Positions 1 to 64,000 of a stretch of DNA of 64,000 nt are shown in pieces (within the stretch, counting starts at the first letter, position 1; each line of letters begins with the position of its first letter). Under the pieces are notes generated by a model. The model ran no database searches. It was not told where the DNA came from and saw only the letters and a list, made by a program, of their open reading frames with translations. Source of the DNA: a virus. Taxonomy: Duplodnaviria > Caudoviricetes. The stretch is from IMG/VR virus record IMGVR_UViG_3300042291_001013; one strand, given 5' to 3'. The position numbers were made by a program, and so were the translations under genes.

Positions 1-701
1 ATGGTTGGGGTATCAGGCAGACTTGGTACCCTACGATCACCTACCACTGCAATTGGTATTAACGTTCCGGCCTTGATGTGTTGTATAACCTGTGCTGGTG
101 GTGCAAAAATCATGTCAAGATTACCGGCCACTACGTCCAACACAGCAGGCGGAGCAGCCTTGTAAGGTACATGTACGCCCTTGACTCCCAACACATGTAC
201 AAACCACTCACCATAGATATGGAACGGGCCACCAGTACCAGCACTGCCGTAAGTGAGTCCTTTGTTCTGAGCATATGCCTTGAGCTCCGGCACAGTTTTA
301 ACATTGAGCTTGGCACTTACTGCCAGTACAAAAGGTGGCGCCGACCCAATGTATGCAACTGGTACCAAGTCAGTTTCCCAATCATAGGGTACCTGATCCA
401 GTAACACAGATGACGACGCTAAAATATTGGGCTGAGCCGACAATAGCGTGTAGCCATCTGCGTCACTTTTGGCTACAAAATTTGCACCAATGGTTGTTTG
501 CCCACCAGCTTTGTTTTCAACAATAACCGGTTGCTTCCAGTTAGCTGAAAGCCGTTGGGCTACAATCCTGGCAATAACATCGTTGCCACCTCCGGGTGAT
601 AGGGGCACAACAATTTTGACTGTTCGATCAGGAAACGCAGTCTGCGCCTGTGCCAATGACACCCCTAGCAGAGCTAGCACAAATAAAATTTTTCTAAACA
701 T
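1..701 (-). CDS. Bug/TctC-family tripartite tricarboxylate transporter substrate-binding protein (3' end runs off window)
   Basis: Hand translation from ATG 701: MFRKILFVLALLGVSLAQAQTAFPDRTVKIVVPLSPGGGNDVIARIVAQRL...VIVENKAGG...GANFVAKSDADGYTLL...YGSAGTGG...HVPYKAA; signal peptide and canonical Bug motifs. Absent from the ORF track because there is no stop in the window. Confidence 0.93.
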   Translation of the reverse strand, partial: MFRKILFVLALLGVSLAQAQTAFPDRTVKIVVPLSPGGGNDVIARIVAQRLSANWKQPVIVENKAGGQTTIGANFVAKSDADGYTLLSAQPNILASSSVLLDQVPYDWETDLVPVAYIGSAPPFVLAVSAKLNVKTVPELKAYAQNKGLTYGSAGTGGPFHIYGEWFVHVLGVKGVHVPYKAAPPAVLDVVAGNLDMIFAPPAQVIQHIKAGTLIPIAVVGDRRVPSLPDTPT

Positions 702-719
702 GATAAGTTCCTTGTAATA

Positions 720-1325
720 TTACATTGTAGGACCGTTGCCGTTCCTAAATCCAATCTCACCACCTTCTGCTGTGATACGCTTATAAACGTCTTCCAACAA
801 GATAGGTGCAAAATCTGTTTGCTCCACGCATACGCAATGGTAACGCACATCAATTTCGTTACTGTACAATACTGTACCAGTTTTGGCATCAACCCCACGT
901 GCTCTCTTAACACGGCTGGCATGCAAGTGTCCGTGAATGTTCACACCAAAGCGACCAATGCTGGCCTCATGCACAGGAATGTGACTCAAGATCATGCCGT
1001 TCAACACATGATACGCTCGCAACTCACGAAAGTACTCACGGTACTCGTCATCACGAAAAATGTCATGGTTGCCGCGGATCAATACTTTGTCGCCGTTCAA
1101 GCGAGCCAATGTTTTCAAGGCCTTGCGGTTGATAACAACATCACCCAAGTGGTAAATCTTGTCGCCGGGACGAACAGTATCGTTCCATCGACGGATCATT
1201 TCCTCATCCATCTCATCAGGATCATCCCATGGACGCAACTTCACGGTGTCGTCATCAGGATGTGTAAACTTACACACCCCAGCATGACCAAAGTGCGTGT
1301 CACTGACTAAAAATACTGCTGGCAT
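720..1325 (-). CDS. Calcineurin-like metallophosphoesterase
   Basis: SDTHFGH, HLGDV, RGNHD, LSH and NIHGHLH motifs. Confidence 0.9.
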   Translation of the reverse strand: MPAVFLVSDTHFGHAGVCKFTHPDDDTVKLRPWDDPDEMDEEMIRRWNDTVRPGDKIYHLGDVVINRKALKTLARLNGDKVLIRGNHDIFRDDEYREYFRELRAYHVLNGMILSHIPVHEASIGRFGVNIHGHLHASRVKRARGVDAKTGTVLYSNEIDVRYHCVCVEQTDFAPILLEDVYKRITAEGGEIGFRNGNGPTM

Positions 1326-1326
1326 A

Positions 1327-1800
1327 TTATTCTCCTACTATCCAAATTTCTTTAAAACCTTCATCTAACGATGGGGGTTCAAAACCTGTAATCATCTTTT
1401 CCATCACATCTGCTGGAATGTTCTTACCAGGGCGATTTGCCAATCTACGTACCAACTCTTGTGGCCCAGGCACTTTGAATACCACAGCAATGTGTTCGTA
1501 TTGTGAAGGCAACAGTGTGTTAAACTTCTTTTTACGACTTGCTACTGTAGTGCTTGTTTGGTCCCAGATAAAGTCCAAGTTGTTAGCTTGACAAGTCAAC
1601 GCATGGTTCACCATCAAACGAACTGCAATAGGCATGTATTCGTCAAACACTTCACTATATGTTTTACCCTGGCGGTGTGCCTCTATTTCAACATACATAT
1701 CAGTACCAACCACTGGCATACCTAAAGCCCAGATTTGATTTTTAATCCAAGTACTTTTACCCGAGCCCGGGACCCCGATTAATTGATAACACTTGTTCAT
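1327..1800 (-). CDS. P-loop (AAA_33 / polynucleotide-kinase-like) kinase
   Basis: GVPGSGKST Walker A, WDQT and lid-like RRLANR; start trimmed to MNKCYQL. Confidence 0.85.
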   Translation of the reverse strand: MNKCYQLIGVPGSGKSTWIKNQIWALGMPVVGTDMYVEIEAHRQGKTYSEVFDEYMPIAVRLMVNHALTCQANNLDFIWDQTSTTVASRKKKFNTLLPSQYEHIAVVFKVPGPQELVRRLANRPGKNIPADVMEKMITGFEPPSLDEGFKEIWIVGE

Positions 1801-2288
1801 ATATCTCCTTCGCGGGCTTTTGGGATCACAAAGCCCCAATCTGTTGTTTCACCATTGATGGTGTGTTTTTCGTCTTCGTCGTAAGTCCAACCCAACACCT
1901 TCATCATCCGGTGCTTGACCAACAAGTTGGGGCTACGGAACGATTCAGTATCCTTGAATCCTAACATCACACCAATCTCACAAACTGCACCTGAACGACA
2001 CACACCTGCATGACAATGCACGATGACATTCATGCGTTGCTCTTGTGCATGTTGCAATAGTCGAACCAGTTCTTGTGCCTGTTCATCTGTGCATTTGCAC
2101 TCGTCAGGGAAAAATTTATCGTCCTGTTCGGCATCCAAGAATTCAAACTGGTGAACTTCGCGGAACTGATACTTGGGTACAGGGAATTCGTATGCAGGAT
2201 CCACAATCTGAATCAGCATGGAATTAACGCCAGGGTCAATATGAAACCCCTGCCGAATGTCACTCATGCTAACGTTTTGAATCCACAT
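1797..2288 (-). CDS. Cys-dependent (PTP/DSP-like) phosphatase
   Basis: HCHAGVCRS = CX5R signature; GGAG SD before ATG 2288. Confidence 0.82.
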   Translation of the reverse strand: MWIQNVSMSDIRQGFHIDPGVNSMLIQIVDPAYEFPVPKYQFREVHQFEFLDAEQDDKFFPDECKCTDEQAQELVRLLQHAQEQRMNVIVHCHAGVCRSGAVCEIGVMLGFKDTESFRSPNLLVKHRMMKVLGWTYDEDEKHTINGETTDWGFVIPKAREGDI

Positions 2289-2310
2289 ACGAAATCTCCA
2301 TTAATGCGTT

Positions 2311-2339
2311 ATTATAGCACTAATGGAGAATTTGGTCAA
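2311..2339 (-). promoter_or_regulatory. sigma70-type promoter
   Basis: TTGACC-17 bp-TATAAT. Confidence 0.8.
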
Positions 2340-2343
2340 CCGC

Positions 2344-3630
2344 TTAGTATCTATAGGTGTCGGGTTTGTACGGGCCGTCAACTGTGACACCAATATACGC
2401 GGCCTGCTTGAGTGTCATTGCAGTGAGCTCCGCACCAATCTGCTCCAGATGTAGTCGTGCAACTTTTTCATCCAGGTGCTTGGGCAACAGGTACAGTCGA
2501 CCTGTTTCGTATCGACTGGTGTTGGTGTAAAGATCAATTTGTGCCATGACTTGGTTGGTAAAACTGTTACTCATCACAAAGCTGGGATGGCCAGTGCCAC
2601 AACCCAAGTTAACCAGTCTGCCTTCTGCTAGCAAAATAATACGTTTGCCACTGGGGAAAATAACATGGTCCACTTGTGGCTTGATGTTTTCCCACTCACA
2701 GTCCTTGATACCTGCAACATCAATTTCAGTATCAAAGTGACCAATGTTACACACAATAGCATTGTTCTTCATGGCGTCCATGTGTGCGCGAGTGATAACA
2801 TCTACGTTGCCAGTGGCAGTTACAAAGATGTCACACTTGTCTGCCGCGTATTCCATTGTGACCACACGATAACCTTCCATTGCCGCTTGCAGGGCACAGA
2901 TAGGATCTGCTTCTGTAACCCAAACTTGTGCAGAGAGTGCTCGCAGAGCTTGTGCAGAGCCCTTGCCCACGTCTCCATAGCCGGCTACCACTGCAACCTT
3001 ACCGGCAATCATGACGTCAGTGGCACGTTTGATAGCGTCTACAAGACTTTCTCTGCAACCATACAAGTTGTCAAACTTGGTCTTGGTTACAGAATCGTTT
3101 ACATTGATAGCAGGCATCCGCAGTGTGCCAGCCGCAATGCGCTCTAGTAACTTGTGAATACCTGTTGTGGTTTCTTCTGTGACACCTCGGATACCAGGAA
3201 CTAGATCAGGGTGTTTGTCATGGATGTACCCAGTTAAGTCATGTCCATCATCAAGGATCATGTTGGGAGTCCAACCATCTGCACCACGCACAGTCTGCTC
3301 AATGCACCACCAGTATTCCGCTTCTGTTTCGCCCTTCCAAGCAAAAACAGGAATACCTTTTGCAGCCAAAGCAGCCGCGGCTTGGTCTTGTGTGGAGAAG
3401 ATGTTGCAACTACTCCAACGCACACTAGCACCAAGTTCAATTAGTGTTTCGACCAGCACAGCCGTTTGAATGGTCATGTGCAAACTGCCCACAATACGTG
3501 CGCCTGCCAAGGGCTTTGAGCCAGCATACTCACGACGGATTGCCATCAAGCCAGGCATTTCGTGCTCGGCGATAGCAATCTCTTTGCGGCCCCAATCTGC
3601 AAGGCCAATATCTCTAATTTTGTAATCCAT
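2344..3630 (-). CDS. ahcY: S-adenosylhomocysteine hydrolase
   Basis: [88 protein letters not shown]; GAGG SD before ATG 3630. Confidence 0.98.
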
Positions 3631-3631
3631 G

Positions 3632-3895
3632 TTACCTCGATTCTTTGTATCTACGTCGCGGTTCGATATCAATTTCTTTGTACAGATAATCTCTAGTGAC
3701 GTGTCCAGCTTCAATTTCCAGCAGTGCTGTTACTGCATGATTGTGCTTGATAGCACTGGCAATTTTTGGCATATCGCCTCGACCCAATTCTCGCATGCGA
3801 CGAGCGCCTACTAGTACCAAATCGTATCTATTTCCAATTGCTTCCACAGCGAGTTCGCTTGTGAGCCCAGCAGTTTCAGGTGTGGTCATATTCAT
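3632..3895 (-). CDS. rpoZ: RNA polymerase omega-subunit homolog
   Basis: [22 protein letters not shown]...[11 protein letters not shown] aligns with omega [22 protein letters not shown]...TVIALREIEEG. Confidence 0.88.
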
Positions 3896-4197
3896 GTTAG
3901 ATCCTTAGGGTTGATTAATCCATTACTGTGCTTGTCTTTGATCTTGTCAAGATCTTGGAACAAACGTTTTTCTTGTTGCGTCAATTTATCCTTGTGCGTT
4001 TTGCGAGGATTTCCACACAAATAACATTTTGGATTACCACAATCCATAGCATGGTGTTTGGCCAAGCGATGTGTTTGTTTGATATTGAGCTCATTGAATG
4101 AACTATGACTCTTGGCAATTTTAACTTGCCTTGAAATCGCAACATCAGTTTTGTGGCGTCTACGTGAATTAATAAATTTTGCTAGATCGTTACTCAT
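3892..4197 (-). CDS. Conserved phage hypothetical protein (basic, CGNPKCYLCGNPRK motif)
   Basis: ORF downstream of the 4223-4251 promoter; putative Zn-binding motif. Confidence 0.7.
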   Translation of the reverse strand: MSNDLAKFINSRRRHKTDVAISRQVKIAKSHSSFNELNIKQTHRLAKHHAMDCGNPKCYLCGNPRKTHKDKLTQQEKRLFQDLDKIKDKHSNGLINPKDLT

Positions 4198-4210
4198 ACA
4201 GTTATTTAAT

Positions 4211-4251
4211 TGTGTAGAACTTATTATAGCAAGTTCTACACAAAAGGTCAA
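4211..4251 (-). promoter_or_regulatory. sigma70 promoter with its -10 inside a perfect 12-bp inverted repeat
   Basis: TTGACC(4251-4246)-17-TATAAT(4228-4223); TGTGTAGAACTT/AAGTTCTACACA at 4211-4222 and 4231-4242; TAAATA at 4203-4208. Confidence 0.8.
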
Positions 4252-4754
4252 TTGTTTAGAACACGAGCAACACTAGTAATTACCGCCGCAATTCGCCCAA
4301 TATCGCGAAGTTGTTCTACGGTGTAGCCTTCTGTCTTGAGTGTTTCGTAGTGTGCCTTGACACAGAAATGGCACTTGCCCACAATTGACGCTGCCAAACT
4401 AAATGCTTCAAAATTTGCTTTAGTTGTGCCACCATGACTTGCAATAGCATTCATACGCAACTGCGCTGGCAATCCTTTAAGGGCAGGATCATCTGCCATT
4501 TCAACGTAGGGATACCATACGTTGTTCTGTGCCATGATGCTGGCCGCTGTCATTGCTGACTCTGCGTGAACAGGAGCATCTGCCAACAACACCGCAAGTA
4601 CCTTGCCGTTGCCAGTTGCAGCCAGCGCGGCCACAGCACAACCCATGGCCACATCTGCATCTAGTGTACTACGAAGTAGCACAGCGTCAAGATTTAACTT
4701 GGTGTCTTTTGCGTAGTCTGGCAACGCACCTTTTACTGATTCAATAAAACTCAT
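4248..4754 (-). CDS. ahpD: Alkylhydroperoxidase AhpD (CMD family)
   Basis: LPDYAKDTKLNL, AASIMAQNNVWY, GKCHFCVKAH (CxxC); same operon as ahpC. Confidence 0.92.
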   Translation of the reverse strand: MSFIESVKGALPDYAKDTKLNLDAVLLRSTLDADVAMGCAVAALAATGNGKVLAVLLADAPVHAESAMTAASIMAQNNVWYPYVEMADDPALKGLPAQLRMNAIASHGGTTKANFEAFSLAASIVGKCHFCVKAHYETLKTEGYTVEQLRDIGRIAAVITSVARVLNN

Positions 4755-4755
4755 T

Positions 4756-5406
4756 TTAATATTTTCCTGATGCTAATACGATTTGACAAATGTGTTCCAA
4801 TCGTTCAATATGTTCAAATGCTCGCCACGGGCTGGTGTCAATAGCAACAACACCGTGTCCTTTGATGCCCACAATGTCATACTCAATATTACCAGCATCG
4901 TCCAACTGCAAGTTCCTGTGGCACTCATCGCCCAGTTCTTGACTAATTGGGGCCACATCACCAACATTAGGTGCCACCCGAGTATAACGACTGAGTTCTG
5001 GAAAGTCGTTAGCAAGACTACTTAACTCAATGCCACGATGCATGGCAGCAACACAGTAGGTAGGATGTAAGTGAACTACCACCCTAACATCTGTACTGTG
5101 CTGACCCATTGCTCGTTGTAGTCCAAAGTGTAAGGGAATCTCTCCACTAGGCTTTAGATTAGTACTGATGTCTGTGTAGAATTCTTCTTCCCAAGATTTA
5201 GATAGGAAAGGTGGAATGGCACTAATCTTGTCAATCAATTTAATTTTCTTGAACTGATCCGGTTGCATTGTTTGCTTGCGAACGCCACTGGGTGTGATAT
5301 AAAAGTGATCACGGTCGTGATGACGAATACTAACATTGCCATCACGACTGGTAATCCAGTTGCGTCTATATGCTTCGACTAATGTGTCGCATATAGTTTC
5401 TAACAT
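4756..5406 (-). CDS. Class II aldolase/adducin-family protein
   Basis: DGNVS, ITPSG, KPSGEIPLH, VVHLHPTY and KGHGV metal-binding motifs. Confidence 0.88.
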   Translation of the reverse strand: MLETICDTLVEAYRRNWITSRDGNVSIRHHDRDHFYITPSGVRKQTMQPDQFKKIKLIDKISAIPPFLSKSWEEEFYTDISTNLKPSGEIPLHFGLQRAMGQHSTDVRVVVHLHPTYCVAAMHRGIELSSLANDFPELSRYTRVAPNVGDVAPISQELGDECHRNLQLDDAGNIEYDIVGIKGHGVVAIDTSPWRAFEHIERLEHICQIVLASGKY

Positions 5407-5963
5407 TACAGAGTCTCGCCACCAACTGTGCGGTTACAAGCACATAGTTCGCCAGTTTGTAACGCATCTAATACACGAAGTGTTTCTTCTGGGCTACGAC
5501 CCACGTTCAAGTTGTTGACAGTAACGTGTTGGATAACGTTGTCTGGGTCAACGATGAATGTAGCACGTAATGCCGCCCCTGCTGGAGCATAGAACACGCC
5601 TAGCTGTGCAATCAAACTCAAGTTGTCGCCAGTTTCTGGATTGTAACGCTGTGTGTCAGCAAACTGGTTGTGTGTGATCTTGATCAAGTCACTGTGGCTC
5701 TTTTGCCATGCTACTTTACAAAACTCATTGTCTGTGCTTCCTGTGAGCAATACTGCATCACGGTCAGCAAAGTCACTTGCTAGTTTGTCATAGGCTACAA
5801 TCTCTGTAGGACAAACGAATGTAAAGTCCTTTGGGTAGTAAACAATTATTTTCCACTTGCCTTCAAATGACTTTTCTGTAATGTCAAAGAAAGCATCTTC
5901 TGGCTGTCCTGGCTTGACACCTGTAACCACAAACGGTTCTAACTTATCACCAACTGTTTTCAT
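5406..5963 (-). CDS. ahpC: Peroxiredoxin AhpC
   Basis: YPKDFTFVCPTE, RATFIVDP, VGRSPEETLR, GELC. Confidence 0.96.
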   Translation of the reverse strand: MKTVGDKLEPFVVTGVKPGQPEDAFFDITEKSFEGKWKIIVYYPKDFTFVCPTEIVAYDKLASDFADRDAVLLTGSTDNEFCKVAWQKSHSDLIKITHNQFADTQRYNPETGDNLSLIAQLGVFYAPAGAALRATFIVDPDNVIQHVTVNNLNVGRSPEETLRVLDALQTGELCACNRTVGGETL

Positions 5964-6010
5964 TTATATCTCCTATTAAAAAATGATCATAGTGTTTCTA
6001 CTATGTGTAT

Positions 6011-6074
6011 ATTGTAATAGTATATAGCAATGAAGTCAAGCAAAAATCAAGTTTTTCCTATTGATTGTTTCTAT
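6011..6074 (-). promoter_or_regulatory. ahpC promoter with candidate OxyR/LysR box
   Basis: TTGACT(6039-6034)-17-TACAAT(6016-6011); ATAG-N7-CAAT (T-N11-A) at 6074-6060. Confidence 0.55.
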
Positions 6075-6092
6075 GCTGGAGTTTAATAAAAT

Positions 6093-6245
6093 TTATGATG
6101 GTATTAGTTTTGGCAAATACGGAACTGCTCTAGGCCCGTAGCGTGTTTGTAGCAGTAAGCGAGCTTCTTGGGCGGTTTGAGCCCCAACTCGATCTTTAAA
6201 TTCCTTGCCGTCTGATGTGCGTATAGTTGCTTCAAAAAGTTTCAT
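6093..6245 (-). CDS. Small hypothetical protein (50 aa, MKLFEATIRT...)
   Basis: TAAATA at 6251-6256 precedes ATG 6245; the longer ORF-track version overlaps tRNAs. Confidence 0.65.
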   Translation of the reverse strand: MKLFEATIRTSDGKEFKDRVGAQTAQEARLLLQTRYGPRAVPYLPKLIPS

Positions 6246-6257
6246 GCAACTATTTAG

Positions 6258-6332
6258 TGGTAGGCCTTGAGAGGATCGAACTCCCACCGCTTGTTTCGAA
6301 GACAAGCATGATATCCATTTCACCAAAGGCCT
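6258..6332 (-). tRNA. tRNA-Arg(TCG)
   Basis: Cloverleaf, encoded CCA; loop CT-TCG-AA, stem CTTGT/ACAAG. Confidence 0.95.
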
Positions 6333-6335
6333 ATG

Positions 6336-6409
6336 TGGTGCTCTCAACAAGAATTGAACTTGTGTTTCATCCTTACCAAGGATGTGTAATGCCATTATAC
6401 TATGAGAGC
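6336..6409 (-). tRNA. tRNA-Thr(GGT)
   Basis: Loop TT-GGT-AA, stem CATCC/GGATG, CCA. Confidence 0.95.
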
Positions 6410-6413
6410 TAAG

Positions 6414-6487
6414 TGGAGCAGGATACCAGAATCGAACTGGTGACTGGACCTTGGCAAGGTTCTATTTTACCCCTAAACTAATCCTGC
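6414..6487 (-). tRNA. tRNA-Gly(GCC)
   Basis: Loop TT-GCC-AA, U73, CCA. Confidence 0.95.
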
Positions 6488-6500
6488 AATTTTTTACTTA

Positions 6501-6974
6501 TTAGGCTGCTCGTAGACTTTTGAATCTATCTGCCGCGTATGATGCCGCAAATGCTTCTGGCTTCACAAACGGGATCACATTGCATGTTCCTTTAATGTAG
6601 CCTACAGCTTGTGAAATCACACAGCTTGATCCGTGCATTTCGTTTGGGTTGATGTCCAAGTGAACTTCAACTTCACGGCCTTCTAGCACATCGGCCAGCT
6701 TCAAATACAATTCGCTAACCTTGTATACTTCTGTCATGAGTCGCATGGCCGGCTTGCTTGGTTTTTGATCGTAAACACGTTCTCGGTGTACTTCGCCAAA
6801 CAGTTTGCAACCGTTGTTGCCGTTGATGTGTACCACAATGGCCAGCACATAGTCAGCATACCAAGCACCGTCAATTTTGATTCGTTCCGAGTCGCAGCCA
6901 AGATAGATTCGAGTTTCGGGTGTTTGGGCCCGGATAAACTCTGCTACTTGATTGATGTCTAGTTTTTTCATCAT
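6501..6974 (-). CDS. RNase H-like protein (DUF458/YkuK-like)
   Basis: IYLGCDS, RLMTEV, EVHLDIN, VKPEAFAASYAAD; start trimmed to MMKKLD (upstream extension overlaps tRNAs). Confidence 0.8.
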   Translation of the reverse strand: MMKKLDINQVAEFIRAQTPETRIYLGCDSERIKIDGAWYADYVLAIVVHINGNNGCKLFGEVHRERVYDQKPSKPAMRLMTEVYKVSELYLKLADVLEGREVEVHLDINPNEMHGSSCVISQAVGYIKGTCNVIPFVKPEAFAASYAADRFKSLRAA

Positions 6975-7014
6975 TGTCTTTCTATTTAACTCGGGAACCG
7001 TTACAGTTTTATTA

Positions 7015-7094
7015 TGGTACCCCTGCTCAGATTCGAACTGAGAACATATACTCCCTTTTGAGGAGAGTGACTTTACCAATTTGTCCACAGGGGC
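7015..7094 (-). tRNA. tRNA-Leu(CAA), short (8-nt) variable region
   Basis: Loop CT-CAA-AA, CCA. Confidence 0.92.
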
Positions 7095-7109
7095 ACAGCG
7101 TTTGAAATT

Positions 7110-7186
7110 TGGTGCCCCAGGGGAGACTCGAACTCCCAAAATTTGGCTTCTAAGACCAACACGTATACCAATTCCGTCACCGGGGC
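7110..7186 (-). tRNA. tRNA-Leu(TAG), no long variable arm
   Basis: Loop CT-TAG-AA, 5-nt variable loop, CCA. Confidence 0.92.
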
Positions 7187-7197
7187 TTAAATACAAT

Positions 7198-7413
7198 ATG
7201 CACGAAAAGGAAAAAATCTATGTTAAAGATCTCTACAGATTGTTCTGTACAGAACTTTACACAACTACCGCAAGTTGGGTAACCGCAAAACACTTTGTGG
7301 CCGACCCTTTGCTGGATCTGAAAAAAGAATTTATTCCTGATGCTACATTGGTACCAGGAGACGGGATCGAACCGCCCACACCTTGTGCTTCAAACAAGTG
7401 CTCTACCAACTGA
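7198..7413 (+). CDS. Possible small protein antisense to the tRNA array (71 aa; 3' end overlaps tRNA-Phe)
   Basis: TAAATA at 7188-7193 then ATG 7198; fills an otherwise empty tRNA spacer. Confidence 0.4.
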   Translation: MHEKEKIYVKDLYRLFCTELYTTTASWVTAKHFVADPLLDLKKEFIPDATLVPGDGIEPPTPCASNKCSTN

Positions 7414-7424
7414 GCTATCCTGGC
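7349..7424 (-). tRNA. tRNA-Phe(GAA)
   Basis: Loop TT-GAA-GC, stem CTTGT/ACAAG, CCA. Confidence 0.93.
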
Positions 7425-7430
7425 AATATT

Positions 7431-7505
7431 TGGTACCTGGTCACGGTTTCGAACCGCGGACCCTCTCCGTGTAAAGGAGACGCTCTACCCCTGAGCTAAC
7501 CAGGC
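7431..7505 (-). tRNA. tRNA-Val(TAC)
   Basis: Loop TT-TAC-AC, CCA. Confidence 0.96.
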
Positions 7506-7514
7506 AAACTATTT

Positions 7515-7606
7515 TGGCGGAAGACGGAGGAGTCGAACCCCATCCCTGTTAAGAGAACCTGGTTTTCAAGGCCAGTCGCGGGACCAACCCCACTGCATCA
7601 TCTTCC
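7515..7606 (-). tRNA. tRNA-Ser(TGA), atypical D-arm
   Basis: Loop CT-TGA-AA, long variable arm, G73, CCA. Confidence 0.88.
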
Positions 7607-7611
7607 ATATA

Positions 7612-7688
7612 TGGTCGGAATGACACGGTTCGAACGTGCGACCACTGCGTCCCAAACGCAGAGCTCTACCAGGCTGAGCTACATTCCG
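7612..7688 (-). tRNA. tRNA-Pro(TGG)
   Basis: Loop TT-TGG-GA, C1-G72, CCA. Confidence 0.96.
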
Positions 7689-7696
7689 AATTAAAC

Positions 7697-7915
7697 TTAC
7701 TTTAACTTGGGATCAATTGACTTATCAACTTCGTGCGGTTCTGCAAACCTAGGAGTTGGCTGATCCCAATACGCTGGAAAGATCTTCCAGCCAAAACTTT
7801 TCCAGTAACGATGAATGATGTTGTTTATCACAACAACCCCAGCCACGATTACAATTACACCTGTCATTGTTAAAACACTGCCGGCTAAAAATACTGCCGC
7901 TTGATCCATATCCAT
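7697..7915 (-). CDS. Small membrane protein (one TM helix)
   Basis: Hydrophobic stretch AAVFLAGSVLTMTGVIVIVAGVVVI. Confidence 0.7.
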   Translation of the reverse strand: MDMDQAAVFLAGSVLTMTGVIVIVAGVVVINNIIHRYWKSFGWKIFPAYWDQPTPRFAEPHEVDKSIDPKLK

Positions 7916-7939
7916 ATTTGTAAATCCTTTGGAGTTGTG

Positions 7940-8557
7940 TTATTTCAGCATCAATTCCACAGGATCAATAATGGGCATGGTTGCCAGCATGATCCTGGGA
8001 TATTTTGCATCAGGCCCCGGCATAACCCTGTGAGGGATATAACTGTTGAAAACAATAGGATGCTCATGCATGTTATACCTCAGCAAACAAGGATACTGAT
8101 CTTGTACAGTGTGATGTAACACAGAAAAATTATACTGTTCTGTGCCTGTGTATGGGTTTGTCATAACCGGGAGCCGATTCATGGCTTCCTTGGGAATATC
8201 ATACCACTCTGTATAAACATCCTCAGTGTTGTAGATTGGAAAGTTTATTTTGAAGTTCATGGGCGGTGCATCGTTGTGCAACACAACCCCATCGGTCATA
8301 CCTTCTGTCAGCAATCCCACTGTGATTTCTTTGATAGGCAGGTTGACTCGAAACATAAATCGCAACAAATTTGGACACACCTTGGCCATTTGTTTGTAAT
8401 CTATCAGATGCCAGAACTTTTTTTCTTGTTTTTCGTTTAGAAAATCAGTGTTATCTACAACCCAGTTCATTATCTCTTCTTTGATTTGATCAAGGTTGTC
8501 ACACTCAAGTTCGTGTATACATTTGAAACGACTTTGGTCTGGGATATAATCAATCAT
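7940..8557 (-). CDS. Hypothetical protein (possible cupin/2OG-oxygenase-like fold)
   Basis: LHND...KINFPI and PHRV...RIML motifs; TAAATA at 8562-8567. Confidence 0.6.
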   Translation of the reverse strand: MIDYIPDQSRFKCIHELECDNLDQIKEEIMNWVVDNTDFLNEKQEKKFWHLIDYKQMAKVCPNLLRFMFRVNLPIKEITVGLLTEGMTDGVVLHNDAPPMNFKINFPIYNTEDVYTEWYDIPKEAMNRLPVMTNPYTGTEQYNFSVLHHTVQDQYPCLLRYNMHEHPIVFNSYIPHRVMPGPDAKYPRIMLATMPIIDPVELMLK

Positions 8558-8582
8558 GATATATTTACTACCTACAATTATT

Positions 8583-8656
8583 TGGAGCAGGGTAGGGGAA
8601 TCGAACCCCTCGCTTTAGCTTGGAAGGCTAAGGTATTACCACTATACGAACCCTGC
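8583..8656 (-). tRNA. tRNA-Gly(TCC)
   Basis: Loop CT-TCC-AA, U73, CCA. Confidence 0.96.
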
Positions 8657-8668
8657 GTTGAATTACTT

Positions 8669-8697
8669 ATTATACAGCATCTTAGCAATACTGTAAA
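8669..8697 (-). promoter_or_regulatory. Internal sigma70-type promoter in the tRNA array
   Basis: TTTACA-17-TATAAT just upstream of tRNA-Gly(TCC). Confidence 0.7.
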
Positions 8698-8704
8698 GCA
8701 ATTT

Positions 8705-8779
8705 TGGTAGCCATGGACAATTTCGAAATGTCGACCTAACGCTTATCAAGCGTTTGCTCTTCCTCTGAGCTACACGGCT
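8705..8779 (-). tRNA. tRNA-Ile(GAT)
   Basis: Loop TT-GAT-AA, CCA. Confidence 0.94.
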
Positions 8780-8788
8780 AAATATTGA

Positions 8789-8962
8789 ATGCACATTGAC
8801 GTCTATCTACAAAAACAGTTGTACTGCACCATTGAACTAAGTCAGCCCGGTTACAATGTGCCTGCTATCTTGGATCAAATCCAAAGTGATCGCGAAGCTG
8901 GCAACTTGACCTGGGTACAGTGGGATCAGCCGCTTGACTTTGAAGTCAAATACTTTGAATAA
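8789..8962 (+). CDS. Small protein antisense to the tRNA array (57 aa, MHIDVYLQKQLYCTIEL...FEVKYFE)
   Basis: TAAATA at 8779-8784 then ATG 8789; ORF exactly fills the Ile-Gln spacer. Confidence 0.6.
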   Translation: MHIDVYLQKQLYCTIELSQPGYNVPAILDQIQSDREAGNLTWVQWDQPLDFEVKYFE

Positions 8963-8964
8963 CT

Positions 8965-9038
8965 TGGCACGGGAACTAGGGCTCGAACCTAGAATGACAG
9001 AGTCAAAGTCTGTAGTGTTACCATTACACTATTCCCGA
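8965..9038 (-). tRNA. tRNA-Gln(TTG)
   Basis: Loop CT-TTG-AC, unpaired U1/U72, G73, CCA. Confidence 0.93.
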
Positions 9039-9046
9039 ACAAAACT

Positions 9047-9121
9047 TGGTGGATGTAAGTAGATTCGAACTACTGACCTGCCGCGTATGAAGCGAATGCA
9101 CTACCGCTGTGCTATACATCC
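9047..9121 (-). tRNA. tRNA-Met(CAT), probably elongator
   Basis: Loop TT-CAT-AC, G1-C72 paired, CCA. Confidence 0.85.
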
Positions 9122-9124
9122 GAT

Positions 9125-9199
9125 TGGGGTATCCAATGAGAATTGAACTCATGATAGCGGAATCACAATCCGCGGTTTTACCACTAAACTATGGACACC
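9125..9199 (-). tRNA. tRNA-His(GTG)
   Basis: Loop TT-GTG-AT, G-1:C73, CCA. Confidence 0.96.
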
Positions 9200-9314
9200 A
9201 TATAGGAGCACTCTCAACAGCAGGCCTAGGAGGCAATCTGGTTGCTGAAACTTTTGCATCTGCAGATACTAGGCTTCTTCTCCCGCGTTGACTTACGCCA
9301 AGAATGCTTTTATA
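9200..9314 (-). ncRNA. Candidate stem-closed ncRNA A (Lys-His spacer)
   Basis: TATAAAAGCATTCT...AGAGTGCTCCTATA terminal stem fills the spacer from Lys CCA to His G-1. Confidence 0.5.
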
Positions 9315-9388
9315 TGGTAGGGGTGTTCGGGAACGATCCGAATTTTACTGGTTAAAAGCCAGTTACTTCACCTTAAAGTTTCACCCCC
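9315..9388 (-). tRNA. tRNA-Lys(TTT), atypical T-loop
   Basis: Loop CT-TTT-AA; T-loop ATCGTTC; CCA. Confidence 0.88.
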
Positions 9389-9417
9389 ATAGGTTTATCA
9401 CTCTTGTCACTAGTCAT
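9373..9417 (-). other. Mini-ORF MTSDKSDKPMGVKL running into the 5' end of tRNA-Lys
   Basis: AAGGAG at 9430-9425, 7 nt before ATG 9417; TAA inside the tRNA. Confidence 0.35.
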
Positions 9418-9439
9418 GACAGATCTCCTTTTAAAAAAT

Positions 9440-9516
9440 TGGTACCACCTGAGAGATTCAAACTCCCGACCCCTAAGTTCGTAGCCTAGTGCTCTGTTCA
9501 GCTGAGCTAAGGTGGT
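9440..9516 (-). tRNA. tRNA-Arg(ACG)
   Basis: Loop CT-ACG-AA, CCA. Confidence 0.94.
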
Positions 9517-9520
9517 GTGT

Positions 9521-9596
9521 TGGTGCCCCTTGTCCGACTCGAACAGACCACCTACTGCTTACAAAACAGTTGCTCTACCGGATGAGCTAAAGGGGC
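9521..9596 (-). tRNA. tRNA-Thr(TGT)
   Basis: Loop TT-TGT-AA, CCA. Confidence 0.95.
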
Positions 9597-9603
9597 AAAT
9601 TGT

Positions 9604-9693
9604 TGGCGGTGCGAAAGAGACTCGAACTCTTAAAGCGGCTTTCACCACTCGACGGATTAGCAATCCGCTCCAATACCATTATGGGACCGCACC
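9604..9693 (-). tRNA. tRNA-Ser(GCT)
   Basis: Loop TT-GCT-AA, long variable arm, G73, CCA. Confidence 0.95.
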
Positions 9694-9700
9694 TCAAATT

Positions 9701-9776
9701 TGGCTCCCCAGCGTGGGATCGAACCACGGACACCTTGATTAACAGTCAAGTGCAACTACCGCTGTGCTACTAGGGA
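9701..9776 (-). tRNA. tRNA-Asn(GTT)
   Basis: Loop CT-GTT-AA, G73, CCA. Confidence 0.96.
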
Positions 9777-9817
9777 ATAATCTACTTAGTAGGCACTCAT
9801 GCCTACTATCAAAAACT

Positions 9818-9894
9818 TGGCGACCCGGGAAGGATTTGAACCTCCGACATTTGGTTTTGGAGACCAACGTTCTGCCAGACTGAACTACCGAGCC
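9818..9894 (-). tRNA. tRNA-Trp(CCA)
   Basis: Loop CT-CCA-AA, G73, CCA. Confidence 0.95.
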
Positions 9895-9899
9895 ATATT

Positions 9900-9974
9900 T
9901 GGTGGAGGATAAGAGAATTGAACTCTTTTGACCTACGTGCAAGGCAGGCATAATACCCAGTATATGAATCCCCC
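9900..9974 (-). tRNA. tRNA-Ala(TGC)
   Basis: Loop CT-TGC-AC, G3:U70, CCA. Confidence 0.95.
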
Positions 9975-10002
9975 AAATTTTCAAACACACTGTTTCCAAT
10001 GT

Positions 10003-10062
10003 GTGTATTAAAGCACTCTAAAATACTTAGGCTGCCTGTTCGTAAAGAATGCTTTAATACGC
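10003..10062 (-). ncRNA. Candidate stem-closed ncRNA B (17-bp hairpin)
   Basis: GCGTATTAAAGCATTCT...AGAGTGCTTTAATACAC; stem core identical to element A. Confidence 0.45.
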
Positions 10063-10156
10063 TGTAATTTTTTATCTCACAAAAGAGACTCTATCCTACA
10101 GGCCGCCCATTTGTAGTTTAGAGTGATACCGGCTCTCGTTGCCATTGCACTAAATG

Positions 10157-10188
10157 AAAAACCCTGGAGTGTTTAGTTCCAGGGTCTT
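10157..10188 (-). terminator. Intrinsic terminator of attenuator 1
   Basis: AAG-ACCCTGGA-actaaacac-TCCAGGGT-TTTT. Confidence 0.85.
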
Positions 10189-10208
10189 GTTGAATTTGTC
10201 AGTTACTT

Positions 10209-10343
10209 TTATGCGTAACCTGCACCTTCAATAGACCCCGACATCCCTAGAATACTATTCACGCGACCAGAGGCGTGTGACCAGGTAAATGTTGCCTGGA
10301 GCATCGCGGGTTTTGTCGACAGTGAACGGAATGTTGTTTTCAT
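10209..10343 (-). CDS. Putative leader peptide 1 (44 aa, MKTTFRSLSTKPAMLQATFTWSHASGRVNSILGMSGSIEGAGYA)
   Basis: Starts 10 nt after a -10 box; carries CGGGGTCTATTGAA complementary to the terminator 5' arm; stop 20 nt before the terminator. Confidence 0.65.
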   Translation of the reverse strand: MKTTFRSLSTKPAMLQATFTWSHASGRVNSILGMSGSIEGAGYA

Positions 10344-10353
10344 CTTAAGTCCT

Positions 10354-10382
10354 ATTGTAGTTTATTTATGATTGTTTGTCAA
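10354..10382 (-). promoter_or_regulatory. sigma70 promoter of leader 1 (TAAATA within spacer)
   Basis: TTGACA-17-TACAAT; TAAATA at 10363-10368. Confidence 0.8.
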
Positions 10383-10398
10383 TCACAAATGGTAAAAT

Positions 10399-10473
10399 TG
10401 GTTGCGGGTGAAGGATTCGAACCTCCGTCTTCTAGGTTATGAGCCTAGTAGTCTACCACTGACGTAACCCGCG
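10399..10473 (-). tRNA. tRNA-fMet(CAT), initiator
   Basis: C1:A72 mismatch, loop CT-CAT-AA; only two of the three G-C pairs in the anticodon stem. Confidence 0.9.
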
Positions 10474-10491
10474 TTAACTTTTATTTATATC

Positions 10492-10567
10492 TGGAGTAGG
10501 TGACAGGACTCGAACCTGCATTTTACGGATTTGCAATCCGGCGCCTAACCATTCGGCACACACCTAC
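10492..10567 (-). tRNA. tRNA-Cys(GCA)
   Basis: Loop TT-GCA-AA, U73, CCA. Confidence 0.95.
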
Positions 10568-10577
10568 ACTAATTGAA

Positions 10578-10790
10578 TTTGCAAGTAGTTGCTCCATCGT
10601 TATAGCAACCATTCACCCGTGTAATAAACTCGAGCGGGACTCGGTACGTCACTTGGGATACTAGTCCAGTTTGTCTCCGTTACAGACACCACCCTTGCGA
10701 GTGGTTGGGAGTTGAACCCATCACCTTCTACTGTTTTGGTCCTTCGAAGAAACCTAGACAGCATGACATTCTCTTGCTGACACTTACAAA
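10578..10790 (-). ncRNA. Candidate structured ncRNA C (about 213 nt, contains T-loop)
   Basis: Closing stem TTTGTAAGT/ACTTGCAAA; GGG-TTCAACT-CCC T-arm; ACCACTC-GCAA-GGGTGGT GNRA hairpin. Confidence 0.55.
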
Positions 10791-10793
10791 ACT

Positions 10794-10868
10794 TGGCGAT
10801 GCATGGGAGAATCGAACTCCCGTCTCCGGATAGACAATCCGGGATAATGACCATTATATGAATGCACC
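10794..10868 (-). tRNA. tRNA-Asp(GTC) copy 1 (U37)
   Basis: Loop TT-GTC-TA, G73, CCA. Confidence 0.92.
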
Positions 10869-10875
10869 TTAAACT

Positions 10876-10950
10876 TGGCGGTCCCAGGGGGTAACGATCC
10901 CCCTCTTCAGCAGTGACAGTGCTGTGTGCGTCCATGAACACCTTGAGACC
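10876..10950 (-). tRNA. tRNA-Asp(GTC) copy 2, atypical T-loop
   Basis: Loop CT-GTC-AC; T-loop ATCGTTA; G73, CCA. Confidence 0.85.
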
Positions 10951-10956
10951 AATTTT

Positions 10957-11101
10957 TATAGTTAAGCACCGAGAATGCCAATTTAGGAGTCCGGTGCTTC
11001 TGTTCCAAAGCCGATGCAGTTATATCAGGATCAGTCGCCGGCCGCTGTGACCCGAATAGTGTAAGCGTCCTTACACGATACCTTATCGGTGCTTAACTAT
11101 A
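10957..11101 (-). ncRNA. Candidate stem-closed ncRNA D (145 nt)
   Basis: Perfect 16-bp terminal inverted repeat TATAGTTAAGCACCGA/TCGGTGCTTAACTATA; internal hairpins GTGTAAG/CTTACAC and GGGTCA/TGATCC. Confidence 0.6.
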
Positions 11102-11103
11102 AA

Positions 11104-11310
11104 AACAAAAATGCTCTGCATCCCCCGGCGGTAATTGTAGTACATCAAGATACGACGCTATCGTACCCATCACACGTACCTTCCACCCGCTTCCCGACAG
11201 GGACCGTTATCGCATTGCTAGCGGCCTTTGGGTTCAAAGACTACCACCCGTAGCTGTCACGCTACTTCTCATCGTGTGGGTCACACTATCCGGAGACACC
11301 CGGAACGTTC
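11104..11310 (-). ncRNA. Candidate structured ncRNA E (about 205 nt, GC-rich)
   Basis: Starts directly after Tyr CCA; closing GTGTCTCC/GGGGATGC; hairpins GTAGC/GCTAC, CTTTG/CAAAG, TACGA/TCGTA; no credible ORF. Confidence 0.55.
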
Positions 11311-11311
11311 T

Positions 11312-11397
11312 TGGTGGAGATGGATGGATTTGAACCACCGCGCTTTTTACAGAACAGATTTACAGTCTGCCGCCTTCAACCACTCGGCCACATCTCC
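11312..11397 (-). tRNA. tRNA-Tyr(GTA)
   Basis: Loop CT-GTA-AA, long variable arm, CCA. Confidence 0.96.
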
Positions 11398-11405
11398 AAA
11401 AAAGG

Positions 11406-11468
11406 GAGAGCTACGGTTGCAGGACCTAGTGCCTCTTGCGAGGGAAGTATCCAGGCGATGTAGCTCTC
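11406..11468 (-). ncRNA. Candidate hairpin RNA F (Glu-Tyr spacer)
   Basis: GAGAGCTAC/GTAGCTCTC closing stem with internal CCTC-GCAA-GAGG GNRA hairpin. Confidence 0.45.
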
Positions 11469-11472
11469 AAAC

Positions 11473-11547
11473 TGGTAGAGCGTAGGAGAGTCGAACTCCT
11501 CTTATGCGGATGAAAACCGCATGTCCTAACCGATAGACGAACGCTCC
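11473..11547 (-). tRNA. tRNA-Glu(TTC)
   Basis: Loop TT-TTC-AT, CCA. Confidence 0.94.
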
Positions 11548-11557
11548 ATAGTTCACT

Positions 11558-11782
11558 ATATGAAAACACATTAGGATGTTTGATAGAAGTAACAGTTTTG
11601 AACCTGCCCTACTGTGTCGTCCACAGATTTGTCTATCAACCACATTACGGGCCAACTAGATCCGGCGCGCTTCGCTCTTTCGAGTCTGCTTTCGTGTAGT
11701 CCAAGTAGAGCCTAGCCGTCACTAGGATTTAGTTCTCTACTTGGGTACCTACCGGAGTTGGTAACCCAATGCGTTTACATAT
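11558..11782 (-). ncRNA. Candidate structured ncRNA G (225 nt, two domains, T-loop)
   Basis: About 17-bp closing stem ATGTAAACGCATTGGG/CCTAATGTGTTTTCAT; CCAAGTAGAG/CTCTACTTGG; CTC-GAAA-GAG; TTGATAGA/TCTATCAA; CAG-GTTCAAAA-CTG. Confidence 0.62.
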
Positions 11783-11881
11783 AGTGCCCAGAACTGAATC
11801 TGGGTACACTATACAAAATTAAATTTTTAACGAACTCCAAAGTAGCTTCGATCAACTGTCTTTGTTTTCTAACTTGTATCT

Positions 11882-11910
11882 AGTATAACATCTTGTGCTA
11901 TTCTGGTCAA
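11882..11910 (-). promoter_or_regulatory. sigma70 promoter heading the tRNA array
   Basis: TTGACC-17-TATACT. Confidence 0.8.
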
Positions 11911-11915
11911 CTTGT

Positions 11916-11953
11916 TTTGTAAAAGCCCCGCCTTGTTGCAGGGTCTTTACAAA
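11916..11953 (-). terminator. Third AAAGACCCTG-type hairpin/terminator
   Basis: TTTGTAAAGACCCTGC-aacaag-GCGGGGCTTTTACAAA. Confidence 0.65.
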
Positions 11954-11983
11954 CTTTGCTGTGTTACTTCCTAACTAGTCTCT

Positions 11984-12012
11984 AGTATAACATGATTCCA
12001 ATTCTTTGCCTA
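11984..12012 (-). promoter_or_regulatory. sigma70-like promoter (duplicate of the 11882 module)
   Basis: TAGGCA-17-TATACT followed by AGAnACnAGTTAG, as at 11882. Confidence 0.55.
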
Positions 12013-12022
12013 ACACATAAAG

Positions 12023-12049
12023 AAAAACCCTGCTCGGTGCAGGGTCTTT
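12023..12049 (-). terminator. Intrinsic terminator of attenuator 2
   Basis: AAAG-ACCCTGC-accga-GCAGGGT-TTTTCTTT. Confidence 0.85.
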
Positions 12050-12069
12050 GTAGATGTAGTACGAAATAC

Positions 12070-12156
12070 TTACACACAAAGACCCCGAGATGGATCATAC
12101 TCACGCTCGCATGTGAATGCCATTGAATTGAGGATGATTGCGAAAGTTTGTTTCAT
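12070..12156 (-). CDS. Putative leader peptide 2 (28 aa, MKQTFAIILNSMAFTCEREYDPSRGLCV), leaderless
   Basis: ATG 6 nt after TATAAT; CGGGGTCTTTGT can form 12 bp with the terminator 5' arm; stop 21 nt before the terminator. Confidence 0.68.
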   Translation of the reverse strand: MKQTFAIILNSMAFTCEREYDPSRGLCV

Positions 12157-12162
12157 AAGTGT

Positions 12163-12191
12163 ATTATATATGACAGCAGACAAAAAGTCTA
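12163..12191 (-). promoter_or_regulatory. sigma70 promoter of leader 2
   Basis: TAGACT-17-TATAAT-6 nt-ATG. Confidence 0.75.
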
Positions 12192-12204
12192 CTGTTTTGG
12201 TAAA

Positions 12205-12540
12205 ATTGGATAGGTTTATTCTGTTACGAGGAAAACCTATCAAAACCCTAGGCAGTGTTTAGGCTGCCAATGCGAACTGTTCGTCGTTTGCGTTTACGTT
12301 TTTTGCTTCTACGACCGGGAAACCCCAACCCTACGGCTTTCACATTGCCGAGCTGTCCACTCTGTTACTCTTTGCCCTGTCGAAACCATGGCAGGCCCAT
12401 TATAAAACATACTCAAACGGGTCTTTTCGCCTATCCCCGTGCCGTGGCTTGCAAGGATAGGGCTGAATATGCTTTATGGTGGACCTGGCGGGAGTCGAAC
12501 CCGCGTCCAGAACACTTTTCTCTTTGCTTCATACAGCAAT
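12205..12540 (-). ncRNA. ssrA: Circularly permuted (two-piece) tmRNA, tag ANDEQFALAA
   Basis: Acceptor piece ...GGACGCGGGTTCGACTCCCGCCAGGTCCACCA (CCA 12479-12477) precedes a 78-nt intervening segment and the coding piece GGGCCTG... (G1=12398, G3:U70); tag ORF 12291-12259. Confidence 0.93.
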
Positions 12541-12553
12541 AACCTATATTATA

Positions 12554-13498
12554 TTAGGCTTTCTGAATTTTGTCAACCAAACCGGCACTGAATGTGTTGG
12601 CAAATTGATCATATACTTTGGCAGTTACCTTGCGAAAAGTTTGCTCATCAGCATCGCTAAATTTAATAACACGAATGCCATCTTGCTCACAACGTGCCTT
12701 GGTAGGCTCAACTTCGGCCACAGCCACAGCACGCTCAAAACGTCCAGCTTCTAATGCCGCATCTTTCATGACCTGTTGCAGGTCTGCAGACAAGCCAGCC
12801 AAGAAGTTCTTGTTCACAATGATGTTAGTCAACAACAAGCGATGGTTGGGTTCCAAGATAGATTCAGCAACTTCGTTTTGTTGGCAAGCATAGATACGTG
12901 GCCATGAGCTTTCGCCGCCATCAATAGCACCATCTCGGATGCCTTCGGCCACACGTTCAACGTCCATCACAACTGGATCAGCGCCCAGGGCAGTCCATGT
13001 AGCGGCTGCAACTGGTGAATTTGACACACGCACTTTAACGCCGGCCATTTCACTTAGACTTGCAACGTCACGATTCATGGGCATGTTCATAAAGCCACCT
13101 GAGTAGGTAAATGCCATGCCTTTGATGTTGCTGTTCTTGGCGTAACCATCCAGCAAACTCTCGCCAATTTCACTTTCAAACACACGTGCCGCGTGATCGT
13201 GATCACGGAACAAGAAAGGCAAATCAAGTGCGTCAAGATCATTGTTGTACTTGCTGAGTACATAAGTGTACATCTGGCTCATTTCAATAGCGCCAGTGTC
13301 CATAACATCCAACAGGTTATGTTTGGTGATTGGTTCACCATGATTGTACTTGCTGGTATACTCGCTTAGAGTCAGCACTTCAATCTCAAACTGTCCTGGT
13401 GCACGGGCTTCTACTACTTCAGTAAATTTTTCAGCGGCACGAATAAAAATGTCAATAGGTTCATGGGCTAATACCCATTTGATGTGGATAGGTTTCAT
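12554..13498 (-). CDS. TRAP-transporter DctP-like solute-binding protein (no signal peptide)
   Basis: ALDLPFLFRD, EMAGVKVRV, LGADPVVM, GAIDGGE motifs. Confidence 0.88.
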   Translation of the reverse strand: MKPIHIKWVLAHEPIDIFIRAAEKFTEVVEARAPGQFEIEVLTLSEYTSKYNHGEPITKHNLLDVMDTGAIEMSQMYTYVLSKYNNDLDALDLPFLFRDHDHAARVFESEIGESLLDGYAKNSNIKGMAFTYSGGFMNMPMNRDVASLSEMAGVKVRVSNSPVAAATWTALGADPVVMDVERVAEGIRDGAIDGGESSWPRIYACQQNEVAESILEPNHRLLLTNIIVNKNFLAGLSADLQQVMKDAALEAGRFERAVAVAEVEPTKARCEQDGIRVIKFSDADEQTFRKVTAKVYDQFANTFSAGLVDKIQKA

Positions 13499-13534
13499 AA
13501 TATTTTTTCCTTGAGTAATAGCTTGCATGTGTAT

Positions 13535-13633
13535 GCTACGGTGGGCGTTCTAGGTATTGTGCTAGTAAAGGGCATTGCCCAAGCGTCCATTATTTCCGAC
13601 GTCAGCCCCTGCTGGCGTTGCTAGAATTATTTA
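13535..13633 (-). promoter_or_regulatory. TAAATA promoter plus candidate structured 5' leader of the DctP gene
   Basis: TAAATA at 13628-13633 then CTAG...CTAG-closed multi-hairpin segment (GCCAGC/GCTGAC, GTC/GAC, GGGCA/TGCCC). Confidence 0.4.
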
Positions 13634-13683
13634 GCTTTTGCAAGCGTCTTGTATAGCATTTTTAAGGCATTAGTGCGCAATTG

Positions 13684-14868
13684 TTAAAATTTAAAATGAT
13701 TGTTGATACCTGAGCTTTCAAAGTCAGCTTCGCCCAGGTAATAAAAGGGTGATAAAAACCCCACAAAGCCAACTGCTTGCCCCATTTCTCTGTTGAAGTA
13801 CTTGCTGTCAATAGTTTTTACTAGATGTGCAAGACCCGCTTGCCATTTGGCATACTGTGCAGTTTCTTTAAAGTTGGTATAAAACCAATGATCCATCTCG
13901 TTGTAAAAACTGTTGGTTGGTTTACTGGTCTGGAATGTTTCTTGATTGTACTGTGGGTAGATTAACGGCTTGATCAAGTGCTCGTATGTTGTTCGATGGG
14001 TGTAGCTGTAGTTTGGCCAACGGCACACATACTGCATGTGTTTGTTGTGCTCTAGCATAAACCAGTTCTTGACCATGTGGCATTGTTTGATAAACATCTC
14101 TGGCAAGTCAGGCGTCCAATAAAAATATTCGTTGGTCATGTTGGTATAATCACCAAAATCACCCATGCTATGATTGGCCATAACATCAATAAAGTAAGCG
14201 TACCACTTTTTGTCCTTGATGCATAGCTTGGGCTTGTCTACCCCGTACAAGATGCAAATGCGTTGACCAGTGTCTGCTAGCTTTTTGTGACCTACATAGC
14301 CTGTAGCTGAGTGCTTGAACGCATGTCCAGGTTGGAAATAATCTTTAGTTTTCATAACCCAAGATTCATCATACACTTGAGTTAACATGTTTTCACTGTA
14401 GTCGTGCATGGTAATTTTTGTGCGAGGTGAAGCAGTGGTCAACCAGTTCAGCACAGGATATGCCGCATAACGTGCTTCGCTTAGAGTGTTCTCAGGTTTG
14501 CAGTTAAACGGATCGTCGCTAACATCTTTCTCACCAGTCTTGGGATATCGAAAAACAACCTCATCAAGGTGTATTCCGTTGTTGATAAAGCTATACAATG
14601 CTGTAGTCGAATCTCCCCCACCAGAAAATTCTAAACGAATGTAATCGTACTTGTCCCGTAATTGTTGCGCACGAATTCGATACAGGTCTAGGATATTGAT
14701 ATTGGGTTCAACTAGCCAATTTTCGGCACCAAATATTTCGTTGCTGAAATTCCATTCGGGAAACTGATTGGTTTCTGTTGCCTTGGTCAGTGCCATGGGC
14801 TTGCTAAAAAACTTTTCAGTTCCTACAGTGTAGTACCCCAACTTGGGGTTTTGTTCAATCTTGATCAT
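13684..14868 (-). CDS. PP-loop (adenine nucleotide alpha-hydrolase-like) protein, paralog 1
   Basis: RAQQLRDKYDYIRLEFSGGGDSTT; EYFYWTPDLP. Confidence 0.7.
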   Translation of the reverse strand: MIKIEQNPKLGYYTVGTEKFFSKPMALTKATETNQFPEWNFSNEIFGAENWLVEPNINILDLYRIRAQQLRDKYDYIRLEFSGGGDSTTALYSFINNGIHLDEVVFRYPKTGEKDVSDDPFNCKPENTLSEARYAAYPVLNWLTTASPRTKITMHDYSENMLTQVYDESWVMKTKDYFQPGHAFKHSATGYVGHKKLADTGQRICILYGVDKPKLCIKDKKWYAYFIDVMANHSMGDFGDYTNMTNEYFYWTPDLPEMFIKQCHMVKNWFMLEHNKHMQYVCRWPNYSYTHRTTYEHLIKPLIYPQYNQETFQTSKPTNSFYNEMDHWFYTNFKETAQYAKWQAGLAHLVKTIDSKYFNREMGQAVGFVGFLSPFYYLGEADFESSGINNHFKF

Positions 14869-16478
14869 TGTGAGGTTCCAAAAAAGTTGTTGTACCAGTT
14901 GTTGGCTGACTGTGCATGCTTGGCTTGTATTTTATTTTTGCTGTTAAAGTAGTCAAAAAAGTTTATGGCCAGTTGTTCAGTTTCGTTGTCAATGTCTATT
15001 TGCCAGGGCAGATCTATGCCATAGTACATGGCCATGTTTGCTAAAGGACCTTGATACCAAAAGTGCTGAAGTTTATCATTATAGTGTCGTCTTGATTCAG
15101 ACACAACAGTGTCCTGCAGCCATTCCTTGATGCAAAGCTCTTGACCAACAGAATTCATCAATTGCCAGTATGGAGTATCGTTTTTTGGCGCTAGATACAT
15201 ACCAACTTGAATACGTTTCAGCACGTCATTATTGATGTTGTTAACAAACTGATTGTACGAATCTTTCCAGTCAAACGTTCGATCATGATCCTGCTTGATG
15301 TAATCAACCAATTGATTAATAAAAGCCAACTGAGTTGAAAATCCATTGGCGTCATATACGTCAGTAAACCCGCTGGAGATACCCAGCGTCACACAATTAG
15401 CCACAAATGTTTGTTCAAAGAATCCGGCCTGCCAAGATATTTTTCTTTTGATTGCACCCTTCATCCACGGGAACCGCTGATCAAACTCGTCAATCAACTG
15501 CTGTTCATCAGTAGTAAAGTTTTTGTTGTACACATAACCATTGCCACTGCGCCCTGGTTGTGGCAGACCAAACACCCATCCTTGACTCATGGCATAATGT
15601 CTGGACACACAATCTGATGGATTTTCTAGATCATGACGATTTGGTCCCTGCCCAACTATTGCGGCATTGTTAATAGTATCTTCAACCGGACGCCAACGAA
15701 ACGGTACAAACTGCGAAAACAATCTCTTGAACCCGGTACAGTCAACAAACAGATCTGCATGCACCTGTGAATCGTCTTCACCTACTAGGTGAGTAACTCT
15801 GGTCCCATCAAACACCACATTCTTAATTCGCAGAGCTTGAACTTTGACTCCGCAAGGAATGCCCACGCTTTCGTGAATTACGTCTTTGACATAATCAGCA
15901 TTGAAATGAAAACTTGAAACCAATCGCTTCTGTGGCAGATGCTGTTTGTTCATGATTGTTTTGTAATAGCTATACCAATAGCTTTCGCTTAGGTCGCCAG
16001 CCCTGTTTTCATTTTTACGCAGTCCTTTGTTGTATAGGTGTAACCATACGTCCCACAATGTGTATTTGTCATCTTCGGCACCCGATGCTGGACCCAGAGG
16101 TTTTGTTCTATGCCCATAGGTGTCTGTTATAGATTGTGTAATTATCTTGGCACTAGGATTCCACTGGAATCCAGAGACCATGGGTGTCTCGGTGCCATCA
16201 AATCCAAAAAATGCCACACCATACTTGTAGCTAGAATTTGATTTTTTCATCCAGTCATAAGAGCTCTCGTCATCAATGCCAAACAGTTTGCGCATAACAT
16301 CACGACAGTTAAACGCAATGCTTTCTCCGACACCGATGTAAGGAGTGTTGGGATCATGTACAATAGTCACATCAGTTCCTGGACAATTTCTTTTTATGGC
16401 GGCGGCTGCAAAATATCCAGCGGCTCCGGCGCCCACAATCACAACTTTGAGTGGCTTGGCTTCAGCATTTTTTATCAT
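14865..16478 (-). CDS. Tryptophan-halogenase-family flavoprotein
   Basis: GAGAAG, IGVGES, DLFVDCTGF, GWVFGLP...GNGYVY, LGISSGF. Confidence 0.85.
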   Translation of the reverse strand: MIKNAEAKPLKVVIVGAGAAGYFAAAAIKRNCPGTDVTIVHDPNTPYIGVGESIAFNCRDVMRKLFGIDDESSYDWMKKSNSSYKYGVAFFGFDGTETPMVSGFQWNPSAKIITQSITDTYGHRTKPLGPASGAEDDKYTLWDVWLHLYNKGLRKNENRAGDLSESYWYSYYKTIMNKQHLPQKRLVSSFHFNADYVKDVIHESVGIPCGVKVQALRIKNVVFDGTRVTHLVGEDDSQVHADLFVDCTGFKRLFSQFVPFRWRPVEDTINNAAIVGQGPNRHDLENPSDCVSRHYAMSQGWVFGLPQPGRSGNGYVYNKNFTTDEQQLIDEFDQRFPWMKGAIKRKISWQAGFFEQTFVANCVTLGISSGFTDVYDANGFSTQLAFINQLVDYIKQDHDRTFDWKDSYNQFVNNINNDVLKRIQVGMYLAPKNDTPYWQLMNSVGQELCIKEWLQDTVVSESRRHYNDKLQHFWYQGPLANMAMYYGIDLPWQIDIDNETEQLAINFFDYFNSKNKIQAKHAQSANNWYNNFFGTSQ

Positions 16479-17701
16479 GTTATCCTATAAGTGTTTTTTA
16501 AATTAACGTAACAGCCGTTGAGTGACTTGGTACCGGCAATTTCGTCCCAGTGCTTGGGTGCAATGGTTTTTACATGATTCCTAAGCCACGCAAACCCTCG
16601 TGCATAATAATTTTGTCCTAGATCAGGAGACAAACTATTCCATAACCATTCGTCACGTTGTGGCCAACTGGTGCATAATGGTTTTTTAGCCACAACAGCA
16701 TCGGGCATCCAATCTTGGTAAATTAACCTGTGCATTCCGCCCATGGTCAAGGTATAAGGTTTGTTGTTGTGGGTAAAATACACCGCTGCCAATCCTGCTG
16801 TGTCGTTAAACGAAAGGTGCAGAGATCTTGAAATTTTGCCTTCAACTACATGTTTACCATCACAGTGGCCTGGGTCAAATTTTTCACAGTAGTTTTTGAT
16901 CACATGCGCTTGTTTGCAAGGCAACATTGGAAAATCAGCACCCCAATAAAAGTACTCGTCGTATTCGCCAGGTCGATTCAGCATCTGAGCATAGCCACTA
17001 ACGCCGTGATCAAGTCCATCTCTAAAATTAACAAACCAATCTGTGCCTTGCTGTGTTATCATGGGCTTTTCAATTCCCCAAATAAAACACAGGCGTTTAC
17101 CTTGATTGATGATATTGGCGTAGTCGGGTATGTCCTGTCTAAATTGATGTCTTGACAAAGTAACTGGAGAGAAGTAATTGTTGACTCTGTAAAAGTGATC
17201 CCAGCGAGTGTTGTAATCCTTTAACAGTTTGATTTCCATGTCAGTAATATCAACCAGTCGATGTTTAGTGTTGCGATACACAGGATTGTTAGCCAGCAAC
17301 TGCTGGGTGATTGGTATACTAGTCTGTGCTAGCTCTTCATGAAAAAAAGTGGTCTTGTCATCGTGTGCGGCTTTCATGTTGGTGTACTGCGCAATCTCAT
17401 CTATAAAGATATTGTTGCGTACAAAGGTCTGCAGGATATTGTGACTGTCAGCACCGCCACTAAACCACAGCACAATGTAATCATACTGATCTCTAATTTG
17501 CCTAGCACGTTGCTCGTACCAAAAATCTAAACTGCCCGGAGGTTCCTGGGACCAGTCAACGGATTGATAGGTGTCTTGATTGTAGTGCCATTCTACTGGC
17601 AGTTTTGATTGTGCGCTGTGCTCAATTGCTTCTAGTTTGCTGTAGGTTTTACGTGGACCCACAGTGTAGAATCCATATCGATCGCGATTGTCTAGAGACA
17701 T
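16475..17701 (-). CDS. PP-loop protein, paralog 2
   Basis: RARQIRDQYDYIVLWFSGGADSHN; EYFYWGAD; start trimmed to MSLDNRD. Confidence 0.7.
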   Translation of the reverse strand: MSLDNRDRYGFYTVGPRKTYSKLEAIEHSAQSKLPVEWHYNQDTYQSVDWSQEPPGSLDFWYEQRARQIRDQYDYIVLWFSGGADSHNILQTFVRNNIFIDEIAQYTNMKAAHDDKTTFFHEELAQTSIPITQQLLANNPVYRNTKHRLVDITDMEIKLLKDYNTRWDHFYRVNNYFSPVTLSRHQFRQDIPDYANIINQGKRLCFIWGIEKPMITQQGTDWFVNFRDGLDHGVSGYAQMLNRPGEYDEYFYWGADFPMLPCKQAHVIKNYCEKFDPGHCDGKHVVEGKISRSLHLSFNDTAGLAAVYFTHNNKPYTLTMGGMHRLIYQDWMPDAVVAKKPLCTSWPQRDEWLWNSLSPDLGQNYYARGFAWLRNHVKTIAPKHWDEIAGTKSLNGCYVNLKNTYRIT

Positions 17702-17702
17702 A

Positions 17703-18605
17703 TCAACGTCGAACGCCTTGGGCGGCTTGTTGCCAGTGCCTATTTTCCTGGGCAAAACGTTTTTCCACTTCGGCAAGACTGAGAACAGGGGTTGACAAAT
17801 ATGCATTGGCCTGACGTTGTTGTATGCCTGAGTCTGTGGCCAGCACCTCTAGGTCTCGACGATATTGAGCAATATCTGCCTCTGGAGTAGCGGCAGGCAC
17901 CAGTAACCAAAGATTGAGCACAAAATTTTCTAGTCCACGCATGCCAAGGCTGGCAAATGTGGGAATGCCTCGATGACTGCGAGTGCCTGTAATAGCGATT
18001 GGAAACAGTTGTCCACCATCAATCCAGCCTTCGCTATCAGCCAAGAATTCACTGGTTAGATCAATGTGTCCGCCTATAGCATCACGTGTGGCTTCGATGC
18101 CTCCAGGATAAAACGCCAACACCAGTTCAGTGTTGGGAAGATGTTGTTGCATGGCAATGGCCATAAGATGCGATATACTGCCCGGAACAACCCCAATGGT
18201 CAATGTGCGTTGTTGGCGTAGTTCAGCCCAGCTACGATATTTTTTGCTCATTAATACCGGCGCTTGGTCGCCAGCAAACATCATGATAGGACGGAACTGT
18301 TCAACTCGATGCGCTTCAGTTTCTTTAAACAGCAAAGGCCTGATCATAAAACTGCTGGATGCGGCCAGCACTTCTGGACGCTGTGCATTGGCCACAGAGT
18401 TTGCGGCAATACTACCACCAGCACCTGGCCGGGTTGCAAACACATAGGTGCGTTGTGTCTGTGTTTTGTTGGCCAGTGCAGTGCCTTGTCGCAACACATT
18501 GGCTGTATTGCTACCGGGACTGAATCCCCATACCACTGAAACAGTTTCAGCACTGGCGGTCACTGCCATCACACTCAAAATCAAAGTTAATAAAAATTTA
18601 TTCAT
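17703..18605 (-). CDS. Bug/TctC-like solute-binding protein (divergent)
   Basis: Signal peptide MNKFLLTLILSVMAVTASA; WGFSPGS, RPGAGGSIAA, YPGGIEATRDAIGGHID, IPTFASLG. Confidence 0.85.
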   Translation of the reverse strand: MNKFLLTLILSVMAVTASAETVSVVWGFSPGSNTANVLRQGTALANKTQTQRTYVFATRPGAGGSIAANSVANAQRPEVLAASSSFMIRPLLFKETEAHRVEQFRPIMMFAGDQAPVLMSKKYRSWAELRQQRTLTIGVVPGSISHLMAIAMQQHLPNTELVLAFYPGGIEATRDAIGGHIDLTSEFLADSEGWIDGGQLFPIAITGTRSHRGIPTFASLGMRGLENFVLNLWLLVPAATPEADIAQYRRDLEVLATDSGIQQRQANAYLSTPVLSLAEVEKRFAQENRHWQQAAQGVRR

Positions 18606-19152
18606 TGTCATTATTCTCCACAGGGATCCACCCCAATTTAAAAAAATCCTCTTGGATCTCGTCAGTGACATGACCTTCGCCCACAAAGTGTTTGTCATAC
18701 CACTCAATTCTTGCTCGTTGCTCACTAGTCAACTCCGCATCATCTGTTGCGGCACCACCACGTATGCCCGAACAATACCAGTCCATGTAGTCGCCTTGTT
18801 CACGCATGTCGGCCACAATACCCCCGGCGTAGCGCCACGAGCACGACCAAGTTTGGCCCTTCAACAATGGCCACACTGCGTTGCGTTGCCAGTCTTGATT
18901 GCACAAGGCCGCGTAGATGTTTTGTGCATACTCTTCTCGTGCTTTGGCCTTGGCACAGATCCACTCGGTACTGCGTAGATCGTATTCAAGATTGTTTTTC
19001 TTCCACTCCTCGTCAGCGTCGCGGGCAAGATCATGTGCCTTGGCATCTTCGTACATGTTCAAGTAATCCTGATTGGGCTCCTCGCCAGTTTCTTCACAGC
19101 GTTTGATATAGTTTTCTGCTTGAAAGGTATGACGTTCTTTGCTACGATTCAT
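18598..19152 (-). CDS. Conserved phage hypothetical protein
   Basis: YAQNIYAALCN...WSCSWRYAGGIVAD...DYMDWYCSG. Confidence 0.75.
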   Translation of the reverse strand: MNRSKERHTFQAENYIKRCEETGEEPNQDYLNMYEDAKAHDLARDADEEWKKNNLEYDLRSTEWICAKAKAREEYAQNIYAALCNQDWQRNAVWPLLKGQTWSCSWRYAGGIVADMREQGDYMDWYCSGIRGGAATDDAELTSEQRARIEWYDKHFVGEGHVTDEIQEDFFKLGWIPVENNDNE

Positions 19153-19165
19153 GTGTGTTTTTGTT

Positions 19166-19251
19166 TGGTACCAGAGACGGGACTCGAACCCGTATGCCCT
19201 TGCGAGCGGCAGATTTTAAGTCTGCTGTGTATACCATTCCACCACTCTGGC
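19166..19251 (-). tRNA. tRNA-Leu(TAA)
   Basis: Loop CT-TAA-AA, long variable arm, CCA. Confidence 0.96.
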
Positions 19252-19260
19252 GAGTGTTTG

Positions 19261-19437
19261 TTAACCGCCTCGGCCGGCTGCTTTGCGAACTGGTTTACCT
19301 GCGGGTGCTAGCGGAGCAGAACGTTTGGCGGCCTTTTGCTGAGTCTTTGATAACTTTGCATCAGGATGCGCAGAGGCATTCTTTCGATCTAGTGCTTGTT
19401 TCACTGCTGTGATAAAAGGTACTGGCGTTTTTGACAT
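19261..19437 (-). CDS. Small basic protein (58 aa, MSKTPVPFITAVKQ...RKAAGRGG)
   Basis: TAAATA at 19452-19457, GGAG SD; Lys/Arg/Ala-rich; not in the ORF track. Confidence 0.7.
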   Translation of the reverse strand: MSKTPVPFITAVKQALDRKNASAHPDAKLSKTQQKAAKRSAPLAPAGKPVRKAAGRGG

Positions 19438-19450
19438 TGTTGCTCCAAGT

Positions 19451-19684
19451 TTATTTAGCGGTCAGTTGTGCCCAGGCCAACCATTGCTTAAATGCATTAT
19501 ACACTGTTTCTGCTTCTTTGTCATCCACTGGCACTCGAACTCCACGTACATAGAATCCTTCTGGAGTGACCTTTATCATTTCATCTCCATCATTTAATGT
19601 CCATGAAATTGTATTGTTATGATACAAGCCTTCGGTACTGCCGCCCATGTCTACCTGTAGTGTCTGCGGTTTGATAGGTGTCAT
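19451..19684 (-). CDS. Hypothetical protein
   Basis: EMIKVTPEGFYVRGVRVP; start trimmed to avoid tRNA overlap. Confidence 0.65.
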   Translation of the reverse strand: MTPIKPQTLQVDMGGSTEGLYHNNTISWTLNDGDEMIKVTPEGFYVRGVRVPVDDKEAETVYNAFKQWLAWAQLTAK

Positions 19685-19693
19685 GCTAGTCCT

Positions 19694-19768
19694 TGGTCCG
19701 GCGTGCAAGAATCGAACTCACATTCAAGAGGTAGAAGCTCTTTGTATTATCCATTATACTAACGCCAG
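19694..19768 (-). tRNA. tRNA-Arg(TCT)
   Basis: Loop CT-TCT-AC, CCA. Confidence 0.93.
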
Positions 19769-19770
19769 GT

Positions 19771-19845
19771 TGGTGGGACCACTTGGAATTGAACCAAGAC
19801 TCAATCGATTATGAGTCGACTGCTTTACCATTAAGCTATGATCCC
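19771..19845 (-). tRNA. tRNA-Ile2(CAT), lysidine type
   Basis: Anticodon arm GTCGA-CTCATAA-TCGAT resembles ileX-type tRNAs; CCA. Confidence 0.82.
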
Positions 19846-19854
19846 AATGATTGT

Positions 19855-19883
19855 ATTATAGCAGGAAAATTATTTAGTGTCAA
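19855..19883 (-). promoter_or_regulatory. sigma70 promoter for the Ile2-Arg tRNA pair
   Basis: TTGACA-17-TATAAT; TAAATA in spacer. Confidence 0.8.
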
Positions 19884-20250
19884 CAGTGCCGTCAGCCAGG
19901 TGGTCTTGCTTGATTTCAGTCACAGGGTGTCCCAGGATACGTGCAATTGAGTTTTTGTATGTGATTCGCTTGTTGTTGTGATCACGTATGGCAATTGCCC
20001 TGCGCCCAATTTCTGCCAAACTAAGCATTTGTTCAACGCCGGATTTGAGTTGCCATTCTAAATCCCAGATGGCATGGTGGATGTCGGTCATGGCCTGGAT
20101 GTCTGCATCCAGCTCAGGACTTTGTGGTAGCTGACGGTATTTGTCTTCATACCAATCAAGTTCTACTTGGTTTGCACCATTGGTGCGTATGTGCTTTACT
20201 CTGGCAATGCAGAGTCGGTCTATTAGTTCAAGTGCGGGTAAAAATTCCAT
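19870..20250 (-). CDS. Helical hypothetical protein (ELIDRL...WDLE...N.KR family)
   Basis: ORF with its own promoter at 20270-20298. Confidence 0.7.
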   Translation of the reverse strand: MEFLPALELIDRLCIARVKHIRTNGANQVELDWYEDKYRQLPQSPELDADIQAMTDIHHAIWDLEWQLKSGVEQMLSLAEIGRRAIAIRDHNNKRITYKNSIARILGHPVTEIKQDHLADGTVDTK

Positions 20251-20269
20251 AGTTCACCTTTAAAAATTT

Positions 20270-20298
20270 ATTATAACACGTATGTCAACCAGTGTCAA
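20270..20298 (-). promoter_or_regulatory. sigma70 promoter
   Basis: TTGACA-17-TATAAT. Confidence 0.75.
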
Positions 20299-20603
20299 GC
20301 CTGTATCCAATTTACGCTGTCACGTTTTTCAATGCTTTCGTTGCCATCGTATTCGTTTACTTGAAACTGTGTTCCTTCAGGGATCCACTCAATTTGTAAA
20401 TCATGCATACCACCATTGTAGATATCTGGGTACTTGAGCACAAGAAACGCTCGTAACTCGTCCCATTTTTCCTGTTCTACTAACTCAACTATGGCAGGAT
20501 CAAACAAGATTTCTGGCCGGCTGGTATTCCAAGAGAACCATCCTGCACCATAGCCGGGCGAGTATAACACTGCTACCTTGCCATCACGTATAACCTTGTC
20601 CAT
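20295..20603 (-). CDS. Conserved phage hypothetical protein
   Basis: VAVLYSPGYGAGW...EYDGNE. Confidence 0.75.
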   Translation of the reverse strand: MDKVIRDGKVAVLYSPGYGAGWFSWNTSRPEILFDPAIVELVEQEKWDELRAFLVLKYPDIYNGGMHDLQIEWIPEGTQFQVNEYDGNESIEKRDSVNWIQA

Positions 20604-20605
20604 TT

Positions 20606-20719
20606 TTATTTTGTCACAATTCTATATCTTGAATGAGGGTATTTTGCTTGCAACCACTCTAGCAATCCAGGCTCGTACGGTAACTCAATGGTGTTGTTGT
20701 AGTTGGCAATGTATGTCAT
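20606..20719 (-). CDS. Small hypothetical protein (37 aa, MTYIANYNNTIELPYEPG...)
   Basis: GGAG SD and ATGA overlap with the upstream stop. Confidence 0.55.
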   Translation of the reverse strand: MTYIANYNNTIELPYEPGLLEWLQAKYPHSRYRIVTK

Positions 20720-21093
20720 TCTTCAACTCCTTCAACTTCCTCTACGGGTTGATTGGGAATGTTTTCTGTATCACCATCTTGTGCAACAACAAAGCCCATG
20801 CCTAACATTATTTCAGTTTCAAAAGGCGTGCAGTGAGGGCGAAACACAAACAGTCTACAAGTGAGATTATCTTGGCTGTAGTAAATCCTGTATCTAACCG
20901 ATTCTATGCCCAAAGTGTCAGCCAGTTCCTGCGATGAGAATGTTTCAGGCCAAGACTCGTTCACACTGGCCCGGGTCTTTTCAAAGTAGAAGTCCTGCAT
21001 ACGTTGTACACCAGAACCCCTGCCCCAAAATGCATTTTGCTTGCACCATGCAATCTTGCGGTCTAGCATTTCTGTTGTGATTTCATTGATCAT
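20716..21093 (-). CDS. Hypothetical protein ending GVEE
   Basis: ORF track; ATGA-coupled junctions. Confidence 0.7.
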   Translation of the reverse strand: MINEITTEMLDRKIAWCKQNAFWGRGSGVQRMQDFYFEKTRASVNESWPETFSSQELADTLGIESVRYRIYYSQDNLTCRLFVFRPHCTPFETEIMLGMGFVVAQDGDTENIPNQPVEEVEGVEE

Positions 21094-21254
21094 TCTTCAA
21101 CTCCGAAATGTTCTTTGATCCTACGGTTAATCTCCGCTAATACCTCTTCGGTAACATCTTTGACCTCGCCTGTTGGAACACAAGGTTCACATTCCCAAGT
21201 GCAGATTGTTTTACTTTTTCCATCTTGCTCAACCACAACCGATAGTTTCATCAT
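21090..21254 (-). CDS. Small hypothetical protein (54 aa, ends IKEHFGVEE)
   Basis: Hand translation; translationally coupled on both sides. Confidence 0.65.
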   Translation of the reverse strand: MMKLSVVVEQDGKSKTICTWECEPCVPTGEVKDVTEEVLAEINRRIKEHFGVEE

Positions 21255-21451
21255 TCAACTCCGAAATATTTTTTGATAGCATTCATATGATAATCTTCGT
21301 TGTAGCCACCGACATTTTTTACGGCCTGGATACATTCCCGCACAATCAACTCGGCAAACTTTGGTACGTCAAAACTTTGATTGCGGTCATATATATCGGG
21401 ATCGCTTCTAAAGCCGCATTGTTCAGCAAGTAGTTTGATTTGTTCATTCAT
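21251..21451 (-). CDS. MNEQIKLLAEQCG...FAELIV...KKYFGVE family small protein
   Basis: Paralog of 21645-21881. Confidence 0.75.
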   Translation of the reverse strand: MNEQIKLLAEQCGFRSDPDIYDRNQSFDVPKFAELIVRECIQAVKNVGGYNEDYHMNAIKKYFGVE

Positions 21452-21648
21452 TTTGTAAACCTCGGCATGTTAGCAGTACCGCCAGCGTATTCAAAACTTG
21501 TCAACATGGGCAACAAACCCGCTAGATCCTCTGCAGGATGACGTTCAATCACAGTCATAGCATCACCGTCTTTGAGCATAAAGTACAATTTCTCAGTACC
21601 TTCTTCAATTTGATTTTGAAATATATGTTCTAAATCTTCAATGGTCAT
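21448..21648 (-). CDS. Small hypothetical protein
   Basis: ORF track; ATGA overlaps. Confidence 0.65.
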   Translation of the reverse strand: MTIEDLEHIFQNQIEEGTEKLYFMLKDGDAMTVIERHPAEDLAGLLPMLTSFEYAGGTANMPRFTK

Positions 21649-21881
21649 TCTTTAACTCCGAAATGTTCTTTAACAAACAATTTAATTTCCTGAATTGGTA
21701 ACTCGTCATCGTCACCATATCGTTTTATCATACTATGAATTAAATCTTGCACAATCAACTCGGCGAACTTTTTGTATGCTACTTCACATTCCTCGGCACT
21801 CATCCATTTAGGCCAAGGGTTACCATTAAGGTCCACATACATTCCTGCTTCTTGAGCAAGTTGTTGAATTCGTTCGTTCAT
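21645..21881 (-). CDS. MNERIQQLAQEAG...FAELIV...KEHFGVKE family small protein
   Basis: Paralog of 21251-21451. Confidence 0.75.
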   Translation of the reverse strand: MNERIQQLAQEAGMYVDLNGNPWPKWMSAEECEVAYKKFAELIVQDLIHSMIKRYGDDDELPIQEIKLFVKEHFGVKE

Positions 21882-22147
21882 TACAAATCACCTTTGAGGG
21901 TGTGCCATACCTTGGGGTCACAACCCAAGTAGATGTGATACTTGACGTGATTGCGCCAGCGACTGAATCTATTTACTCGACCTTCAACCCAGTTGAACAT
22001 ACTGTCCCTGAACCATAGTGGGTTTACAATAGCAACTATCAGCAACACAGCCAAAAAGGGCATGCACACAATTACTGTAACCCAGTGAAAGGTCATGGCC
22101 CGATAAAAGCGGCCGCCTTCGGGTGTGAGTGTAATTTCTTTGTTCAT
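21881..22147 (-). CDS. Small membrane protein
   Basis: TM segment VTVIVCMPFLAVLLIVAIV; start trimmed to MNKEIT. Confidence 0.65.
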   Translation of the reverse strand: MNKEITLTPEGGRFYRAMTFHWVTVIVCMPFLAVLLIVAIVNPLWFRDSMFNWVEGRVNRFSRWRNHVKYHIYLGCDPKVWHTLKGDL

Positions 22148-22148
22148 G

Positions 22149-22574
22149 TTATTCCTCTTCAAAACAGTCGTATTCTTCTTCCTCTTCCTCGTCACCAGTT
22201 TCAATTTGAACATGCCCAAACATCAGCAGGCCTTGATCTGATGACACTTCAAAAGGTTCTGTAAATTCAACAAACGCACCGAGTCCTTGCAAAAATTCTT
22301 TGGTGTATTCTGTGTCACGGATATCTTCAACACGGATGCAACCAATTGATCCAGAGTCCACATCGTGCATGGTGCCAACATTGGACCTGTAAGTACCGTC
22401 ACCGTATGCAGTACCAAAGCTGGCAAAACAACGACCGTCCCGGAGTGTGAACTCGCCGTCAACCCCACGTCCAGGAGCACCCGGAGGGAAAAACAATTCG
22501 CAACATTCTTGCCATTCGGGGTGCATAACATAGCACAAGTCACCAATGTAGTATCGTCCTGCGGGCATAGTCAT
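22149..22574 (-). CDS. Conserved phage hypothetical protein
   Basis: PAGRYYIGDLCYV...TAYGDG...VDSGSIG; acidic tail. Confidence 0.75.
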   Translation of the reverse strand: MTMPAGRYYIGDLCYVMHPEWQECCELFFPPGAPGRGVDGEFTLRDGRCFASFGTAYGDGTYRSNVGTMHDVDSGSIGCIRVEDIRDTEYTKEFLQGLGAFVEFTEPFEVSSDQGLLMFGHVQIETGDEEEEEEYDCFEEE

Positions 22575-22579
22575 GTTTA

Positions 22580-22813
22580 TCACCATTCTTTCTTGTTGCC
22601 ATTGGCTTCGTTGTCACGATAACCTGCGGTGTAGGCTACGATTTCATGTGCAGTCATCTGTGCCAACTCAATCTTTGGTGAGTTGTAACTGTCACCTACA
22701 AAGTAGTGAGGATTGTACTCACGACCGTAGTAGCTGTCTGCTTGTCCGCGATCATAGGGACCTCCATGGCGTTCAGTGTAGTAACCAGTTTGTGTGTGTT
22801 CTAACAACATCAT
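22580..22813 (-). CDS. Conserved phage hypothetical protein
   Basis: HGGPYDRGQADSYYGR...AYTAGY. Confidence 0.72.
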   Translation of the reverse strand: MMLLEHTQTGYYTERHGGPYDRGQADSYYGREYNPHYFVGDSYNSPKIELAQMTAHEIVAYTAGYRDNEANGNKKEW

Positions 22814-22821
22814 TGAACTCC

Positions 22822-23193
22822 TTAAGCCGCTTTGCGGAAGTAACCATAGGGCAAGCCCTGGGTGAAACAAAAATATTCATGGTCGCCATTGGCGCCTTCG
22901 GCGTCTATGAGCCATGCAATCACACGCTCACGGTTGGTACCGGTGTGCATGAGACTGGTAACACGATCTTCAAACTTCACAATGGCGTCAGCTTCAGCTA
23001 CCTGACGATTGGCGTGTTCACGCTCGATCACAGAGCCCAGACTTGCAAACTCCATCTCAAATTCTGCAAGAGTCCAGGTGCTGGTATCAACACCGCGGGG
23101 ACGAACGCCATAGGCATCCTTGTACATGTCCCAGTACTGGCAAGCATACTGCTCGAGAGTGCTCATTTCTTCCCAGCTTTTGAACTCTTCCAT
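22822..23193 (-). CDS. Conserved phage hypothetical protein
   Basis: YWDMYKDAYGVRPR; GGAG SD. Confidence 0.75.
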   Translation of the reverse strand: MEEFKSWEEMSTLEQYACQYWDMYKDAYGVRPRGVDTSTWTLAEFEMEFASLGSVIEREHANRQVAEADAIVKFEDRVTSLMHTGTNRERVIAWLIDAEGANGDHEYFCFTQGLPYGYFRKAA

Positions 23194-23220
23194 CTTTGGC
23201 TCCTTTGTGTCTATGTGTGT

Positions 23221-23249
23221 ATTATAGCAGATTGGGATTAATTGGTCAA
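23221..23249 (-). promoter_or_regulatory. sigma70 early promoter
   Basis: TTGACC-17-TATAAT. Confidence 0.8.
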
Positions 23250-23581
23250 ACACCGCGAACATCTGTGTTCAAGTTGGGTCGGTGTGTGCGGATCAAGTCA
23301 CGTTCAAATGTGTGTGCTTCAGTTTTACCGCGCATCACAGCCAAAACGTTCACAGTAAAACCGCCAGTGCCACGCTCACGCATGCACTCATACAGTGCCC
23401 AAGATTTGTCTTCGCTACGTGAGCGATACAAGTGCTTCATGCAACGAGTCATCACGCTCTTTTTCACAGTGCTTGCAGTCTTGGCAGTTACGCCAATGTA
23501 AAAATCGCTACCGCTTGTGAGCATGTAAACAATGTGAGTACGATCTGTACGTTTTTTACGGGCTACTGTTTTTGTGTTCAT
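23246..23581 (-). CDS. Small GIY-YIG-family nuclease-like protein (leaderless)
   Basis: HIVYML...FYIGVTAK...R...E...LN; ATG 6 nt after TATAAT. Confidence 0.72.
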   Translation of the reverse strand: MNTKTVARKKRTDRTHIVYMLTSGSDFYIGVTAKTASTVKKSVMTRCMKHLYRSRSEDKSWALYECMRERGTGGFTVNVLAVMRGKTEAHTFERDLIRTHRPNLNTDVRGV

Positions 23582-23587
23582 GTGTAT

Positions 23588-23717
23588 ATTATAACCGATC
23601 TTGCGTTTTTGGTCAACCAGTTTTCACATGAAAAGTAGTACTAAAAAGTACTACTTTTTGGGGCTAAAAAGTGTTGTTTTTATGCTACAGTATAAACGAT
23701 CGGGGTATTTTGGTCAA
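23588..23717 (-). promoter_or_regulatory. Two tandem sigma70 promoters flanking a 12-bp perfect inverted repeat
   Basis: TTGACC-17-TATAAT (23616-23588) and TTGACC-17-TATACT (23717-23689); AAAAGTAGTACT/AGTACTACTTTT at 23631-23658. Confidence 0.75.
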
Positions 23718-23729
23718 GTAAATACCCCT

Positions 23730-24683
23730 ATGGATTACTCGGTTTTTATTGATCAAACATTGACCAAATATAACATTCCCTTTCATGCAGAGTTCAGTGC
23801 ATATTACACAAACTTTCATCCTGACCGTGGTTGGCCCGTAAAAATGCCCGACATTGAGCCAGGCAAATTTTTGGTCTTGCACTTGCCCGACTACATTACT
23901 TGGAAAGGTCGTCGCATACTTGAGCTGGAACAAATTGAACAACGTTATGGTGCTGACGCCAACCGAGTGATTGTACACTATTGGAATCATGGCCTGAGCC
24001 GATACTACGCAGGGCCACTCAACATTATTGAGTTTAGCAATCACAATCATGGTACTGCAAACAGCCTGCGAGACATTTATCCCGAGTGGAAAGATATTCT
24101 AAATCCTCGACGCACAAGATGGCAATGTTTGAACGGTCGCTATTGTCAACATCGCAGACGTGCGGTGGATGTTCTACAGCACTGGCCTCATGGTGTTCTA
24201 AGTTATGGTACAGAAATACCACTACCGGACTGGGGGTATGATCACTACATGGGTTGTAACAATCAAGAAAACTTTTTAAAATTAAAGTGGGTTTATGAGT
24301 CAGCGGCAATCAACATTGTGACTGAAACCATGTATGATGATGCTCCGGGTATTGTGACTGAAAAAACACAAATGGCTTTTGCCGCAGAACAAATACCCAT
24401 TGTGATTGGCCACCAAGGTATTGTACAAGACTGTCGTGAACTGGGCTTTGATATGTTTGATGATTTGGTAGATACCAGTTACGATATGTTGCCCAATGAT
24501 ATACGAGTAGAAGAAGCCCTGCGCAGAAATCAAGACCTTATCTTGGGTCGCGTTGACCTTGAACCTTATCGTGCTAGACTACAGCGTAATAGAGTATTCT
24601 TGCTTGACGAGTTTCCTGAACGTTGCCGATACAATTATGACCGTCAAGTTGCGGCCCTGGCCATGCGTCTAGGTACGATTTAA
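23730..24683 (+). CDS. Putative GT-B (GT10-like) glycosyltransferase, paralog 1
   Basis: INIVTET...IVTEKT...PIVIG...LGFDMFDDLVDTSYD; TAAATA at 23719-23724. Confidence 0.55.
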   Translation: MDYSVFIDQTLTKYNIPFHAEFSAYYTNFHPDRGWPVKMPDIEPGKFLVLHLPDYITWKGRRILELEQIEQRYGADANRVIVHYWNHGLSRYYAGPLNIIEFSNHNHGTANSLRDIYPEWKDILNPRRTRWQCLNGRYCQHRRRAVDVLQHWPHGVLSYGTEIPLPDWGYDHYMGCNNQENFLKLKWVYESAAINIVTETMYDDAPGIVTEKTQMAFAAEQIPIVIGHQGIVQDCRELGFDMFDDLVDTSYDMLPNDIRVEEALRRNQDLILGRVDLEPYRARLQRNRVFLLDEFPERCRYNYDRQVAALAMRLGTI

Positions 24684-25034
24684 ATATCTCAAAAACTTTT
24701 CAAGATCGCCGTACAAGGAATACGTTGTGGCTTCCTTGCTACCAAACAATAATAGTTTGGGCTTCTTGCCAAGAAAGATGTAGTAAGGACAGGTGAGCTT
24801 GCGATCAAATGTTAGCAGTTGGCCTGGCAATGCAGGCATACTAGCAGGAATATCAAACTCGTAGTGTGCAATTTCTAACTGACTAAAAACAAAAAAGCCC
24901 TCGGCAGTTAAGCGTAAGCCTGCATGTTCGTCGGGATTTTTCCACCACTCTTGTAGTGCTTGATCTAATGTGGGATTGATCTCCCACTTGAGCTGATCTA
25001 ATATCTGTTGAGTTAGAGAGATCTTATTGAACAT
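24669..25034 (-). CDS. Conserved phage hypothetical protein
   Basis: WWKN...GLRLT..GF...PYYI. Confidence 0.7.
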   Translation of the reverse strand: MFNKISLTQQILDQLKWEINPTLDQALQEWWKNPDEHAGLRLTAEGFFVFSQLEIAHYEFDIPASMPALPGQLLTFDRKLTCPYYIFLGKKPKLLLFGSKEATTYSLYGDLEKFLRYLNRT

Positions 25035-25320
25035 TGGGGTACACTTGCGCCCCTTGCGTCAAGAGCACAACTGTGAATTTGTCGGTCTTGAACTGTGTGT
25101 TGAGTTTCTTGGCCAGGTTCTTGGCATGCCCTGGATTTGAAAAGCTGACCTTTTTGTACTTGGGGCCAGGATATTGAGTCAGTAGATTTGACGTCTTGAG
25201 GTTGATGGGTTTGGAATCGTAGAACACCGCCCACACACCTTCTGAAGCCAGTACTTGCTCAGTCTTGTATGTTTGTTTGTCAGTGTGCTCAACCAGCACT
25301 AATGGCTTGGGTCTACTCAT
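25024..25320 (-). CDS. Conserved phage hypothetical protein
   Basis: MSRPKP...YKKVSFSNPGHA.NLAKKLN; TAAATA at 25337-25342. Confidence 0.75.
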   Translation of the reverse strand: MSRPKPLVLVEHTDKQTYKTEQVLASEGVWAVFYDSKPINLKTSNLLTQYPGPKYKKVSFSNPGHAKNLAKKLNTQFKTDKFTVVLLTQGAQVYPNVQ

Positions 25321-25351
25321 CGTTATCTCCGTAGTTTATTTATCTCAAAAA

Positions 25352-25564
25352 CTACGTGCTTTTGAAACTCCCACCCACAAGTTCAATCTCAACAACTTCT
25401 TCTTTGGCGGCTGGAATTCCACGCAAGATTTCCAAGGTCAGCAACAATTTGGTAATGTCACTGTGTAAATCCTTGGCATCTCGCAAGGTCATTGTTAAAT
25501 CGCGTTGATTGCGACTCTCTGCGGCTTTGATAGCGTCAACAAATCGATTTATATGCAAGCTCAT
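25352..25564 (-). CDS. Small hypothetical protein
   Basis: ORF track; ATGA-coupled. Confidence 0.65.
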   Translation of the reverse strand: MSLHINRFVDAIKAAESRNQRDLTMTLRDAKDLHSDITKLLLTLEILRGIPAAKEEVVEIELVGGSFKST

Positions 25565-25953
25565 TTTGTTTGCAAGTATGGATCATTTTTGTGAAGATGT
25601 GGTTTCAAGTCCGGTGCTGTCCAGCCCACAGGCTTGAGTACCTTGCCATCTTCGCGCTTGCGAACTTTGCCAGTTTCTCGATCAATCTTGGCAAAGTTAG
25701 TGCGCATGACTTCTTTCCAGCCACCTTCAGCGTCCATGCCTGCTGAGTGGATGGCACCAATTGTCACAACAAGAATATCCAGCAAGGCATCTAAGATTTC
25801 TTCATCGTTGTTGTCAACTAGAGCTTGTTTGAGTTCTTTGTGTTCTTCTTCAATCAAGGAACAGTACATGTCAAACTGTGTGCCATTGAACTTTTCAACC
25901 GACTGGTCGCAGGCCCGCATGAATTTTTCTTGATCACGAAACGGATTGGTCAT
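25561..25953 (-). CDS. MazG-like (all-alpha) NTP pyrophosphohydrolase
   Basis: LIEEEHKEL...ILDALLDILVVTIG...VMRTNFAK...REDGKVLKP. Confidence 0.85.
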   Translation of the reverse strand: MTNPFRDQEKFMRACDQSVEKFNGTQFDMYCSLIEEEHKELKQALVDNNDEEILDALLDILVVTIGAIHSAGMDAEGGWKEVMRTNFAKIDRETGKVRKREDGKVLKPVGWTAPDLKPHLHKNDPYLQTK

Positions 25954-26386
25954 TTGCTTCTTCTTTGGTATGGAAAGGACCTGCATACTTGTAGCGTTGC
26001 AAGGTAATGAGCTTGGGGTGCTGTATAGTCTTCCAAGTTCGATGTTGTTTAACACTATACCAACCTGCCGCATACCAGCTCTTGCTTTTGTTGTCACGAG
26101 TGAACAATGGTAACTTTAACTGTACATTCCACAAGGGATTGTACACTTGTCCAGTAACTTCAAAGCCATGAACAATGTTGGCCGGTACTGGGTGAGATTC
26201 TACTAAAGGTTCAAACTCAATATTGGCCGCTTGACGGGCCATTTTGATAGTTTTGTATTGTGCTACGCTATCGTTAATTCGTATGGTGCAGTTACCATTC
26301 TCGGCTACTTCAAGTTGACCAACCTTGCGGTTATCCTGCTTGAGTATCCAAAACTGGTTCTCTACTACGGGTTTGGCTAATATCAT
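25934..26386 (-). CDS. Conserved phage hypothetical protein
   Basis: AKPVVENQFWIL...YAAGWY...GPF. Confidence 0.7.
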   Translation of the reverse strand: MILAKPVVENQFWILKQDNRKVGQLEVAENGNCTIRINDSVAQYKTIKMARQAANIEFEPLVESHPVPANIVHGFEVTGQVYNPLWNVQLKLPLFTRDNKSKSWYAAGWYSVKQHRTWKTIQHPKLITLQRYKYAGPFHTKEEANDQSVS

Positions 26387-27380
26387 CTAGTACTCCTTTA
26401 TATGTTTCGTTGAGCCAACGACTAACTTGATCTGCATTGTCACTAAGTTTGGTCAGCTCGTATTTGCCACAGAACTTTAGAAAGTGTGCGCCTACCATGC
26501 CTACATCCTTGTGTGAAATTTGTTCATGGATGCAAGAATCCACTGTGGCTTTGATATCTGCAGGTTGTGCTGTAAGATCAACCAAGGTACAATTACGCTC
26601 GTAGTCATCCAACACACGATGTTCTTCACCATTGTGGTCAGTCCAACGTTGCAACATTAGATTGTTCCACGAGTAGCCTTTTTTGTCTCGATCCCCATAG
26701 GCTTCCTCGAGACCAACTTTATTCTTTGTGCCTTTAGTACGTACTCCCGGATATGCAGAAAAGACATTGTCGGATGTGTCTCCACGCATACACTTCTCAA
26801 ATAACAGCCAGGATGGATCCGGAATCGTTTTTGGCTGTTTAGTTTTCTTATCATTGACACGGTTACCTTTAGCATCAAATATGCCCTCCAGAGTAAGTAG
26901 TTCATCTGAGATACCATTGTACTGCGTGACATTGGCGGCCAATAACTGTACAAAGTCAGTGTCTGAGCTTACGATTGTGTGTTCATCTTGGGGGTGTAAT
27001 GCAATCCAACGTGCTATGATATCATCTGCTTCAGCAGTGGCACAACGGATAACGCTACAATTTGTTTTTGCAGACAAGTATTTAGTCAGCTCATCATACG
27101 TTTCCCAGAACAGCTTGTCCTCTTCTGCTTCTGTTTCAGTCATTGCACCACGTGCTACTGCTCGGTTTGCTTTGTAAGGCTTGTAAAAATCCTTGCGCCA
27201 GCTACGACCTTCCAGTGCGAATACAACATGGTCTGCTTGAAAACGCTTGGCCACTTTGTTGGCAGCCATGATTGTGACATGCAGGGCAAAGCCCAGTTTG
27301 GTCCATGTGTCGCTGGCACGATGTGCGCTGTGGCGAGCACGAAAAAACATGTTGGCAGTGTCAATCAGTAGGTATTTCAT
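26331..27380 (-). CDS. T4 RNase H-like 5'-3' exonuclease/flap endonuclease
   Basis: LLIDTAN, WRKDFY..YKANR, EADDII, SSDTDFVQL, RGDTSDNV..AYPGV. Confidence 0.9.
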   Translation of the reverse strand: MKYLLIDTANMFFRARHSAHRASDTWTKLGFALHVTIMAANKVAKRFQADHVVFALEGRSWRKDFYKPYKANRAVARGAMTETEAEEDKLFWETYDELTKYLSAKTNCSVIRCATAEADDIIARWIALHPQDEHTIVSSDTDFVQLLAANVTQYNGISDELLTLEGIFDAKGNRVNDKKTKQPKTIPDPSWLLFEKCMRGDTSDNVFSAYPGVRTKGTKNKVGLEEAYGDRDKKGYSWNNLMLQRWTDHNGEEHRVLDDYERNCTLVDLTAQPADIKATVDSCIHEQISHKDVGMVGAHFLKFCGKYELTKLSDNADQVSRWLNETYKGVLDDISQTRSREPVLDTQAG

Positions 27381-28089
27381 TTGTGGAAATCAAGTTGTTA
27401 TCGTTGATGTATTGTAACACATAATCAGCCCAAAGTCTATGACTTTTGGCATCAAAGTGATAACTTGCGGCATTTGCGTATGTGCCACCGTTGTTTATTA
27501 GCCAATTATGGTAGGATTCTTCCCGAATATATGGGTGCATATAATTCTTACCCCAATTATAGTGATTTTGGATATCACTGAATGTACTATGCCCGTTAAA
27601 GAACAAGTGGCGTATACCTTGTTCTTTAAGATATTGGTGCATGGTCCAAATCTTGTTGTGTGCCTCGGGAGTCTTGATATTCCAATCTACACTAATCACA
27701 AAGTGTTTATAACGTTCTTGTAACTCATCTGGTACAGTATCTATGCCCGATGCATTGACCTGATACCACTTTCCATTGTGAAGCCATTCTTCACGTTCCC
27801 ATGTAGTCCACTGCAACACCATAAAGGTGTCTTGAAGTTTATCAGGGTTGTTTTCTATCCAGTTTAGTGTAGTTCGGATTGTGCGGTCATTACTACCACC
27901 CGAGCTGGCTTCACAAACTAATTCAGCACTTAACTTGTCAGCAACACGCTTACCATAACTGACTGCTAGATTAGCAGGATGTGGTTCGGTGCCCATCTTC
28001 CATAGTTGTCCATCATCGCAAGCCCATGCATGAGGAACAGCGGCTTCGGCCCCCGCAGAGTGACTGCAACCATTCACATACAGTATCAT
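27361..28089 (-). CDS. SGNH-hydrolase-like protein, paralog 1
   Basis: NGCSHS, SGGSND, C-terminal HFDAKSH. Confidence 0.6.
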   Translation of the reverse strand: MILYVNGCSHSAGAEAAVPHAWACDDGQLWKMGTEPHPANLAVSYGKRVADKLSAELVCEASSGGSNDRTIRTTLNWIENNPDKLQDTFMVLQWTTWEREEWLHNGKWYQVNASGIDTVPDELQERYKHFVISVDWNIKTPEAHNKIWTMHQYLKEQGIRHLFFNGHSTFSDIQNHYNWGKNYMHPYIREESYHNWLINNGGTYANAASYHFDAKSHRLWADYVLQYINDNNLISTNEIPTD

Positions 28090-28562
28090 TTTTGTGGTGA
28101 TACTTTTTCAGACTCTGCGGCAACCACACGTTTGCGCAGGCTTGAGCTTGAAAAACTATGATCACGCTTGTTGTAAACGTGTTCAATTTGACGTCCGTGT
28201 CCTTCGCTACGACCAGTAAAGTTGGTATCTTCGTATTCTTCTCCAAGGATCCGCACATCAAGTGGCAGTGTAAGGATCAAGTCGATCAAATCTTGTTCTG
28301 TGGTGTACACAACAATTTCATCTACAAAACGGCAAGCACTCAATTGAATCTGACGCTCGATGATACTTTGCACCGGGGGATTTTTAACACCCGGGCGATC
28401 AATTGATGCATCAGTTTGCAGGCCTGCAATCAAGTAATCACAATGATTCTTGGCTTCTGCTAACATAGCAATATGCCCTGCATGTAGCATGTCAAATTGA
28501 CTGAATGTGATGCCGATTTTTTTACCCTCGGCTTTGAGTTCTTTGATGTGATTGAATATCAT
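28086..28562 (-). CDS. Cytidylyltransferase (TagD-like)
   Basis: FDMLHAGH (HxGH), KNPPVQSIIER, SFSSSSLR. Confidence 0.88.
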   Translation of the reverse strand: MIFNHIKELKAEGKKIGITFSQFDMLHAGHIAMLAEAKNHCDYLIAGLQTDASIDRPGVKNPPVQSIIERQIQLSACRFVDEIVVYTTEQDLIDLILTLPLDVRILGEEYEDTNFTGRSEGHGRQIEHVYNKRDHSFSSSSLRKRVVAAESEKVSPQK

Positions 28563-28951
28563 GATACTTCACTCCGTCCGTTACCAATATCTGTAGTCTT
28601 AACATATATGCCCGATTGTCGCATGGCTTGCTCTTGTTCCCAAGTTTCCATTACAACGTGTCTACACACATTTTGGAACCAACGATCTACAATCTCTCCG
28701 TCGGTGTCTGTAGGCTTCATCATGTAGCCGGCTTTGACCAAGCGAGCCACAAAGATTTCATTCCAGTCTAGTTCAAATGCACCTTGATGCAAGTTGTTTG
28801 GATCCACATCCATACTCAGCACAGCTACATAAGGTTCACCTTTTTCGGTAGCAATCTGCTTGGCAGACTTTTCAGTTGCCTTAGTTACTCGTGGTGTTTT
28901 TTCTGTACGCACTGGCGGCGGTGCAACTTTTTTCTTTAACCAATCAAACAT
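28559..28951 (-). CDS. Conserved phage hypothetical protein
   Basis: ATEKGEPYVAVL...FELDWN...IVDRWF. Confidence 0.7.
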   Translation of the reverse strand: MFDWLKKKVAPPPVRTEKTPRVTKATEKSAKQIATEKGEPYVAVLSMDVDPNNLHQGAFELDWNEIFVARLVKAGYMMKPTDTDGEIVDRWFQNVCRHVVMETWEQEQAMRQSGIYVKTTDIGNGRSEVS

Positions 28952-28983
28952 TTCAAATGCTCCATCCAAATACATTATTCAAT

Positions 28984-29700
28984 TTACCCATTTAATGGGT
29001 GTATCCAATCTTTCAACATTACAGCAAAATTTTTATGCCCTTGCTCACTTAAATGTCCAGTAACTGGATGACTGGCTGCATCGTTTTGTTGAGCCCATTG
29101 TAACATACAAAAATCATGTAACTGATGAATATTTTTGTTTTCAGAACACCACTTGACTTGGTGCAATGATTCAATATAAGGAAAACTCTGTATAGGTATT
29201 TCGATATTTTTAGCTGCCGAAAAACAAAAAAACTCACAACCCAATGACTTGATAGTGTGTGCCAGCATGTACAAATCTGTATAAAAATCTGTCAGTTGCT
29301 TGTGAACAAACAGATCTTCAGATATCAAACACTTTTGTTCTATAGTAGCTTCTCCTAACGAAGTAAGAACATCTAACGTTACTAACTTTGGCTGAAGATG
29401 ATCCGGAGCAGAAGTACGATCTGGAATTCGTCCTATAACTCGTGGATTATTACCGTAATACCATACTTCGATCCGTCTAATAAAACTCCATCCTATAATA
29501 ACTAGTGGATTTGAAAAAGTTTTTTTTAATTCTAATAAATTTTCAAGAGTGCTTCTTACAATCCGTTTGTTATTACTACCGGCTTTTGCAATATTAATAA
29601 TTGGTATAGCTAAACTCTCAGCTAAAAATTCACTGTACACTCTGTGTTCAGGAGTTAATTGACTGTAACTATCACCGTTTACTAACACGCAATCAAACAT
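28984..29700 (-). CDS. SGNH-hydrolase-like protein, paralog 2
   Basis: NGDSYS, AGSNN, GHLSEQGH. Confidence 0.6.
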   Translation of the reverse strand: MFDCVLVNGDSYSQLTPEHRVYSEFLAESLAIPIINIAKAGSNNKRIVRSTLENLLELKKTFSNPLVIIGWSFIRRIEVWYYGNNPRVIGRIPDRTSAPDHLQPKLVTLDVLTSLGEATIEQKCLISEDLFVHKQLTDFYTDLYMLAHTIKSLGCEFFCFSAAKNIEIPIQSFPYIESLHQVKWCSENKNIHQLHDFCMLQWAQQNDAASHPVTGHLSEQGHKNFAVMLKDWIHPLNG

Positions 29701-30545
29701 CACTTGCCCCAGCCGTTGCCCCAAAGATCAACGTGCAGTCGGGGACTGTACCAGTAACCACGTTTGAGTGCTTCGTCAGCAACGTTGATACGATTACCAT
29801 CATACACTGACACCACACCGCCCACAGGCATCACAAACACAGGACCAGCAAAGTCACGCAAGCGATATTCATCCACGGCACGATCCAACTCGTCAAAGTC
29901 TTCCATCTTTTCAACCACAAATTTAAGATATGTGACACCTGAGGTTTCGTAGTCCCACACAATCTCGGGCTTGATAGCATCTTCCCAGGTCTCACCACTG
30001 ACACTGAGCTTGGGGCTAACTGAAAATGTAATTTCACCATGCCAGCCACGCAGATACTCTTTGAAGTCTCTATGAAGTTCTTGGGTGCCGTTGGTTTCAA
30101 AAGTGATGTGTCGCAGTCCATTACGATGCAACACATCCAACAACTCTGGATAGGCTTTTTGCCAGCCCAACAGCGGCTCACCGCCAGTGATCACAAGATG
30201 CACAGGATTGCCATTGGGTTGCAACCAATGCTGGTGCGGCAACAATGCTGTGATTTTTTCAACTAGTTCTTCAACTTTGTAGGTGGGGCTTAGATGTTTG
30301 AATGCTGGATGCCATGAAGCATAGCTGTCACAGCCAGTGTTTACCAGCGGAAGTTCTTCAAACGTCTTGTACAGACTCACAGTCTTTGCAACTTCGTCCG
30401 CTTCGGGACTCTTCTTACCGGGCTTGCAGCCAAACCCCGAGCAGGTAAAGTTGCATCCAAACATACGCAAGAACACGCTGGGAACACCAACATAGCGTCC
30501 TTCGCCTTGTGCTGAATAAAATAATTCGCTTACTTTAAATTTCAT
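29700..30545 (-). CDS. queE: 7-carboxy-7-deazaguanine synthase (radical SAM)
   Basis: SELFYSAQGEGRYVGVPSVFLRMFGCNFTC...CDS, ITGGEP, ETNGT, SVSPK, PRLHVDLW. Confidence 0.93.
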   Translation of the reverse strand: MKFKVSELFYSAQGEGRYVGVPSVFLRMFGCNFTCSGFGCKPGKKSPEADEVAKTVSLYKTFEELPLVNTGCDSYASWHPAFKHLSPTYKVEELVEKITALLPHQHWLQPNGNPVHLVITGGEPLLGWQKAYPELLDVLHRNGLRHITFETNGTQELHRDFKEYLRGWHGEITFSVSPKLSVSGETWEDAIKPEIVWDYETSGVTYLKFVVEKMEDFDELDRAVDEYRLRDFAGPVFVMPVGGVVSVYDGNRINVADEALKRGYWYSPRLHVDLWGNGWGK

Positions 30546-31201
30546 AGTCTTGTTACCTTTGTCATTCCCGACTTGCGGGGATCTTTATTTAGATTGATAC
30601 TCTCTTCATGCATTATAACACGAGTAGATTGTTTTGTCACCCAGCCAGGCAATACTGCATCCAAATAGGCCAAATGCTCCGCAGGGCTGGGATGTGGATC
30701 ACCGTTTCTGTTGGGCCAACTGTTTTGAAACATCACGTTTTGATAGCTAGGCAAAATGCAATCTACAACATCTTGATAGATATTTAGAGAATTGAAATGA
30801 TCCATGGATAAAAATTTCCATTGCACTTGCCGGGTTTCTAACAATGTTTTTACTGCTTTGATATAAGCTAGGGTTTTTATTAACAGGCCTCTCTCATCAA
30901 CGTGTGACGCAAGGTAGTCTTTGTTGTATATCGGGCAACTAAACATATTGCCTAATGTGTGCCAGCGGTCGTTAACATATCTATCTTCTCGTGTGGCAGT
31001 AGTCCAACATACTATCACAGTATCTTGCGGGCCAAATTGCTGACGCTGATCGGCTTCCATCACGCTGTTGAATATAAATTCGTTGCCTGCCCCGCTCTGT
31101 CCCCAGTTTTCAAAATAATCAAATTCTGGGGCAAGGCAGTCGGCCCAGGTGCTCCAACGATAGTTAGTAAAACTGCAACCAAATGCAAACAGTCTTTGCA
31201 T
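30542..31201 (-). CDS. SGNH-hydrolase-like protein, paralog 3
   Basis: FGCSFT, SGAGN, DPHPSPAEH. Confidence 0.6.
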   Translation of the reverse strand: MQRLFAFGCSFTNYRWSTWADCLAPEFDYFENWGQSGAGNEFIFNSVMEADQRQQFGPQDTVIVCWTTATREDRYVNDRWHTLGNMFSCPIYNKDYLASHVDERGLLIKTLAYIKAVKTLLETRQVQWKFLSMDHFNSLNIYQDVVDCILPSYQNVMFQNSWPNRNGDPHPSPAEHLAYLDAVLPGWVTKQSTRVIMHEESINLNKDPRKSGMTKVTRL

Positions 31202-31204
31202 GTA

Positions 31205-31732
31205 TCAATTGTTCCACCAGTTTTCCCAGGGAAACACTATCCACTCATCACGTTCACGTTTGTTGATCTGTTTGGCATGGTAGTTGACTCTGGTCATAGA
31301 GTTGCTGGCAGCGTTGTTGTATAAACAAGCAACTCGAACATTGTGACCCCAGATACTGTTCCAGTCTGGGTCATTTGGCATGCAACCACTGGGCCAATCC
31401 TCGCGGATCCAGTTTAGGGTTGCCCCACTGTCATTGATGTCATCTACAATTAAAATATTTTTTCTAAGCTCGGGCACACTCTTGCCATCTTGGTAGCCAA
31501 ATGCATCCTCGGCCATCCAAAGATTACTTTCACACTCGCCGCCATCACGCAGGCTAATTTTGAGTGTTTCCATTCTGCAATGTAGATAGTGCGCTATCAT
31601 AGTAGCGGGCACTAGGCCGCCTTTGGTTATCCCAACAATATAATCAGGATACCACTGATCCGAGTGCAGTTCCCTGCACAAGGTTTGTACCTGTTGTTCC
31701 ACGTCTTGCCATGTTAGATGCGTTTGTATCAT
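31205..31732 (-). CDS. Type I phosphoribosyltransferase (Gpt/xanthine-guanine PRT-like)
   Basis: IVGITKGGLVPA, ILIVDDINDSGAT PRPP loop, WIVFPWE. Confidence 0.88.
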   Translation of the reverse strand: MIQTHLTWQDVEQQVQTLCRELHSDQWYPDYIVGITKGGLVPATMIAHYLHCRMETLKISLRDGGECESNLWMAEDAFGYQDGKSVPELRKNILIVDDINDSGATLNWIREDWPSGCMPNDPDWNSIWGHNVRVACLYNNAASNSMTRVNYHAKQINKRERDEWIVFPWENWWNN

Positions 31733-33653
31733 TGCCCATTCTTTCTACAGTTGATTTACCAAAATTTCTTCGTCTAGCAAAGTAAAACAGTTCCAGGAAC
31801 TTGGGAAAGCTCATGGCCTTGTCCTCGGGAAAGTCCAGTTCGTATGTCACTTGATTTTTTTCCAAGGGACGATCAAATGTCAAGTACTCCCAGATGTTGT
31901 AGTCTAGCTCTAACTTCTGTGGATACTCAGCAACAGCATCATACGCAATCAAATACTTGCGCTGAAACTTCATGGCGCTTTCCAACAAGTCTTCAGGCAG
32001 GTCGTATCTCAACATAAACTGCCTTAGCCGGTCGAACATGTTATTATACTGCTTTTCTACATGCAAGTTCAAGATAGTTCGGTGAATTAAGTTCCATCCG
32101 TGTATCTCAATTCCGCCAATGTTGGGGTGGCGAATCTGTCCTTGCGTCATCCAATTGGAAAAATACTGGCGCACTTCAGTTTGTTCTTTGACAAACCAAG
32201 GATCCTTTTGCAAGTATTCAAACAGGTCTTCATAGAACTCACTGTAGTCAACTTCACAGTACTTGTTGACCAATCTGCTGAGCAAGGTGCTAACACCATT
32301 GATGTGGAATGTGTTGATGTACCAAGAGAAAATCTCAGCATCCAACATAGTTTCAAAAGGCAAGTCCTTGGTTGACGTAATAATGTCAATGCCTTCTTCA
32401 ATGTGTTCGTTTGAGTATGATCCTGAGAAATAGTCAGTCACACGTTGTGATCCAATTTTGAACAATTTTTTCTGGAGCAGATTCATCTCTGCATTTTCCA
32501 ACAACTGTGCTTGGAACACTGTAAGGCCTGTGTGGTTGCCCATGCGGAACAGTTTCCAAAAATTGTCTTTCCAACTTTGCAAACTTTCGCCAGGTAATCC
32601 TAGAATCAGTTCTGTATAAGTTGGAATGTTACGTTGTTCGCACAGCTCAAACACTTCTTCCAACTTGTTCATTTCCATGTTTTTTCTACGGATATTTTCC
32701 AAGACGTCAACATCAAGACTCTGTACTGATAACGTAAGACCTTGGTTGAATCCTGGAGCATCAAGAAGTTTCTTGACAATGTCCACAACTTCTTTCTTTT
32801 GGTTCTTTGCCCACGCCACACTGAAAGTTTTTGGGTAGCCGTACTTGCTTTGTATTTCAATAATCTTGTCTGCAATAAGGTTATCACGCTGGGGGAACAT
32901 ACCAAAGTTTGCATCAGTGATACTGATAAACCCACACCGGTGTGTTGCCATCCATTCCAGTTCATCATAAACTCTTTGTGCATCAAAGTGTTTGACTTTG
33001 TTGTAGGTCAAACTGCCCCAGTCACAGAATGTACATGCAAACGGACAACCACGATTGGTTTCCAATGTACCGTTCCATTCAACGTCGGGATTTTCAGCAA
33101 CAATCTTGTCAAACACGCCTGACAAGTAAGGGCTGGGAATGTCTTCCAGGGCTTCGATACGTTTGGCATCACCAGTGTTGACTGCTTCACCATCTCGATT
33201 GACCAGCAGGCCAGGAATTTCTTCCCAGTTCTTGTCTTCAAACGCTCGGATAACTTTGCGGAATGTGATTTCGCCTTCAAAGCAAATCACAAGATCCATG
33301 TAGGATTCTTTACGGAACAGATCTTTGTCGGTGACGGCAGGTTCGGGCCCACCAAATACAATCAAACAGTTGGGGTTGCGTTCCTTGACCAGTCGAGCCA
33401 AGGTATAGTTGTACTGATGGTTCCACACATAGGTACTAAATGCCACAACATCGTTTTGCGCAAGTTTTTCAGCCAAGGGCTCCACAGCGTCTCTGCGCCA
33501 TACTATATCAGTACACTCAAAGTTTTCTTTGACCCAGGGATCGGTTAGCGCATAACTCCAAATTACTCCTGCCGAATAGGGCAGATAATGAGCGTTGAGC
33601 TCTTTGGGGCCTTGTTGAAAGTTGGGTTGTACCCATGCAATTTTGTATGTCAT
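31644..33653 (-). CDS. B12-binding radical SAM protein
   Basis: FSTYVWN, VFGGPE, FEGE (B12 domain); ETNRGCPFACTFCDW; TAAATA at 33658-33663. Confidence 0.9.
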   Translation of the reverse strand: MTYKIAWVQPNFQQGPKELNAHYLPYSAGVIWSYALTDPWVKENFECTDIVWRRDAVEPLAEKLAQNDVVAFSTYVWNHQYNYTLARLVKERNPNCLIVFGGPEPAVTDKDLFRKESYMDLVICFEGEITFRKVIRAFEDKNWEEIPGLLVNRDGEAVNTGDAKRIEALEDIPSPYLSGVFDKIVAENPDVEWNGTLETNRGCPFACTFCDWGSLTYNKVKHFDAQRVYDELEWMATHRCGFISITDANFGMFPQRDNLIADKIIEIQSKYGYPKTFSVAWAKNQKKEVVDIVKKLLDAPGFNQGLTLSVQSLDVDVLENIRRKNMEMNKLEEVFELCEQRNIPTYTELILGLPGESLQSWKDNFWKLFRMGNHTGLTVFQAQLLENAEMNLLQKKLFKIGSQRVTDYFSGSYSNEHIEEGIDIITSTKDLPFETMLDAEIFSWYINTFHINGVSTLLSRLVNKYCEVDYSEFYEDLFEYLQKDPWFVKEQTEVRQYFSNWMTQGQIRHPNIGGIEIHGWNLIHRTILNLHVEKQYNNMFDRLRQFMLRYDLPEDLLESAMKFQRKYLIAYDAVAEYPQKLELDYNIWEYLTFDRPLEKNQVTYELDFPEDKAMSFPKFLELFYFARRRNFGKSTVERMGNDTNASNMARRGTTGTNLVQGTALGSVVS

Positions 33654-33660
33654 CAGCTAT

Positions 33661-34494
33661 TTACGCTTTTGTTTTGTGTGGGTTGGCAAACTGCACCATT
33701 TGGCTATTAACGTCGTTTTCGGCTAATCTTTGCCAGGGATCTTGTGTGCCTTTAAAAATGTTTTCAAAGAATTCTATGCTTATACCAACTGAACGCATGT
33801 ATGTGGCCAGTTTGGCACAGTCTCGGTGCCGCAAATCAATTTGTTGCACACTGTGGAAATCTCTAGGATCATCAGGCTTGCCTTCCAGCATGGGACGATT
33901 TTGAAAGATTTCGTCCCCGTTGTTGCCAGTAAGATCAAAGCGATCATGCAACACTTCAACGTTGATACGTTGATAGATGTCCAGCATGTAAGCGGTTTGA
34001 CTAACCCAACCATCCTGTGTGGGATGTGGGCTGATGTAACCAAGAATATCGTACCACTTGCGCGGTACAATAGGAAAGATGCTGTAAGGGTGCATGCGAT
34101 GAGTTTTGAAGCTCAACAGTTTGAACTGCCCTTCATAATTCATGATGGTAGTATCCCATCCTTTGCTTTCCATTACAGCATCATCATTCCAGATAACCAA
34201 CCAACGACTGCTACTACCCTTGGCCATGGCATTGTTGTACTTGTGCAGATTCACATAGCCCATGCGCTTGAAACGCATGGCTGTGTAGTTGACATCACGT
34301 GCGTCCATCCAAGGCTGAAGTTCATCCTTGAAATACTTGAATCCAACTTCGTCATCATCGTCAAACGCAAACATCAACTGAACACGACTGGGGTTGTCTG
34401 CCAGTTCAATCAAACTGCGAATACTGCGCCCAAGAATTTCTGTGCGACCACGTGTGGCCAACAGCATAGCAATATCGTATTTTGGTTCACTCAT
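33661..34494 (-). CDS. GT-A (family 2-like) glycosyltransferase
   Basis: LLATRGR, FDDDD, WNDD (DxD), QDGWV. Confidence 0.75.
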   Translation of the reverse strand: MSEPKYDIAMLLATRGRTEILGRSIRSLIELADNPSRVQLMFAFDDDDEVGFKYFKDELQPWMDARDVNYTAMRFKRMGYVNLHKYNNAMAKGSSSRWLVIWNDDAVMESKGWDTTIMNYEGQFKLLSFKTHRMHPYSIFPIVPRKWYDILGYISPHPTQDGWVSQTAYMLDIYQRINVEVLHDRFDLTGNNGDEIFQNRPMLEGKPDDPRDFHSVQQIDLRHRDCAKLATYMRSVGISIEFFENIFKGTQDPWQRLAENDVNSQMVQFANPHKTKA

Positions 34495-34505
34495 CTAAAA
34501 CTCCA

Positions 34506-35003
34506 TTATGCAAATAAATCTTCATTCCACTCACGGTGGCCTTCACGGAAAGCCATGTTAGCCTGCGTCTCACGTACTTCCACACGATAGCACCACAAAC
34601 GTTCTGCTTCGCCTGGCCCCCACAGTTCAGGAATGTAAACACCATTCACATACTTGTACAGCATGTCAGCAAGACCTTCGCAACCCAATCGAGGTAATAC
34701 TACCACTTTGGCCATGTTCCGCTCTTGAAGCAGTTTGTATGTAGCCATTTCTGGATCATCTTGTGCCACAATAAGTGTATGGTCAAACTGATCTTCCAAG
34801 GTCTTCTTGAGTTCTTTTAAACCACCATAGTCGGCAGCCCAGTTGCGCACATCTAGGTCATTGGTACCAAAGTAAAACTTCATACTGAATGAATATCCAT
34901 GGATCAAATTACAATGACTGTCTGCCCTCCACTGTCTATACGCACATGGAAATGCGTCGTGATACTCTTTGGTTGAGGTATATTTGTAAACTACTGGTTG
35001 CAT
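34506..35003 (-). CDS. queD: 6-carboxy-5,6,7,8-tetrahydropterin synthase
   Basis: HCNLIHGYS, DYGGLK, FDHT, GCEGLA, VEVRETQAN. Confidence 0.92.
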   Translation of the reverse strand: MQPVVYKYTSTKEYHDAFPCAYRQWRADSHCNLIHGYSFSMKFYFGTNDLDVRNWAADYGGLKELKKTLEDQFDHTLIVAQDDPEMATYKLLQERNMAKVVVLPRLGCEGLADMLYKYVNGVYIPELWGPGEAERLWCYRVEVRETQANMAFREGHREWNEDLFA

Positions 35004-35009
35004 GCTGTT

Positions 35010-35089
35010 TCTCCTATGTTAATTATAGCATAGGCTGGCAGAGTTTGTAAAGCGGGATGAAGCCAAAGACCGCTGTAAAGAACTATTTA
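35010..35089 (-). promoter_or_regulatory. queD leader: TAAATA, candidate pseudoknot, SD-sequestering hairpin
   Basis: AGCGG/CCGCT stem whose loop TTGGC can pair with GCCAG; CCTATG/CATAGG hairpin covers the AGGAG SD and encloses TATAAT. Confidence 0.4.
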
Positions 35090-35950
35090 CCCAAGTAATT
35101 GTGCAAGCAGTTGTTCTCTAGAGCCCAACAACGCACAATCTCTAGTTCCCCAATATTGCTTGCATTGGTCTCGAATTTTTTTAATATTTGGTTCAAACAC
35201 ATCTCGATGGTACATGTATTTTGGTCTATGCACTGTGCCGTAAATTTTGGCTTTGTTTTCTTGCATGGTTAGGGCAGTATCCCATTCTGATACAAAACTG
35301 GCCATGATCTCAGCGTTCCAATAATAAAATGCCCAGGGATGTTGGTTTGGCACCAAGGTCTCTACATAGAGGTCAGCTTCTTCCATAACAAAGCCATTGT
35401 AGTTGCCCAACACTGGTCTAAGATATTCCATCTGTTCGTGGTCAGGATAGTATTCAAGTTGAAAGCCAGACACTATGTGTCCACCTAGCTTCTGCACAGT
35501 ATCCAAGATTAAACCATGCGTCACTGTGCCATAACCAAGTCGCGGTTTAATAATCGAAGTATATTGTTTTTCTGTTTTACTGTTGGCATAGTTACCCACG
35601 TCAACCACAAGAGGTTTTATGTTGTTTTTCTTGCACCATTGTTGCGCCCACCACATTTCTAATTTTTGATCATTGTGGCGAGTTGCATCGTATGTTATCA
35701 AGATTGGGGTAAACGGAATACCCATGCGCAAAAACGTGTTGGCAACGTTTTCACTGTCACTGCCACCACTCATGGTAATGTATAAATTTTTATGTGTGCT
35801 ATATATTTCTTCGGCCACGCGGTCGCAAGCAGTGTTAAAGGGCAAGAGCTCTTTGGCCCGGCTGTTGATTTTGACTGCAATGTTTTCAGGACCTTGTCTA
35901 GTAGGTAGTCCGTCCCAGGATAAATCAATCCAGGAATCTTTACAGAGCAT
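35087..35950 (-). CDS. PP-loop protein, paralog 3
   Basis: YITMSGGSDSENV; no QueC Zn-binding Cys cluster. Confidence 0.65.
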   Translation of the reverse strand: MLCKDSWIDLSWDGLPTRQGPENIAVKINSRAKELLPFNTACDRVAEEIYSTHKNLYITMSGGSDSENVANTFLRMGIPFTPILITYDATRHNDQKLEMWWAQQWCKKNNIKPLVVDVGNYANSKTEKQYTSIIKPRLGYGTVTHGLILDTVQKLGGHIVSGFQLEYYPDHEQMEYLRPVLGNYNGFVMEEADLYVETLVPNQHPWAFYYWNAEIMASFVSEWDTALTMQENKAKIYGTVHRPKYMYHRDVFEPNIKKIRDQCKQYWGTRDCALLGSREQLLAQLLG

Positions 35951-36761
35951 TACGCATCCAATCTCTGTGATGTTGTTTTAATTCGTCAATGTTATCGGTA
36001 GCTGGTGCTAGAATATTTTTGGCCAACGCACGATCTTGTTCCCACGCTGTTTCCCAAACAATACTGTTGTTGCTCCAGTCCAGCATACTGTATCTGGTGT
36101 CACGATATTTGTACACCTGCACTCGGCTACCTTGTGGATCGGGCAGTGCTACTGTTACAAACAATGCACCTGGTTGCCACTCAATCATGGTACCTGGATA
36201 AACTGCCATCCAACAAGCCGACATATTGTATTTTAAGTCATCTTCGTGAAGGTATTGATTGTCTTGCACTGGTACAATTTGCAAACTGCCATTGCTGAAC
36301 AGGCTCCAGTGCAACTCTTCAACAGTGGTAATACCAATCTTGTCATACACACCCGGATGTGCTACTGGAATGTGCTCGATGTCCAAGAACACATCCATTA
36401 CAACGTTGGGTGCGGCTTGCACAATGTCTTCACGCTGTTGCATCAACTGCATGTGCTGGGTGTCAATGGGAAACACACAGTCAACATGCTGGTCAAACAA
36501 CATGGTTTGATTTGCATAACACGGCAAAGTTTCTAACTCAAGCTCATGATCAATACCTTTACCGGCTAATGAGTATTCAAGACCATGATAAGGACATTTT
36601 AAATGCTGTGTTGGCTCACAGGCAATGCGACTGTTTTGATGTGGGCAAACATTGCTGATCATGTAAAATTGATCAACATGAGCAAGACAGAGATTTTTAT
36701 TGTGTTGCTCTAACGGCTTTACAGTATGATTGGCAACATCTTGTTTGAGCGCAAGAAACAT
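35940..36761 (-). CDS. Rieske 2Fe-2S oxygenase-like protein
   Basis: CPHQ...CPYHG; DIEHIPVAHP mononuclear-iron motif; EQD. Confidence 0.88.
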   Translation of the reverse strand: MFLALKQDVANHTVKPLEQHNKNLCLAHVDQFYMISNVCPHQNSRIACEPTQHLKCPYHGLEYSLAGKGIDHELELETLPCYANQTMLFDQHVDCVFPIDTQHMQLMQQREDIVQAAPNVVMDVFLDIEHIPVAHPGVYDKIGITTVEELHWSLFSNGSLQIVPVQDNQYLHEDDLKYNMSACWMAVYPGTMIEWQPGALFVTVALPDPQGSRVQVYKYRDTRYSMLDWSNNSIVWETAWEQDRALAKNILAPATDNIDELKQHHRDWMRNAL

Positions 36762-36762
36762 A

Positions 36763-37164
36763 TTAGGGTTGTTGGTATCCAGGTTTGTGATAGTTGGCCT
36801 GACCAGCAACGACCCCACGAACGCCGCCTACGGGATCTGCACAATCGCCCGCACGTCTTGGAATAAGATGCACATGCGGGTACATCACTGTTTGTCCAGC
36901 CACTTCACCTATATTTACACCAACGTTGAAGCCTTGGCATTGTCCAGTTTCTACCAGTTTGCGTCCAATAAGCCAAGCATTGCCCATGGCTACTAAAATA
37001 TGTTCGTCGCTGTTTTCTCGTGGCACAAACAACAAGTGGCCCTGTGTGACTGGATAACGATCCTGATACACCATGATGTGTTCGTTACACAGTTCGTCAA
37101 CTGCAAAGTCCCAAGGCGCTACGCCATTGGCCTGTGCCATTTTTAAGTTAGCATATCTTATCAT
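36763..37164 (-). CDS. HIT-family nucleotide hydrolase
   Basis: YPVTQGHLLFVP, AGQTVMYPHVHLIPR. Confidence 0.92.
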   Translation of the reverse strand: MIRYANLKMAQANGVAPWDFAVDELCNEHIMVYQDRYPVTQGHLLFVPRENSDEHILVAMGNAWLIGRKLVETGQCQGFNVGVNIGEVAGQTVMYPHVHLIPRRAGDCADPVGGVRGVVAGQANYHKPGYQQP

Positions 37165-37838
37165 GAATTTCTCCGGTATATGGGTAAACAGTATTTAGAG
37201 TCATTAAAAACTGTGTGTTTAATTCTAAGTTCCATCCTGGTTTTGCCTTTGTAGATTTTGATATCCACAAGAGCAGGATCAGCTATGCTGGTCACCTGCA
37301 TGCTTTCACGATTGAATTTACAAGACTCTGCTAGATAACCAACAGGTGTGTCTTGCACTTGAAATCCAGCAATAGAACATTCCAGAGTGTCTTTGTTTCT
37401 AAATATCACCAACAAATAATAGTTTTTAATTGTCCGTGCCTTAGCGAGCCAGCCATCCACAAACATCTGCCACAGCGCCAGCTTGTCTTGTGTTCGAAAA
37501 TATTCAGCCACACGCTCAACCTGCAAGTATTGATACATGCTGGCTTCTGTGGTTGACCGTACACCCATCTGCACACTCTTGACATCAAATCCAATGTCTT
37601 CGCCGACCTGCACATCAATAATACTTTTGCCAGCACCACACCAAGTGGCACCGTCAATACTGTCAGCCACAGCATATTCCCAAAGCTCTTTGCCTAGGCT
37701 CAGTGGGCGACCTTGATCTAGATATTTTTTCAATGGCTGCAACACTGCATCCATTTCTTGTTGAAACCTAGCTACAAAGTCCTTGCCCAAGATCTGTTGT
37801 GTTTGTTCAACAGTCATTGGCACAAGACAGTAGGTCAT
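37161..37838 (-). CDS. Hypothetical protein, possible PD-(D/E)xK restriction-endonuclease fold
   Basis: ELWEY...IIDV-X9-FDVKS spacing. Confidence 0.45.
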   Translation of the reverse strand: MTYCLVPMTVEQTQQILGKDFVARFQQEMDAVLQPLKKYLDQGRPLSLGKELWEYAVADSIDGATWCGAGKSIIDVQVGEDIGFDVKSVQMGVRSTTEASMYQYLQVERVAEYFRTQDKLALWQMFVDGWLAKARTIKNYYLLVIFRNKDTLECSIAGFQVQDTPVGYLAESCKFNRESMQVTSIADPALVDIKIYKGKTRMELRIKHTVFNDSKYCLPIYRRNS

Positions 37839-38578
37839 CGTGGTGCAAAGTCCTGTTGTAGTTTGATATTGTCAAAGAATTCCTTCTTTACACTTTGGTC
37901 AGTTTTAAATAACCCACGGAGTACTGTTGTTTGGGTAAGACTACTGTGAGCCATAATACCACGATTCTCGCAACATCCATGGGTAGCCTGAATATAAACT
38001 GCCACATCCTTTGATCCGGTTGCAAATTCAATCTCACGAGCAATGTCCATACAGAGTTCTTCTTGTAGTGTTCCTCGTCTTGCGCACCACTGCGCGATCC
38101 GAGTGTACTTGGATAAACCAATGAGTTTGGGGCCAGCAATGATTCCAATATAAGCCACACCCGCAACAGGTTGGTGATGATGGCTACACATGCTCTTAAG
38201 CTCTGAACGCACCACAAGCATACCGTCGTATGCTCCGTCCGTATCGTTCGGGAAAGCCGTAGCATTAGGGCTCGTCTCATAACGGCCAGACATGATTTCG
38301 TTGAAGTACATTTTAGCAAGACGCCGGGCCGTGCCTTGTGAGTTTGGGTCATTTTCTCTGTCAATTAGTAGTGCGTCAAGTACACCTTCAAACGCTGTTG
38401 TGGCTTCATTGATTAGTTGCTCTTTCATTGACTCGTCAATGTACTCGCTAACGTTATCGCCAGCCCAGAATCTTTTTCCATCACGTTTGAACTTAAAGCG
38501 AAGGTGATCGCAAACTTTGCCTAGGCCGTAGCCACCGTCTCCAGCCATTGCGTCTAGTGCTGTTTCTTTATTTGTCAT
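37835..38578 (-). CDS. folE: GTP cyclohydrolase I
   Basis: TARRLAKMY, SMCSHHHQP, GLSKYTR, LQEE, HGCCENRG. Confidence 0.96.
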   Translation of the reverse strand: MTNKETALDAMAGDGGYGLGKVCDHLRFKFKRDGKRFWAGDNVSEYIDESMKEQLINEATTAFEGVLDALLIDRENDPNSQGTARRLAKMYFNEIMSGRYETSPNATAFPNDTDGAYDGMLVVRSELKSMCSHHHQPVAGVAYIGIIAGPKLIGLSKYTRIAQWCARRGTLQEELCMDIAREIEFATGSKDVAVYIQATHGCCENRGIMAHSSLTQTTVLRGLFKTDQSVKKEFFDNIKLQQDFAPR

Positions 38579-38579
38579 G

Positions 38580-39167
38580 TTAGTCCTTGATAGTGATTGT
38601 TCTTAAATCTGGATAGTTAACTTGTCGAGGTGACGGGCAGTGTTCTTTAAGTCCTTCCAGCATTGCAATACCTTGTATAGCTTCTTCTGGTGTGGGCTTG
38701 TAGTGATAGCCAACTCTAAATTCTTTTTGACTAATCCAGGGTTTGATATTTAGATCACGCCCATCATACCGCATACGAATAATTGCATCGTATGCTGCCT
38801 TGTCATCTAACAGTATAGCACCTCCACGGCCTATATGTAAAGGCTTGTCATGCCCAAAACTCAGGCATTGTATCTGTCCCAGTCGATACATATTCTTTTC
38901 TAGCCTACGAGCACTATCCCAGATACGTGTGCCATGAAGACGGTACTCGCCTGTCCATTCTTCCTCTTTGTAGTAATACTTGATTCCCAATTTGTGCATG
39001 GTCATAGCAATGCTCAAATATGTGTAAGGAGTCATCACAACTTCTTTCACCCGGTCATGCCGCAAACACAGCTCAATAGCATGTGTACAGCAATCGGTCA
39101 TGACGGCATAAGGGGCACCAGTAAACTCTGCCAGTGCGTCTTCAAACTGTTTGATTTTTTCGAACAT
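38580..39167 (-). CDS. Short DegT/DnrJ/EryC1/StrS-like PLP aminotransferase
   Basis: FEDALAEFTG, CTHAIEL, DSA, SFGHDKPL..GRGGA; only 195 aa. Confidence 0.78.
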   Translation of the reverse strand: MFEKIKQFEDALAEFTGAPYAVMTDCCTHAIELCLRHDRVKEVVMTPYTYLSIAMTMHKLGIKYYYKEEEWTGEYRLHGTRIWDSARRLEKNMYRLGQIQCLSFGHDKPLHIGRGGAILLDDKAAYDAIIRMRYDGRDLNIKPWISQKEFRVGYHYKPTPEEAIQGIAMLEGLKEHCPSPRQVNYPDLRTITIKD

Positions 39168-40101
39168 ACCAATTCCATGCGTGTTGTATCATGTCATCAA
39201 GCTCAAAGTTACGCCAATGAACCAGTTTGTTAAATTTGTCTGCACAGGCAGTGAGAACAGGGGGATCGCCTTCGCGACGAGCTTCTACACCAATGTAAGG
39301 CGTTTTGCCGATGATAGTTTTTGCCTGCTTCATTACTTGTATAACACTGAACCCCTGATTTGATCCAAGGTTATAGATGCCTGCAGGAACAGTTGGAGAC
39401 AATGCCAAAACGTGTGCTTGAGCAATATCTGCAACATGTACATAATCCCTGATGCAAGTACCATCAGCAGTAGGATAGTTATCACCATATACTCTAAATT
39501 GTCCATCGTCTCTTGTGGCTTCTAAAAACCGAGCAATCAAGTGTGTGGCACCCGGTTCTTGTCCGTGCCTACCTTTGGGGTCAGCACCACAGGCATTGAA
39601 GTAGCGAAAGCTAACATAGTTTAGATTATATGCTTGGCGATAAGACTCCAACATCATATCAATCATCAACTTGCTCTCACCATAGGGACTGATAGGCAAG
39701 CAAGGATCAACTTCGTTGCAGGCATCTAGCACAGGATTGCCATAAGTTGCGGCACTGGAACTAAAAATAACTTTGCAACGTGGCAAACTACGACGTACAA
39801 CGTCCAGCAGTCGCAACGTCTTGACCACATTGTTGTTGTAGTATTCTGCAGGATCCTGCATTGACGGCCCAACAAGGCTGGTGCCAGCACAGTGGATAAT
39901 AGCATTGGGTTGTTTGCTGATAATCCAACTTAATGCCGCATCGCTAGCAAAATCTTCACGCAAGAATCCATCACAAACATCTGCCAAGTGTCGTGGCGGT
40001 GACCTACGATCAATGCCGTACACCGAGTGCCCCGAATCTTTCAATAACAGAGCAGTTTGTCCACCAATGTATCCAGCCGAGCCGGTGACAATTACATTCA
40101 T
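39142..40101 (-). CDS. galE: UDP-glucose 4-epimerase-like extended SDR
   Basis: TGSAGYIG, SSSAATYG, YGESK, RYFNACGAD, DGTCIRDYVHV. Confidence 0.88.
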   Translation of the reverse strand: MNVIVTGSAGYIGGQTALLLKDSGHSVYGIDRRSPPRHLADVCDGFLREDFASDAALSWIISKQPNAIIHCAGTSLVGPSMQDPAEYYNNNVVKTLRLLDVVRRSLPRCKVIFSSSAATYGNPVLDACNEVDPCLPISPYGESKLMIDMMLESYRQAYNLNYVSFRYFNACGADPKGRHGQEPGATHLIARFLEATRDDGQFRVYGDNYPTADGTCIRDYVHVADIAQAHVLALSPTVPAGIYNLGSNQGFSVIQVMKQAKTIIGKTPYIGVEARREGDPPVLTACADKFNKLVHWRNFELDDMIQHAWNWYVRKNQTV

Positions 40102-40295
40102 CCTTGTTTCCTTTGTGGATAATAGTAGTGGCATTCATGACGATAAGGATACCAATCTCCTGCCATGCCACCCAAGTGTTGTAACGCACACCGAGCTCGA
40201 TCTTCTGTCTCATTCATTTTGGCAATCCAAGGCGTTGCTTTTTGAGCCACAATATACTGCTTGAGATAGCTAAAACTTTGTTCACGAGGCAACAT
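40098..40295 (-). CDS. Small hypothetical protein
   Basis: ORF coupled to the galE start. Confidence 0.4.
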   Translation of the reverse strand: MLPREQSFSYLKQYIVAQKATPWIAKMNETEDRARCALQHLGGMAGDWYPYRHECHYYYPQRKQG

Positions 40296-40419
40296 ATCTG
40301 CCTTGACTCCTACGCCACACAACATCAAATGTATTGGGATTTAACATGACTTCCCAACCTTGAGGAATGTGCTCAGGGAACAGACTTGTTTTGCCGTTGC
40401 TGTGTTTGTATAGTTTCAT
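40282..40419 (-). CDS. Small hypothetical protein (45 aa, MKLYKHSNGK...)
   Basis: ATGA overlap with the upstream stop; hand translation. Confidence 0.45.
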   Translation of the reverse strand: MKLYKHSNGKTSLFPEHIPQGWEVMLNPNTFDVVWRRSQGRYVAS

Positions 40420-41630
40420 TCTTCGATCTTTACAACATGATATTTAGGTTCGGCAACATGGTCACGGTAACGGTTGCCTGCGCGGTTATATTGCTCACCA
40501 TTTCCAGAAATGATATCAACAACCCGGTCAATACATCTGTTATTCCAATCACTAATGAGACCCATGTTGTGATGAGGTGCTCTAAGAAGGTTTTGTAGTT
40601 TGTGATAGGCATCGTCTATGCTCCATGGTACGTAAAGCCGATTAGGGTCATTTGCAAAAGTTTCAGGGAAACTGCGATAAGCAGGATATAGAACGTTGGC
40701 TCCGAGGGTATCTGCTTCACTGACAGTGTTTGAGACCCAATCTTGTAGAGCACAATTAAACAACACACGAGTATTGTTAAGGTGAGCATAGTATTCGTTC
40801 TTTGTGATGTTATCGTAGATTTTTAGTTTGCCTTCCGCCTCCATACGGCGGGCACGTTCAATATACTCTGGGTTATTGGATCGTAGAGGTCCGCCACTGT
40901 ATATTGCAAACTCACACGGCTCGCTGGTGAGCTCACTATACATTTCAATAAGATCCATGAAGAAGCCAGGTTGCTTTTCCTGATCAAAACGAGCCGCGAA
41001 GCCGACTCTACGGGCACGTTGAACAAAGGGCGTGATGTTTTCCACGCCACCGATCCGCTCCAGTACTTCTGATTTGCCAAATGCAAGACCGGAAATGTTG
41101 TAAATCGGAGCAGTCCATCCAGCAATGCGCATGTGCGCGACCATTTCCTCATTGGTTGCCAGTACTGCACCCCCCGAGAAAGCCACCATCTCATTGACCA
41201 TTTGTTCATACAGTCCCATCCACTTCTGTAGACCCCACACATGCACAAAGTCATCAGGGTCAATGGCCTGTGCCAAACAACGTACATAGATACGTGGACA
41301 TTGTTCACGGGGAATCTGGTTCATGATGTAACCAAGACTTTCAAAGCCCGGCTGAAACATGTCTTCAAAGTAGATCACATCTTGACTAGTTACGTCGCCG
41401 TTCTTCATCATCTGAACCAAGTTCATCATCTGGCTCATGGCAAAGTAACTGCGGCCATGTGCGTCTAGTACTTGGCCTACCGAGATAGCTTGTGTGTTGT
41501 CAATTGTGGTGCCAGGAACATACACAACATCTAGGCCTCGACGTTCAAACACCCGTCGATTCCACTCAGTTAGCTGTAGTGTGTAACGGGCTTCGTAACT
41601 TTCCAAGCCCATGTAGTATAGTTTTCTCAT
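40416..41630 (-). CDS. GT-B glycosyltransferase
   Basis: VGFAARFDQEKQP, ITKNEYY, QDWVSNTVSEA, YPAYRSFPE. Confidence 0.78.
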   Translation of the reverse strand: MRKLYYMGLESYEARYTLQLTEWNRRVFERRGLDVVYVPGTTIDNTQAISVGQVLDAHGRSYFAMSQMMNLVQMMKNGDVTSQDVIYFEDMFQPGFESLGYIMNQIPREQCPRIYVRCLAQAIDPDDFVHVWGLQKWMGLYEQMVNEMVAFSGGAVLATNEEMVAHMRIAGWTAPIYNISGLAFGKSEVLERIGGVENITPFVQRARRVGFAARFDQEKQPGFFMDLIEMYSELTSEPCEFAIYSGGPLRSNNPEYIERARRMEAEGKLKIYDNITKNEYYAHLNNTRVLFNCALQDWVSNTVSEADTLGANVLYPAYRSFPETFANDPNRLYVPWSIDDAYHKLQNLLRAPHHNMGLISDWNNRCIDRVVDIISGNGEQYNRAGNRYRDHVAEPKYHVVKIEE

Positions 41631-41851
41631 TAAAATCTACCCGCCAATCTGCGAGTATCTTCGTCCCACATGTTCTTGGCATTCTTGTTTTGTGAATATT
41701 TGTTATACTGTTGCCAAGCATAACTCTTGAAGTTGTACAAGTCAGCCTCGTTGTAACGATAACCGTAGTCTTGACAGAACTCTCGGTACTGCTCGAGATG
41801 CTCAAAGATCTCAGCCACACGGGGATTAGAGCGGAGTGTGGGTTTTCCCAT
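41630..41851 (-). CDS. Small conserved phage protein
   Basis: IFEHLEQYREFC..YGY.YNEADLY. Confidence 0.7.
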   Translation of the reverse strand: MGKPTLRSNPRVAEIFEHLEQYREFCQDYGYRYNEADLYNFKSYAWQQYNKYSQNKNAKNMWDEDTRRLAGRF

Positions 41852-41862
41852 TTTATTTTCCT

Positions 41863-42315
41863 TTAGATTTTAACTGACATACTAGGGTGAGAAATTTCAT
41901 ATTTGATCAAGGCACCGTTCTCACCATCTTCGGCAACCTCAATCCAGACTGCGCGGTCAGGATACCTTTCGGCAATCTGCAAGTACAGATCGTCTGAGAT
42001 CATTTCACAACTTTTAAAATCTAGTTGCAGGATGTCTCTGTTATATAGACCTTCCAACCAGCGTTTAAACTGAATAAATTCAATGTCTCGATCGTTGTGA
42101 AATACATCAATCCAAACACGGAAGTGAAAGATATGTCTATGTGCATTGGCTAGGAAGCTAACATCATACTCGCCTGCTGTGCATAGATTAGGATCTGTAG
42201 CGGCAGCAGGGTACTTGTGTATTCCTTCCTTGCGGAAAGTGACCCAGATTTTACGTTCTGCTCGGCTCATGATTCTCTCACGCTGTTCTGCTAGTGCTTG
42301 ATCTCGTTGATTCAT
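41863..42315 (-). CDS. QueD-like T-fold protein (candidate DpdL, CDG decarboxylase)
   Basis: LANAHRHIF (LxxxHRHxF), DRDIEF, SCEM, VAEDGENGA. Confidence 0.7.
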   Translation of the reverse strand: MNQRDQALAEQRERIMSRAERKIWVTFRKEGIHKYPAAATDPNLCTAGEYDVSFLANAHRHIFHFRVWIDVFHNDRDIEFIQFKRWLEGLYNRDILQLDFKSCEMISDDLYLQIAERYPDRAVWIEVAEDGENGALIKYEISHPSMSVKI

Positions 42316-42815
42316 AATTTTTGATCCTGTTTATAATCATCCCACGAAGTAAATGTTCTACGGCTCATTAAGCTATGTAGACTATGACACCAGACCCCAG
42401 GATTGGTTGCCGCAAAGTCTTTGTCATCTATTTTTAACATTGTATTATAATTCCACAGCTTTGTATACGGTACACTTACTCGAATTTGTGGAATAAAATT
42501 TTGATAGTCGCAAAGAGGACCATCGTTAAACTCTTCCACGTGCGTGATTGGGATATCCAAACTGCACAAGTGGCCGTCACGCAAGAATGGCTCGATCATG
42601 CTTTCCCAATGTTGCCATTCTGATCTGTCAACAGGATGAAAACTGTGGTTAGCACCAAAGAAAATGTGTTCACACTGTTCATTGGCTAGATGCTGTTTGA
42701 TTTCAGTATAAGATTGAACTCCAACTACAAACAGTGTCTTTTTACCAAATGCTGGTGTGCGTTCAACTTCAGTGCCTACAAAAAAGTTGACGTTGTCGTG
42801 ACCTTCGCGGTTCAT
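42312..42815 (-). CDS. Conserved hypothetical protein linked to the dpdA-like gene
   Basis: GTEVERTPAFGKKTLFV...HIFFGAN...KIDDKDF..TNPGVW. Confidence 0.7.
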   Translation of the reverse strand: MNREGHDNVNFFVGTEVERTPAFGKKTLFVVGVQSYTEIKQHLANEQCEHIFFGANHSFHPVDRSEWQHWESMIEPFLRDGHLCSLDIPITHVEEFNDGPLCDYQNFIPQIRVSVPYTKLWNYNTMLKIDDKDFAATNPGVWCHSLHSLMSRRTFTSWDDYKQDQKL

Positions 42816-44425
42816 TGTGTTGCTTCTAATTGATCAAGTTTATCGGTATCCAGATCCTCGGGTTCGGTCTCTGGCTCTTCAAAGCTAAACAATGCATTAA
42901 ATTGTGTACGTGCGTTCATGGTCTTCTTGCCTTTAAACCCACGTGTGCCCACAATCTGCATCCAGTAGCCACTGTACAATTGTATGATATCTTCGGCAGT
43001 TTGTCTATCCGGTGCGGCAAAAATAGCTTCCACAATGTCTTCAAAACGAGCATAGTCTCCCCCATCTCTGCGCATCATGGCCGGATGTTCTCCACGATCA
43101 AAACGCTGATTGGCTTCTTGTACCGCAGTTAGGTGCATCCAAACATTGTGTCCCATGAGCAGAGCATAGCTAAAACTATCCCAGGATGTTTTGCCCCACT
43201 TGCCGTTTTTGTTAACATCAGGCAACACATCATACAATGCAGGGTCTTGAAAGTTTGCTGGGGTAAGAGTAACGCCGGGTTTTGGAACGCCCGACTTGTA
43301 GATACAAATATCCTTCATGGTCAACATGTCACTTATAGGACTGTCAGTCCAGTTAGGATAGATACCGTCTGCAACAACGCCAGTGCTCCACTTGCGAGTG
43401 TCTGTGCTGTACTTTTTGTCATCGGCTGAAGGAGCCATACGATAACTCCACTTTGAATCATGTTCAAATACATTTTCGTAGTATACTTGTCCATTGGCTG
43501 TGGCAAGGAATGGGCTGGCACAATCAAAGGAAATAGTAAAAGCCGGGTTAACGTATTTTCTAACTGCCCTTTGAATCACGGTGAGTAGCACAGCCCATTC
43601 CAACTTTGATGTTCCCAAAAAGTGCATCCAGTCATGTTTGCCCTCTTGTAACAAATTATCGTAGCGCAAGGCAACTAGTCGGCGTAACACCAGGTGAACG
43701 TCGCACATGTTCTGACCACCCATGCTCCACCCATTGAAGTGAGTGTCTGGATACTTTACTGGGTCACAATATTCCTTCATGATCTCATACCATTCGTCTG
43801 CACTGGTATGATTGTCACCTTGCAGTACATTTAGAATCTTGGTGCCACCATTGGCAACACCTTTACGATGCTTCATGAAGTATTCGTTGTTGAACTTGGT
43901 GGCATCCACTGCTTCTTGCAGTGTGGAGATTTGACAGGCCTTGCTTGCTGTCTTGTCATGAATAACCCAAGTCGGAATATCCAGTGTCATGCAGTAATCA
44001 GAAACGTTGTCTAGCCAGTTAAGAACTAACTCACGTTTCTTTTGAGCCTTGGCACACCCCGAGTTGGCTCGCCAATCACCTTCCCACAAGCCCTTGGCAA
44101 TCTGGAAACCGCCTGAATCTCCCAAGAGAAACGTGCCTGGCTCACGGTTCCGTACCATGTCTTCTGACCAATCTTGTTTGTTAAGATCAAGATTAGCATG
44201 GCCCCCAGATGCAAGTGACCAACGATAAGGAAACAACGCCTTGTTGGAATTAAGCCAGTTAAGCTGTTCTATATCAGCAAGTCCCTGAGGGAATCGTGCT
44301 GGATCCACATAGTGTTCGTTCCTTTGCCGTCCCACAAATGTGGCATAGAATCCCGAGATGGCTGGAAGGAACACAGCGTAGTCTGATTGTTTGGCGGTGA
44401 GATTGTCTTGAGTTGGTTCTGTCAT
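42812..44425 (-). CDS. dpdA: TGT-fold 7-deazaguanine transglycosylase (DpdA-like)
   Basis: GDSGGFQ, MTLDIP, NVLQG, MGG, HFLG, SFDCASP catalytic motifs; clustered with folE/queD/queE. Confidence 0.85.
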   Translation of the reverse strand: MTEPTQDNLTAKQSDYAVFLPAISGFYATFVGRQRNEHYVDPARFPQGLADIEQLNWLNSNKALFPYRWSLASGGHANLDLNKQDWSEDMVRNREPGTFLLGDSGGFQIAKGLWEGDWRANSGCAKAQKKRELVLNWLDNVSDYCMTLDIPTWVIHDKTASKACQISTLQEAVDATKFNNEYFMKHRKGVANGGTKILNVLQGDNHTSADEWYEIMKEYCDPVKYPDTHFNGWSMGGQNMCDVHLVLRRLVALRYDNLLQEGKHDWMHFLGTSKLEWAVLLTVIQRAVRKYVNPAFTISFDCASPFLATANGQVYYENVFEHDSKWSYRMAPSADDKKYSTDTRKWSTGVVADGIYPNWTDSPISDMLTMKDICIYKSGVPKPGVTLTPANFQDPALYDVLPDVNKNGKWGKTSWDSFSYALLMGHNVWMHLTAVQEANQRFDRGEHPAMMRRDGGDYARFEDIVEAIFAAPDRQTAEDIIQLYSGYWMQIVGTRGFKGKKTMNARTQFNALFSFEEPETEPEDLDTDKLDQLEATQ

Positions 44426-44775
44426 GTTACTAAGTGCTGTGCTAATACCATACAGCTAATCCAAACCCATATAGTGTTAAATCCTACCAAGGTTGGTAAT
44501 AGTTTTTTCTCACTAGCCCAGATAAGTGTTAGGCTTGTTGCTAGAGTAAAGAAATATAACCACCAAAGGCTAATACCAAATATCAAACCAGGAATAATGA
44601 TAACAGCCTTGGCTGTCCAACTAGCAAACTCTACAGTATTGTAGTCAGTCCAGTATTCCTTTGTAAACCACATGCCATAGCATTCTTTAATCTTATCAAA
44701 CCCAATGTGGCGATATACAGCACCACACAGAACCAAGAACGCTAAACAAGCGGATAATATTTGTACGTTATTCAT
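44422..44775 (-). CDS. Small multi-pass membrane protein
   Basis: Several hydrophobic segments. Confidence 0.7.
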   Translation of the reverse strand: MNNVQILSACLAFLVLCGAVYRHIGFDKIKECYGMWFTKEYWTDYNTVEFASWTAKAVIIIPGLIFGISLWWLYFFTLATSLTLIWASEKKLLPTLVGFNTIWVWISCMVLAQHLVT

Positions 44776-45497
44776 TATTTAGATTGCGCCGGAAGGATGT
44801 AATTGTAAACAGCCAAGCCAGAATCCACAGTGATCTGTGCGGCACCGTCATCGCTGATGCGCACAACTTTGTCACCAGTCAAGTCCATGATGCTGACAAA
44901 CTGTTTGGCAGGCCATGACCATGTGCGCTTCAATGCACCATTCACTCCGGGATGGAACACAAAGTTACCTGAGTGCGTTGAATGGTCACCAAAGAAAAAT
45001 TTCAAGTCGCTGTTTTCAGTCTTGGCTTGAAAGTTGGGCTCTTCAGCGTTGGCGCTCATCTGCCACTTCAGTCGCTGAATAGCGGCATTGGTGGGTTCAA
45101 ATTCAATGTGCCAAGGCACAGCTCGCATCTTGGCAGTTTTCAACTTGTCATTCACAATGCCAGCTGACATAAAACGATAGTTGTTTTTGAAGTCGCCCAC
45201 TTTGTTTTCAAAGCTGATGCCGTCAGGATCACCACTTGATCCGCGTGTGATAGCAAGTGTGGCATTTTCTTTGTATTCTTGCAAGTTCAACAAAGTTTTA
45301 AGTTTGCTCAAGTTAGGCATACCAAATGTGCCAATAAAGTCTGCTACAGGGTTTTTAAATTCAGCCTGCACAACCACGCTGAGGTCTTCAGCTAAGCCGC
45401 TGACAGTGGTGGTATTTGTATCTCCAACAATTTTGATCAGGTCAATGCAACCAAGATCAAAAGTGTGTTCAACCAAGTCTAATAGATAATCTTTCAT
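44775..45497 (-). CDS. Sliding-clamp-like protein (gp45-like)
   Basis: 240 aa, FGMPNLSKL...YRF...YILPA; adjacent to DNA polymerase. Confidence 0.65.
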   Translation of the reverse strand: MKDYLLDLVEHTFDLGCIDLIKIVGDTNTTTVSGLAEDLSVVVQAEFKNPVADFIGTFGMPNLSKLKTLLNLQEYKENATLAITRGSSGDPDGISFENKVGDFKNNYRFMSAGIVNDKLKTAKMRAVPWHIEFEPTNAAIQRLKWQMSANAEEPNFQAKTENSDLKFFFGDHSTHSGNFVFHPGVNGALKRTWSWPAKQFVSIMDLTGDKVVRISDDGAAQITVDSGLAVYNYILPAQSK

Positions 45498-45528
45498 ACA
45501 GTTCTCCTAAGTGTGTAGTATAAGGGTT

Positions 45529-46473
45529 TTATTTGGTTTTTGCAACCAGTTTGGCTAATGCTTGCCCGCCTTTGAGGCTGGTAAGTTCGCCAGGCTTTCG
45601 AAATTCAATCCAACTGACATCGCCAGCGCCGTCATGTGAATAAACATATTCCCAACCAATTCGGTCAGCATGCTGTCTAATATAACGCTGTGGTGTGTAG
45701 CACATAAAAAATCTTTCACTTAGTCCAGCGCCTTGCTCTCGGTCAGCATTGTTGTAAGTAAAGATCACATGGCCGCCGGGTCTGCATTTTACAAACAGCT
45801 CATTGAGATAACGTTCAATAACAGACATAGGTTTGTAGTTGAAGAAGTTGTAGGCAAATACCAAGCCAAACGAGTTGTTGGGCAAGTCATCTAAAATGTT
45901 GGCTTCTCGACGATCATCAATGATATATTGTCTTAGGCGGCGTTGATACTCTGGCGTGAACTGTTGCACAGCAGGATCCAATAGCTCTTGATGATGATCC
46001 ACCACGTACAGTGGATCCAGTGGCACTAGTTCTTCAATGTAGTTTTCTCGGCCTGGCCTAAAAATCAATCCTGGATGGTGCCAGTCTGCTAGATTGCGCA
46101 AGTGACTGCGCAGAATCATGTTGCTGTCGGGATCAATACTTAGTCTACGATCCAGGATGTACTGATTGGTTTCAAACGGCATCTCATGATCAAAAATGCG
46201 CTGACTTTCTCTAAAGTATTCGCCTTCCATGTCTGCACGTTGATTGTACAGACGCTCGTGCAAGGTGTTTAGAGTGCGACCATAGACATCAATAGAGGCC
46301 AACACGTCTTGATAGTTACGCTCTAGTTCTTTGGCAGTAACTCCTATTTGTATAGGATGAGTGGTTACTCTTTCAAGCACAGCTTCAAGATTGCGCATGG
46401 CAGGGCGACACGCAACATCAGCTTTGATGCTGTCTAACAAATTTAAATATGCAACAATTTCACTTAACTTCAT
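45529..46473 (-). CDS. Class I SAM-dependent methyltransferase-like protein
   Basis: LIFRPG, LYVVD, LPNNSFGLVFAYNFFNY, RPGGHVIFTY. Confidence 0.7.
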   Translation of the reverse strand: MKLSEIVAYLNLLDSIKADVACRPAMRNLEAVLERVTTHPIQIGVTAKELERNYQDVLASIDVYGRTLNTLHERLYNQRADMEGEYFRESQRIFDHEMPFETNQYILDRRLSIDPDSNMILRSHLRNLADWHHPGLIFRPGRENYIEELVPLDPLYVVDHHQELLDPAVQQFTPEYQRRLRQYIIDDRREANILDDLPNNSFGLVFAYNFFNYKPMSVIERYLNELFVKCRPGGHVIFTYNNADREQGAGLSERFFMCYTPQRYIRQHADRIGWEYVYSHDGAGDVSWIEFRKPGELTSLKGGQALAKLVAKTK

Positions 46474-49130
46474 TCGAAACTAAACAGACTAGTAAATGTA
46501 TTTTCTGTGTTGGTTGCAGACGCAAGTTCCCAATCCAACACACCCAGCAAGTTGTCAATCTTTTGATCCACAACAGTTGCTTCCATCAAGCCATCATCAA
46601 ACGGCAATTCTGTAAACCACGCAGGCAGTCGTTGCTCATCAGTGGGGTATCCAATTGAAGTCCACCCAAGAGCGTTGCTTTTAAGTTTGCATACAATGGT
46701 TTTCATACCATCAACAATTTGCATACTGTAGTTGTCGCTGTTCATCTTGCGCATGTTATTCCAGTTGATTGCGGCTCGCACATGACCCGGCATGTTTGCT
46801 TTGCCCAGTCGTGTTTCTTCTGCCGCATACTTGGTCAAGTTGTTCACACGCTTGGGTGAACCTTTCTCCCAACCTGGCCGCTCCATAAACTCATACTTGA
46901 ATTCACGTATGCGTTCCACAATCTCATCTTTACCTGCACCAGCAAGTAGTTTATTTAGAATTTCCAACAAGAAGTCTTGAATTACTTTGGGAGTGTCACT
47001 GCGTTTTAGATCCAATCCTGTGGCCTTGGTCTTGCCAATTTTGCCTTCTACGTCCAGCCGCTTGCCTTCAATGTCAATGGCATTCACAGCATAACGCTTC
47101 TTGGTGATAAACAAACCACGATCTGCCACAGTCTCACGACCACACTTGATCAATGCGCCCATGTCTCGGGGGCAGTGAAAAGCCTGTTCCATGAAGCCAG
47201 GGAAACTTTCGTTGACTTGGTCAGCAAGGTTGTCATACAGTTGAATACAAGTTTCTTTCGACCAGGCCATCCTGCCTTCCTCAACTTCCTTCTTGAGTAC
47301 CGGCCAAGCGGAGAAATAACAAGAGTCTGTGTCCCCGTAAATGATTGCTTTACCCACATGGTCGTATTCGCCTGTAATAAGTTCATTGAGGTGGGCATCC
47401 ATGTGCCTGGCAATACTTCTACCAGTGAGCGTAGTGGACTGCCCAATACGCTTGTCAAAGAACCTACAGCCCGGGTTAAGAATAGCCCCGTAGAGACTGT
47501 TGAGGTTAATCTTTTTAACCAGTTGTCGCTTGTCCCAGAATGCAATTTCTTTAGCATCTTTTGCGTCCTTCTTCTTGGCTTGCAGTTCTTTACGTTCTTC
47601 ATACCAACGCTCTAGCAAGCCGGGAATGATACCCTTTTTCTCAAATGTAAGGATAGTACCATTGGCAGTGAGGATCCAAGGTTGGTTAGAGTCAAAGATA
47701 ATCGTCCAAATCTCGGCAGCTGAGTGTACTGACTCTTCGCCGTTCTCCCAGTCAATGGTAATCTCTGTGCCACGTTGTTGTTCCATCACAGCAGTGTATT
47801 CCAGGCTGGCAAAGATACCTTCCCATGCGCCTGCAAAACTCTGTCCCTTGGCCATGTTGGCTTTGATCAAATGATCTGTCATGGTCTGGCGCAGTTGTCC
47901 TACCACCGTCTCTGGTCCCATGTTCATGGCACGAATTGCTGATGGATACAGTGAGTTAATGTCAACTGATCCAATCCACTCATGCACACCCTTCTTGGGA
48001 TACGCAACATACGCACCAGCGGCCTGTGTGTCTTCGTCTGTAAGCCGTTGCTTGCGGTTGGGCACAACCATGCCACGTTCATGAGCTTCATTGATAATAG
48101 CTTGCTCAGTCACTGCCACAGCACCCATTGTGGTTTGTAGCAACACAGTATTGGCATGGGCAAGTTCGTTAGCAAGATCAAGAAACCGCAATTTTTTATC
48201 TAATCTTGCAATCAGCATTGTATCTTGACGGTTGTATTCAATAAACTTTTTAAAGTGTTGGTTATACAAAGCATCCAAGGTGCCTTCAAACTGTGTTTTG
48301 CGCTCGCCCAGTTCGTGTTCACCAATGGCATCCAGGCTATACGAGTGACGCTCCTCGTATGTGTACTTGCGATACAGTTGCATATAGTCCATATGCACAC
48401 GACCAATCAAGTCATAAGTTTCGTTTTCAGCACCAAAGCGTTCAAACACACGCTTCTTGGGCAACTGACCCCACAAGCAGAATTTACGTGTATCATCTTT
48501 GCTGAGTACCCGCACACATCTGTTGACAGTGTAGGGAATGTCATAGCCTTCAGAGTTCCAGCCTGTTAGAATGTCAGCGTCGTCAATTAGATCCAGGAAG
48601 GTCTTGATCATCTCTGATTCTTCAGTAAACAGGATTGTATTTTCAAAGTCCTTGACCAAGTCTTGCGCTGTTTCCCAACTCATGTGTGCTGGCGGCACTG
48701 CTAGTGTGACTATCTGATCCAACCAGTCTAGGTAGACTGAAATAGCAGTGATAGGATTGAACGGATCCGACACAGGACTAAATCCACGCTCCTTGTCAAA
48801 CGCCACCTCAATGTCAAAAAACGCTGTGTGTAGTTCAGGCGCATTTTGATCTTTGTAGTTTTCTTCAAGGCATCTAAATATGGGATTGATGTCGCTCTCA
48901 TAAAGTTGCTTGCCGCTTTGGATACGTACTTCTTTGCGGAACTCTTTGTTGTTGCGTGTACTAAATCTTGATACAGGTGTGCCGTAGATACTTTGGAATT
49001 TGCCACGAGCATCGTCGTAGTAAAAAATGTAATTTGCTGGATACTCTCGGTAGACTCTTACACCGTCTCGGCGTTCTACAGTATGAATGCGATCGTGTTC
49101 ACGATCAAAAAGTGCGTCAATATAACTCAT
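46470..49130 (-). CDS. Family B DNA polymerase (T4 gp43-like)
   Basis: FFDIE, GWNSEGYD, YNRQD exonuclease motifs; DINSLYPS, KINLNSLYG, YGDTDS, KKRY. Confidence 0.97.
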   Translation of the reverse strand: MSYIDALFDREHDRIHTVERRDGVRVYREYPANYIFYYDDARGKFQSIYGTPVSRFSTRNNKEFRKEVRIQSGKQLYESDINPIFRCLEENYKDQNAPELHTAFFDIEVAFDKERGFSPVSDPFNPITAISVYLDWLDQIVTLAVPPAHMSWETAQDLVKDFENTILFTEESEMIKTFLDLIDDADILTGWNSEGYDIPYTVNRCVRVLSKDDTRKFCLWGQLPKKRVFERFGAENETYDLIGRVHMDYMQLYRKYTYEERHSYSLDAIGEHELGERKTQFEGTLDALYNQHFKKFIEYNRQDTMLIARLDKKLRFLDLANELAHANTVLLQTTMGAVAVTEQAIINEAHERGMVVPNRKQRLTDEDTQAAGAYVAYPKKGVHEWIGSVDINSLYPSAIRAMNMGPETVVGQLRQTMTDHLIKANMAKGQSFAGAWEGIFASLEYTAVMEQQRGTEITIDWENGEESVHSAAEIWTIIFDSNQPWILTANGTILTFEKKGIIPGLLERWYEERKELQAKKKDAKDAKEIAFWDKRQLVKKINLNSLYGAILNPGCRFFDKRIGQSTTLTGRSIARHMDAHLNELITGEYDHVGKAIIYGDTDSCYFSAWPVLKKEVEEGRMAWSKETCIQLYDNLADQVNESFPGFMEQAFHCPRDMGALIKCGRETVADRGLFITKKRYAVNAIDIEGKRLDVEGKIGKTKATGLDLKRSDTPKVIQDFLLEILNKLLAGAGKDEIVERIREFKYEFMERPGWEKGSPKRVNNLTKYAAEETRLGKANMPGHVRAAINWNNMRKMNSDNYSMQIVDGMKTIVCKLKSNALGWTSIGYPTDEQRLPAWFTELPFDDGLMEATVVDQKIDNLLGVLDWELASATNTENTFTSLFSFE

Positions 49131-49190
49131 TGTTCTCCGTTTGTGGCCGGGTGGGCCTTGCTACATGCTCGTAATGTGAGCGACTCTTTG

Positions 49191-50288
49191 TTACTTATCA
49201 GTGTCAACAAAGTAATTGTTAATTTTGCCTTGGCGATTCAAATCATTGGTTATGCAGTGTATGCCAGCGTCCCAGAAGTATCGATGACGGAAATTAGAAA
49301 CATGTACTTCAATACCATGTCTGGCACAAGCCTGTTCGACTTGATCGTTGTGTGAACTTACCACAATGTTCTTTTGATCTATCACAAGTATGTTAACATC
49401 AAAAACAGTTTCGCTTGCGTTGCCGACCCAGGACTCAAAGTAGTGTTCTACTATATGCACAAGATCAGGATCTGATTCAAAGCCCGGAATGTTCCAACGT
49501 CCACGATTGTGCTTCATGCTGGATCTAAATTCAGCAGTGTCGGCATAGGTAGACGCTGGAAGATACACCACCTCCCAGTCAGGAAATGTATCCGAATAAG
49601 TAGGAACGTCACGTAAACTTATGATCAGACCCGGCGTCACTGGACAATAGGTGCTATCGCCGTGACCGCCGGCGTTGACAATTTTGTTGCGGGTATTGGG
49701 AAACTGTTGATTGATACGTGTCAACATCATGCTTTGATCTTCATCATAACTTTGTGTGGCAAAGTATAAGTCTTGTCCAATTCTGCTGACAAAACATCCA
49801 GACACCACATCAAGATCAGTGTATCGCACTTGATTGCCCTGATCATGAACGTCTTGAAAAATATTTTGATAACATGCCAATTTAGACCGATGCTGATCTA
49901 GGTCACGTGCCTGGAATGTAGCTAAGTCTAGCTCAGACTGATTGGAAAAAACCCGGTGTGCATGACTACTATTGGGACTTCTTGGAATCCACAACTGATC
50001 ATGAATCATAACAAAGTAATCCCTGGGTGTCACAGGTGGGGCATTCCAGCGTCCATGACATTTTAAACTATTGGAATCAGCAGGTATTTCGGGACGCAGG
50101 ACTTGAATGCCAAATTGCCCTTGTAATAATTGTATCAACGACTGAAAGTCTTGTTCAGTTTCATCTGCCAACTGTTCAAAATGCCGTCGTGTGTTGGCAT
50201 TTTGTATCCACGAATAGAATTCTGGAGGATAACTTTTGCCTACCACACATACTTGCAGTGGATCCCAATGCTGAAACACCGAATACAT
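49191..50288 (-). CDS. Amidinotransferase (glycine/inosamine-phosphate amidinotransferase family)
   Basis: WDPLQVCVVG, TPRD, GHGD, FDVN, GIHCIT. Confidence 0.85.
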   Translation of the reverse strand: MYSVFQHWDPLQVCVVGKSYPPEFYSWIQNANTRRHFEQLADETEQDFQSLIQLLQGQFGIQVLRPEIPADSNSLKCHGRWNAPPVTPRDYFVMIHDQLWIPRSPNSSHAHRVFSNQSELDLATFQARDLDQHRSKLACYQNIFQDVHDQGNQVRYTDLDVVSGCFVSRIGQDLYFATQSYDEDQSMMLTRINQQFPNTRNKIVNAGGHGDSTYCPVTPGLIISLRDVPTYSDTFPDWEVVYLPASTYADTAEFRSSMKHNRGRWNIPGFESDPDLVHIVEHYFESWVGNASETVFDVNILVIDQKNIVVSSHNDQVEQACARHGIEVHVSNFRHRYFWDAGIHCITNDLNRQGKINNYFVDTDK

Positions 50289-50545
50289 TAGAGAGTTTTG
50301 CCCACAGTCTCAAGAATTGTTTCTAATAGTTCGTGATCTTGTTTGGCTTTACCAAACTCAGCTTTGTGTGCCAGCTTGATAGCCTTCTTCAACACGCCCG
50401 GTTTAATTTCAAGCTCTTCAGCAATGGCCTTGACTGTATCATTCAGGCCGCCAGTTAGAGTCTCAATTTCCTGAGTCACTTGCATTCCTTCGTTGATAAG
50501 TTGGGTGAGTTTGATCTTTTGATCACCATTAAATGTTTTAATCAT
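50288..50545 (-). CDS. T4 DsbA-like dsDNA-binding protein
   Basis: LINEG...LNDTVKAIAEELEIKPGVLKKAIKLAHK. Confidence 0.65.
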   Translation of the reverse strand: MIKTFNGDQKIKLTQLINEGMQVTQEIETLTGGLNDTVKAIAEELEIKPGVLKKAIKLAHKAEFGKAKQDHELLETILETVGKTL

Positions 50546-50675
50546 AGTTTATTCCTTTGTTAAGTTTTTGATCACATCTGCTTTGAGTGTGCAACATGCA
50601 GTATAACAGACTTTGCCCAGCGTTGTCAAGTCCCTTTAGAATATTTTTTCCTTAAGTACTCGCACTACATACAAC

Positions 50676-51323
50676 ATGGACATTGTGGTAAACGACTATC
50701 TAACGTGGGAACGAGCAGAACAAGCAGATTTGGCTCCTGCACCTGTGTCGTGTGCTGTGCATTTTCCCGAATGGTGGAAAAATCTACGTGGTGATCTGCG
50801 TGAATATTTACCGGCCAGTGGAGACCACAGAAATCACACTGCAAGATTATGTTTGGGGCTACGCGGGGCAAGTCAATTGGGATGGACTATTCCATTGGAT
50901 GCTGTGTTGCATAATGGTATCACAGCCGGTGCCTGGCGGTATGGACATTTGCTACAAGAAATGTTGCATGGAACCGTCTGGGCTCAAAAGGTTGCCGGCG
51001 AATATGTGTGGGATAGGCCAATGATTTTGGCTTGGCCCTGGCGAGCCAAAATGGCACCCGGCTGGAGATTGTTAATGAATGACTATCCGCTGGACTGGCA
51101 TCAAGATTTTCATTGTTTTACTGGATACGTGGATGCCAACCATGGATCAGGATTTTGGGGATGGGCTCAGGAAATGCACAAAGAATTCAACTACTACAAT
51201 GTAGAAACTGTGGTAATAATGAAAAAACAAGCTCGCATCAACACAGGGTCAGCAGTGTTTTCAATGGTACCAGTATACGAACCAACCCATGTGCCTAAAC
51301 CATTCACTGGGTATCCATTTTAA
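50676..51323 (+). CDS. Hypothetical protein
   Basis: PEWWK...GWTIP...PGWRLL; divergently oriented. Confidence 0.7.
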   Translation: MDIVVNDYLTWERAEQADLAPAPVSCAVHFPEWWKNLRGDLREYLPASGDHRNHTARLCLGLRGASQLGWTIPLDAVLHNGITAGAWRYGHLLQEMLHGTVWAQKVAGEYVWDRPMILAWPWRAKMAPGWRLLMNDYPLDWHQDFHCFTGYVDANHGSGFWGWAQEMHKEFNYYNVETVVIMKKQARINTGSAVFSMVPVYEPTHVPKPFTGYPF

Positions 51324-51763
51324 GGCGTTGTCGGACTTGGTTGGATTGTGAGTGTGCCTTTAAATCTTACCGTTTGTCCGTTGAGTATTTGTAAACTGCC
51401 GGGACCGGTGTATGATGGATCATCACCGGTATGGCCAGAAATATCATAGGGCTGCCAGCCCAGAGTATCCCACACTGGCTGAGTAGAAATATTAAAATTC
51501 CCCAGGGTACAAGTATATCCGCAAATCAATATATCAGTATTCTCGGCCTTGATTTCAAAATCAAAATCCTTGATCTCAAAGATATTACTTGACACCGGCA
51601 AATTGATCAAAATTTCACGAGAATCTTGCGTGGACGAACTAGGCACCCAGTTTATTGTTGGCACCAGACTGAACTGTTGAGAAGTGCTGTCAAGCACAAT
51701 TGTGACCAGCGCACTGGTATCTGGTTTGACATGGCAATTTAATGTCAGAATGGACGTATACAT
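51320..51763 (-). CDS. Hypothetical beta-rich protein
   Basis: ORF track. Confidence 0.6.
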   Translation of the reverse strand: MYTSILTLNCHVKPDTSALVTIVLDSTSQQFSLVPTINWVPSSSTQDSREILINLPVSSNIFEIKDFDFEIKAENTDILICGYTCTLGNFNISTQPVWDTLGWQPYDISGHTGDDPSYTGPGSLQILNGQTVRFKGTLTIQPSPTTP

Positions 51764-51795
51764 ATTTTATCTTTCTTTCCACACAAGTTAACTGG

Positions 51796-52878
51796 CTATT
51801 TCATCGCCAATGCAATCAGACGTTGTTTATTGTGGCTACAGATTTGTCTGCTCTTTTGGTACAATTCAAGTTGTTGATTTACAGGCATACCAGCAACTTG
51901 TTGCACTATATTTATAATTTTTTGATATCTATCAGGACCTTCTAGTTGATCATAACTTTCGTCCCATAAATTATCAAAAGTTTTAAACCCCAACAATTGC
52001 ATCTGTTGCAAAAAATTCTTGGGAGCATACACCACCATGGGCTTTTGGGCCACCATGGTTCTTATGGTCTTCTCACTGGGAGTAAATGTAGTTCCCCTGG
52101 TCATAGTTTCAAATGTGATTTCAAAAAGATATTTCCCACTAATATCAATTAAATTTTTAGTAGGGACAGCATTTCGATTTTCGCCACAGTTGGCATTGGT
52201 GTATTGGTCAATAGCATTGTATCCATCTATGGAGTGAACCGGCATGTCAAAACAAAAATTACGAAAGTGTTGGTGCGCGGATATTTTCTCAACAGGATCA
52301 ACAACTGGCATCCAATCACTCAATTGATCATGTATCATGTGGCTGTGATCAAACGGTTGTGATGTAGGAGGCTCTGTTTCGTTCATCTTGCTGAGCAAGC
52401 AGGCTTGCTTCAGTGCCGGGTCATGCCAAATATCATACAAGGCCAGCAATCTGGGAGTAGTTCGTCTTCCTACAAACAATGCCCATGGTTTCCAGTTTGA
52501 CTCTAGGTGTGTATCTGCATCATCCCAGTATGCACGACATCTGCTAAATTCGTCACTGACTGTGAACTGTTTCCAAAAGAGATTTGTCCAAGGTGCATCA
52601 GTTGACAATGCATTTGGGCTAAAGATAAAAACAGAATCTGCTGATCTTTCAGTTTCTTTCATGACCTTGTCAACTGCTGACACTACCCCGGCTGTTGATA
52701 GACTCAACCCTTCAAAGCGCACATGAATTACCACATGGTCTGACAACGGTGCATTTCTAAAAGCATTGCAAAATTCTTGTTGGTTGATCCAGTAGTCCCC
52801 ATCAACCTGTAAATATACCACAGTGACATTGTGCCGCCCGGCCAATCTTTTCATCTGCTCAAGGTCAAAATCTGTCAT
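51796..52878 (-). CDS. Putative GT-B (GT10-like) glycosyltransferase, paralog 2
   Basis: EITFET...SEKTIR...PMVVY...LGFKTFDNLWDESYD. Confidence 0.55.
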   Translation of the reverse strand: MTDFDLEQMKRLAGRHNVTVVYLQVDGDYWINQQEFCNAFRNAPLSDHVVIHVRFEGLSLSTAGVVSAVDKVMKETERSADSVFIFSPNALSTDAPWTNLFWKQFTVSDEFSRCRAYWDDADTHLESNWKPWALFVGRRTTPRLLALYDIWHDPALKQACLLSKMNETEPPTSQPFDHSHMIHDQLSDWMPVVDPVEKISAHQHFRNFCFDMPVHSIDGYNAIDQYTNANCGENRNAVPTKNLIDISGKYLFEITFETMTRGTTFTPSEKTIRTMVAQKPMVVYAPKNFLQQMQLLGFKTFDNLWDESYDQLEGPDRYQKIINIVQQVAGMPVNQQLELYQKSRQICSHNKQRLIALAMK

Positions 52879-53717
52879 CTTTGTATCACATTAACACGAT
52901 GTTCAATTACAGAATTGGTATCCGCGGCAGTGGGACACTGTTTGCATATGGCATGCACATGCCCAAAATTTTTGGCAAAATGGTTGATTACCACAGGGTC
53001 AGATTGCAAGTCAATACTGCCATTGGTTGCATGATCAAAGTATTCTTTCCAGGCTGCCTCATTGGCACCGCCGTGGGCTGACCATGCTTCTTGAACAAGA
53101 GCCGACGTTGAGCATTTGTAGATTTTGCCTTTCCATAGCATGGGGCATGTGGCTTGATGACAATTAGCATAGGCCCTGTCAGGATCAGACTGCCAGGGTT
53201 GCATGTTGGTGTAAGTGCCCTGAAATGTTTGTGTAAATTTTGTAGGTGTGTTTATCTGTAATCGTAGGCCAGTGTCGGTTATCCATCGATCTAGTCCATA
53301 CTCATGTATAGGTGTCCATGTATAACTGCTACGCAATCGAGTCAGCACTGAATCAATATTGCCAGTATGGTCAGTAATTTTAAGAACAGCATTGCCATCT
53401 TGATACAACCATTCTACAACTTTCCAGTGTTTTTCGAGCAACAATCCATTGGTAGGAAAACGTATACGACTATCAGGAAGCAATTCGCGAACACCGTTTA
53501 ACCAGGTCAACACATGAGGATTGATCAAGGGCTCTCCTCCCATGAATCCAATATCTTCAATTGAAATTTTTTCTAACCACTGTTGTAACCAGTGTTGAGT
53601 TGTGGACCAGTCTGCGTAGCCTTGGTGGCGATAATCACTGTAGGTACTACAGCCGTGACAACTTAGATTGCAGACCTGTGTCAACATTATTTCTAAAAAA
53701 GGCAATACAGGTTTCAT
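52875..53717 (-). CDS. Radical SAM protein
   Basis: CNLSCHGC, MGGEP, TNG; C-terminal Cys cluster. Confidence 0.88.
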   Translation of the reverse strand: MKPVLPFLEIMLTQVCNLSCHGCSTYSDYRHQGYADWSTTQHWLQQWLEKISIEDIGFMGGEPLINPHVLTWLNGVRELLPDSRIRFPTNGLLLEKHWKVVEWLYQDGNAVLKITDHTGNIDSVLTRLRSSYTWTPIHEYGLDRWITDTGLRLQINTPTKFTQTFQGTYTNMQPWQSDPDRAYANCHQATCPMLWKGKIYKCSTSALVQEAWSAHGGANEAAWKEYFDHATNGSIDLQSDPVVINHFAKNFGHVHAICKQCPTAADTNSVIEHRVNVIQR

Positions 53718-53729
53718 TACTAGATGTAG

Positions 53730-53822
53730 GTGCTCACTTTAGGGTACGCAGTAGCGAATTGTTTCCCCAAGGCAGCAGCCGCCTCACACTTACGGTAACA
53801 AGTACCGGTCCTAAGGTGTGTT
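53730..53822 (-). ncRNA. Candidate structured intergenic RNA
   Basis: Bulged 13-bp hairpin CACAC-TTA-CGGTA/TACCG-TAA-GTGTG; TTAGG/CCTAA alternative pairing. Confidence 0.35.
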
Positions 53823-53825
53823 GGT

Positions 53826-56459
53826 TTAGCCCCGGCGAGCAAACTCTCTGCGGCGTTGTGCGCCAACTTGTGTCACGTGTTCAATCAGTCGATTGCGTAC
53901 AGCAAAAGCTGATTCAGTTACAGCACCGTACTTGACAAACGTTTGGTCAATAAACTGTTTGATCTTGGCAACGTCTTCTTTGGTTTCAACCATGTTGAGC
54001 ATTTCTGCTACGGGTTTCTTCAATGCATTAAACACACGACTCTCAGGCATGGCAGGAGCACCAATGCGTCTAATGTACTCATCCTTACTTAACTGTCCTG
54101 GTTGTGCGGCAGCTTTTACGCCAGCGCCACCACCTGCAGGTAGATTGAGGTTGTATTTGACACCAGGTGCCTTGGGCGCCGAAGGAGCCGCTGGTGCTGT
54201 GGGAGCCTTCATTCCTGGAATACCAGTCATGGGCTTGACACTCATAGTAGTCTTGCCATAGCCTGTGGGGCCACTTGCAAAACTAGCAGGCTTGGCTGGA
54301 GCAGGTGCCTTGGCATACTTTTCCATACCAGGCAAGTTCATTACGTTAGTAGCATTGAAACCAGGTTGTGCAGTTGTAGCAGTCTTGGCGGCTGTGGTAG
54401 ATGTAGTAGCGGCTGGTGCTGGTGCTGGTGCTGGTGTTGTGCCAGCTTGTGACTTGGCCTGCAACTCATCATAAGTCCAGGGTTTCTTGGTGGCTGGATT
54501 GGTACCATAGAACGGCATAGATTTTTGTGCGCCACCAGCAGTGGTTGCTTGTGGTTCAGCGGCTTGTGCCTTGGCTGGGTCAGCCTGCGGGGTATAAGGA
54601 ATACCCATCTTGCCATACACGCTGGTAACAACTTCTTGTGGTACGCCCTGTTTGGCCAACCAAGCAGCCAATTGATCTGAATCACTGGGCTTGCCAGCCT
54701 GGTGCCAGTTCATCTTGAGTTTTTCTTTTGTGACGTTGGTAGTAAACTGATGTCCAAAATTGCTCAGTGCACCGCCTACTTTTTTAACGCCTCGATCTAG
54801 TGCATTAAGACCACGACCAATTAGGCCAGGCTTTTTGTCTGGTTTCGTTGGAGCATCCATCATGTCTGGACGATAGTATTCTGGGCGTGTACTTCCAGGA
54901 ACACCCTTGAGTTCCATGATGGCTTTGCGATAACGGTCAACGTTCTCAAACACTGTGTATGTGCCAACCGTGGTTAAATTAAAACTAGTGCTCCGGCGAC
55001 CAACACTTTCGTTCAAGGCCCAACTCATCACAGTGCTCTTTTGATCAATCAGTTTGTCAGCTGGCAGCTTGAGCAACCGTACAGCAGGCAACCAACTTTC
55101 CTGTACTGGGTTTGAAAATTCTTGTGGGTTAAAATTCTTGATGTAGGCTTTGTCGCCTCTGATATAAGCAGTTACGTCTTGGCCAGCATAGTTTACTTGA
55201 ACTGCTTCGCTGCCAGGGCCAATTCTTGGCTGTATACCACCTTCAGGGAAAGCATAGGCCTGCACTTCTCTTCCGTCTGGAAGAGTCAATGTACCACTGG
55301 TGCCACCGTCAGGGAAAGACAATGAAGGTCCTGAGGGTGTTGTGGCACCAGCAAAATTGGCAGCATCTGGACTACCCAGTTGTTCTGGCCCTTGTGAAGC
55401 AGGAGCAACTCCTGGTGCGCTTGTATCTGTACCTTGCCACACACTTCCTGTGTTTGGTCCACTTGGTGGCAGTTGTAGTTCTGTGCCCACAGGCAATTTG
55501 GTCCAGTCGGTAATATCTGGATTCATTGCTTGAAGATCTTTAAACGGAACTCCTTGCGCTTGGGCAATAAATCCGCCTTGATCACCTTGCATCACAGTGT
55601 ATGTGCCACCACCCACAGGATCTGTAGCGGCAGCAAAGTTATCAGCAGGAACTGTTGGATCACCTGAGCCGCCAAATATTTTTCCTGCGGCCCAGGCTGT
55701 GGCTGCCGCTCCGCCAGCTTTGAGTGCAATGTCTGACAGTTTATCGCCTTTGATAGATGAATCTAAGCCGTATACCAGAGCTGCCACAGCAGGCAGTCCA
55801 GCACCACCTGTGGCTAAACCAGCAATACCAACCAAGGCCGCTTTGGCCAGGCCAGAGGTCTTGGGATACTGTTTGGCCAGCATGCGATACTTCTTGATGG
55901 CCTGCATCACTGCACCTTTTTGCCCGCCAGACAGTTTGGCCAGCGCATCAGTGGCTTGGTCATAGGCCGCGTCCAATGCGTCCACAGGCACTGAATTTTG
56001 TATTCCGGCCCACACGCCTTTAAGGGCATCAGCTACGCCGCCAGCAAAGTCCATGGTGGTATCTTTGCCACGACCCAGCATGGTACGATTGGCTCCGGTG
56101 CCTTTATCGGTCATGCCTGCTTCGGCATCAGCAAACACTTGTAAGATTTCTTTTTCGCTCATGCGGCGTTCAGCAATGTACTGACCCACACGCTTGAAGT
56201 TGCGATAAACAGGGTCTTCCATTAGACGAGCTTCGTTGAGCCGGCTTTCGCCTAGTCCTCTAGATCTCAAACTCTTTTCGTAGTAGGACTCTTCGTCGTT
56301 GGGCGGATCATAATCGTCGTCTTCAGGTGGATCCACATCGTCGTCTTCGGGGTCTTCAGCGTCACGATCGTTATAGTAATCTACATCGCTGTCATAGTTG
56401 CGAGGATCAATCTCGTTGAGTTTTTTCTTGTCGTCTTCAAATAGTTGGTCTAGTATCAT
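53826..56459 (-). CDS. Large LysM-containing virion/internal protein
   Basis: LysM YTVMQGD...IAQAQGV...LQAMNPDI...PVGTELQLP; acidic N-terminus; Ala/Pro-rich linker; start trimmed to MILDQLFE. Confidence 0.75.
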   Translation of the reverse strand: MILDQLFEDDKKKLNEIDPRNYDSDVDYYNDRDAEDPEDDDVDPPEDDDYDPPNDEESYYEKSLRSRGLGESRLNEARLMEDPVYRNFKRVGQYIAERRMSEKEILQVFADAEAGMTDKGTGANRTMLGRGKDTTMDFAGGVADALKGVWAGIQNSVPVDALDAAYDQATDALAKLSGGQKGAVMQAIKKYRMLAKQYPKTSGLAKAALVGIAGLATGGAGLPAVAALVYGLDSSIKGDKLSDIALKAGGAAATAWAAGKIFGGSGDPTVPADNFAAATDPVGGGTYTVMQGDQGGFIAQAQGVPFKDLQAMNPDITDWTKLPVGTELQLPPSGPNTGSVWQGTDTSAPGVAPASQGPEQLGSPDAANFAGATTPSGPSLSFPDGGTSGTLTLPDGREVQAYAFPEGGIQPRIGPGSEAVQVNYAGQDVTAYIRGDKAYIKNFNPQEFSNPVQESWLPAVRLLKLPADKLIDQKSTVMSWALNESVGRRSTSFNLTTVGTYTVFENVDRYRKAIMELKGVPGSTRPEYYRPDMMDAPTKPDKKPGLIGRGLNALDRGVKKVGGALSNFGHQFTTNVTKEKLKMNWHQAGKPSDSDQLAAWLAKQGVPQEVVTSVYGKMGIPYTPQADPAKAQAAEPQATTAGGAQKSMPFYGTNPATKKPWTYDELQAKSQAGTTPAPAPAPAATTSTTAAKTATTAQPGFNATNVMNLPGMEKYAKAPAPAKPASFASGPTGYGKTTMSVKPMTGIPGMKAPTAPAAPSAPKAPGVKYNLNLPAGGGAGVKAAAQPGQLSKDEYIRRIGAPAMPESRVFNALKKPVAEMLNMVETKEDVAKIKQFIDQTFVKYGAVTESAFAVRNRLIEHVTQVGAQRRREFARRG

Positions 56460-56460
56460 A

Positions 56461-57225
56461 TCAACGTTCTTCCAGATAATCTTGATTGGCGTCCTGTTGC
56501 GCGGCCTCCCTGCGCTTTTGGAACAAACGCATGGCCATGTCTGCATGACCCAAGCGCGGGAAACGTGTAGCCAACTTGCGATCGCCACGACGTAGTTCAT
56601 ATCCTTGAGTGTCATCGCCCCAGCATTCTACGCTGGTGCCGTCAGTCATTTCATACACACGAGCAGGACTGCCGACGGCCTTGCTCAAAATTTCTACACC
56701 ACGATCAGTGTCAGTTAAGTTTTCGCCTACAGGTGCAGTGGGCTGACTCATGGCCTGTGCCACATGGTCTTCAATGCCGTGTGCAGTTTCTGTGTCTGCG
56801 GCATCCTCAGGACCAGAAACAGGTGCTACATCTGCGTCCCAGGTGGCAGCTTCTTCAGTCTGTGGATCATCGTCAATGTTGAGCTCAGCCTTGGCCTTGC
56901 GTATTAGACGCTGATCAATTTTGTTTTTCTTTTCCAGCGTTTCAAGATAGTCAGCAAAGCGACCCTTGACCTTGCTGATCATGTCTTCTTCAACTTCTTG
57001 CATGGCTTCGGCCAGAGCATTTTCGCCTACCATGTAGCCATCCATGGGATGAGCCTGATAGGGCTTTTTCTTTAGTGTGGGGCTGATGTCACGGGGCTTG
57101 AACAAGGCCGGCAACTGCGGCACACGTTCTTGCTGACCAGTCATGCTGCCGCGAGGGCTGACCGGTACAGTCCTGCCTTCAACCAGAGCCAGGCGCTCTA
57201 GTATGCTTCTAATGTCATTGCTCAT
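56461..57225 (-). CDS. Hypothetical (probable internal head) protein
   Basis: MSNDIRSILERLALVE N-terminus; repeated VGE-N. Confidence 0.65.
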   Translation of the reverse strand: MSNDIRSILERLALVEGRTVPVSPRGSMTGQQERVPQLPALFKPRDISPTLKKKPYQAHPMDGYMVGENALAEAMQEVEEDMISKVKGRFADYLETLEKKNKIDQRLIRKAKAELNIDDDPQTEEAATWDADVAPVSGPEDAADTETAHGIEDHVAQAMSQPTAPVGENLTDTDRGVEILSKAVGSPARVYEMTDGTSVECWGDDTQGYELRRGDRKLATRFPRLGHADMAMRLFQKRREAAQQDANQDYLEER

Positions 57226-57665
57226 GCTCTATCTTCTTTCAAGAAACTTCTCAGCATCCAGCCGTGCTTTTGATGAGCATCAATGCGTTCTGCTATAAAA
57301 TTTACAATGCCTTGCTGATTCTCTTGTTCAGCGGTGGCAAATGTTTCGTTGAGTAGATCAAGCATTTGACCATTGTTGGCCAAGAGCTCTTCAATCATGA
57401 GTCGGGCACGTGGAATCTTTGTTTGCCCTTTGATAGTGGTGAGTTCACTAAAGCGTTCATAACTGCCGGGTGCATAGTCGCCCAGAGCACGAACGTATTC
57501 TGCTGTTCGGTCTATACTGTTGTTGTAGACTTCTTCGTACAAGTTACCAAAAAACTCATGCAACTGAGCAAAGTCAGGTCCTTCCACGTTCCAGTGAAAC
57601 TGCTGAGCCTTGAGACTGAAAGCATATTCAGTTGCTAGGAGAATTTTTAAACTGTCCGCGAGCAT
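57222..57665 (-). CDS. dps: Dps/ferritin-like protein
   Basis: HWNVEGPDFAQLHEFF..LY...DRTAE ferroxidase motif; H.KHGWMLR. Confidence 0.93.
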   Translation of the reverse strand: MLADSLKILLATEYAFSLKAQQFHWNVEGPDFAQLHEFFGNLYEEVYNNSIDRTAEYVRALGDYAPGSYERFSELTTIKGQTKIPRARLMIEELLANNGQMLDLLNETFATAEQENQQGIVNFIAERIDAHQKHGWMLRSFLKEDRA

Positions 57666-57837
57666 GTTTGTTCCTTTTGTATTCTTTTGGGGTGTTCGGT
57701 GTAGGATCAGAGCCCGTTACATATTTACCTGTCAACATTGATCCGCCATTTCTAGAAATGGCACCACCCAGGGGCATGGCCACTGTGGCTACCGAGCCAG
57801 ATGTGGTGGTTTCTAAAATGAATTCATTGGCTCTCAT
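57628..57837 (-). CDS. Small protein with T4 CTS-like N-terminus (MRANEFILE)
   Basis: ETTTSGSVATVAMP...; GGAG SD. Confidence 0.6.
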   Translation of the reverse strand: MRANEFILETTTSGSVATVAMPLGGAISRNGGSMLTGKYVTGSDPTPNTPKEYKRNKHARGQFKNSPSN

Positions 57838-58135
57838 TGCGTGTCTCCGGTGTATATATTTGGATTTCTCCGGCCTTGGTTATTATGGCTGGACCAGTTT
57901 CAATACGCAAGTCGCCAATGCGCAATCGAGCATGCTCAGGATCAAGGCATTCATAACGCACTTCGTATTTGCCCGGCGGAGCTTCAATCTGTATTGATTC
58001 ATCAATGTAAAAATCATGCCAGATCCAAGTGCGCTCGGCAAACAATTCCCCGCCAACCCAGAGTCTATAACGTGGATGCGGGCCAGTCCAACGCATGTCA
58101 ACATTGGCTCGTGCTATAACAAATTCGTTTTGCAT
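57824..58135 (-). CDS. Conserved phage hypothetical protein
   Basis: YRLWVGGELFAERTWIW; TAAATA at 58142-58147. Confidence 0.7.
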   Translation of the reverse strand: MQNEFVIARANVDMRWTGPHPRYRLWVGGELFAERTWIWHDFYIDESIQIEAPPGKYEVRYECLDPEHARLRIGDLRIETGPAIITKAGEIQIYTPETRNESQ

Positions 58136-58141
58136 AAATGA

Positions 58142-58169
58142 TATTTAGCGTAATAGACGTCTATAAATA
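58142..58169. promoter_or_regulatory. Back-to-back late promoters
   Basis: TAAATA on minus (58147-58142) and T4 consensus TATAAATA on plus (58162-58169). Confidence 0.7.
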
Positions 58170-58174
58170 TTGCT

Positions 58175-59167
58175 ATGTTAAAATCAACGGATATTCGCCG
58201 TGTACATATAGAATTGACCACTCGTTGCAATGCACGTTGTCCCATGTGTATGCGCAACTATCGAGGCAGTGACTACAATTCTGGTTATCCTGACACAGAA
58301 TTAAGTCTGGACCATATTCAAAAGATATTTCAGCCTGCCTTTTTGGCCCAATTAGAACGAGTTAATTTTAATGGCAATCTAGGTGATTTTGCCCTGGCCC
58401 GTGACGCCAGAGAAATAGTGCAATTCTTTTTGGCTGCAGGGGTGCAAGTAGACATCAATACCAATGGTAGTTTGCGATCTGAATCATGGTGGGCTAGTCT
58501 AGCACAGCCTGGAGTGTCAGTGGGCTGGGCCATTGACGGCTTGGCAGATACACATGCCCTGTACAGACAAGACACAGACTGGCTCAAGGTCACTGCCAAT
58601 GCTCGAGCCTTTATTGAGGCCGGGGGTCGTGCCACCTGGCGCTTTATTCCGTTTGAACACAATCAACATCAGCAAGCAGAATGTGAACAACTCAGTCGTG
58701 ACTGGGGCTTTTGGCGCTTTGAAAACATCTGGGACGGACGTGATCGCGGACCTGTGTACACACGTGGGGGAGACTTTAGTCACGATATTGGCAAGCCCTA
58801 TGAGTCAACTCCCACTAGAGTAGAGCCGCTACGTGAAAGTCACATCACCTGGTACAATGCACAAACTGTGCAACACGAACGTGACAGTGACAAATTAAAT
58901 CTTTTCTGTGTACACAAAAAGAATCAAGAAATATATCTAGCCGCAGATGGCACAGTGTATCCCTGTTGCTATTTGGGGTTCTATCCTGATTCCATGCATC
59001 ATCCCGGCAATGTCGAACTGCGTGAGCTAGTGACAGAAAATAACGCATTGGACTACCCACTGGAGCATTGCTTGAACTGGTTTGACTCAGTAGAATCAAG
59101 CTGGGATCAACCCTCCATTGCTCAAGGACGCACCTATCAGTGTGTGGCCAGTTGTAACAGACCATGA
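58175..59167 (+). CDS. Radical SAM protein with SPASM/Twitch-like domain
   Basis: CNARCPMC, GNLGD, TNG, VYPCC, C-terminal CVASC. Confidence 0.9.
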   Translation: MLKSTDIRRVHIELTTRCNARCPMCMRNYRGSDYNSGYPDTELSLDHIQKIFQPAFLAQLERVNFNGNLGDFALARDAREIVQFFLAAGVQVDINTNGSLRSESWWASLAQPGVSVGWAIDGLADTHALYRQDTDWLKVTANARAFIEAGGRATWRFIPFEHNQHQQAECEQLSRDWGFWRFENIWDGRDRGPVYTRGGDFSHDIGKPYESTPTRVEPLRESHITWYNAQTVQHERDSDKLNLFCVHKKNQEIYLAADGTVYPCCYLGFYPDSMHHPGNVELRELVTENNALDYPLEHCLNWFDSVESSWDQPSIAQGRTYQCVASCNRP

Positions 59168-60039
59168 CCACACGAATTCTTTTTTTAGCACGTTATAGAA
59201 TACCGCATGCTTGCTTTAGCCTGCAATGGGATCACAACCTAGTGGATGTTGATCGCACCATTATTGCCAGCCCTGTGCCACAGGCAGAAATATGGCAGGC
59301 ATTTCACGCACACGGCATTGACTGTAGTCAATTTGAGTACATAAATGACGCAGTAATATTTTCTCAGTATCCTGAAGTTGAAAACTGGGTATTTGCCGAT
59401 GACTATCGTGGCTGGTGGTTGCGCCAACAAGCAATCAAATTGGCCTACCTGGATCTAATCAATGCAGACGTCATGCTCATGCACGATCCTGACACGTTTC
59501 AGATACAGCCTTACAGTGCTGTGCAAGCAGACTGTTTGAATCTGCTGGCCATAAAAGACACTGAACAAGGCAGTTACCGCGGAGTATTTGAAGCCATTAC
59601 AGGTATACCACACCCCAGCCCACACTGCTATGTAACAGAATTGTGTGCTGTGCGCGGTGCGGACTTTCAAGCCCTAAAGAGTCATTTACTGAATCGTTGG
59701 CCAGAAAAGAAATGGCTGGATGCCATTATTCAAGCAGTGCCCGGCATGCCCACAGTACCGCCCTGGGGTACAGGCAACATTATCAAATGGTTCTCAGAAT
59801 ATGAACTGCTGGGTAACTGGGCTGTGACACAAGGTTCTGTTGAACATCAGTGGCAGATTCGACACGAGTATGATAGCTTAAATAAGCTAGCAGACTTTAC
59901 TAATGAACACACAGCCGTATGCGATGCTGTGCCAGACTTGAGCTCAAGCATGCGATTAACTGAACAGGGCACAGTAGAGCACTACGCCCAGTACACTGAA
60001 CTAGTCAAGGAAAGACAAAATGAGTTACGAATTATATAA
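59164..60039 (+). CDS. DUF6492-like (putative GT-A) protein
   Basis: GWWLRQQAIKL, MHDPD, FSEYELLG. Confidence 0.6.
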   Translation: MTTRILFLARYRIPHACFSLQWDHNLVDVDRTIIASPVPQAEIWQAFHAHGIDCSQFEYINDAVIFSQYPEVENWVFADDYRGWWLRQQAIKLAYLDLINADVMLMHDPDTFQIQPYSAVQADCLNLLAIKDTEQGSYRGVFEAITGIPHPSPHCYVTELCAVRGADFQALKSHLLNRWPEKKWLDAIIQAVPGMPTVPPWGTGNIIKWFSEYELLGNWAVTQGSVEHQWQIRHEYDSLNKLADFTNEHTAVCDAVPDLSSSMRLTEQGTVEHYAQYTELVKERQNELRII

Positions 60040-61078
60040 TCCCTGCCATGGCATCGATGTTGCTGAAGACTGGCGTCTTTACAAAAAACGCACATGGCCC
60101 ATACGCATTGCCTGTGTGCAGAGTCTTTGCACTCGTCCTGGACAGCACAGTTATCATGCCGACTACGAGCATCTAGACTGGAGTCAATTTGATCTAGTGT
60201 TAATTAGTGACATTGAAATGAACACTATCGATACCATAGAAACCTGGATCTCTGAAGTGGGCATTGGGCGTTGTTTGATTGCTGTGGGCGGCGTACATGA
60301 TCATGAAACCCTGGATCCTGCACGTCACATCTACAGACCCTGGTGGGCCTATAACTTGATGCGTTGTAACACAGACCCTGTGCCTGACCTGCCACAAAGT
60401 CATGTTTGGGCATTTGATGTGTTGCTGGGCGCACGTAGACCGCATCGTGACTTTGTGATGCAGTACATGACTCAGCACGGGATGCTGGATCGCAATATTG
60501 TGACTTATAGAGACTTTTTTGGCGGTGCTGTAGTAGACGACGTTAGTGAACGTGTGGCCGCGCACTTTGGCCAGCAGTTGACTCATCCTTATGTGAGCCC
60601 GCATCTTGAACAGGCTTGGGAAGTGCCGGGACCGTTCAACAATTCGATATCCAGTCGCATTCCGCACACCATTTACAGTTTAACAAAATGGAGCATTGTG
60701 TCAGAGACTCTGGGCACCGGGGGCTGTTTCTTTATGAGTGAAAAGATGGCCAAGGTGATTGCTACCAACAGAATATTTGTGCATGTGGGCGCACGAAATT
60801 ATCTTGCACAGTTGCGAGACTTGGGATTTCAAACGTTCGGGCACATCATTGATGAAAGTTATGATTCAATCCCAGACGATATTGAACGCTGGTCTGCCGC
60901 AATGGAGCAGGCGCAGTGGTTGCAGGACAAAGACCATGGCAAATATCAGTTGTTGTGTCGCTCACAGCTGGAAAACAACTACAGGACCTTGGCTACCCTA
61001 CCCCTGCGCACTCAGCGACTCATGCTAGACCGGGTATTTGATGCAATTGCATCTGTTGAAACAGCCAATCAGCAATGA
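60020..61078 (+). CDS. Putative GT-B (GT10-like) glycosyltransferase, paralog 3
   Basis: SIVSET...FMSEKMAK...LRDLGFQTFGHIIDESYD. Confidence 0.55.
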   Translation: MSYELYNPCHGIDVAEDWRLYKKRTWPIRIACVQSLCTRPGQHSYHADYEHLDWSQFDLVLISDIEMNTIDTIETWISEVGIGRCLIAVGGVHDHETLDPARHIYRPWWAYNLMRCNTDPVPDLPQSHVWAFDVLLGARRPHRDFVMQYMTQHGMLDRNIVTYRDFFGGAVVDDVSERVAAHFGQQLTHPYVSPHLEQAWEVPGPFNNSISSRIPHTIYSLTKWSIVSETLGTGGCFFMSEKMAKVIATNRIFVHVGARNYLAQLRDLGFQTFGHIIDESYDSIPDDIERWSAAMEQAQWLQDKDHGKYQLLCRSQLENNYRTLATLPLRTQRLMLDRVFDAIASVETANQQ

Positions 61079-61841
61079 CTATTTGACTCTGTTCACTGCC
61101 ATGATATCCAGGATCCTCACCTGAAAACGGATGCTGTCCTGTGGCCACTTGCGGTGTGCGCTGTGGATCTAGCTGTATGTAATAATCAGGAATAATAGCA
61201 GGGAAAGCCGTGCGCCATTGTTGAGTGTTGTTGGGATCAAATGGCCACAACAGATTGGGCATTACAATAAATTTAATACCGTCAAGATACATCATTATGA
61301 TGCCTTCTCTAATGATCCATTCATCCTGTTGCTTTTTCCAAGCATTGTCGTAGATACTGTCAATCCAGTGACGCACACCTGTTTGTGCTTGTTTAGTAAT
61401 TCGAGCCATTCTGTAAGGATGGTCAAAGTTTTCTGCCAGGGTAAAGATAGTTTCGCAAATCATGTTTGATGGTTCTCGACCGTAGTTGACATTGCGTATG
61501 CCATCTTCTCTGCGGTACCCGTTGCCTAACGTTCTATTTTGTAAGTGTTGTTCCAGCGGAGGGTTTTCTCCTGCGCTGGGCTTTTGGTTCCAGTCGTAGG
61601 GCGCAGAGTCAGCAGGTATTTCCATTCTGTCCCAGAACGTGGGACTGATCACTGCCAAGTCCGGACGCTGGCGTCGTATTTCATCAATTTGTATGCGTAT
61701 GCCGCCGTTGCTACAACCCTGACGTGCTAGATTAATCAGTTCCCAGTTGCCCAGCTTACGTGCTAGATGTTCACTCCATGACGTGCCGGGGTGCTTTTGT
61801 GCCACTGCTGAGAATGAGCATCCTGCTACCATTAATTTCAT
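61020..61841 (-). CDS. SGNH-hydrolase-like protein, paralog 4
   Basis: AGCSFS, QGCSN, DPGYH. Confidence 0.6.
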   Translation of the reverse strand: MKLMVAGCSFSAVAQKHPGTSWSEHLARKLGNWELINLARQGCSNGGIRIQIDEIRRQRPDLAVISPTFWDRMEIPADSAPYDWNQKPSAGENPPLEQHLQNRTLGNGYRREDGIRNVNYGREPSNMICETIFTLAENFDHPYRMARITKQAQTGVRHWIDSIYDNAWKKQQDEWIIREGIIMMYLDGIKFIVMPNLLWPFDPNNTQQWRTAFPAIIPDYYIQLDPQRTPQVATGQHPFSGEDPGYHGSEQSQIVIADWLFQQMQLHQIPGLA

Positions 61842-62359
61842 TGTGTTTCCTTGTAACTGTTGCGATGTTCCTGAGCATGAAAGCTCTGTACAATTTCACC
61901 ATGCTGGGGTAATTCGTCTATAGTATATGTACCTGGCGGAATTGTGAATGTCACAGTTCCTTGATCTCTTTTGGCAAATGTCACAAGCCTGGCATGATGC
62001 TGTACGCAACTATGCACAAACACATGATGTATGTGCCCGTAGTCCCCGTGCTCGTCGTGTGACAACACTAGATCGTAACGTTCAGCAATATTGCCAATTT
62101 CCCTACGTGCTTGTTCCGTGTTGAAACTGATTGATTTGTTTTCAATATCTCTGTAGTCATCTGTGTAACCCAAAAAGATGCAGGGAATTGATCTGCGCTG
62201 CCAAAATTCTTTTAATTCTTGTGCTCGCGGTTCCCATTCCGAATAGGTTAGATAACAAATGGCCCAGTCCATTTCAGGATGATTGTGAATATAGCTGTAG
62301 GCAAATATCACACAGTCATCAGGGTGTGCCACCATGCACAGAGCTTTTACAGTTGCCAT
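61838..62359 (-). CDS. PIG-L/LmbE-family deacetylase
   Basis: AHPDD, HGDYGHIHH. Confidence 0.85.
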   Translation of the reverse strand: MATVKALCMVAHPDDCVIFAYSYIHNHPEMDWAICYLTYSEWEPRAQELKEFWQRRSIPCIFLGYTDDYRDIENKSISFNTEQARREIGNIAERYDLVLSHDEHGDYGHIHHVFVHSCVQHHARLVTFAKRDQGTVTFTIPPGTYTIDELPQHGEIVQSFHAQEHRNSYKETQ

Positions 62360-63177
62360 GCTGAAGTCAAGCCTTGATCAATCAAATAATGCTGGTATCT
62401 CATGCGCTGATCAGGGGTCATGTGACTCCAAGCGCCGCGATGTATGCTCACAGTGTGCGGCTTGATGCGTTGCATTTCGTCCAGTCTGGCATCTATTCTG
62501 TTAACTTCACTGTGATCAACGTTGCAGGGAATGATAGCAGGGTCAGCGTACAATGTGTCATAAAGGTTGTGCTGTTGCAGCCAAGCTGAATACAGCACAA
62601 ATTCTGTTAGCATGCCCTGTGCTTGAAACCATTCAGGAAAACTTGCGCCTGTACGCTGTTCACAGTCAGCAATCATGGCTCGCACTGTGGCTGTGTGAAA
62701 GAAGTAAGGTACGCCGCCAGGCCCCAGTTGTTGAGTCACTGTGATATTCCACAGCGCACCAGCAATGTCTGCACTGGGCTGAAACACTGGAAATATTGCC
62801 ATTGTGCCCACCCTGGGACGCCCGTTGTCTGTTACAGCATCAAGTTCAAAGTCACGTACAAGAATGGTCTTGGCGTCCAGTACCATCACATACTGATTGT
62901 AGCTCATGGCCGAGCATAACAATTTAAGTGCTTGTTGGCTAACCCAACCGTTGTTGCTCCAGTCTGTGCTGAATGAGCTACAGGGCACAACCATCACACG
63001 ATCAGCTAGACTGCCCCACCATGTGGCATCTATTTTGCTGACCACATCGTCTGAGTCATTTACCACAACATAGATGTTGCGTGTGCCCAGGTGACTAGCA
63101 TAGCGAGCAATGCTTTCAGCTTGTACTTTTAATGCGGGGAGTTCTTGTTCGAATACCACTGTGCAGATATCAATCAT
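62347..63177 (-). CDS. DUF6492-like (putative GT-A) protein
   Basis: GWVSQQALKL, VLDAK, TEFVLY. Confidence 0.6.
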   Translation of the reverse strand: MIDICTVVFEQELPALKVQAESIARYASHLGTRNIYVVVNDSDDVVSKIDATWWGSLADRVMVVPCSSFSTDWSNNGWVSQQALKLLCSAMSYNQYVMVLDAKTILVRDFELDAVTDNGRPRVGTMAIFPVFQPSADIAGALWNITVTQQLGPGGVPYFFHTATVRAMIADCEQRTGASFPEWFQAQGMLTEFVLYSAWLQQHNLYDTLYADPAIIPCNVDHSEVNRIDARLDEMQRIKPHTVSIHRGAWSHMTPDQRMRYQHYLIDQGLTSAWQL

Positions 63178-63188
63178 GCACTTATGTA

Positions 63189-63413
63189 TCAGGCTATTTG
63201 TACCACGTTGGTAATTACTGAATTCTTTCCGTACTGCGCCATTAGTAATTGGCGGGCCATTGAGGGATTTTTGGCAAAAATGGCCACGTCCATTGAATTG
63301 GCGTAGAGTTCATTTTTGACCTTTACTCTGGCTTGATACACATGAAAGCCGGGCACTGCTGATTCTTGTAGGGCATACTGACTGCCCTGTTGACTGTTGG
63401 GATACTGTTTCAT
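63189..63413 (-). CDS. Small hypothetical protein
   Basis: ARQLLMAQYG resembles ARLLLQTRYG of 6093-6245. Confidence 0.65.
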   Translation of the reverse strand: MKQYPNSQQGSQYALQESAVPGFHVYQARVKVKNELYANSMDVAIFAKNPSMARQLLMAQYGKNSVITNVVQIA

Positions 63414-63841
63414 TAATCGGCCTTTTTGCCTTTGTCTTTTTCAGTAATGGGCCCACCAGTGACCCAGGCCTTGCATGACCTTGAGCCTGCACATTTGAAA
63501 TGCAAAAAATTGCAATAGCCAAGATCCGCCAAGTTGATACTGGCGTTGGCATCTACCCCCGACTCATCGCCCTGGATGCCATCAGCCATGCATTTTCGCA
63601 TGCTGTCACTAACATCAAACGCCGCACAGTTACCGCACTGCATGGTACGAGCAGTTGCCACACTGACCTTGAATATCTTTGCGCTCGTGCTCCAGTAGTC
63701 TTCAGCACGTTCAGGATTGGCAGGGCCGTAATGATATTCGTCAATGGCTTTTTGACGATTTTTTAGGTTGAGATCTATGTCATGCGTTGCTGTGGGGCAA
63801 CCATTGGAAATAGCTTCTAGTAGGTTTAGGTAGTTTCTCAT
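63413..63841 (-). CDS. Cys-rich hypothetical protein
   Basis: CGNCAAF...GYC..LHFKC...RSC. Confidence 0.7.
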   Translation of the reverse strand: MRNYLNLLEAISNGCPTATHDIDLNLKNRQKAIDEYHYGPANPERAEDYWSTSAKIFKVSVATARTMQCGNCAAFDVSDSMRKCMADGIQGDESGVDANASINLADLGYCNFLHFKCAGSRSCKAWVTGGPITEKDKGKKAD

Positions 63842-64000
63842 TTAGTGGAACATCAAGTAACTGTCAATCACGTCTAGTCGATTGGCCGCACGATCGCCTG
63901 CACCGGGCTGTACAATAACGTTCCATTTAGGCTTGGGGCCTTCAGGAGTGGCCAGCATTTGATCGTATGTGATAATGGTGTCCCTGGGCACTTGATACTG
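63842..64000 (-). CDS. Partial CDS (5' end outside window)
   Basis: Open frame ...IVQPGAGDRAANRLDVIDSYLMFH*. Confidence 0.6.
   Translation of the reverse strand, partial: QYQVPRDTIITYDQMLATPEGPKPKWNVIVQPGAGDRAANRLDVIDSYLMFH

Follow-up and report, generated by a model that had tools for sequence, protein, structure and literature searches.

A giant lake phage encodes an omega (RpoZ) homologue with an altered ppGpp site-1 surface that may act in host RNA polymerase

An uncultured giant lake phage was found to encode a homologue of omega (RpoZ), the smallest of the bacterial RNA polymerase subunits, in which the family core is kept, while at the N-terminus eight extra residues stand in front of the cellular start position and glycine takes the place of Arg3. 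We propose that this protein is incorporated into the RNA polymerase of the host, which we consider quite likely, and that an enzyme carrying it would show a changed response to ppGpp at site 1; to this statement as a whole we give a probability of about 0.45. The window, by which we mean the whole stretch of DNA analysed, is 64,000 nucleotides long and belongs to an IMG/VR record of 100 kb with an estimated completeness of 29%. The identical omega protein was also observed on a contig of 361 kb. The omega gene and its parts are located as follows:

3632..3895, minus strand, stop included: omega (RpoZ) homologue of 87 amino acids, from the ORF call, Pfam/NCBIfam matches and fold
3902..3906, minus strand: Shine-Dalgarno sequence AAGGA, 6 nt before the omega ATG, read from the sequence
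3872..3895, minus strand: N-terminal extension, codons 1-8 (MNMTTPET), preceding the position of cellular Met1
3866..3868, minus strand: codon 10, GGG (Gly), on Arg3 of E. coli omega by phmmer alignment
3719..3721, minus strand: codon 59, CTG (Leu), on Arg52 of E. coli omega by phmmer alignment
3641..3661, minus strand: basic C-terminal motif E-P-R-R-R-x-K, family-specific and not in E. coli omega

The product of this gene belongs to the RpoZ family by sequence and by predicted fold. It matched PF01192 (RNA_pol_Rpb6) with an E-value of 3.3e-10 and 40.3 bits (cut-off 26) and TIGR00690 (rpoZ) with 39.2 bits (cut-off 23.6). An AF2 model built on 35 relatives had a pLDDT of 78, with helices at residues 13-20, 23-38, 53-62 and 68-72, and in a Foldseek search this model matched E. 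coli omega chains best, at an rmsd of 1.5-1.7 A and 44% identity across 62 columns. At least the 20 best matches of the predicted fold were omega chains with an rmsd of 1.5-2 A, and structures 5w1s and 6j9e were also among the matches. The initial annotation had called the core clearly omega, and the two family matches above their cut-offs, together with the overlay of the predicted fold on E. coli omega, bear this out.

Compared with proteobacterial RpoZ (E. coli 6pss_K, 8tom_K and 4jk1_J; Vibrio cholerae 9gdo_E), the phage protein has about 44% identity over 62 residues and the same helical fold, and the core blocks IGNR[YF]DLVL..ARR.R and AL.EIE.G are kept. It differs in being phage-encoded and translationally coupled to a Cys/His-rich protein, in an 8-residue leader that replaces the free MAR end, in Gly at Arg3 and Leu at Arg52, and in a RELGRGD loop and a basic EPRRR C-terminus. 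The gmk-rpoZ-spoT setting frequent in proteobacteria is also absent; omega is instead flanked by a small phage ORF, whose TGA overlaps the omega ATG (ATGA), and by the gene for S-adenosylhomocysteine hydrolase (AhcY), whose start (3630) lies 1 nt past the omega stop, both junctions being read from the sequence. All relatives sit in phage contexts; genomic setting does not define the omega protein family. PHROG holds no family for omega, and a tblastn search of INPHARED with omega gave no matches beyond bacterial rpoZ in records that are mislabelled or contaminated.

At site 1 of the E. coli enzyme, residues 2-5 and others of omega hold the phosphates of ppGpp together with beta' R417 and K615, and beta' I619, D622 and R362 hold the base (PMC7676912). 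The N-terminal MAR motif of omega predicts site 1 in Alpha- to Deltaproteobacteria and is conserved in betaproteobacteria (PMC6912228). A phmmer search of PDB chains aligned residues 10-72 of phage omega with residues 3-65 of Vibrio and E. coli omega, which places Gly10 on Arg3 and Leu59 on Arg52, and Ala9 falls on Ala2 when the gap-free alignment is carried two residues upstream. In place of Met-Ala-Arg at the extreme N-terminus, the phage protein thus keeps the Ala, has Gly for the Arg and carries eight residues in front, as the initial annotation had described (G10 on R3, with 8 residues before the position of cellular Met1). A second basic residue, Arg52, which is reported to contact ppGpp in the 2013 structures, is also missing, with Leu59 at its position. 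Judged by these residues, phage omega falls outside the site-1-competent MAR subclass.

The N-terminal extension is translated, being in frame and stop-free in 41 of 41 distinct extension-type coding sequences. A wrong start codon as the source of the extension was ruled out by the Shine-Dalgarno sequence, the ATGA coupling and conservation at the protein level. We also considered a capsid-targeting leader, cut by a T4-like head protease after hydrophobic-x-Glu, and rejected it since many leaders of the family lack a Glu at a constant position.

A search of 5.8 billion proteins identified 263 related proteins with 60-95% identity, and relatives of the leader-type omega were carried by 199 IMG/VR contigs. 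A leader of 7-16 amino acids was present in every family member examined, over more than 40% sequence divergence, and Gly10 and Leu11 did not vary, either in a set of 35 divergent members or in one of 41 distinct coding sequences. The leader motif [DE]-x-T-[AL]-G-L was semi-conserved, with D or E at position 6 in 30 of 41 and T at position 8 in 33 of 41. At the Arg52 position the family has mostly Leu (19 of 41) or Lys (20 of 41), with one Met and one Glu. For the C-terminal motif, P79 and R80 were invariant and R81 and R82 at least 90% conserved in 35 members, while among the 41 coding sequences the Pro was found in 33 and the Arg positions in 37, 39 and 32. The gene is under purifying selection, with a pairwise dN/dS of 0.20 overall; by region, the value is 0.15 in the core, 0.25 in residues 9-14 and 0.69 in the leader. 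Across the wider radiation, Arg3 was accompanied by Arg52 in 39 of 60 proteins and Gly3 by Arg52 in 3 of 64 (naive Fisher p 1.6e-13, descriptive only as the rows are not independent), and such paired loss fits both residues being part of one functional site.

For abolishing the site any residue other than Arg would do. That Gly10 and Leu11 never vary, and that the [DE]-x-T-[AL]-G motif is semi-conserved, speaks for a new contact of the leader, the candidates being beta', the partner or the site-1 cleft itself. The strict conservation of Gly10 and Leu11, along with the near-invariant T8, suggests a new positive function and not mere destruction of the site.

When 1.84 billion cluster representatives were searched exhaustively with HMMER, 168 matches resulted. 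In a quick IQ-TREE maximum-likelihood tree, which is based on 65 columns and poorly resolved, cellular omegas of the classical kind, with MAR[VIL]T[VI] at the start, formed their own clade (SH-aLRT 98), and the leader-plus-Gly proteins clustered (11 changes against 51 with shuffled labels) within a large radiation of short omegas. One member of the classical clade, P0215, starts MANVTF and has Asn at the Arg3 position, so rare exceptions to MAR exist within that clade as well.

The radiation of short omegas also includes native starts of the MARITS type; three of these were checked by context, and all were on phage-like contigs. Native-start phage omegas were observed at the IMG/VR loci L082, L086 and L087 (MSRLSSE...) and at the MAG locus L008 (MARITSD...). 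Like the leader-type proteins, those at L008, L082 and L087, and the proteins P0146, P0153 and P0170, are short (64-82 amino acids) and lie on phage-like contigs, and they share TSE..AV..IGNRYDL, RELxRGD and the same radiation in the tree. They differ in keeping Arg3 within an M-A/S-R start and in having neither a leader nor an upstream partner gene, while R52 is present only sometimes (3 of 5 loci). As read from these proteins, omega comes in at least two kinds among phages, only one of which has lost the MAR end. Blindness to ppGpp would not be the general reason for a phage to carry omega, because M-A/S-R, and often R52 too, is retained in related phage omegas. The comparison with other phage RpoZ proteins, which the initial annotation had proposed as a check, came out in two parts, with the Gly invariant in leader-bearing relatives and the Arg3 kept in native-start phage omegas.

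Cellular genomes were covered by two pattern scans, using one genome per species for 185,579 species. The first of these, with single-protein patterns, gave no match in the 185,579 genomes. Over the same genomes the two scans together gave two loci only, both on phage-like contigs of one 'Haliscomenobacter' MAG that carry the phage families phrog_1297, phrog_547 and phrog_1314. The initial annotation had held that cellular relatives with the same substitution would speak against its reading, and among the 185,579 species nothing beyond these two contigs was found; the leader-type omega looks phage-specific on this count. The two contigs, L007 (NZ_JBBAKG010000090.1) and L008 (NZ_JBBAKG010000001.1), are 23 kb and 183 kb long and are assigned to a 'Haliscomenobacter sp.' Bacteroidota MAG. 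Each carries one phage omega, one of the leader type with the partner and the other of the native MAR type, and these two proteins are the only TIGR00690 matches in that MAG. We consider both contigs to be probably jumbo-phage DNA binned into a Bacteroidota MAG.

Directly upstream of omega lies a small gene for a Cys/His-rich protein, here called the partner and not noted in the initial annotation, preceded by a promoter-like sequence:

3892..4197, minus strand: partner gene, 101 amino acids (MSNDLAKFINSRRRHK...), phrog_4499, with its stop overlapping the omega start (ATGA)
4223..4251, minus strand: promoter-like TTGACC-17-TATAAT with a TG extended -10, 11 of 12 matches, about 25 nt upstream of the partner ATG

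An ORF can also be called over 3892..4251 from a TTG at 4251, but this call is over-extended, its first 18 codons being the promoter, and the conserved protein starts at 4197 (MSNDLAKF...). The partner matched phrog_4499, a family without known function, with an E-value of 5.8e-10 over residues 30-100 of the 119-aa ORF. It is basic and contains the motif H-R-x-A-K-x-H-A-x-x-C-G-x-x-x-C-x-x-C-G-N-P-R-K, followed by QExRLFQD and HSNG, and in the alignment H43, C53, C58, C61, N63-P64-R65 and Q75-E76 are invariant, a pattern that suggests a small zinc knuckle. Twenty-four partner sequences scanned against Pfam gave no family, a profile search found no PDB relative, and matches in the ESM Atlas were to viral hypothetical clusters only, none of them named. 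We rejected the partner as a zinc-finger factor of the DksA/TraR type, PF01258 being absent from the Pfam scan of the 24 sequences. The AF2 model of the partner (pLDDT 65) was too low for a fold search, and prediction of an omega-partner complex returned 'no answer' with a score of 0.00 in both runs, which carries no weight either way.

A partner homologue was observed on the same strand and directly upstream of omega, overlapping or with one gene between, at 77 of 81 leader-type loci and at 0 of 5 native-start loci (naive Fisher p 3.6e-6, the rows not being independent). In 39 of 53 distinct upstream regions from relatives, a sigma70-type promoter matching the consensus at 10 or more of 12 positions, mostly with TG, stood equally far from the partner ATG. 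Based on this conserved promoter and the same-strand pairing, partner and omega seem to form an operon transcribed early by host polymerase in its unmodified state. Fusions of the two proteins were not found, and looking for longer forms of omega turned up a single over-called ORF of 165 amino acids. At four loci (L018, L043, L055 and L056) a perfect TTGACA-17-TATAAT ends 5 nt before the partner ATG, and with the promoter this close the mRNA of the pair would be leaderless there. Distant homologues of the partner (about 32% identity, E-values of 1e-3 to 1e-5) occur in about 30 phiKZ-like jumbo phages, Pseudomonas phages among them, which have RNA polymerases of their own. The homologue of Pseudomonas phage PA7 is L098 (NC_042060.1, 72981-73274), and no omega-like ORF is annotated within the 7 kb of PA7 that were read.

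The window also carries a T4-type family B DNA polymerase (phrog_262, E 1e-196), 28 tRNA genes and a tmRNA, and many consensus sigma70 promoters stand before the phage tRNA genes, among them those at 12548-12576, 10354-10382 and 8669-8697. A complete relative of 364,404 bp with direct terminal repeats encodes exactly one omega, and no beta' (PF00623), beta (PF00562), sigma70 region 2 or DksA/TraR zinc finger was found in it. The only plausible target of phage omega is thus the RNA polymerase of the host, as the complete relative has no beta or beta' gene. Searches of G000 and four related records for DksA/TraR (PF01258), sigma70 region 2, beta, beta', SpoT HD and RelA/SpoT were all without a match, and in these five records omega is accompanied by neither a SpoT-type hydrolase nor a RelA/SpoT synthetase nor a DksA/TraR gene. 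Further genes of the window are listed here:

720-1325, minus strand: calcineurin-like phosphoesterase, downstream of AhcY
1327-1839, minus strand: AAA_33 kinase-like protein, downstream of AhcY
1797-2288, minus strand: dual-specificity phosphatase-like protein, downstream of AhcY
2344..3630, minus strand: S-adenosylhomocysteine hydrolase (AhcY), PF05221 E 1e-131, next in the transcription unit; context, outside the proposed mechanism
4248-4754, minus strand: AhpD-like CMD protein, in the host-like run 2344-5963
4756-5406, minus strand: class II aldolase, in the host-like run 2344-5963
5406-5963, minus strand: AhpC peroxiredoxin, in the host-like run 2344-5963
12171-12590, minus strand: phage tmRNA of the betaproteobacterial permuted type, RF01850 at 112 bits (cut-off 84), full length; RF04321 at 123 bits
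12554-13528, minus strand: DctP-type TRAP solute-binding protein, host-like gene
14865-16478, minus strand: tryptophan halogenase-like flavoenzyme, host-like gene
25561-26097, minus strand: PRA-PH-type all-alpha NTP pyrophosphohydrolase, PF01503 E 1.5e-9

The type of the tmRNA, for which ARAGORN reads the tag ANDEQFALAA, suggests that the host is probably a betaproteobacterium. A perfect TTGACA-17-TATAAT at 12576-12548 lies within the RF01850 match, near its 5' end. The host-like run around omega (2344-5963, minus strand) is syntenic in relatives, some of which add a cytochrome c, a GDSL lipase-like protein, a phosphate-binding PBP and a Na/H exchanger to it. A calcineurin-like (Metallophos) phosphoesterase was observed at most two genes from omega in L005 and L007, and belonged to phrog_547 where this was scanned (L007). 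The protein at 25561-26097 was considered as a ppGpp hydrolase and rejected, its MazG match being weak and sub-threshold and the protein itself a PRA-PH-type pyrophosphohydrolase. The phage was present in at least 24 lake-water runs.

In the mechanism we propose, phage omega would be made early from a host-type sigma70 promoter, along with its Cys/His-rich partner, and would take the omega position on beta' of the host RNA polymerase. The core expected to bind beta' is kept, and the surface that makes up half of site 1 in proteobacteria is rebuilt, with no free Met-Ala-Arg end, Gly for Arg3, Leu for Arg52 and a leader of 7-16 residues. Given this rebuilt surface, polymerase carrying phage omega should bind or respond to ppGpp differently at site 1, most likely less. 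A possible gain would be phage transcription during starvation or during alarmone bursts triggered by defence.

The initial annotation had proposed a possible bypass of the stringent response. Parts of that proposal stand, as the phage omega is real, its Arg3 is changed to Gly and its R52 is also replaced, the MAR motif is a published predictor of site 1 (PMC6912228), and no cellular relatives were found. Other observations weaken it, namely the dominance of site 2 with DksA (PMC7676912), the invariant Gly10 and Leu11, the phage omegas that keep MAR, and the lack of any other ppGpp gene beside omega. In E. coli, site 2 with DksA carries most of the ppGpp response and dominates in vivo, deletion of rpoZ gives a modest phenotype with a modest lag, and polymerase whose omega lacks residues 2-5, combined with three beta' changes, binds ppGpp only about 2-fold worse (PMC7676912). 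Because loss of omega or of site 1 has so modest a phenotype, and site 2 with DksA is the main site, an omega swap alone would be a partial bypass at most. A more elaborate version is a two-part takeover kit, in which omega is swapped, the leader plugs or covers the site-1 cleft or acts there as a built-in pseudo-ligand, and the partner, recruited by the new surface, marks an alarmone-blind pool of polymerase owned by the phage; we regard this version as speculative and rather doubtful.

The main rival to a changed site-1 response is that leader-type omega serves as a docking handle, its N-terminal segment or PRRR tail recruiting the partner or another phage factor to host RNA polymerase, with the loss of ppGpp residues a side effect of surface remodelling. 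We hold this reading to be possible, though unlikely. The partner lies directly upstream on the same strand at 77 of 81 leader-type loci but at none of the 5 with a native start, the end of its gene overlaps the omega ATG and the conserved promoter is common to the pair, all of which would fit such a handle, as would the strict conservation of Gly10, Leu11 and the PRRR tail in omega and the invariant C53, C58, C61 and H43 of the partner, with their suggestion of a zinc knuckle. However, a fused partner-omega protein was not found, the partner belongs to no recognisable RNAP- or DNA-binding family by Pfam, PDB profile or the ESM Atlas, and its distant homologues also occur in phiKZ-like phages, of which PA7 has no annotated omega-like ORF in the 7 kb read.

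Two further explanations were considered. Extra omega could chaperone the folding of beta' and keep RNA polymerase abundant through a long jumbo-phage infection, with the N-terminal changes as neutral drift. Omega is established as an aid to the folding of beta' and the assembly of RNA polymerase (PMC7598289, citing Minakhin et al. 2001; PMC5811629), the omega gene sits among host-like metabolic genes (AhpC, AhpD-like CMD, class II aldolase and AhcY), and some phage omegas retain the native MAR start. Drift does not, however, yield an invariant Gly10 and Leu11 or a universal leader over more than 40% divergence, the host has an omega already, and the coupled partner and C-terminal motif would be left without explanation, which makes this reading improbable in our view. 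We give still less credence to an anti-host decoy, in which phage omega would bind beta' or another omega partner and disable the host polymerase or its regulation. Early expression from a sigma70 promoter would suit such a takeover function and the altered surfaces could poison a host interaction, but this phage lineage has no RNA polymerase of its own, and the many consensus sigma70 promoters before its tRNA genes indicate that it needs a working host enzyme. The preferred reading remains the incorporation of phage omega into host polymerase with a changed response at site 1.

Phages retool host RNA polymerase by several known means, among them sigma factors, anti-sigma factors, small binders and covalent modification. 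Examples are ADP-ribosylation by T4 Alt and ModA, AsiA/MotA, gp55/gp33, T7 Gp2, the P7 protein of a Xanthomonas phage and TraR-like factors. As in these strategies, an early phage product would be expected to act on the host enzyme. The known products are accessory binders or modifying enzymes, whereas the one observed here is a homologue of a core subunit itself. Our full-text literature searches found no description of a phage-encoded omega, and an overview of jumbo-phage genomics mentions neither omega nor RpoZ (PMC7824862).

The function proposed here is plausible though unproven, and would matter in several ways. If phage omega enters the host enzyme, these phages would provide natural, evolution-tested variants of omega at site 1, with and without MAR and with and without the partner. 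Such a set could settle the in vivo contribution of site 1, which is still debated because of the mild rpoZ phenotype. A further gain would be an explanation of how jumbo phages abundant in lakes maintain transcription of their large tRNA and tmRNA arrays and early genes when hosts are starved and growing slowly, and an ecological effect is possible in view of the 199 IMG/VR contigs and the presence of the phage in at least 24 lake-water runs. Should the reading as a two-part kit prove true, replacement of a subunit would be a new class of phage control over host transcription.

Follow-up and report, generated by a model that had tools for sequence, protein, structure and literature searches.

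Several conserved structured RNAs lie between the tRNA genes in the array of a giant freshwater phage, and the long stems at their ends are, on balance, best read as the terminal helices of at least five such RNAs that ride as passengers in the phage tRNA transcription units: element A, the RNA containing element B, element D, element G and the intervening segment of a two-piece tmRNA gene. A first-pass annotation of the 64,000-nucleotide stretch of DNA analysed here (the window) had described spacer elements closed by related stems with a common AAAGCA/UGCUUU signature that might serve as a processing or protein-binding handle. We found all five stems where that annotation had placed them, on the minus strand that also encodes the tRNAs, and the stems themselves are borne out, while the shared signature holds only for A and B. 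The features of the array are as follows.

9199..9314, minus strand: element A, a 116-nt structured RNA conserved in relatives, with homologues anchored on its interior
9983..10152, minus strand: multi-hairpin RNA containing B, roughly 170 nt, with covariation in the neighbouring helices
10003..10062, minus strand: element B, a hairpin whose 15-bp stem GUAUUAAAGCAUUCU / AGAGUGCUUUAAUAC includes one U-G pair
10568..10793, minus strand: element C, a conserved RNA of 226 nt that has a short 5–6 bp closing helix and a T-arm-like hairpin, without the motif
10953..11105, minus strand: element D, a roughly 150-nt RNA with a 20–23 bp closing helix and a strongly conserved interior
11100..11311, minus strand: element E, a conserved RNA of roughly 210 nt between tRNA-Tyr and D, without the motif
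11398..11472, minus strand: element F, 75 nt, with a 9-bp closing stem GAGAGCUAC / GUAGCUCUC
11554..11786, minus strand: element G, a multi-helix RNA of roughly 233 nt with a 21–22 bp helix CACUAUAUGUAAACGCAUUGGG / CCUAAUGUGUUUUCAUAUAGUG
12171..12590, minus strand: permuted (two-piece) tmRNA gene with tag ANDEQFALAA, identified by ARAGORN and by Rfam models RF04321 (123 bits) and RF01850 (112 bits)
12399..12476, minus strand: 78-nt intervening segment separating the acceptor-piece CCA from the coding piece of the two-piece tmRNA

Each of the five stems closes its own RNA family, conserved in related freshwater jumbo-phage contigs and without a match in Rfam. The enclosed sequences are unrelated, as had been claimed, and every element retrieves only its own homologues. 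Rfam searches of the spacers returned nothing beyond tRNA and tmRNA, either at the gathering score or at E-values up to 1 and 10, and blastn of positions 9000-12800 against 50,697 phage records matched the tRNA and tmRNA genes with no spacer matches. Literature searches found no description of these passenger RNAs. Relative to dinucleotide-shuffled sequence, folding is much stronger for B, D, G and the intervening segment (z-scores −5.2, −5.1, −5.1 and −4.2) and no stronger for A alone (−1.7); D and G form the best long-range inverted repeats within the whole 64-kb window.

Covariation of the closing helices

Homologues were gathered by the interiors of the elements, so that the closing stems were not pre-selected. 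The arms of D (11105-11083 and 10975-10953; 23 nt, 96% complementary) enclose the conserved interior motifs AGGUAUCGUG, CACUAUKCGGG, UAACUGC and CUAAAUUGGCA, and the element ends 2–7 nt before tRNA-Asp (10950). Across 47 interior-anchored homologues the 20-bp D helix is 96.7% paired with compensatory changes at 18 of its 20 pairs, giving a covariation score of 0.721 compared with 0.257 for shuffles (0/500 reach 0.721) and at most 0.16 for slid controls, and the helix spans 17–23 bp, mostly 19–22. AAGCAU/GUGCUU, including the U-G wobble seen in A and B, is present in close relatives of D, and the A-U and G-C pairs of 'AAG' are retained in 45–46 of the 47 helices; elsewhere among the interior-anchored homologues AAGCAUCGAU is replaced by AAGUGUUAUC, UAGUGUUAUC, AAAUGUUAUC or CACAGCAGAUG, each fully compensated on the opposite arm. 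We had also compared the D 3′ arm with the Ro-binding strand of human Y1 RNA, which is CUUGACUA, and dropped this comparison on finding no Ro60 and a covarying arm.

G behaves in the same way. Its 22-nt arms (11786-11765 and 11575-11554) end 6 nt before tRNA-Glu (11547), and its relatives form covarying helices of 20–24 bp that differ in sequence, several of which take in the ACCA of the upstream tRNA, paired to UGGU. The arms of the tmRNA intervening segment (12476-12463 and 12416-12403) form a helix that begins at the first base after the CCA and stops 4 nt short of the coding piece's 5′ G. In relatives this segment ranges from 61 to 382 nt and is closed by a covarying helix of 6–14 bp with freely changing arms that always begins 0–1 nt after the CCA and ends 4–5 nt before the coding piece. 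Many of these segments contain a Shine-Dalgarno sequence and a small ORF, or a T-arm-like hairpin, and to our knowledge tmRNA intervening segments of such variability and content have not been described. AAAGCA/UGCUUU is thus not a family-wide handle, since the D, G and intervening-segment helices change sequence freely in interior-anchored homologues and keep their pairing, and the AAAGCA likeness of these three stems is best explained by A/U-rich composition plus chance.

A stem shared by elements A and B

A sequence-constrained stem is common to A and B only. Of the 9-mer AAGCATTCT the 100-kb contig has two copies, one in the 5′ arm of A and one in that of B; the two arms are identical at 14 of 15 bases and share AGAGUGC and the same U-G wobble, a likeness that reflects common descent or common constraint. 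Element A fills the whole spacer between the tRNA-Lys CCA (9315) and the tRNA-His 5′ end (9198), and its closing helix UAUAAAAGCAUUCUUGGC / GAGAGUGCUCCUAUAU, of roughly 20 bp or more, has two A-C mismatches as well as U-G wobbles in the genome analysed. The RNA containing B lies between an attenuator terminator (10157-10188) and the first tRNA, tRNA-Ala (9974), and consists in order of two hairpins (loops AACGAGR and CACUNUAAAC), GGGCGGC, a helix P1 around a small hairpin, B itself, and a hairpin ACACAUU..AGUGUGU.

The arms of B (10060-10046 and 10019-10005) are nearly invariant: GUAU..AAGCA / UGCUU..AUAC is unchanged in 35 sequences in which P1, hp1 and hp-a covary, and the same invariance appears in roughly 10 sequences chosen without the stem pattern. 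By contrast, the apical part of B varies among relatives from 23 to 48 nt with 0–2 hairpins. Exact B-stem arms occur in 113 IMG/VR stretches; 64 of these are distinct, of which about 56, by an approximate tally, are members of the B family. An unrelated family accounts for eight exact matches with the form 'ccgggcgacgcaAAAGCATTCTcccc...'. Two readings of this region as regulatory DNA or RNA signals were rejected. Covariation places CACTNTAAAC and TTGACA, upstream of B and resembling a promoter, in RNA hairpins, and the B 3′ arm UGCUUUAAUACA lies in a helix that is 99.8% paired over the alignment and lacks UC, unlike a boxA or nut-type antitermination site, where the boxA consensus UGCUCUUUAACAA is single-stranded.

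The arms of both A and B are more conserved in sequence than pairing alone demands, which points to sequence-specific recognition and falls outside what release of passengers explains. One tentative reading, which we consider improbable as yet, is that a phage or host protein or nuclease might dock sequence-specifically at the stem GUAUURAAGCAUUCU / AGAGUGCUUYAAUAC, whose U-G wobble is fixed, and at the invariant hairpin ACACAUU..AGUGUGU beside it; this candidate site would tolerate arbitrary apical insertions, 23–48 nt long in B and of about 90 nt in A. If so, the A/B stem would be a modular RNA handle heading tRNA operons in a large freshwater jumbo-phage lineage.

Extending this idea to the whole array, so that one protein or nuclease would recognise AAAGCA/UGCUUU and its U-G wobble and mark all cargo RNAs for release or binding, is unlikely. 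It draws on the matching A and B arms, the invariance of B beside covarying neighbours, the AAGCAU/GUGCUU of close D relatives and the retained 'AAG' pairs. Against it stand the compensated replacement of AAGCAUCGAU in D, the similarly variable arms of G and the intervening segment, and the more distant positional homologues of B, which read GUAUUCUAAAACAUA. Although AAGCA appears in four of seven arms (P about 0.003 if the arms are independent), dropping A as a relative of B leaves a borderline P of 0.05–0.06, and searching IMG/VR for other cargo of 51–110 nt within the A/B handle recovered extra pairing in 4 of 152 hits where about 8 were expected by chance, revealing no further cargo families closed by this handle. 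The interpretation offered by the first-pass annotation therefore survives in part: closing helices at the RNA level and a geometry suited to release are supported, and a single common handle is not.

Two other explanations fare far worse. The stem likeness could in principle be chance A/U-rich complementarity and the helices only neutral folding of spacers, as the A/U-rich spacer ends throughout the array, the poor folding score of A and the borderline motif test would allow. The first-pass annotation had named missing covariation and chance AT-rich complementarity as grounds for abandoning its proposal; we find covariation in the helices of D, G and the intervening segment, and the 20–24 bp D and G helices maintained by it across divergent phages, the concentration of exact B-stem arms in one family and the z-scores near −5 of B, D and G largely refute the chance or neutral reading, which is very improbable. 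Equally implausible is that the arms are terminal inverted repeats of MITE-like mobile DNA elements that inserted cargo into the tRNA array: inverted repeats do surround unrelated cargo, and the tRNA order and the tRNA 3′ of the B-containing RNA vary among relatives, but MITEs are recognised by several copies, conserved terminal inverted repeats and target-site duplications, whereas each element matches only once in the 100-kb contig, as in every related locus that was searched, the arms covary and are not conserved between copies, no flanking direct repeats were seen in the sequence, and the G-U wobbles, located on the tRNA-sense strand, make an imperfect repeat as DNA and a paired one as sense RNA.

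Release of the passenger RNAs

We therefore return to terminal helices of passenger RNAs as the preferred reading. The geometry agrees with the first-pass proposal that ordinary tRNA processing frees these RNAs with paired ends: the helix starts 0–1 nt after the CCA in A and the intervening segment, and in these two as well as in D and G it ends 0–9 nt before the 5′ end of a tRNA or tmRNA. Each helix pairs the passenger's own 5′ and 3′ flanks, which would allow it to fold independently of neighbouring tRNAs, and places both junctions beside host cut sites, namely the CCA upstream and, downstream, the site at which RNase P processes the tRNA or tmRNA coding piece. RNase P would then cut on the 3′ side of the passenger, an endonuclease would cut on the 5′ side at or just after the CCA, and RNase III would most likely cut inside the 19–24 bp near-perfect helices of D, G and A, so that host enzymes would free an RNA whose base-paired ends are protected. 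Selection would accordingly act on pairing, helix length and A/U richness and not on a common sequence.

RNase III requires about two helical turns (at least 20 bp) of mostly uninterrupted double-stranded RNA and makes a staggered cut with 2-nt 3′ overhangs. As in an RNase III processing stem, the helices here are formed by the flanks of the RNA to be released, and D, G and roughly A reach 20 bp, while the stems of B (15 bp) and the intervening segment (6–14 bp) are short for this enzyme. Searches for RNase III, RtcB and Ro60/TROVE genes found none in the phage or in four relatives (one 97% complete), and processing must therefore be carried out by the host. The absence of Ro60/TROVE and RtcB from these five genomes rules out a phage-encoded Y-RNA or ligase system, and a Y RNA or YrlA partnered with Ro60 (Rsr) was likewise set aside, with no TROVE match in the same genomes and no Rfam match up to E = 10. 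Excision by host nucleases, the cutting nuclease and the cut site are what we infer from the helices, their covariation and their positions relative to the tRNA ends.

C, E and G are very abundant in contigs from lake metatranscriptomes, unlike A, B and D. Contigs that match C, E or G exactly or almost exactly have depths of about 1000–17000, compared with tens for the flanks. These RNA runs are assembled contigs in which RNA ends are not visible, and parts without cover were not counted as absence. D has the best helix, yet a low RNA-contig depth, and the most abundant passenger, C, has a closing helix of only 5–6 bp; a long helix is thus not needed for accumulation. In F, the closing stem is followed by a U run directly 5′ of tRNA-Tyr.

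Discussion

A phage lineage of roughly 300–350 kb from freshwater carries at least seven such RNA families, none in Rfam; covariation strongly supports several of them, and three reach very high abundance in contigs from lake metatranscriptomes. Read as structural features of processing and not as a common tag, the closing helices imply that every RNA should be treated as a separate gene whose ends are to be sought at its closing helix, and the most promising places to look for specific partners are the A/B stem and the D interior.

Since T4, phage tRNA clusters have been known to hide stable RNAs of still-unknown function. T4 stable RNAs C and D (species 1 and 2) lie in the T4 tRNA gene cluster and are non-tRNA structured RNAs of unknown function, co-transcribed with tRNAs and freed by host processing. 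The elements described here are likewise non-tRNA structured RNAs among phage tRNA genes, but, compared by sequence only, they have no detectable similarity to the T4 RNAs (blastn, 50,697 phage records), and this phage of a freshwater jumbo-phage lineage carries at least seven of them, some with closing helices of 20–24 bp. In permuted tmRNA genes the counterpart is exact: positions 12399-12476 correspond to the known stem-closed piece between the acceptor CCA and the RNase P site of the coding piece, and unlike known segments of this kind those of the relatives span 61–382 nt, often with a small ORF or T-arm-like hairpin.

A close parallel for the long helices is found in bacterial rrn operons, where RNase III cuts stems flanking 16S and 23S rRNA (PMC6582327). 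There, long helices also form from 5′ and 3′ flanks within a polycistronic stable-RNA transcript that holds tRNAs, whereas the RNAs here are small (60–235 nt), their cleavage is only inferred, and the B and intervening-segment helices fall short of two turns. In the E. coli valU and lysT operons, hairpins 0–7 nt after the CCA are removed endonucleolytically by RNase P or RNase E (PMC4176162), and the same removal of post-CCA hairpins is described for proK, proL and proM (PMC5291269). The phage elements resemble these cases in having a stem-loop 0–7 nt after the CCA, which in E. coli is removed in a single step; the E. coli hairpins are terminators at transcript ends, whereas those of the phage lie within the transcript around conserved cargo, with a further tRNA after them.

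Results

Unrelated structured RNAs in a phage tRNA array

The window derives from a 100-kb IMG/VR contig estimated to be 29% complete, which gives a phage genome of ~340 kb, and the DNA runs containing its sequence come from lake-water metagenomes. The minus strand carries all 26 tRNA genes (6258-11547) and a permuted two-piece tmRNA, and every element is read here as minus-strand RNA. Reading and folding every spacer recovered the five closing stems proposed in the first-pass annotation:

9314..9199, minus: A, the whole spacer from the tRNA-Lys CCA to the first base of tRNA-His
10060-10046 / 10019-10005, minus: arms of B (15-bp stem, 60-nt hairpin)
11105-11083 / 10975-10953, minus: arms of D, 23 nt each with 96% complementarity
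11786-11765 / 11575-11554, minus: arms of G, 22 nt each
12476..12399, minus: tmRNA intervening segment (IVS), with a 13-14 bp stem
12171-12590, minus: permuted two-piece tmRNA (Rfam RF04321, 123 bits)

The outer pairs of A can reach into ACCA/UGGU, and the IVS stem runs from the first base 3′ of CCA to 4 nt short of the coding piece. Compared with dinucleotide shuffles, folding gave z-scores of -5.2 (B), -5.1 (D), -5.1 (G), -4.2 (IVS) and -1.7 (A). When inverted repeats within 400 nt were ranked by length across the 64-kb window, D came first and G third, both with higher complementarity than any other long repeat; the list also includes A and B.

We retrieved 36 related viral loci through a neighbouring 394-aa ORF (55-90% identity), many carrying tRNA arrays and permuted tmRNAs, and IMG/VR pattern scans added several hundred further loci. 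The spacer elements A to G each have their own homologues in related loci and never cross-match, so the cargo is mutually unrelated, as originally suggested, and each element is a conserved RNA family. The spacers gave no Rfam matches, even with E up to 10.

The array also holds a tRNA-like gene overlooked by ARAGORN (7519-7606, minus), probably tRNA-Ser, with a long variable arm, a GCCA end and an anticodon loop CUUGAAA (anticodon UGA); its Rfam tRNA-Sec score of 36.9 bits is under the cut-off. Protein genes within the array (6501-7013 and 7697-8557, minus) comprise one for an RNase H-like protein (PF04308, E 4e-16) and two ORFs lacking any Pfam match. The interval 11800-12167 (minus), which separates the tmRNA from G, contains two near-repeat units; in each, a sigma-70-like promoter (TTGACC-17-TATACT, TTAGGC-17-TATACT) comes after a terminator-like hairpin (AAAGACCCUGC..GGGUUUUU). 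The segment adjoining the tmRNA (12554-18725, minus) is unusual for a phage in its cargo: a series of solute-binding proteins of the DctP and TctC types, a flavoenzyme resembling tryptophan halogenase, and two ORFs that match nothing in Pfam.

Closing helices of D, G and the IVS conserve pairing

Homologues were gathered by their interiors, leaving the closing arms free of pre-selection. The D interior pattern AGGTATCGTG..CACTATKCGGG yielded 63 distinct copies. All are closed by a near-perfect helix of 17-23 bp (mostly 19-22), the sequence of which differs among copies (UAUAGUCAAGCAUCGAUA / UCUCGGUGCUUGACUAUA; CCAUUUGUUUAGUGUUAUC / GAUAACACUAAACAAAUGG; CCAUAUAAAAGUGUUAUC / GAUAGCACUUUUAUAUGG; AAAAGGUCACAGCAGAUGC / its complement; and others). 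An alignment of 47 sequences shows 96.7% pairing over the 20-bp helix, with changes on both sides in 18 of 20 pairs; only the column-12 U-A and, within 'AAG', the A-U and G-C pairs are near-fixed. Its covariation score of 0.721 compares with 0.257 for shuffles (reached in 0 of 500) and at most 0.16 with slid partners. G relatives have closing helices of 20-24 bp with variable outer halves, several taking in the upstream tRNA GUACCA paired with UGGUAC. In 19 relatives the tmRNA IVS spans 61-382 nt, and its stem, 6-14 bp long, invariably begins 0-1 nt past CCA and ends in UGAU or UAAU, then GGGCC, with arms that include AAACAUAUUAAU, AAGCACAUUGG, AAAGGAUUUUU and UAAGGAAGUUUGA. Because the arms vary in relatives of D, G and the IVS, AAAGCA is not conserved in these three. 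AAGCA occurs in four of the seven window arms (P ~0.003 if arms are independent; P 0.05-0.06 once A, being related to B, is left out).

The D interior (10953-11105, minus; 47 relatives), which has no Rfam match, alternates covarying hairpins with the long invariant single-stranded stretches AGGUAUCGUG, CACUAUKCGGG, UAACUGC and CUAAAUUGGCA, a pattern suggestive of an RNA that binds a ligand or protein, or of a ribozyme. Many relatives have a tmRNA IVS of 90-380 nt that starts with UAAGGA, then an ATG and a small ORF (L001, L033, L089, L109, L103, L084, L079, L118, L004, L077, L106, L012), and four (L124, L188, L107, L168) carry a T-arm-like hairpin (GGUUCGAUUCC) there.

A sequence-constrained stem in B and its relative A

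The 5′ arms of A and B are alike at 14 of 15 bases (UAUAAAAGCAUUCUU vs UAUUAAAGCAUUCUU), their 3′ arms have AGAGUGC in common, and both keep the U-G wobble of AUUCU/AGAGU. Beyond these two 5′ arms, the 100-kb contig has no copy of the 9-mer AAGCATTCT. Searching IMG/VR DNA for the exact B arms separated by 20-50 nt gave 113 stretches (64 distinct sequences, of which ~56 are, by rough count, true B hairpins). The apical part of these hairpins is 23-48 nt long and forms 0-2 covarying hairpins often capped by GNRA-type tetraloops. Eight matches to the B pattern (L145, L229, L172, L202, L189, L144, L209, L179) arose by chance and come from a hairpin family unrelated to B, ccgggcgacgcaAAAGCATTCT-C(4-7)-tctctcaaggtctgtcAGAGTGCTTTtgc, whose poly-C run varies in length.

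Rather than standing alone in its spacer, B forms one hairpin of a ~170-nt multi-hairpin RNA (10152..9983) whose structure is backed by covariation. This RNA follows the intrinsic terminator (10188-10157) of a small-ORF leader and precedes the first tRNA of its block; in relatives the tRNA that follows it at a distance of 24-33 nt belongs to any of at least 15 species. Directly upstream, 10157-10398 (minus) comprises a TTGACA-17-TACAAT promoter, a 44-codon ORF and the intrinsic terminator. Among 35 sequences, neighbouring helices (an AACGAGR-loop hairpin, a 6-bp P1 and a small hairpin) covary freely, 7 of the 15 B-stem pairs never vary, including GUA/UAC and AAGCA/UGCUU, and the adjacent hairpin ACACAUU..AGUGUGU is almost invariant. 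The stem is equally constant in ~10 sequences collected without the stem pattern; distant positional homologues have GUAUUCUAAAACAUA instead. A arms vary slightly (AAGCA or AAGUA; UGCUC, UGCCU or UGCUU), and two distant A variants have different arms.

Scans for the A/B handle (GUAUURAAGCAUUCU / AGAGUGCUUYAAUAC) around 51-110 nt of other cargo gave 152 distinct new matches, only four with at least three extra outward pairs, below the ~8 expected by chance. These scans and the arm conservation together place the constrained handle only in B and its relative A. This stem remains a plausible candidate site for specific binding.

C, E and G in metatranscriptomes

In contigs from four metatranscriptome runs (pieces of at least 90% identity), summed contig depth, a poor measure of abundance, was 600-17000 over C (10573-10814), 250-5200 over E (11178-11419), up to 5000 in one run over G, 100-1300 over the tmRNA coding piece and only tens over A, B and D. 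Lake-metatranscriptome depth of ~1000-17000 over C (10568-10793), E (11100-11311) and G (11554-11786), all minus, exceeds that of the phage tmRNA, and a 96-nt RNA contig identical to 10658-10753 reached depth 1061. These depths give a hint of stable, accumulating RNAs from C, E and G. C is abundant with a closing helix of only 5-6 bp, so accumulation is possible without a long helix; its T-arm-like hairpin GGGUUCRAYUCCC is kept in 24 relatives. One RNA contig joins the G 3′ part (to 11569) to the G 5′ part (from 11776, minus) with six bases, CUUUUA, between them inside the closing helix. This junction, absent from all DNA loci examined, has the form expected of a circular or permuted G and appears in that single contig at depth 16.

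Discussion

The closing helices are selected as sense-strand RNA structure that ties together both ends of the passenger, the non-tRNA RNA inside a tRNA transcript. In A, the IVS and many relatives of D and G, they start at or within the upstream tRNA CCA; their other end lies 0-9 nt ahead of the next RNase P site, and RNase P is expected to cut the downstream tRNA at +1. In the E. coli cases described in two studies, RNase P or RNase E removes hairpins 0-7 nt past CCA (PMC4176162; PMC5291269), and rRNA-flanking helices are described as RNase III substrates (PMC6582327). The helices of D, G and A (19-24 bp, near-perfect, two helical turns) would most likely be RNase III sites, because CCA is sometimes buried in the helix, out of reach of RNase E; RNase P and RNase E would handle B, F, C and the IVS, whose stems are shorter. 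Neither the phage nor any of four relatives encodes RNase III, RtcB or Ro60, so processing must be by host enzymes.

The common AAAGCA/TGCTTT stem of the first-pass annotation thus holds for A and B (14 of 15 bases and the U-G wobble) and fails for D, G and the IVS, where arms vary and pairing is kept; what was observed is borne out in part, as is its interpretation. We read the closing helices as structural features for presumed processing, not a universal tag. The region comprises several conserved structured RNAs, previously undescribed, that lie among the tRNA genes of a phage. RNAs among phage tRNA genes have been a known arrangement since T4 RNAs C and D, which, like the elements here, are structured RNAs within a phage tRNA array.

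Follow-up and report, generated by a model that had tools for sequence, protein, structure and literature searches.

Attenuators such as the trpL, hisL, thrL and ilv leaders combine a short ORF with an intrinsic terminator. They also have an antiterminator, which excludes the terminator and takes its 5' strand from within or close to the ORF. In the amino-acid attenuators of enterobacteria, the position of the ribosome on this ORF decides the outcome. Related devices respond to other aspects of translation. The E. coli pheST attenuator, through its leader pheM, senses the charged form of one amino acid's tRNA and controls a synthetase, i.e. a gene of the translation apparatus, while bmrCD, an antibiotic-resistance gene, is preceded by a leader peptide that senses stalls. 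T-box riboswitches also attenuate transcription in response to tRNA status; they bind the uncharged tRNA directly and need no ORF. The transcript of an attenuator can begin at the start codon of the leader ORF, as in S. meliloti trpL/rnTrpL (PMC6614838) and in the ilvBNC leader of C. glutamicum (PMC11857589). In B. subtilis vmlR, a ribosome slowed on the leader ORF favours the antiterminator and read-through (PMC9226507).

The element that we analyse here lies in front of an array of tRNA genes in a phage window of 64,000 nt (the window is the whole stretch of DNA that was analysed). A terminator, an antiterminator, an overlap of the latter with an ORF and the maintenance of this ORF give it the structure of a leader-peptide attenuator. 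It shares with the trpL, hisL, thrL and ilv leaders a short ORF, here predicted to be translated, and the two competing helices, and the position of the ribosome is here modelled as deciding the outcome. A 1:2 helix or a pause hairpin is typical of trp and is not defining for the wider class; we found no conserved 1:2 helix and no clear pause hairpin here. There are other differences from the amino-acid attenuators. The phage element would regulate tRNA genes, not biosynthetic enzymes; its leader is a mixed sample of amino acids with no run of a single codon; its mRNA is probably leaderless or nearly so; and a structured RNA (domain B, below) stands between the switch and the genes. The likeness to pheST lies in the sensing of charged-tRNA supply by the leader, which we propose here, and in a target that belongs to the translation apparatus. 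Unlike pheM, the phage element would respond to many codons, and its targets would be the tRNA genes themselves. The start of its transcript at the leader start codon, here inferred, recalls S. meliloti trpL and C. glutamicum ilvBNC, but these belong to cellular amino-acid operons whose regulatory codons specify one or three amino acids. As for vmlR and bmrCD, we propose a sensor of translation stress rather than of one metabolite. These two systems respond to drug-bound ribosomes and control resistance proteins, whereas the phage element fronts tRNAs and has a leader whose composition appears to track the tRNA set. A response of transcription attenuation to tRNA status, again proposed, would be shared with T-boxes, from which the phage element differs by a conserved ORF and the lack of a T-box motif.

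The tRNA genes of phages are usually accounted for by codon usage or as spares against the anticodon nucleases of the host. To our knowledge, the control of their expression is largely unknown. A search of the full-text literature outside subscription journals turned up no account of leader-peptide attenuation of phage tRNA genes.

The element, its genomic context and its relatives

The window was taken from a 100-kb IMG/VR virus record with a completeness estimate of 29%, which points to an origin in a jumbo phage. In the window there are 29 tRNA genes as well as a permuted tmRNA of the betaproteobacterial type. A first-pass annotation, made from the letters of the window, had described a minus-strand series of TTGACA-17-TACAAT, a 44-codon ORF, a 20-nt spacer and a terminator, and we found all of them where it had placed them (Table 1). 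The eleven tRNAs, from Ala to Ile, that it had listed downstream are also confirmed. Its remark that no other promoter precedes position 8697 holds with one reservation: from 10354 to 8697 on the minus strand there is no strong promoter-like site, only a weak one with 9/12 consensus positions. Transcripts from promoters further upstream may feed the array as well.

Table 1. Positions of the attenuator-like elements and associated features in the window.
Feature	Position	Strand	Description
Sigma-70-type promoter	10354..10382	-	TTGACA (10382-10377), 17 nt, TACAAT (10359-10354); 11/12 consensus positions
Leader ORF	10209..10343	-	44 codons; ATG 10 nt past the -10 box
In-ORF hairpin, CCAGG-loop-CCUGG	10281..10299	-	In the minimum-free-energy fold; 3' arm contains the invariant Trp codon (10283-10281)
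Region 2, antiterminator 5' strand	10227..10240	-	CGGGGTCTATTGAA; inside the ORF, codons 35-39
Region 3, strand common to both helices	10180..10194	-	TTCAACAAGACCCTG; pairs with region 2 or region 4
Intrinsic terminator	10157..10188	-	10-bp stem AAGACCCUGGA / UCCAGGGUUU, 9-nt conserved loop ACUAAACAC, U-tract
Domain B, predicted structured RNA	9975..10151	-	Five helices, about 177 nt; joins the terminator to the first tRNA
tRNA block	8705..9974	-	Ala, Trp, Asn, Ser(GCU), Thr(UGU), Arg(ACG), Lys, His, Met, Gln, Ile; ARAGORN and Rfam
Second copy (Attenuator 2)	12023..12191	-	TAGACT-17-TATAAT, 6 nt, ATG of 28-codon leader MKQTFAIILNSMAFTCEREYDPSRGLCV, 12-bp 2:3 helix, terminator

Among GenBank phages, megablast and blastn with the region returned matches to tRNAs only and did not find the element. 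Relatives come from metagenomes, where homologues of the 44-aa product are 80-93% identical and are encoded on contigs with the gene order tRNA-Met, ORF, spacer, and tRNA-Ala or tRNA-Trp. The alignment of these contigs showed that the 420-nt spacer is conserved over its full length, including the portion past the terminator. A motif drawn from this post-terminator portion identified 41 loci in a scan of viral contigs, and profile searches revealed two adjoining modules in about 55 loci, of which 33-37 are distinct. We refer to the module running from the promoter through the terminator as domain A and to the structured spacer after the terminator as domain B; A1 is the alignment of 33 distinct domain-A sequences. 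The order of promoter, ORF, switch, domain B and tRNA array is fixed across the ~55 loci. The family is found on freshwater jumbo-phage contigs, several of which reach 286-364 kb. In freshwater metatranscriptomes, contigs from relatives span domain A and a portion of domain B; being contigs, these data carry no ends, strand or expression level and indicate presence only.

Other searches delimit the family. The GGGTC...GACCC...GGGTTTT motif occurs twice in the window, against approximately zero occurrences expected. A scan of metagenomes with a loose pattern gave chance matches only, and the neighbouring 205-aa protein, used as a query, led to one distant locus without the element. The domain-B motif had 120 matches in contigs of bacterial genomes, mostly chance matches in GC-rich genomes. 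The sole true one is on a 2-kb contig binned with a Flavobacteriales MAG. Neither domain matched Rfam (15) in the window at E <= 1 or in five diverged loci at E <= 0.5, and the one match over the domain-A region of a distant relative (L180) is at chance level (22.8 bits for a gathering score of 88). We also considered the conserved 420-nt spacer as a tmRNA, RNase P RNA, 6S RNA, SRP RNA, ROOL or GOLLD, and dropped these candidates in view of the lack of their motifs and of an Rfam match.

The predicted structure of domain B has strong support. Its 36 pairs are 97.8% paired and 18 of them show double changes, compared with 11.0 in shuffles. This strong covariation, together with the absence of an Rfam match, makes it a candidate for a new class of structured RNA. 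In most loci it ends within ~4 nt of the first tRNA, with larger gaps or small overlaps in a few, and the identity of this first tRNA varies (Ala, Trp, Asn, Gln, Ile or Tyr). As the constant link between the switch and the first tRNA, domain B is likely to belong to the regulated transcript.

Promoter, leader ORF and alternative helices

The promoter is present in nearly all relatives: a TTGAC-anchored search found TTGACN-17-(TACAAT or TATAAT), with a variable spacer sequence, in 38 of the 39 distinct homologues, and the single one that it missed (L176) has the variant -35 box GGTCAA. The ATG follows the -10 box by 6-10 nt in 38 of 39, most often by 7 nt, and for this reason the leader mRNA is probably leaderless or nearly so. 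In the window, the first ATG of the usual ATGATG is changed to AAG. The transcript probably has there a 5' extension of 2-3 nt before the ATG, which would weaken leaderless initiation. A distant homologue outside the 39 (L180) has a 5' UTR of 20 nt with an AGGA Shine-Dalgarno sequence 7 nt before the ATG.

The reading frame of the leader is maintained. Between the ATG and region 2, frame 0 is open in 37 of 37 homologues, against none for frame 1 and 3 for frame 2. The deletions of 3 nt and 9 nt found in relatives are in-frame, and the L172 and L162 lineages show a compensated -2/-1 pair of frameshifts, four codons apart. Pairwise differences at the three codon positions amount to 0.35/0.39/0.44 in the leader and to 0.14/0.09/0.30 in the adjoining radical-SAM gene of two of the same lineages, whose leaders differ by 4, 3 and 5 changes in 35 codons. 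By these counts, the amino-acid constraint on the leader is weak. Pfam gave no family match for the leader peptide of either copy of the element in the window. The weak constraint, the open frame and the lack of a Pfam match together suggest that selection acts on the frame and the RNA sequence, not on the protein, as expected of a regulatory leader. The constraint that extends to all three codon positions could reflect a function of the terminated RNA, of ~190 nt. The hairpin inside the ORF may be a pause or folding element; inspection of the alignment by eye shows alternative arm sequences in relatives, with the pairing kept.

The terminator and the antiterminator compete for region 3. A simple terminator scan had missed the terminator hairpin, solely through its limit of at most 8 nt for the loop. 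In A1, the terminator helix is 99.7% paired and three of its pairs show double changes (18 cells), e.g. CCCUGG/CCAGGG replaced by CCCAGG/CCUGGG, CCCCGGG/CCCGGGG or CCCUAGG/CCUAGGG; a U-tract of at least 4 follows in all homologues. The antiterminator CGGGGTCTATTGAA:TTCAACAAGACCCTG proposed in the first-pass annotation is present in the window, as 8 bp, a 1x2 internal loop and 5 bp. In the alignment its helix (A1 columns 137-144 with 199-206) is 95.1% paired, 4 of its 8 pairs show double changes, and its score is reached by none of 500 shuffles. When the partner is slid by one column, pairing falls to 52-59%. Variants of region 3 are matched in both partners, as is CCCUA with UAGGG in the L162 group. 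Hence, the 2:3 and 3:4 helices both covary across related phages, as the annotation had suggested one should check, and the conserved antiterminator pairing goes along with the conserved ORF. Such covariation of two mutually exclusive helices suggests that selection maintains both structures, a hallmark of regulatory switches.

Other pairings within the leader fared differently. Shuffled sequences are less structured than the leader RNA (z = -3.7). Applied to all of domain A, RNAalifold returned the terminator and, besides it, no more than a weak helix of 4 bp. In the minimum-free-energy fold there is a 1:2 helix whose pairing in the alignment is 65.7%, not above shuffles. An anti-antiterminator formed by ACCC-G-CGAT and GTCG-GGGT had also been proposed. 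It exists in the window and is not conserved, with 69.5% pairing that is no better than in shuffles; we thus found no conserved anti-antiterminator among the 33 aligned homologues. Both negative results should be read with the quality of the alignment in its 5' part in mind.

Ribosome position and leader composition

We used constrained folding to compare the two conformers. In the nascent RNA, i.e. before the 3' arm of the terminator is included, the 2:3 helix belongs to the minimum-free-energy fold of 32 of the 33 homologues, where it is worth 13.4 kcal/mol on average. The antiterminator conformer is still favoured in 26 of 33 full-length RNAs (mean difference of 2.7 kcal/mol); in the window the two conformers lie within 1.5 kcal/mol of each other. 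Because the nascent RNA is predicted to fold into the antiterminator, naked RNA should read through, and the terminator should require region 2 to be occupied, presumably by a ribosome. With this default and no conserved 1:2 helix, a lack of translation would lead to read-through, unlike in trp, where it leads to superattenuation.

The geometry of the element is compatible with such an occupation. Region 2 is inside the ORF in all homologues, and in every one of them region 2 begins 6-27 nt ahead of the stop codon, which in turn precedes the core of region 3 by 25-34 nt. We modelled the ribosome as a crude footprint of 30 nt. Placed at the stop codon, it yields the terminator in 21 of 33 homologues, including all short-tail forms, and leaves the remaining 12 in the antiterminator; placed at the invariant Trp codon, it yields the antiterminator in 27 of 33. 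In the long-tail homologues, among them the window, region 2 lies just outside the footprint modelled at the stop codon and no switching is predicted. For example, the window folds into the terminator with or without the modelled ribosome. We infer the switching of these long-tail forms from sterics and timing.

The composition of the leader can be compared with the tRNAs that it precedes. The first-pass annotation had stressed that the leader contains 18 kinds of amino acid and lacks only Cys and Asp. The count is correct, and we think that it is better read as a mirror of the downstream tRNA set, on evidence that is suggestive, not proof. Before region 2, the leader has no Cys, Asp, Glu or Tyr (P = 0.003 for a 33-codon window of the phage's ORFs). 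The tRNAs for exactly these four amino acids are encoded upstream, behind the second copy of the element, which precedes tRNAs for Glu, Tyr, Asp, Asp, Cys and Met. The leader of this second copy carries CEREYD, and a cluster of this type has a chance of 0.018. The role of the second copy as a gate of its own tRNAs is less clear, because promoter-like sites follow its terminator.

Relatives show similar patterns. The peptides of their second-copy leaders are unrelated and have the same property: YLEED precedes Leu, Leu, Glu, Tyr, Asp and Met tRNAs in one of them (L181), and SYNYEHMC precedes Ser, Glu, Tyr, Asp and Met tRNAs in another (L157). First-copy leaders contain Cys and Tyr where tRNA-Cys and tRNA-Tyr are encoded downstream and lack them where these are upstream, the only discordant case being Tyr in the leaders of one group (L152). 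The leaders of two close lineages differ at five residues, two of which are Arg-to-Cys and Ser-to-Tyr changes. Amino acids with upstream tRNAs only are depleted among ten lineage representatives (P from 0.0009 to 0.02 in nine, 0.59 in one). Overall, 19 of 20 elements are enriched for their own tRNA block, and the three second-copy leaders each rank it first or second of 20, in a comparison where leaders and arrays are inherited together and independent contrasts are few. Two lineages (L162 and L180) fit poorly, and the enrichment in cognate codons over the whole leader is not significant when this window is taken alone (P = 0.14 and 0.29). We therefore regard a codon match between each attenuator and its tRNA block as tentative, with a little under an even chance of being real.

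A model of the switch and its alternatives

The mechanism that we propose builds on the conservation of the element, the covariation of both helices, the maintenance of the ORF, the geometry and the predicted folding energies. A strong promoter would start the transcript at, or within ~3 nt of, the AUG of the leader ORF. Once region 3 emerges, it would be captured by region 2, and the resulting antiterminator would block the 3:4 hairpin and allow transcription to run through domain B into the tRNA genes. A ribosome that translates the leader undelayed would unwind and cover region 2 and come to sit at the stop codon 6-27 nt on. With region 2 covered, region 3 would be free for region 4, and transcription would end at the U-tract. 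If the ribosome is absent, or stalls early at a codon for which charged tRNA is scarce, region 2 would remain free and the phage tRNAs would be made. How efficiently transcription terminates, which way the response runs and what the signal is are predictions of this model, as are the transcription start and the translation of the leader. We give a probability of about 0.7 to the element being a ribosome-dependent transcription attenuator that gates the phage tRNA block. The earlier proposal of a translated leader and a switch gating the tRNAs thus keeps its core, which the covariation, the retained ORF and the placement of the stop codon all favour, with three details changed: the anti-antiterminator is dropped, the mRNA is taken as leaderless or nearly so, and the leader's composition is read as a probable mirror of the downstream tRNAs.

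What the element would report is a separate matter. Since most of the leader's residues correspond to tRNAs encoded downstream, the element probably reports a shortage of these tRNAs, e.g. after cleavage or depletion of host tRNAs. A stricter version is a demand-driven supply of tRNAs, in which each block has its own leaderless leader mirroring its codons, and stalling at a served codon switches on just that block. We give this version a little under an even chance. Within the attenuation reading, the alternative is that the element senses translation capacity in general and is indifferent to the identity of the codons. Whatever slows initiation or elongation, poor leaderless initiation among them, would then open the array, and leaders would resemble the tRNA sets through an inherited bias. 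The read-through default of the folding model fits such a sensor, as do the 18 amino acids of the leader, the non-significant whole-leader enrichment in the window and the scarcity of acidic residues, absent from most A1 leaders and possibly so by ancestry. It fits poorly with second-copy leaders that abound in just those residues which are missing from A1 leaders and that rank their own block first or second of 20, and with the presence of Cys and Tyr in A1 leaders where their tRNA genes are downstream. We regard it as rather unlikely.

Two other explanations would do without attenuation by ribosomes. The element could be a self-contained small gene, equipped with a promoter and a terminator and encoding a microprotein or a dual-function small RNA. 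In that case the tRNAs would be produced from other promoters or by constitutive leakage, and all that the 2:3 pairing would do is tune the leakiness of the terminator. The conserved cassette of promoter, ORF and terminator speaks for it, and so do the recurring peptide core W-S-H-A-x-G-R-x-N-S-I-P-G, the nucleotide constraint at all codon positions and the trans activity that terminated attenuator RNAs and leader peptides are reported to have in S. meliloti. Yet the amino-acid constraint is weak, no protein family matches, and the stop of the ORF tracks region 2 in every lineage. Moreover, naked RNA would mostly fail to terminate in the folding model, which is odd for a plain gene end, and domain B always joins the cassette to a tRNA array that itself lacks a strong promoter. 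All this makes a small gene improbable. We give still less credit to a genuine switch whose ORF is incidental or secondary, and which is operated by an RNA-binding protein of the phage or the host, by a small molecule or by uncharged tRNA in the manner of a T-box. Such a switch would need an ORF that happens to be open in 37 of 37 homologues, with compensated frameshifts, an ATG at the predicted transcript start and region 2 always inside it, and neither a T-box nor another Rfam family matches. The nearly invariant terminator loop CUAAA(A/C)AC and several unpaired stretches could nonetheless be a binding site, and domain B is an elaborate conserved RNA adjoining the switch.

If the ribosome-operated switch in front of tRNA arrays is true, it closes a feedback loop: the decoding machinery signals that it is running short, and the virus responds by supplying tRNAs. 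Leader-peptide attenuation, familiar from amino-acid operons, would then apply to tRNA genes too, and the switch would provide a compact natural sensor of codon-specific translation stress. If the supply is also demand-driven, the phage would sense and repair the depletion or cleavage of host tRNAs codon set by codon set, and domain B would be a further RNA module, needed for the passage from the switch into the array, e.g. in processing or processive antitermination. The family supplies natural variants, with two copies per genome that have different leaders and different tRNA sets.

The region between the switch and the array also varies among lineages. The third helix of domain B is long and has hypervariable inserts. 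In some lineages, small ORFs with a Shine-Dalgarno sequence are found between the terminator and domain B.

Second attenuator and phage tmRNA

A second attenuator, built like attenuator 1 (the promoter, leader ORF and terminator switch ahead of the phage tRNA array), sits just downstream of the tmRNA gene, whose 3' end shares about 20 nt with it. Its leader ORF comprises 28 codons with the C-terminal end CEREYDPSRGLCV, and the 2:3 helix, i.e. the antiterminator, has 12 bp. Because promoter-like sites follow it, gating of the Glu-to-Met tRNA block by this element is less clear. The tmRNA scores 123 bits against the Rfam model tmRNA_permuted and 112 bits against beta_tmRNA, a hint that the host is a betaproteobacterium.

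In the window, the tRNA-Sec model gave a weak match of 36.9 bits (gathering score 47), and ARAGORN called no tRNA at this position. Sub-threshold or borderline matches to this model were also found in two related loci (L162, 47.5 bits; L164, 44.8 bits).

Features of the window and of related phage loci (L numbers)
Feature	Coordinates	Strand	Remarks
Second attenuator	12023-12191	minus	Leaderless ORF, 2:3 helix, terminator
Promoter-like sites	12012-11984; 11910-11882	minus	After second attenuator
tmRNA, phage-encoded	12171-12590	minus	Permuted (two-piece); Rfam match
tRNA-Sec-model match	7519-7606	minus	Between tRNA-Pro and tRNA-Val
Attenuator-1 terminator loop	10169-10177	minus	9 nt; columns 209-217 of A1 (alignment of 33 distinct promoter-to-terminator sequences)
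Domain B, structured RNA	9975-10151	minus	Conserved; five helices; between terminator and tRNA-Ala
Small ORF MTEEEYWKWIQENVQ	L028:2031-2101		Between terminator and domain B
Small ORF MTTEEYWQWIHNNVQ	L159:1049-1122		Between terminator and domain B
Small ORF, 61 aa	L157:6353-6551		Between terminator and domain B
Small ORF, 51 aa	L162:9263-9461		Between terminator and domain B
Cargo site 1	L177:7590-7660		Insert in domain B third helix
Cargo site 2	L010:3455-3545		3' of tRNA-Trp; flanked by AAAATACAC...GTGTATTTT

From the terminator of attenuator 1 to domain B

Terminator loops normally drift. The loop of the attenuator-1 terminator, ACUAAA(C/A)AC, is nearly invariant among homologues and may serve to bind a protein or an RNA. 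In some lineages, the interval between this terminator and domain B encodes small ORFs preceded by a Shine-Dalgarno sequence. They would also be controlled by the switch.

Domain B and a modular insert

Domain B had no match in Rfam. Comparison of homologues revealed 97.8% pairing across 36 pairs, with double changes in 18 of them. About 55 phage loci carry the domain, and in nearly all of them the first tRNA of the array is immediately 3'. We also observed, at two sites in two phages, a cargo of approximately 90 nt that contains a T-arm-like hairpin (GGGGTTCGAATCCCC). This cargo resembles a small RNA insert of a mobile or modular kind.
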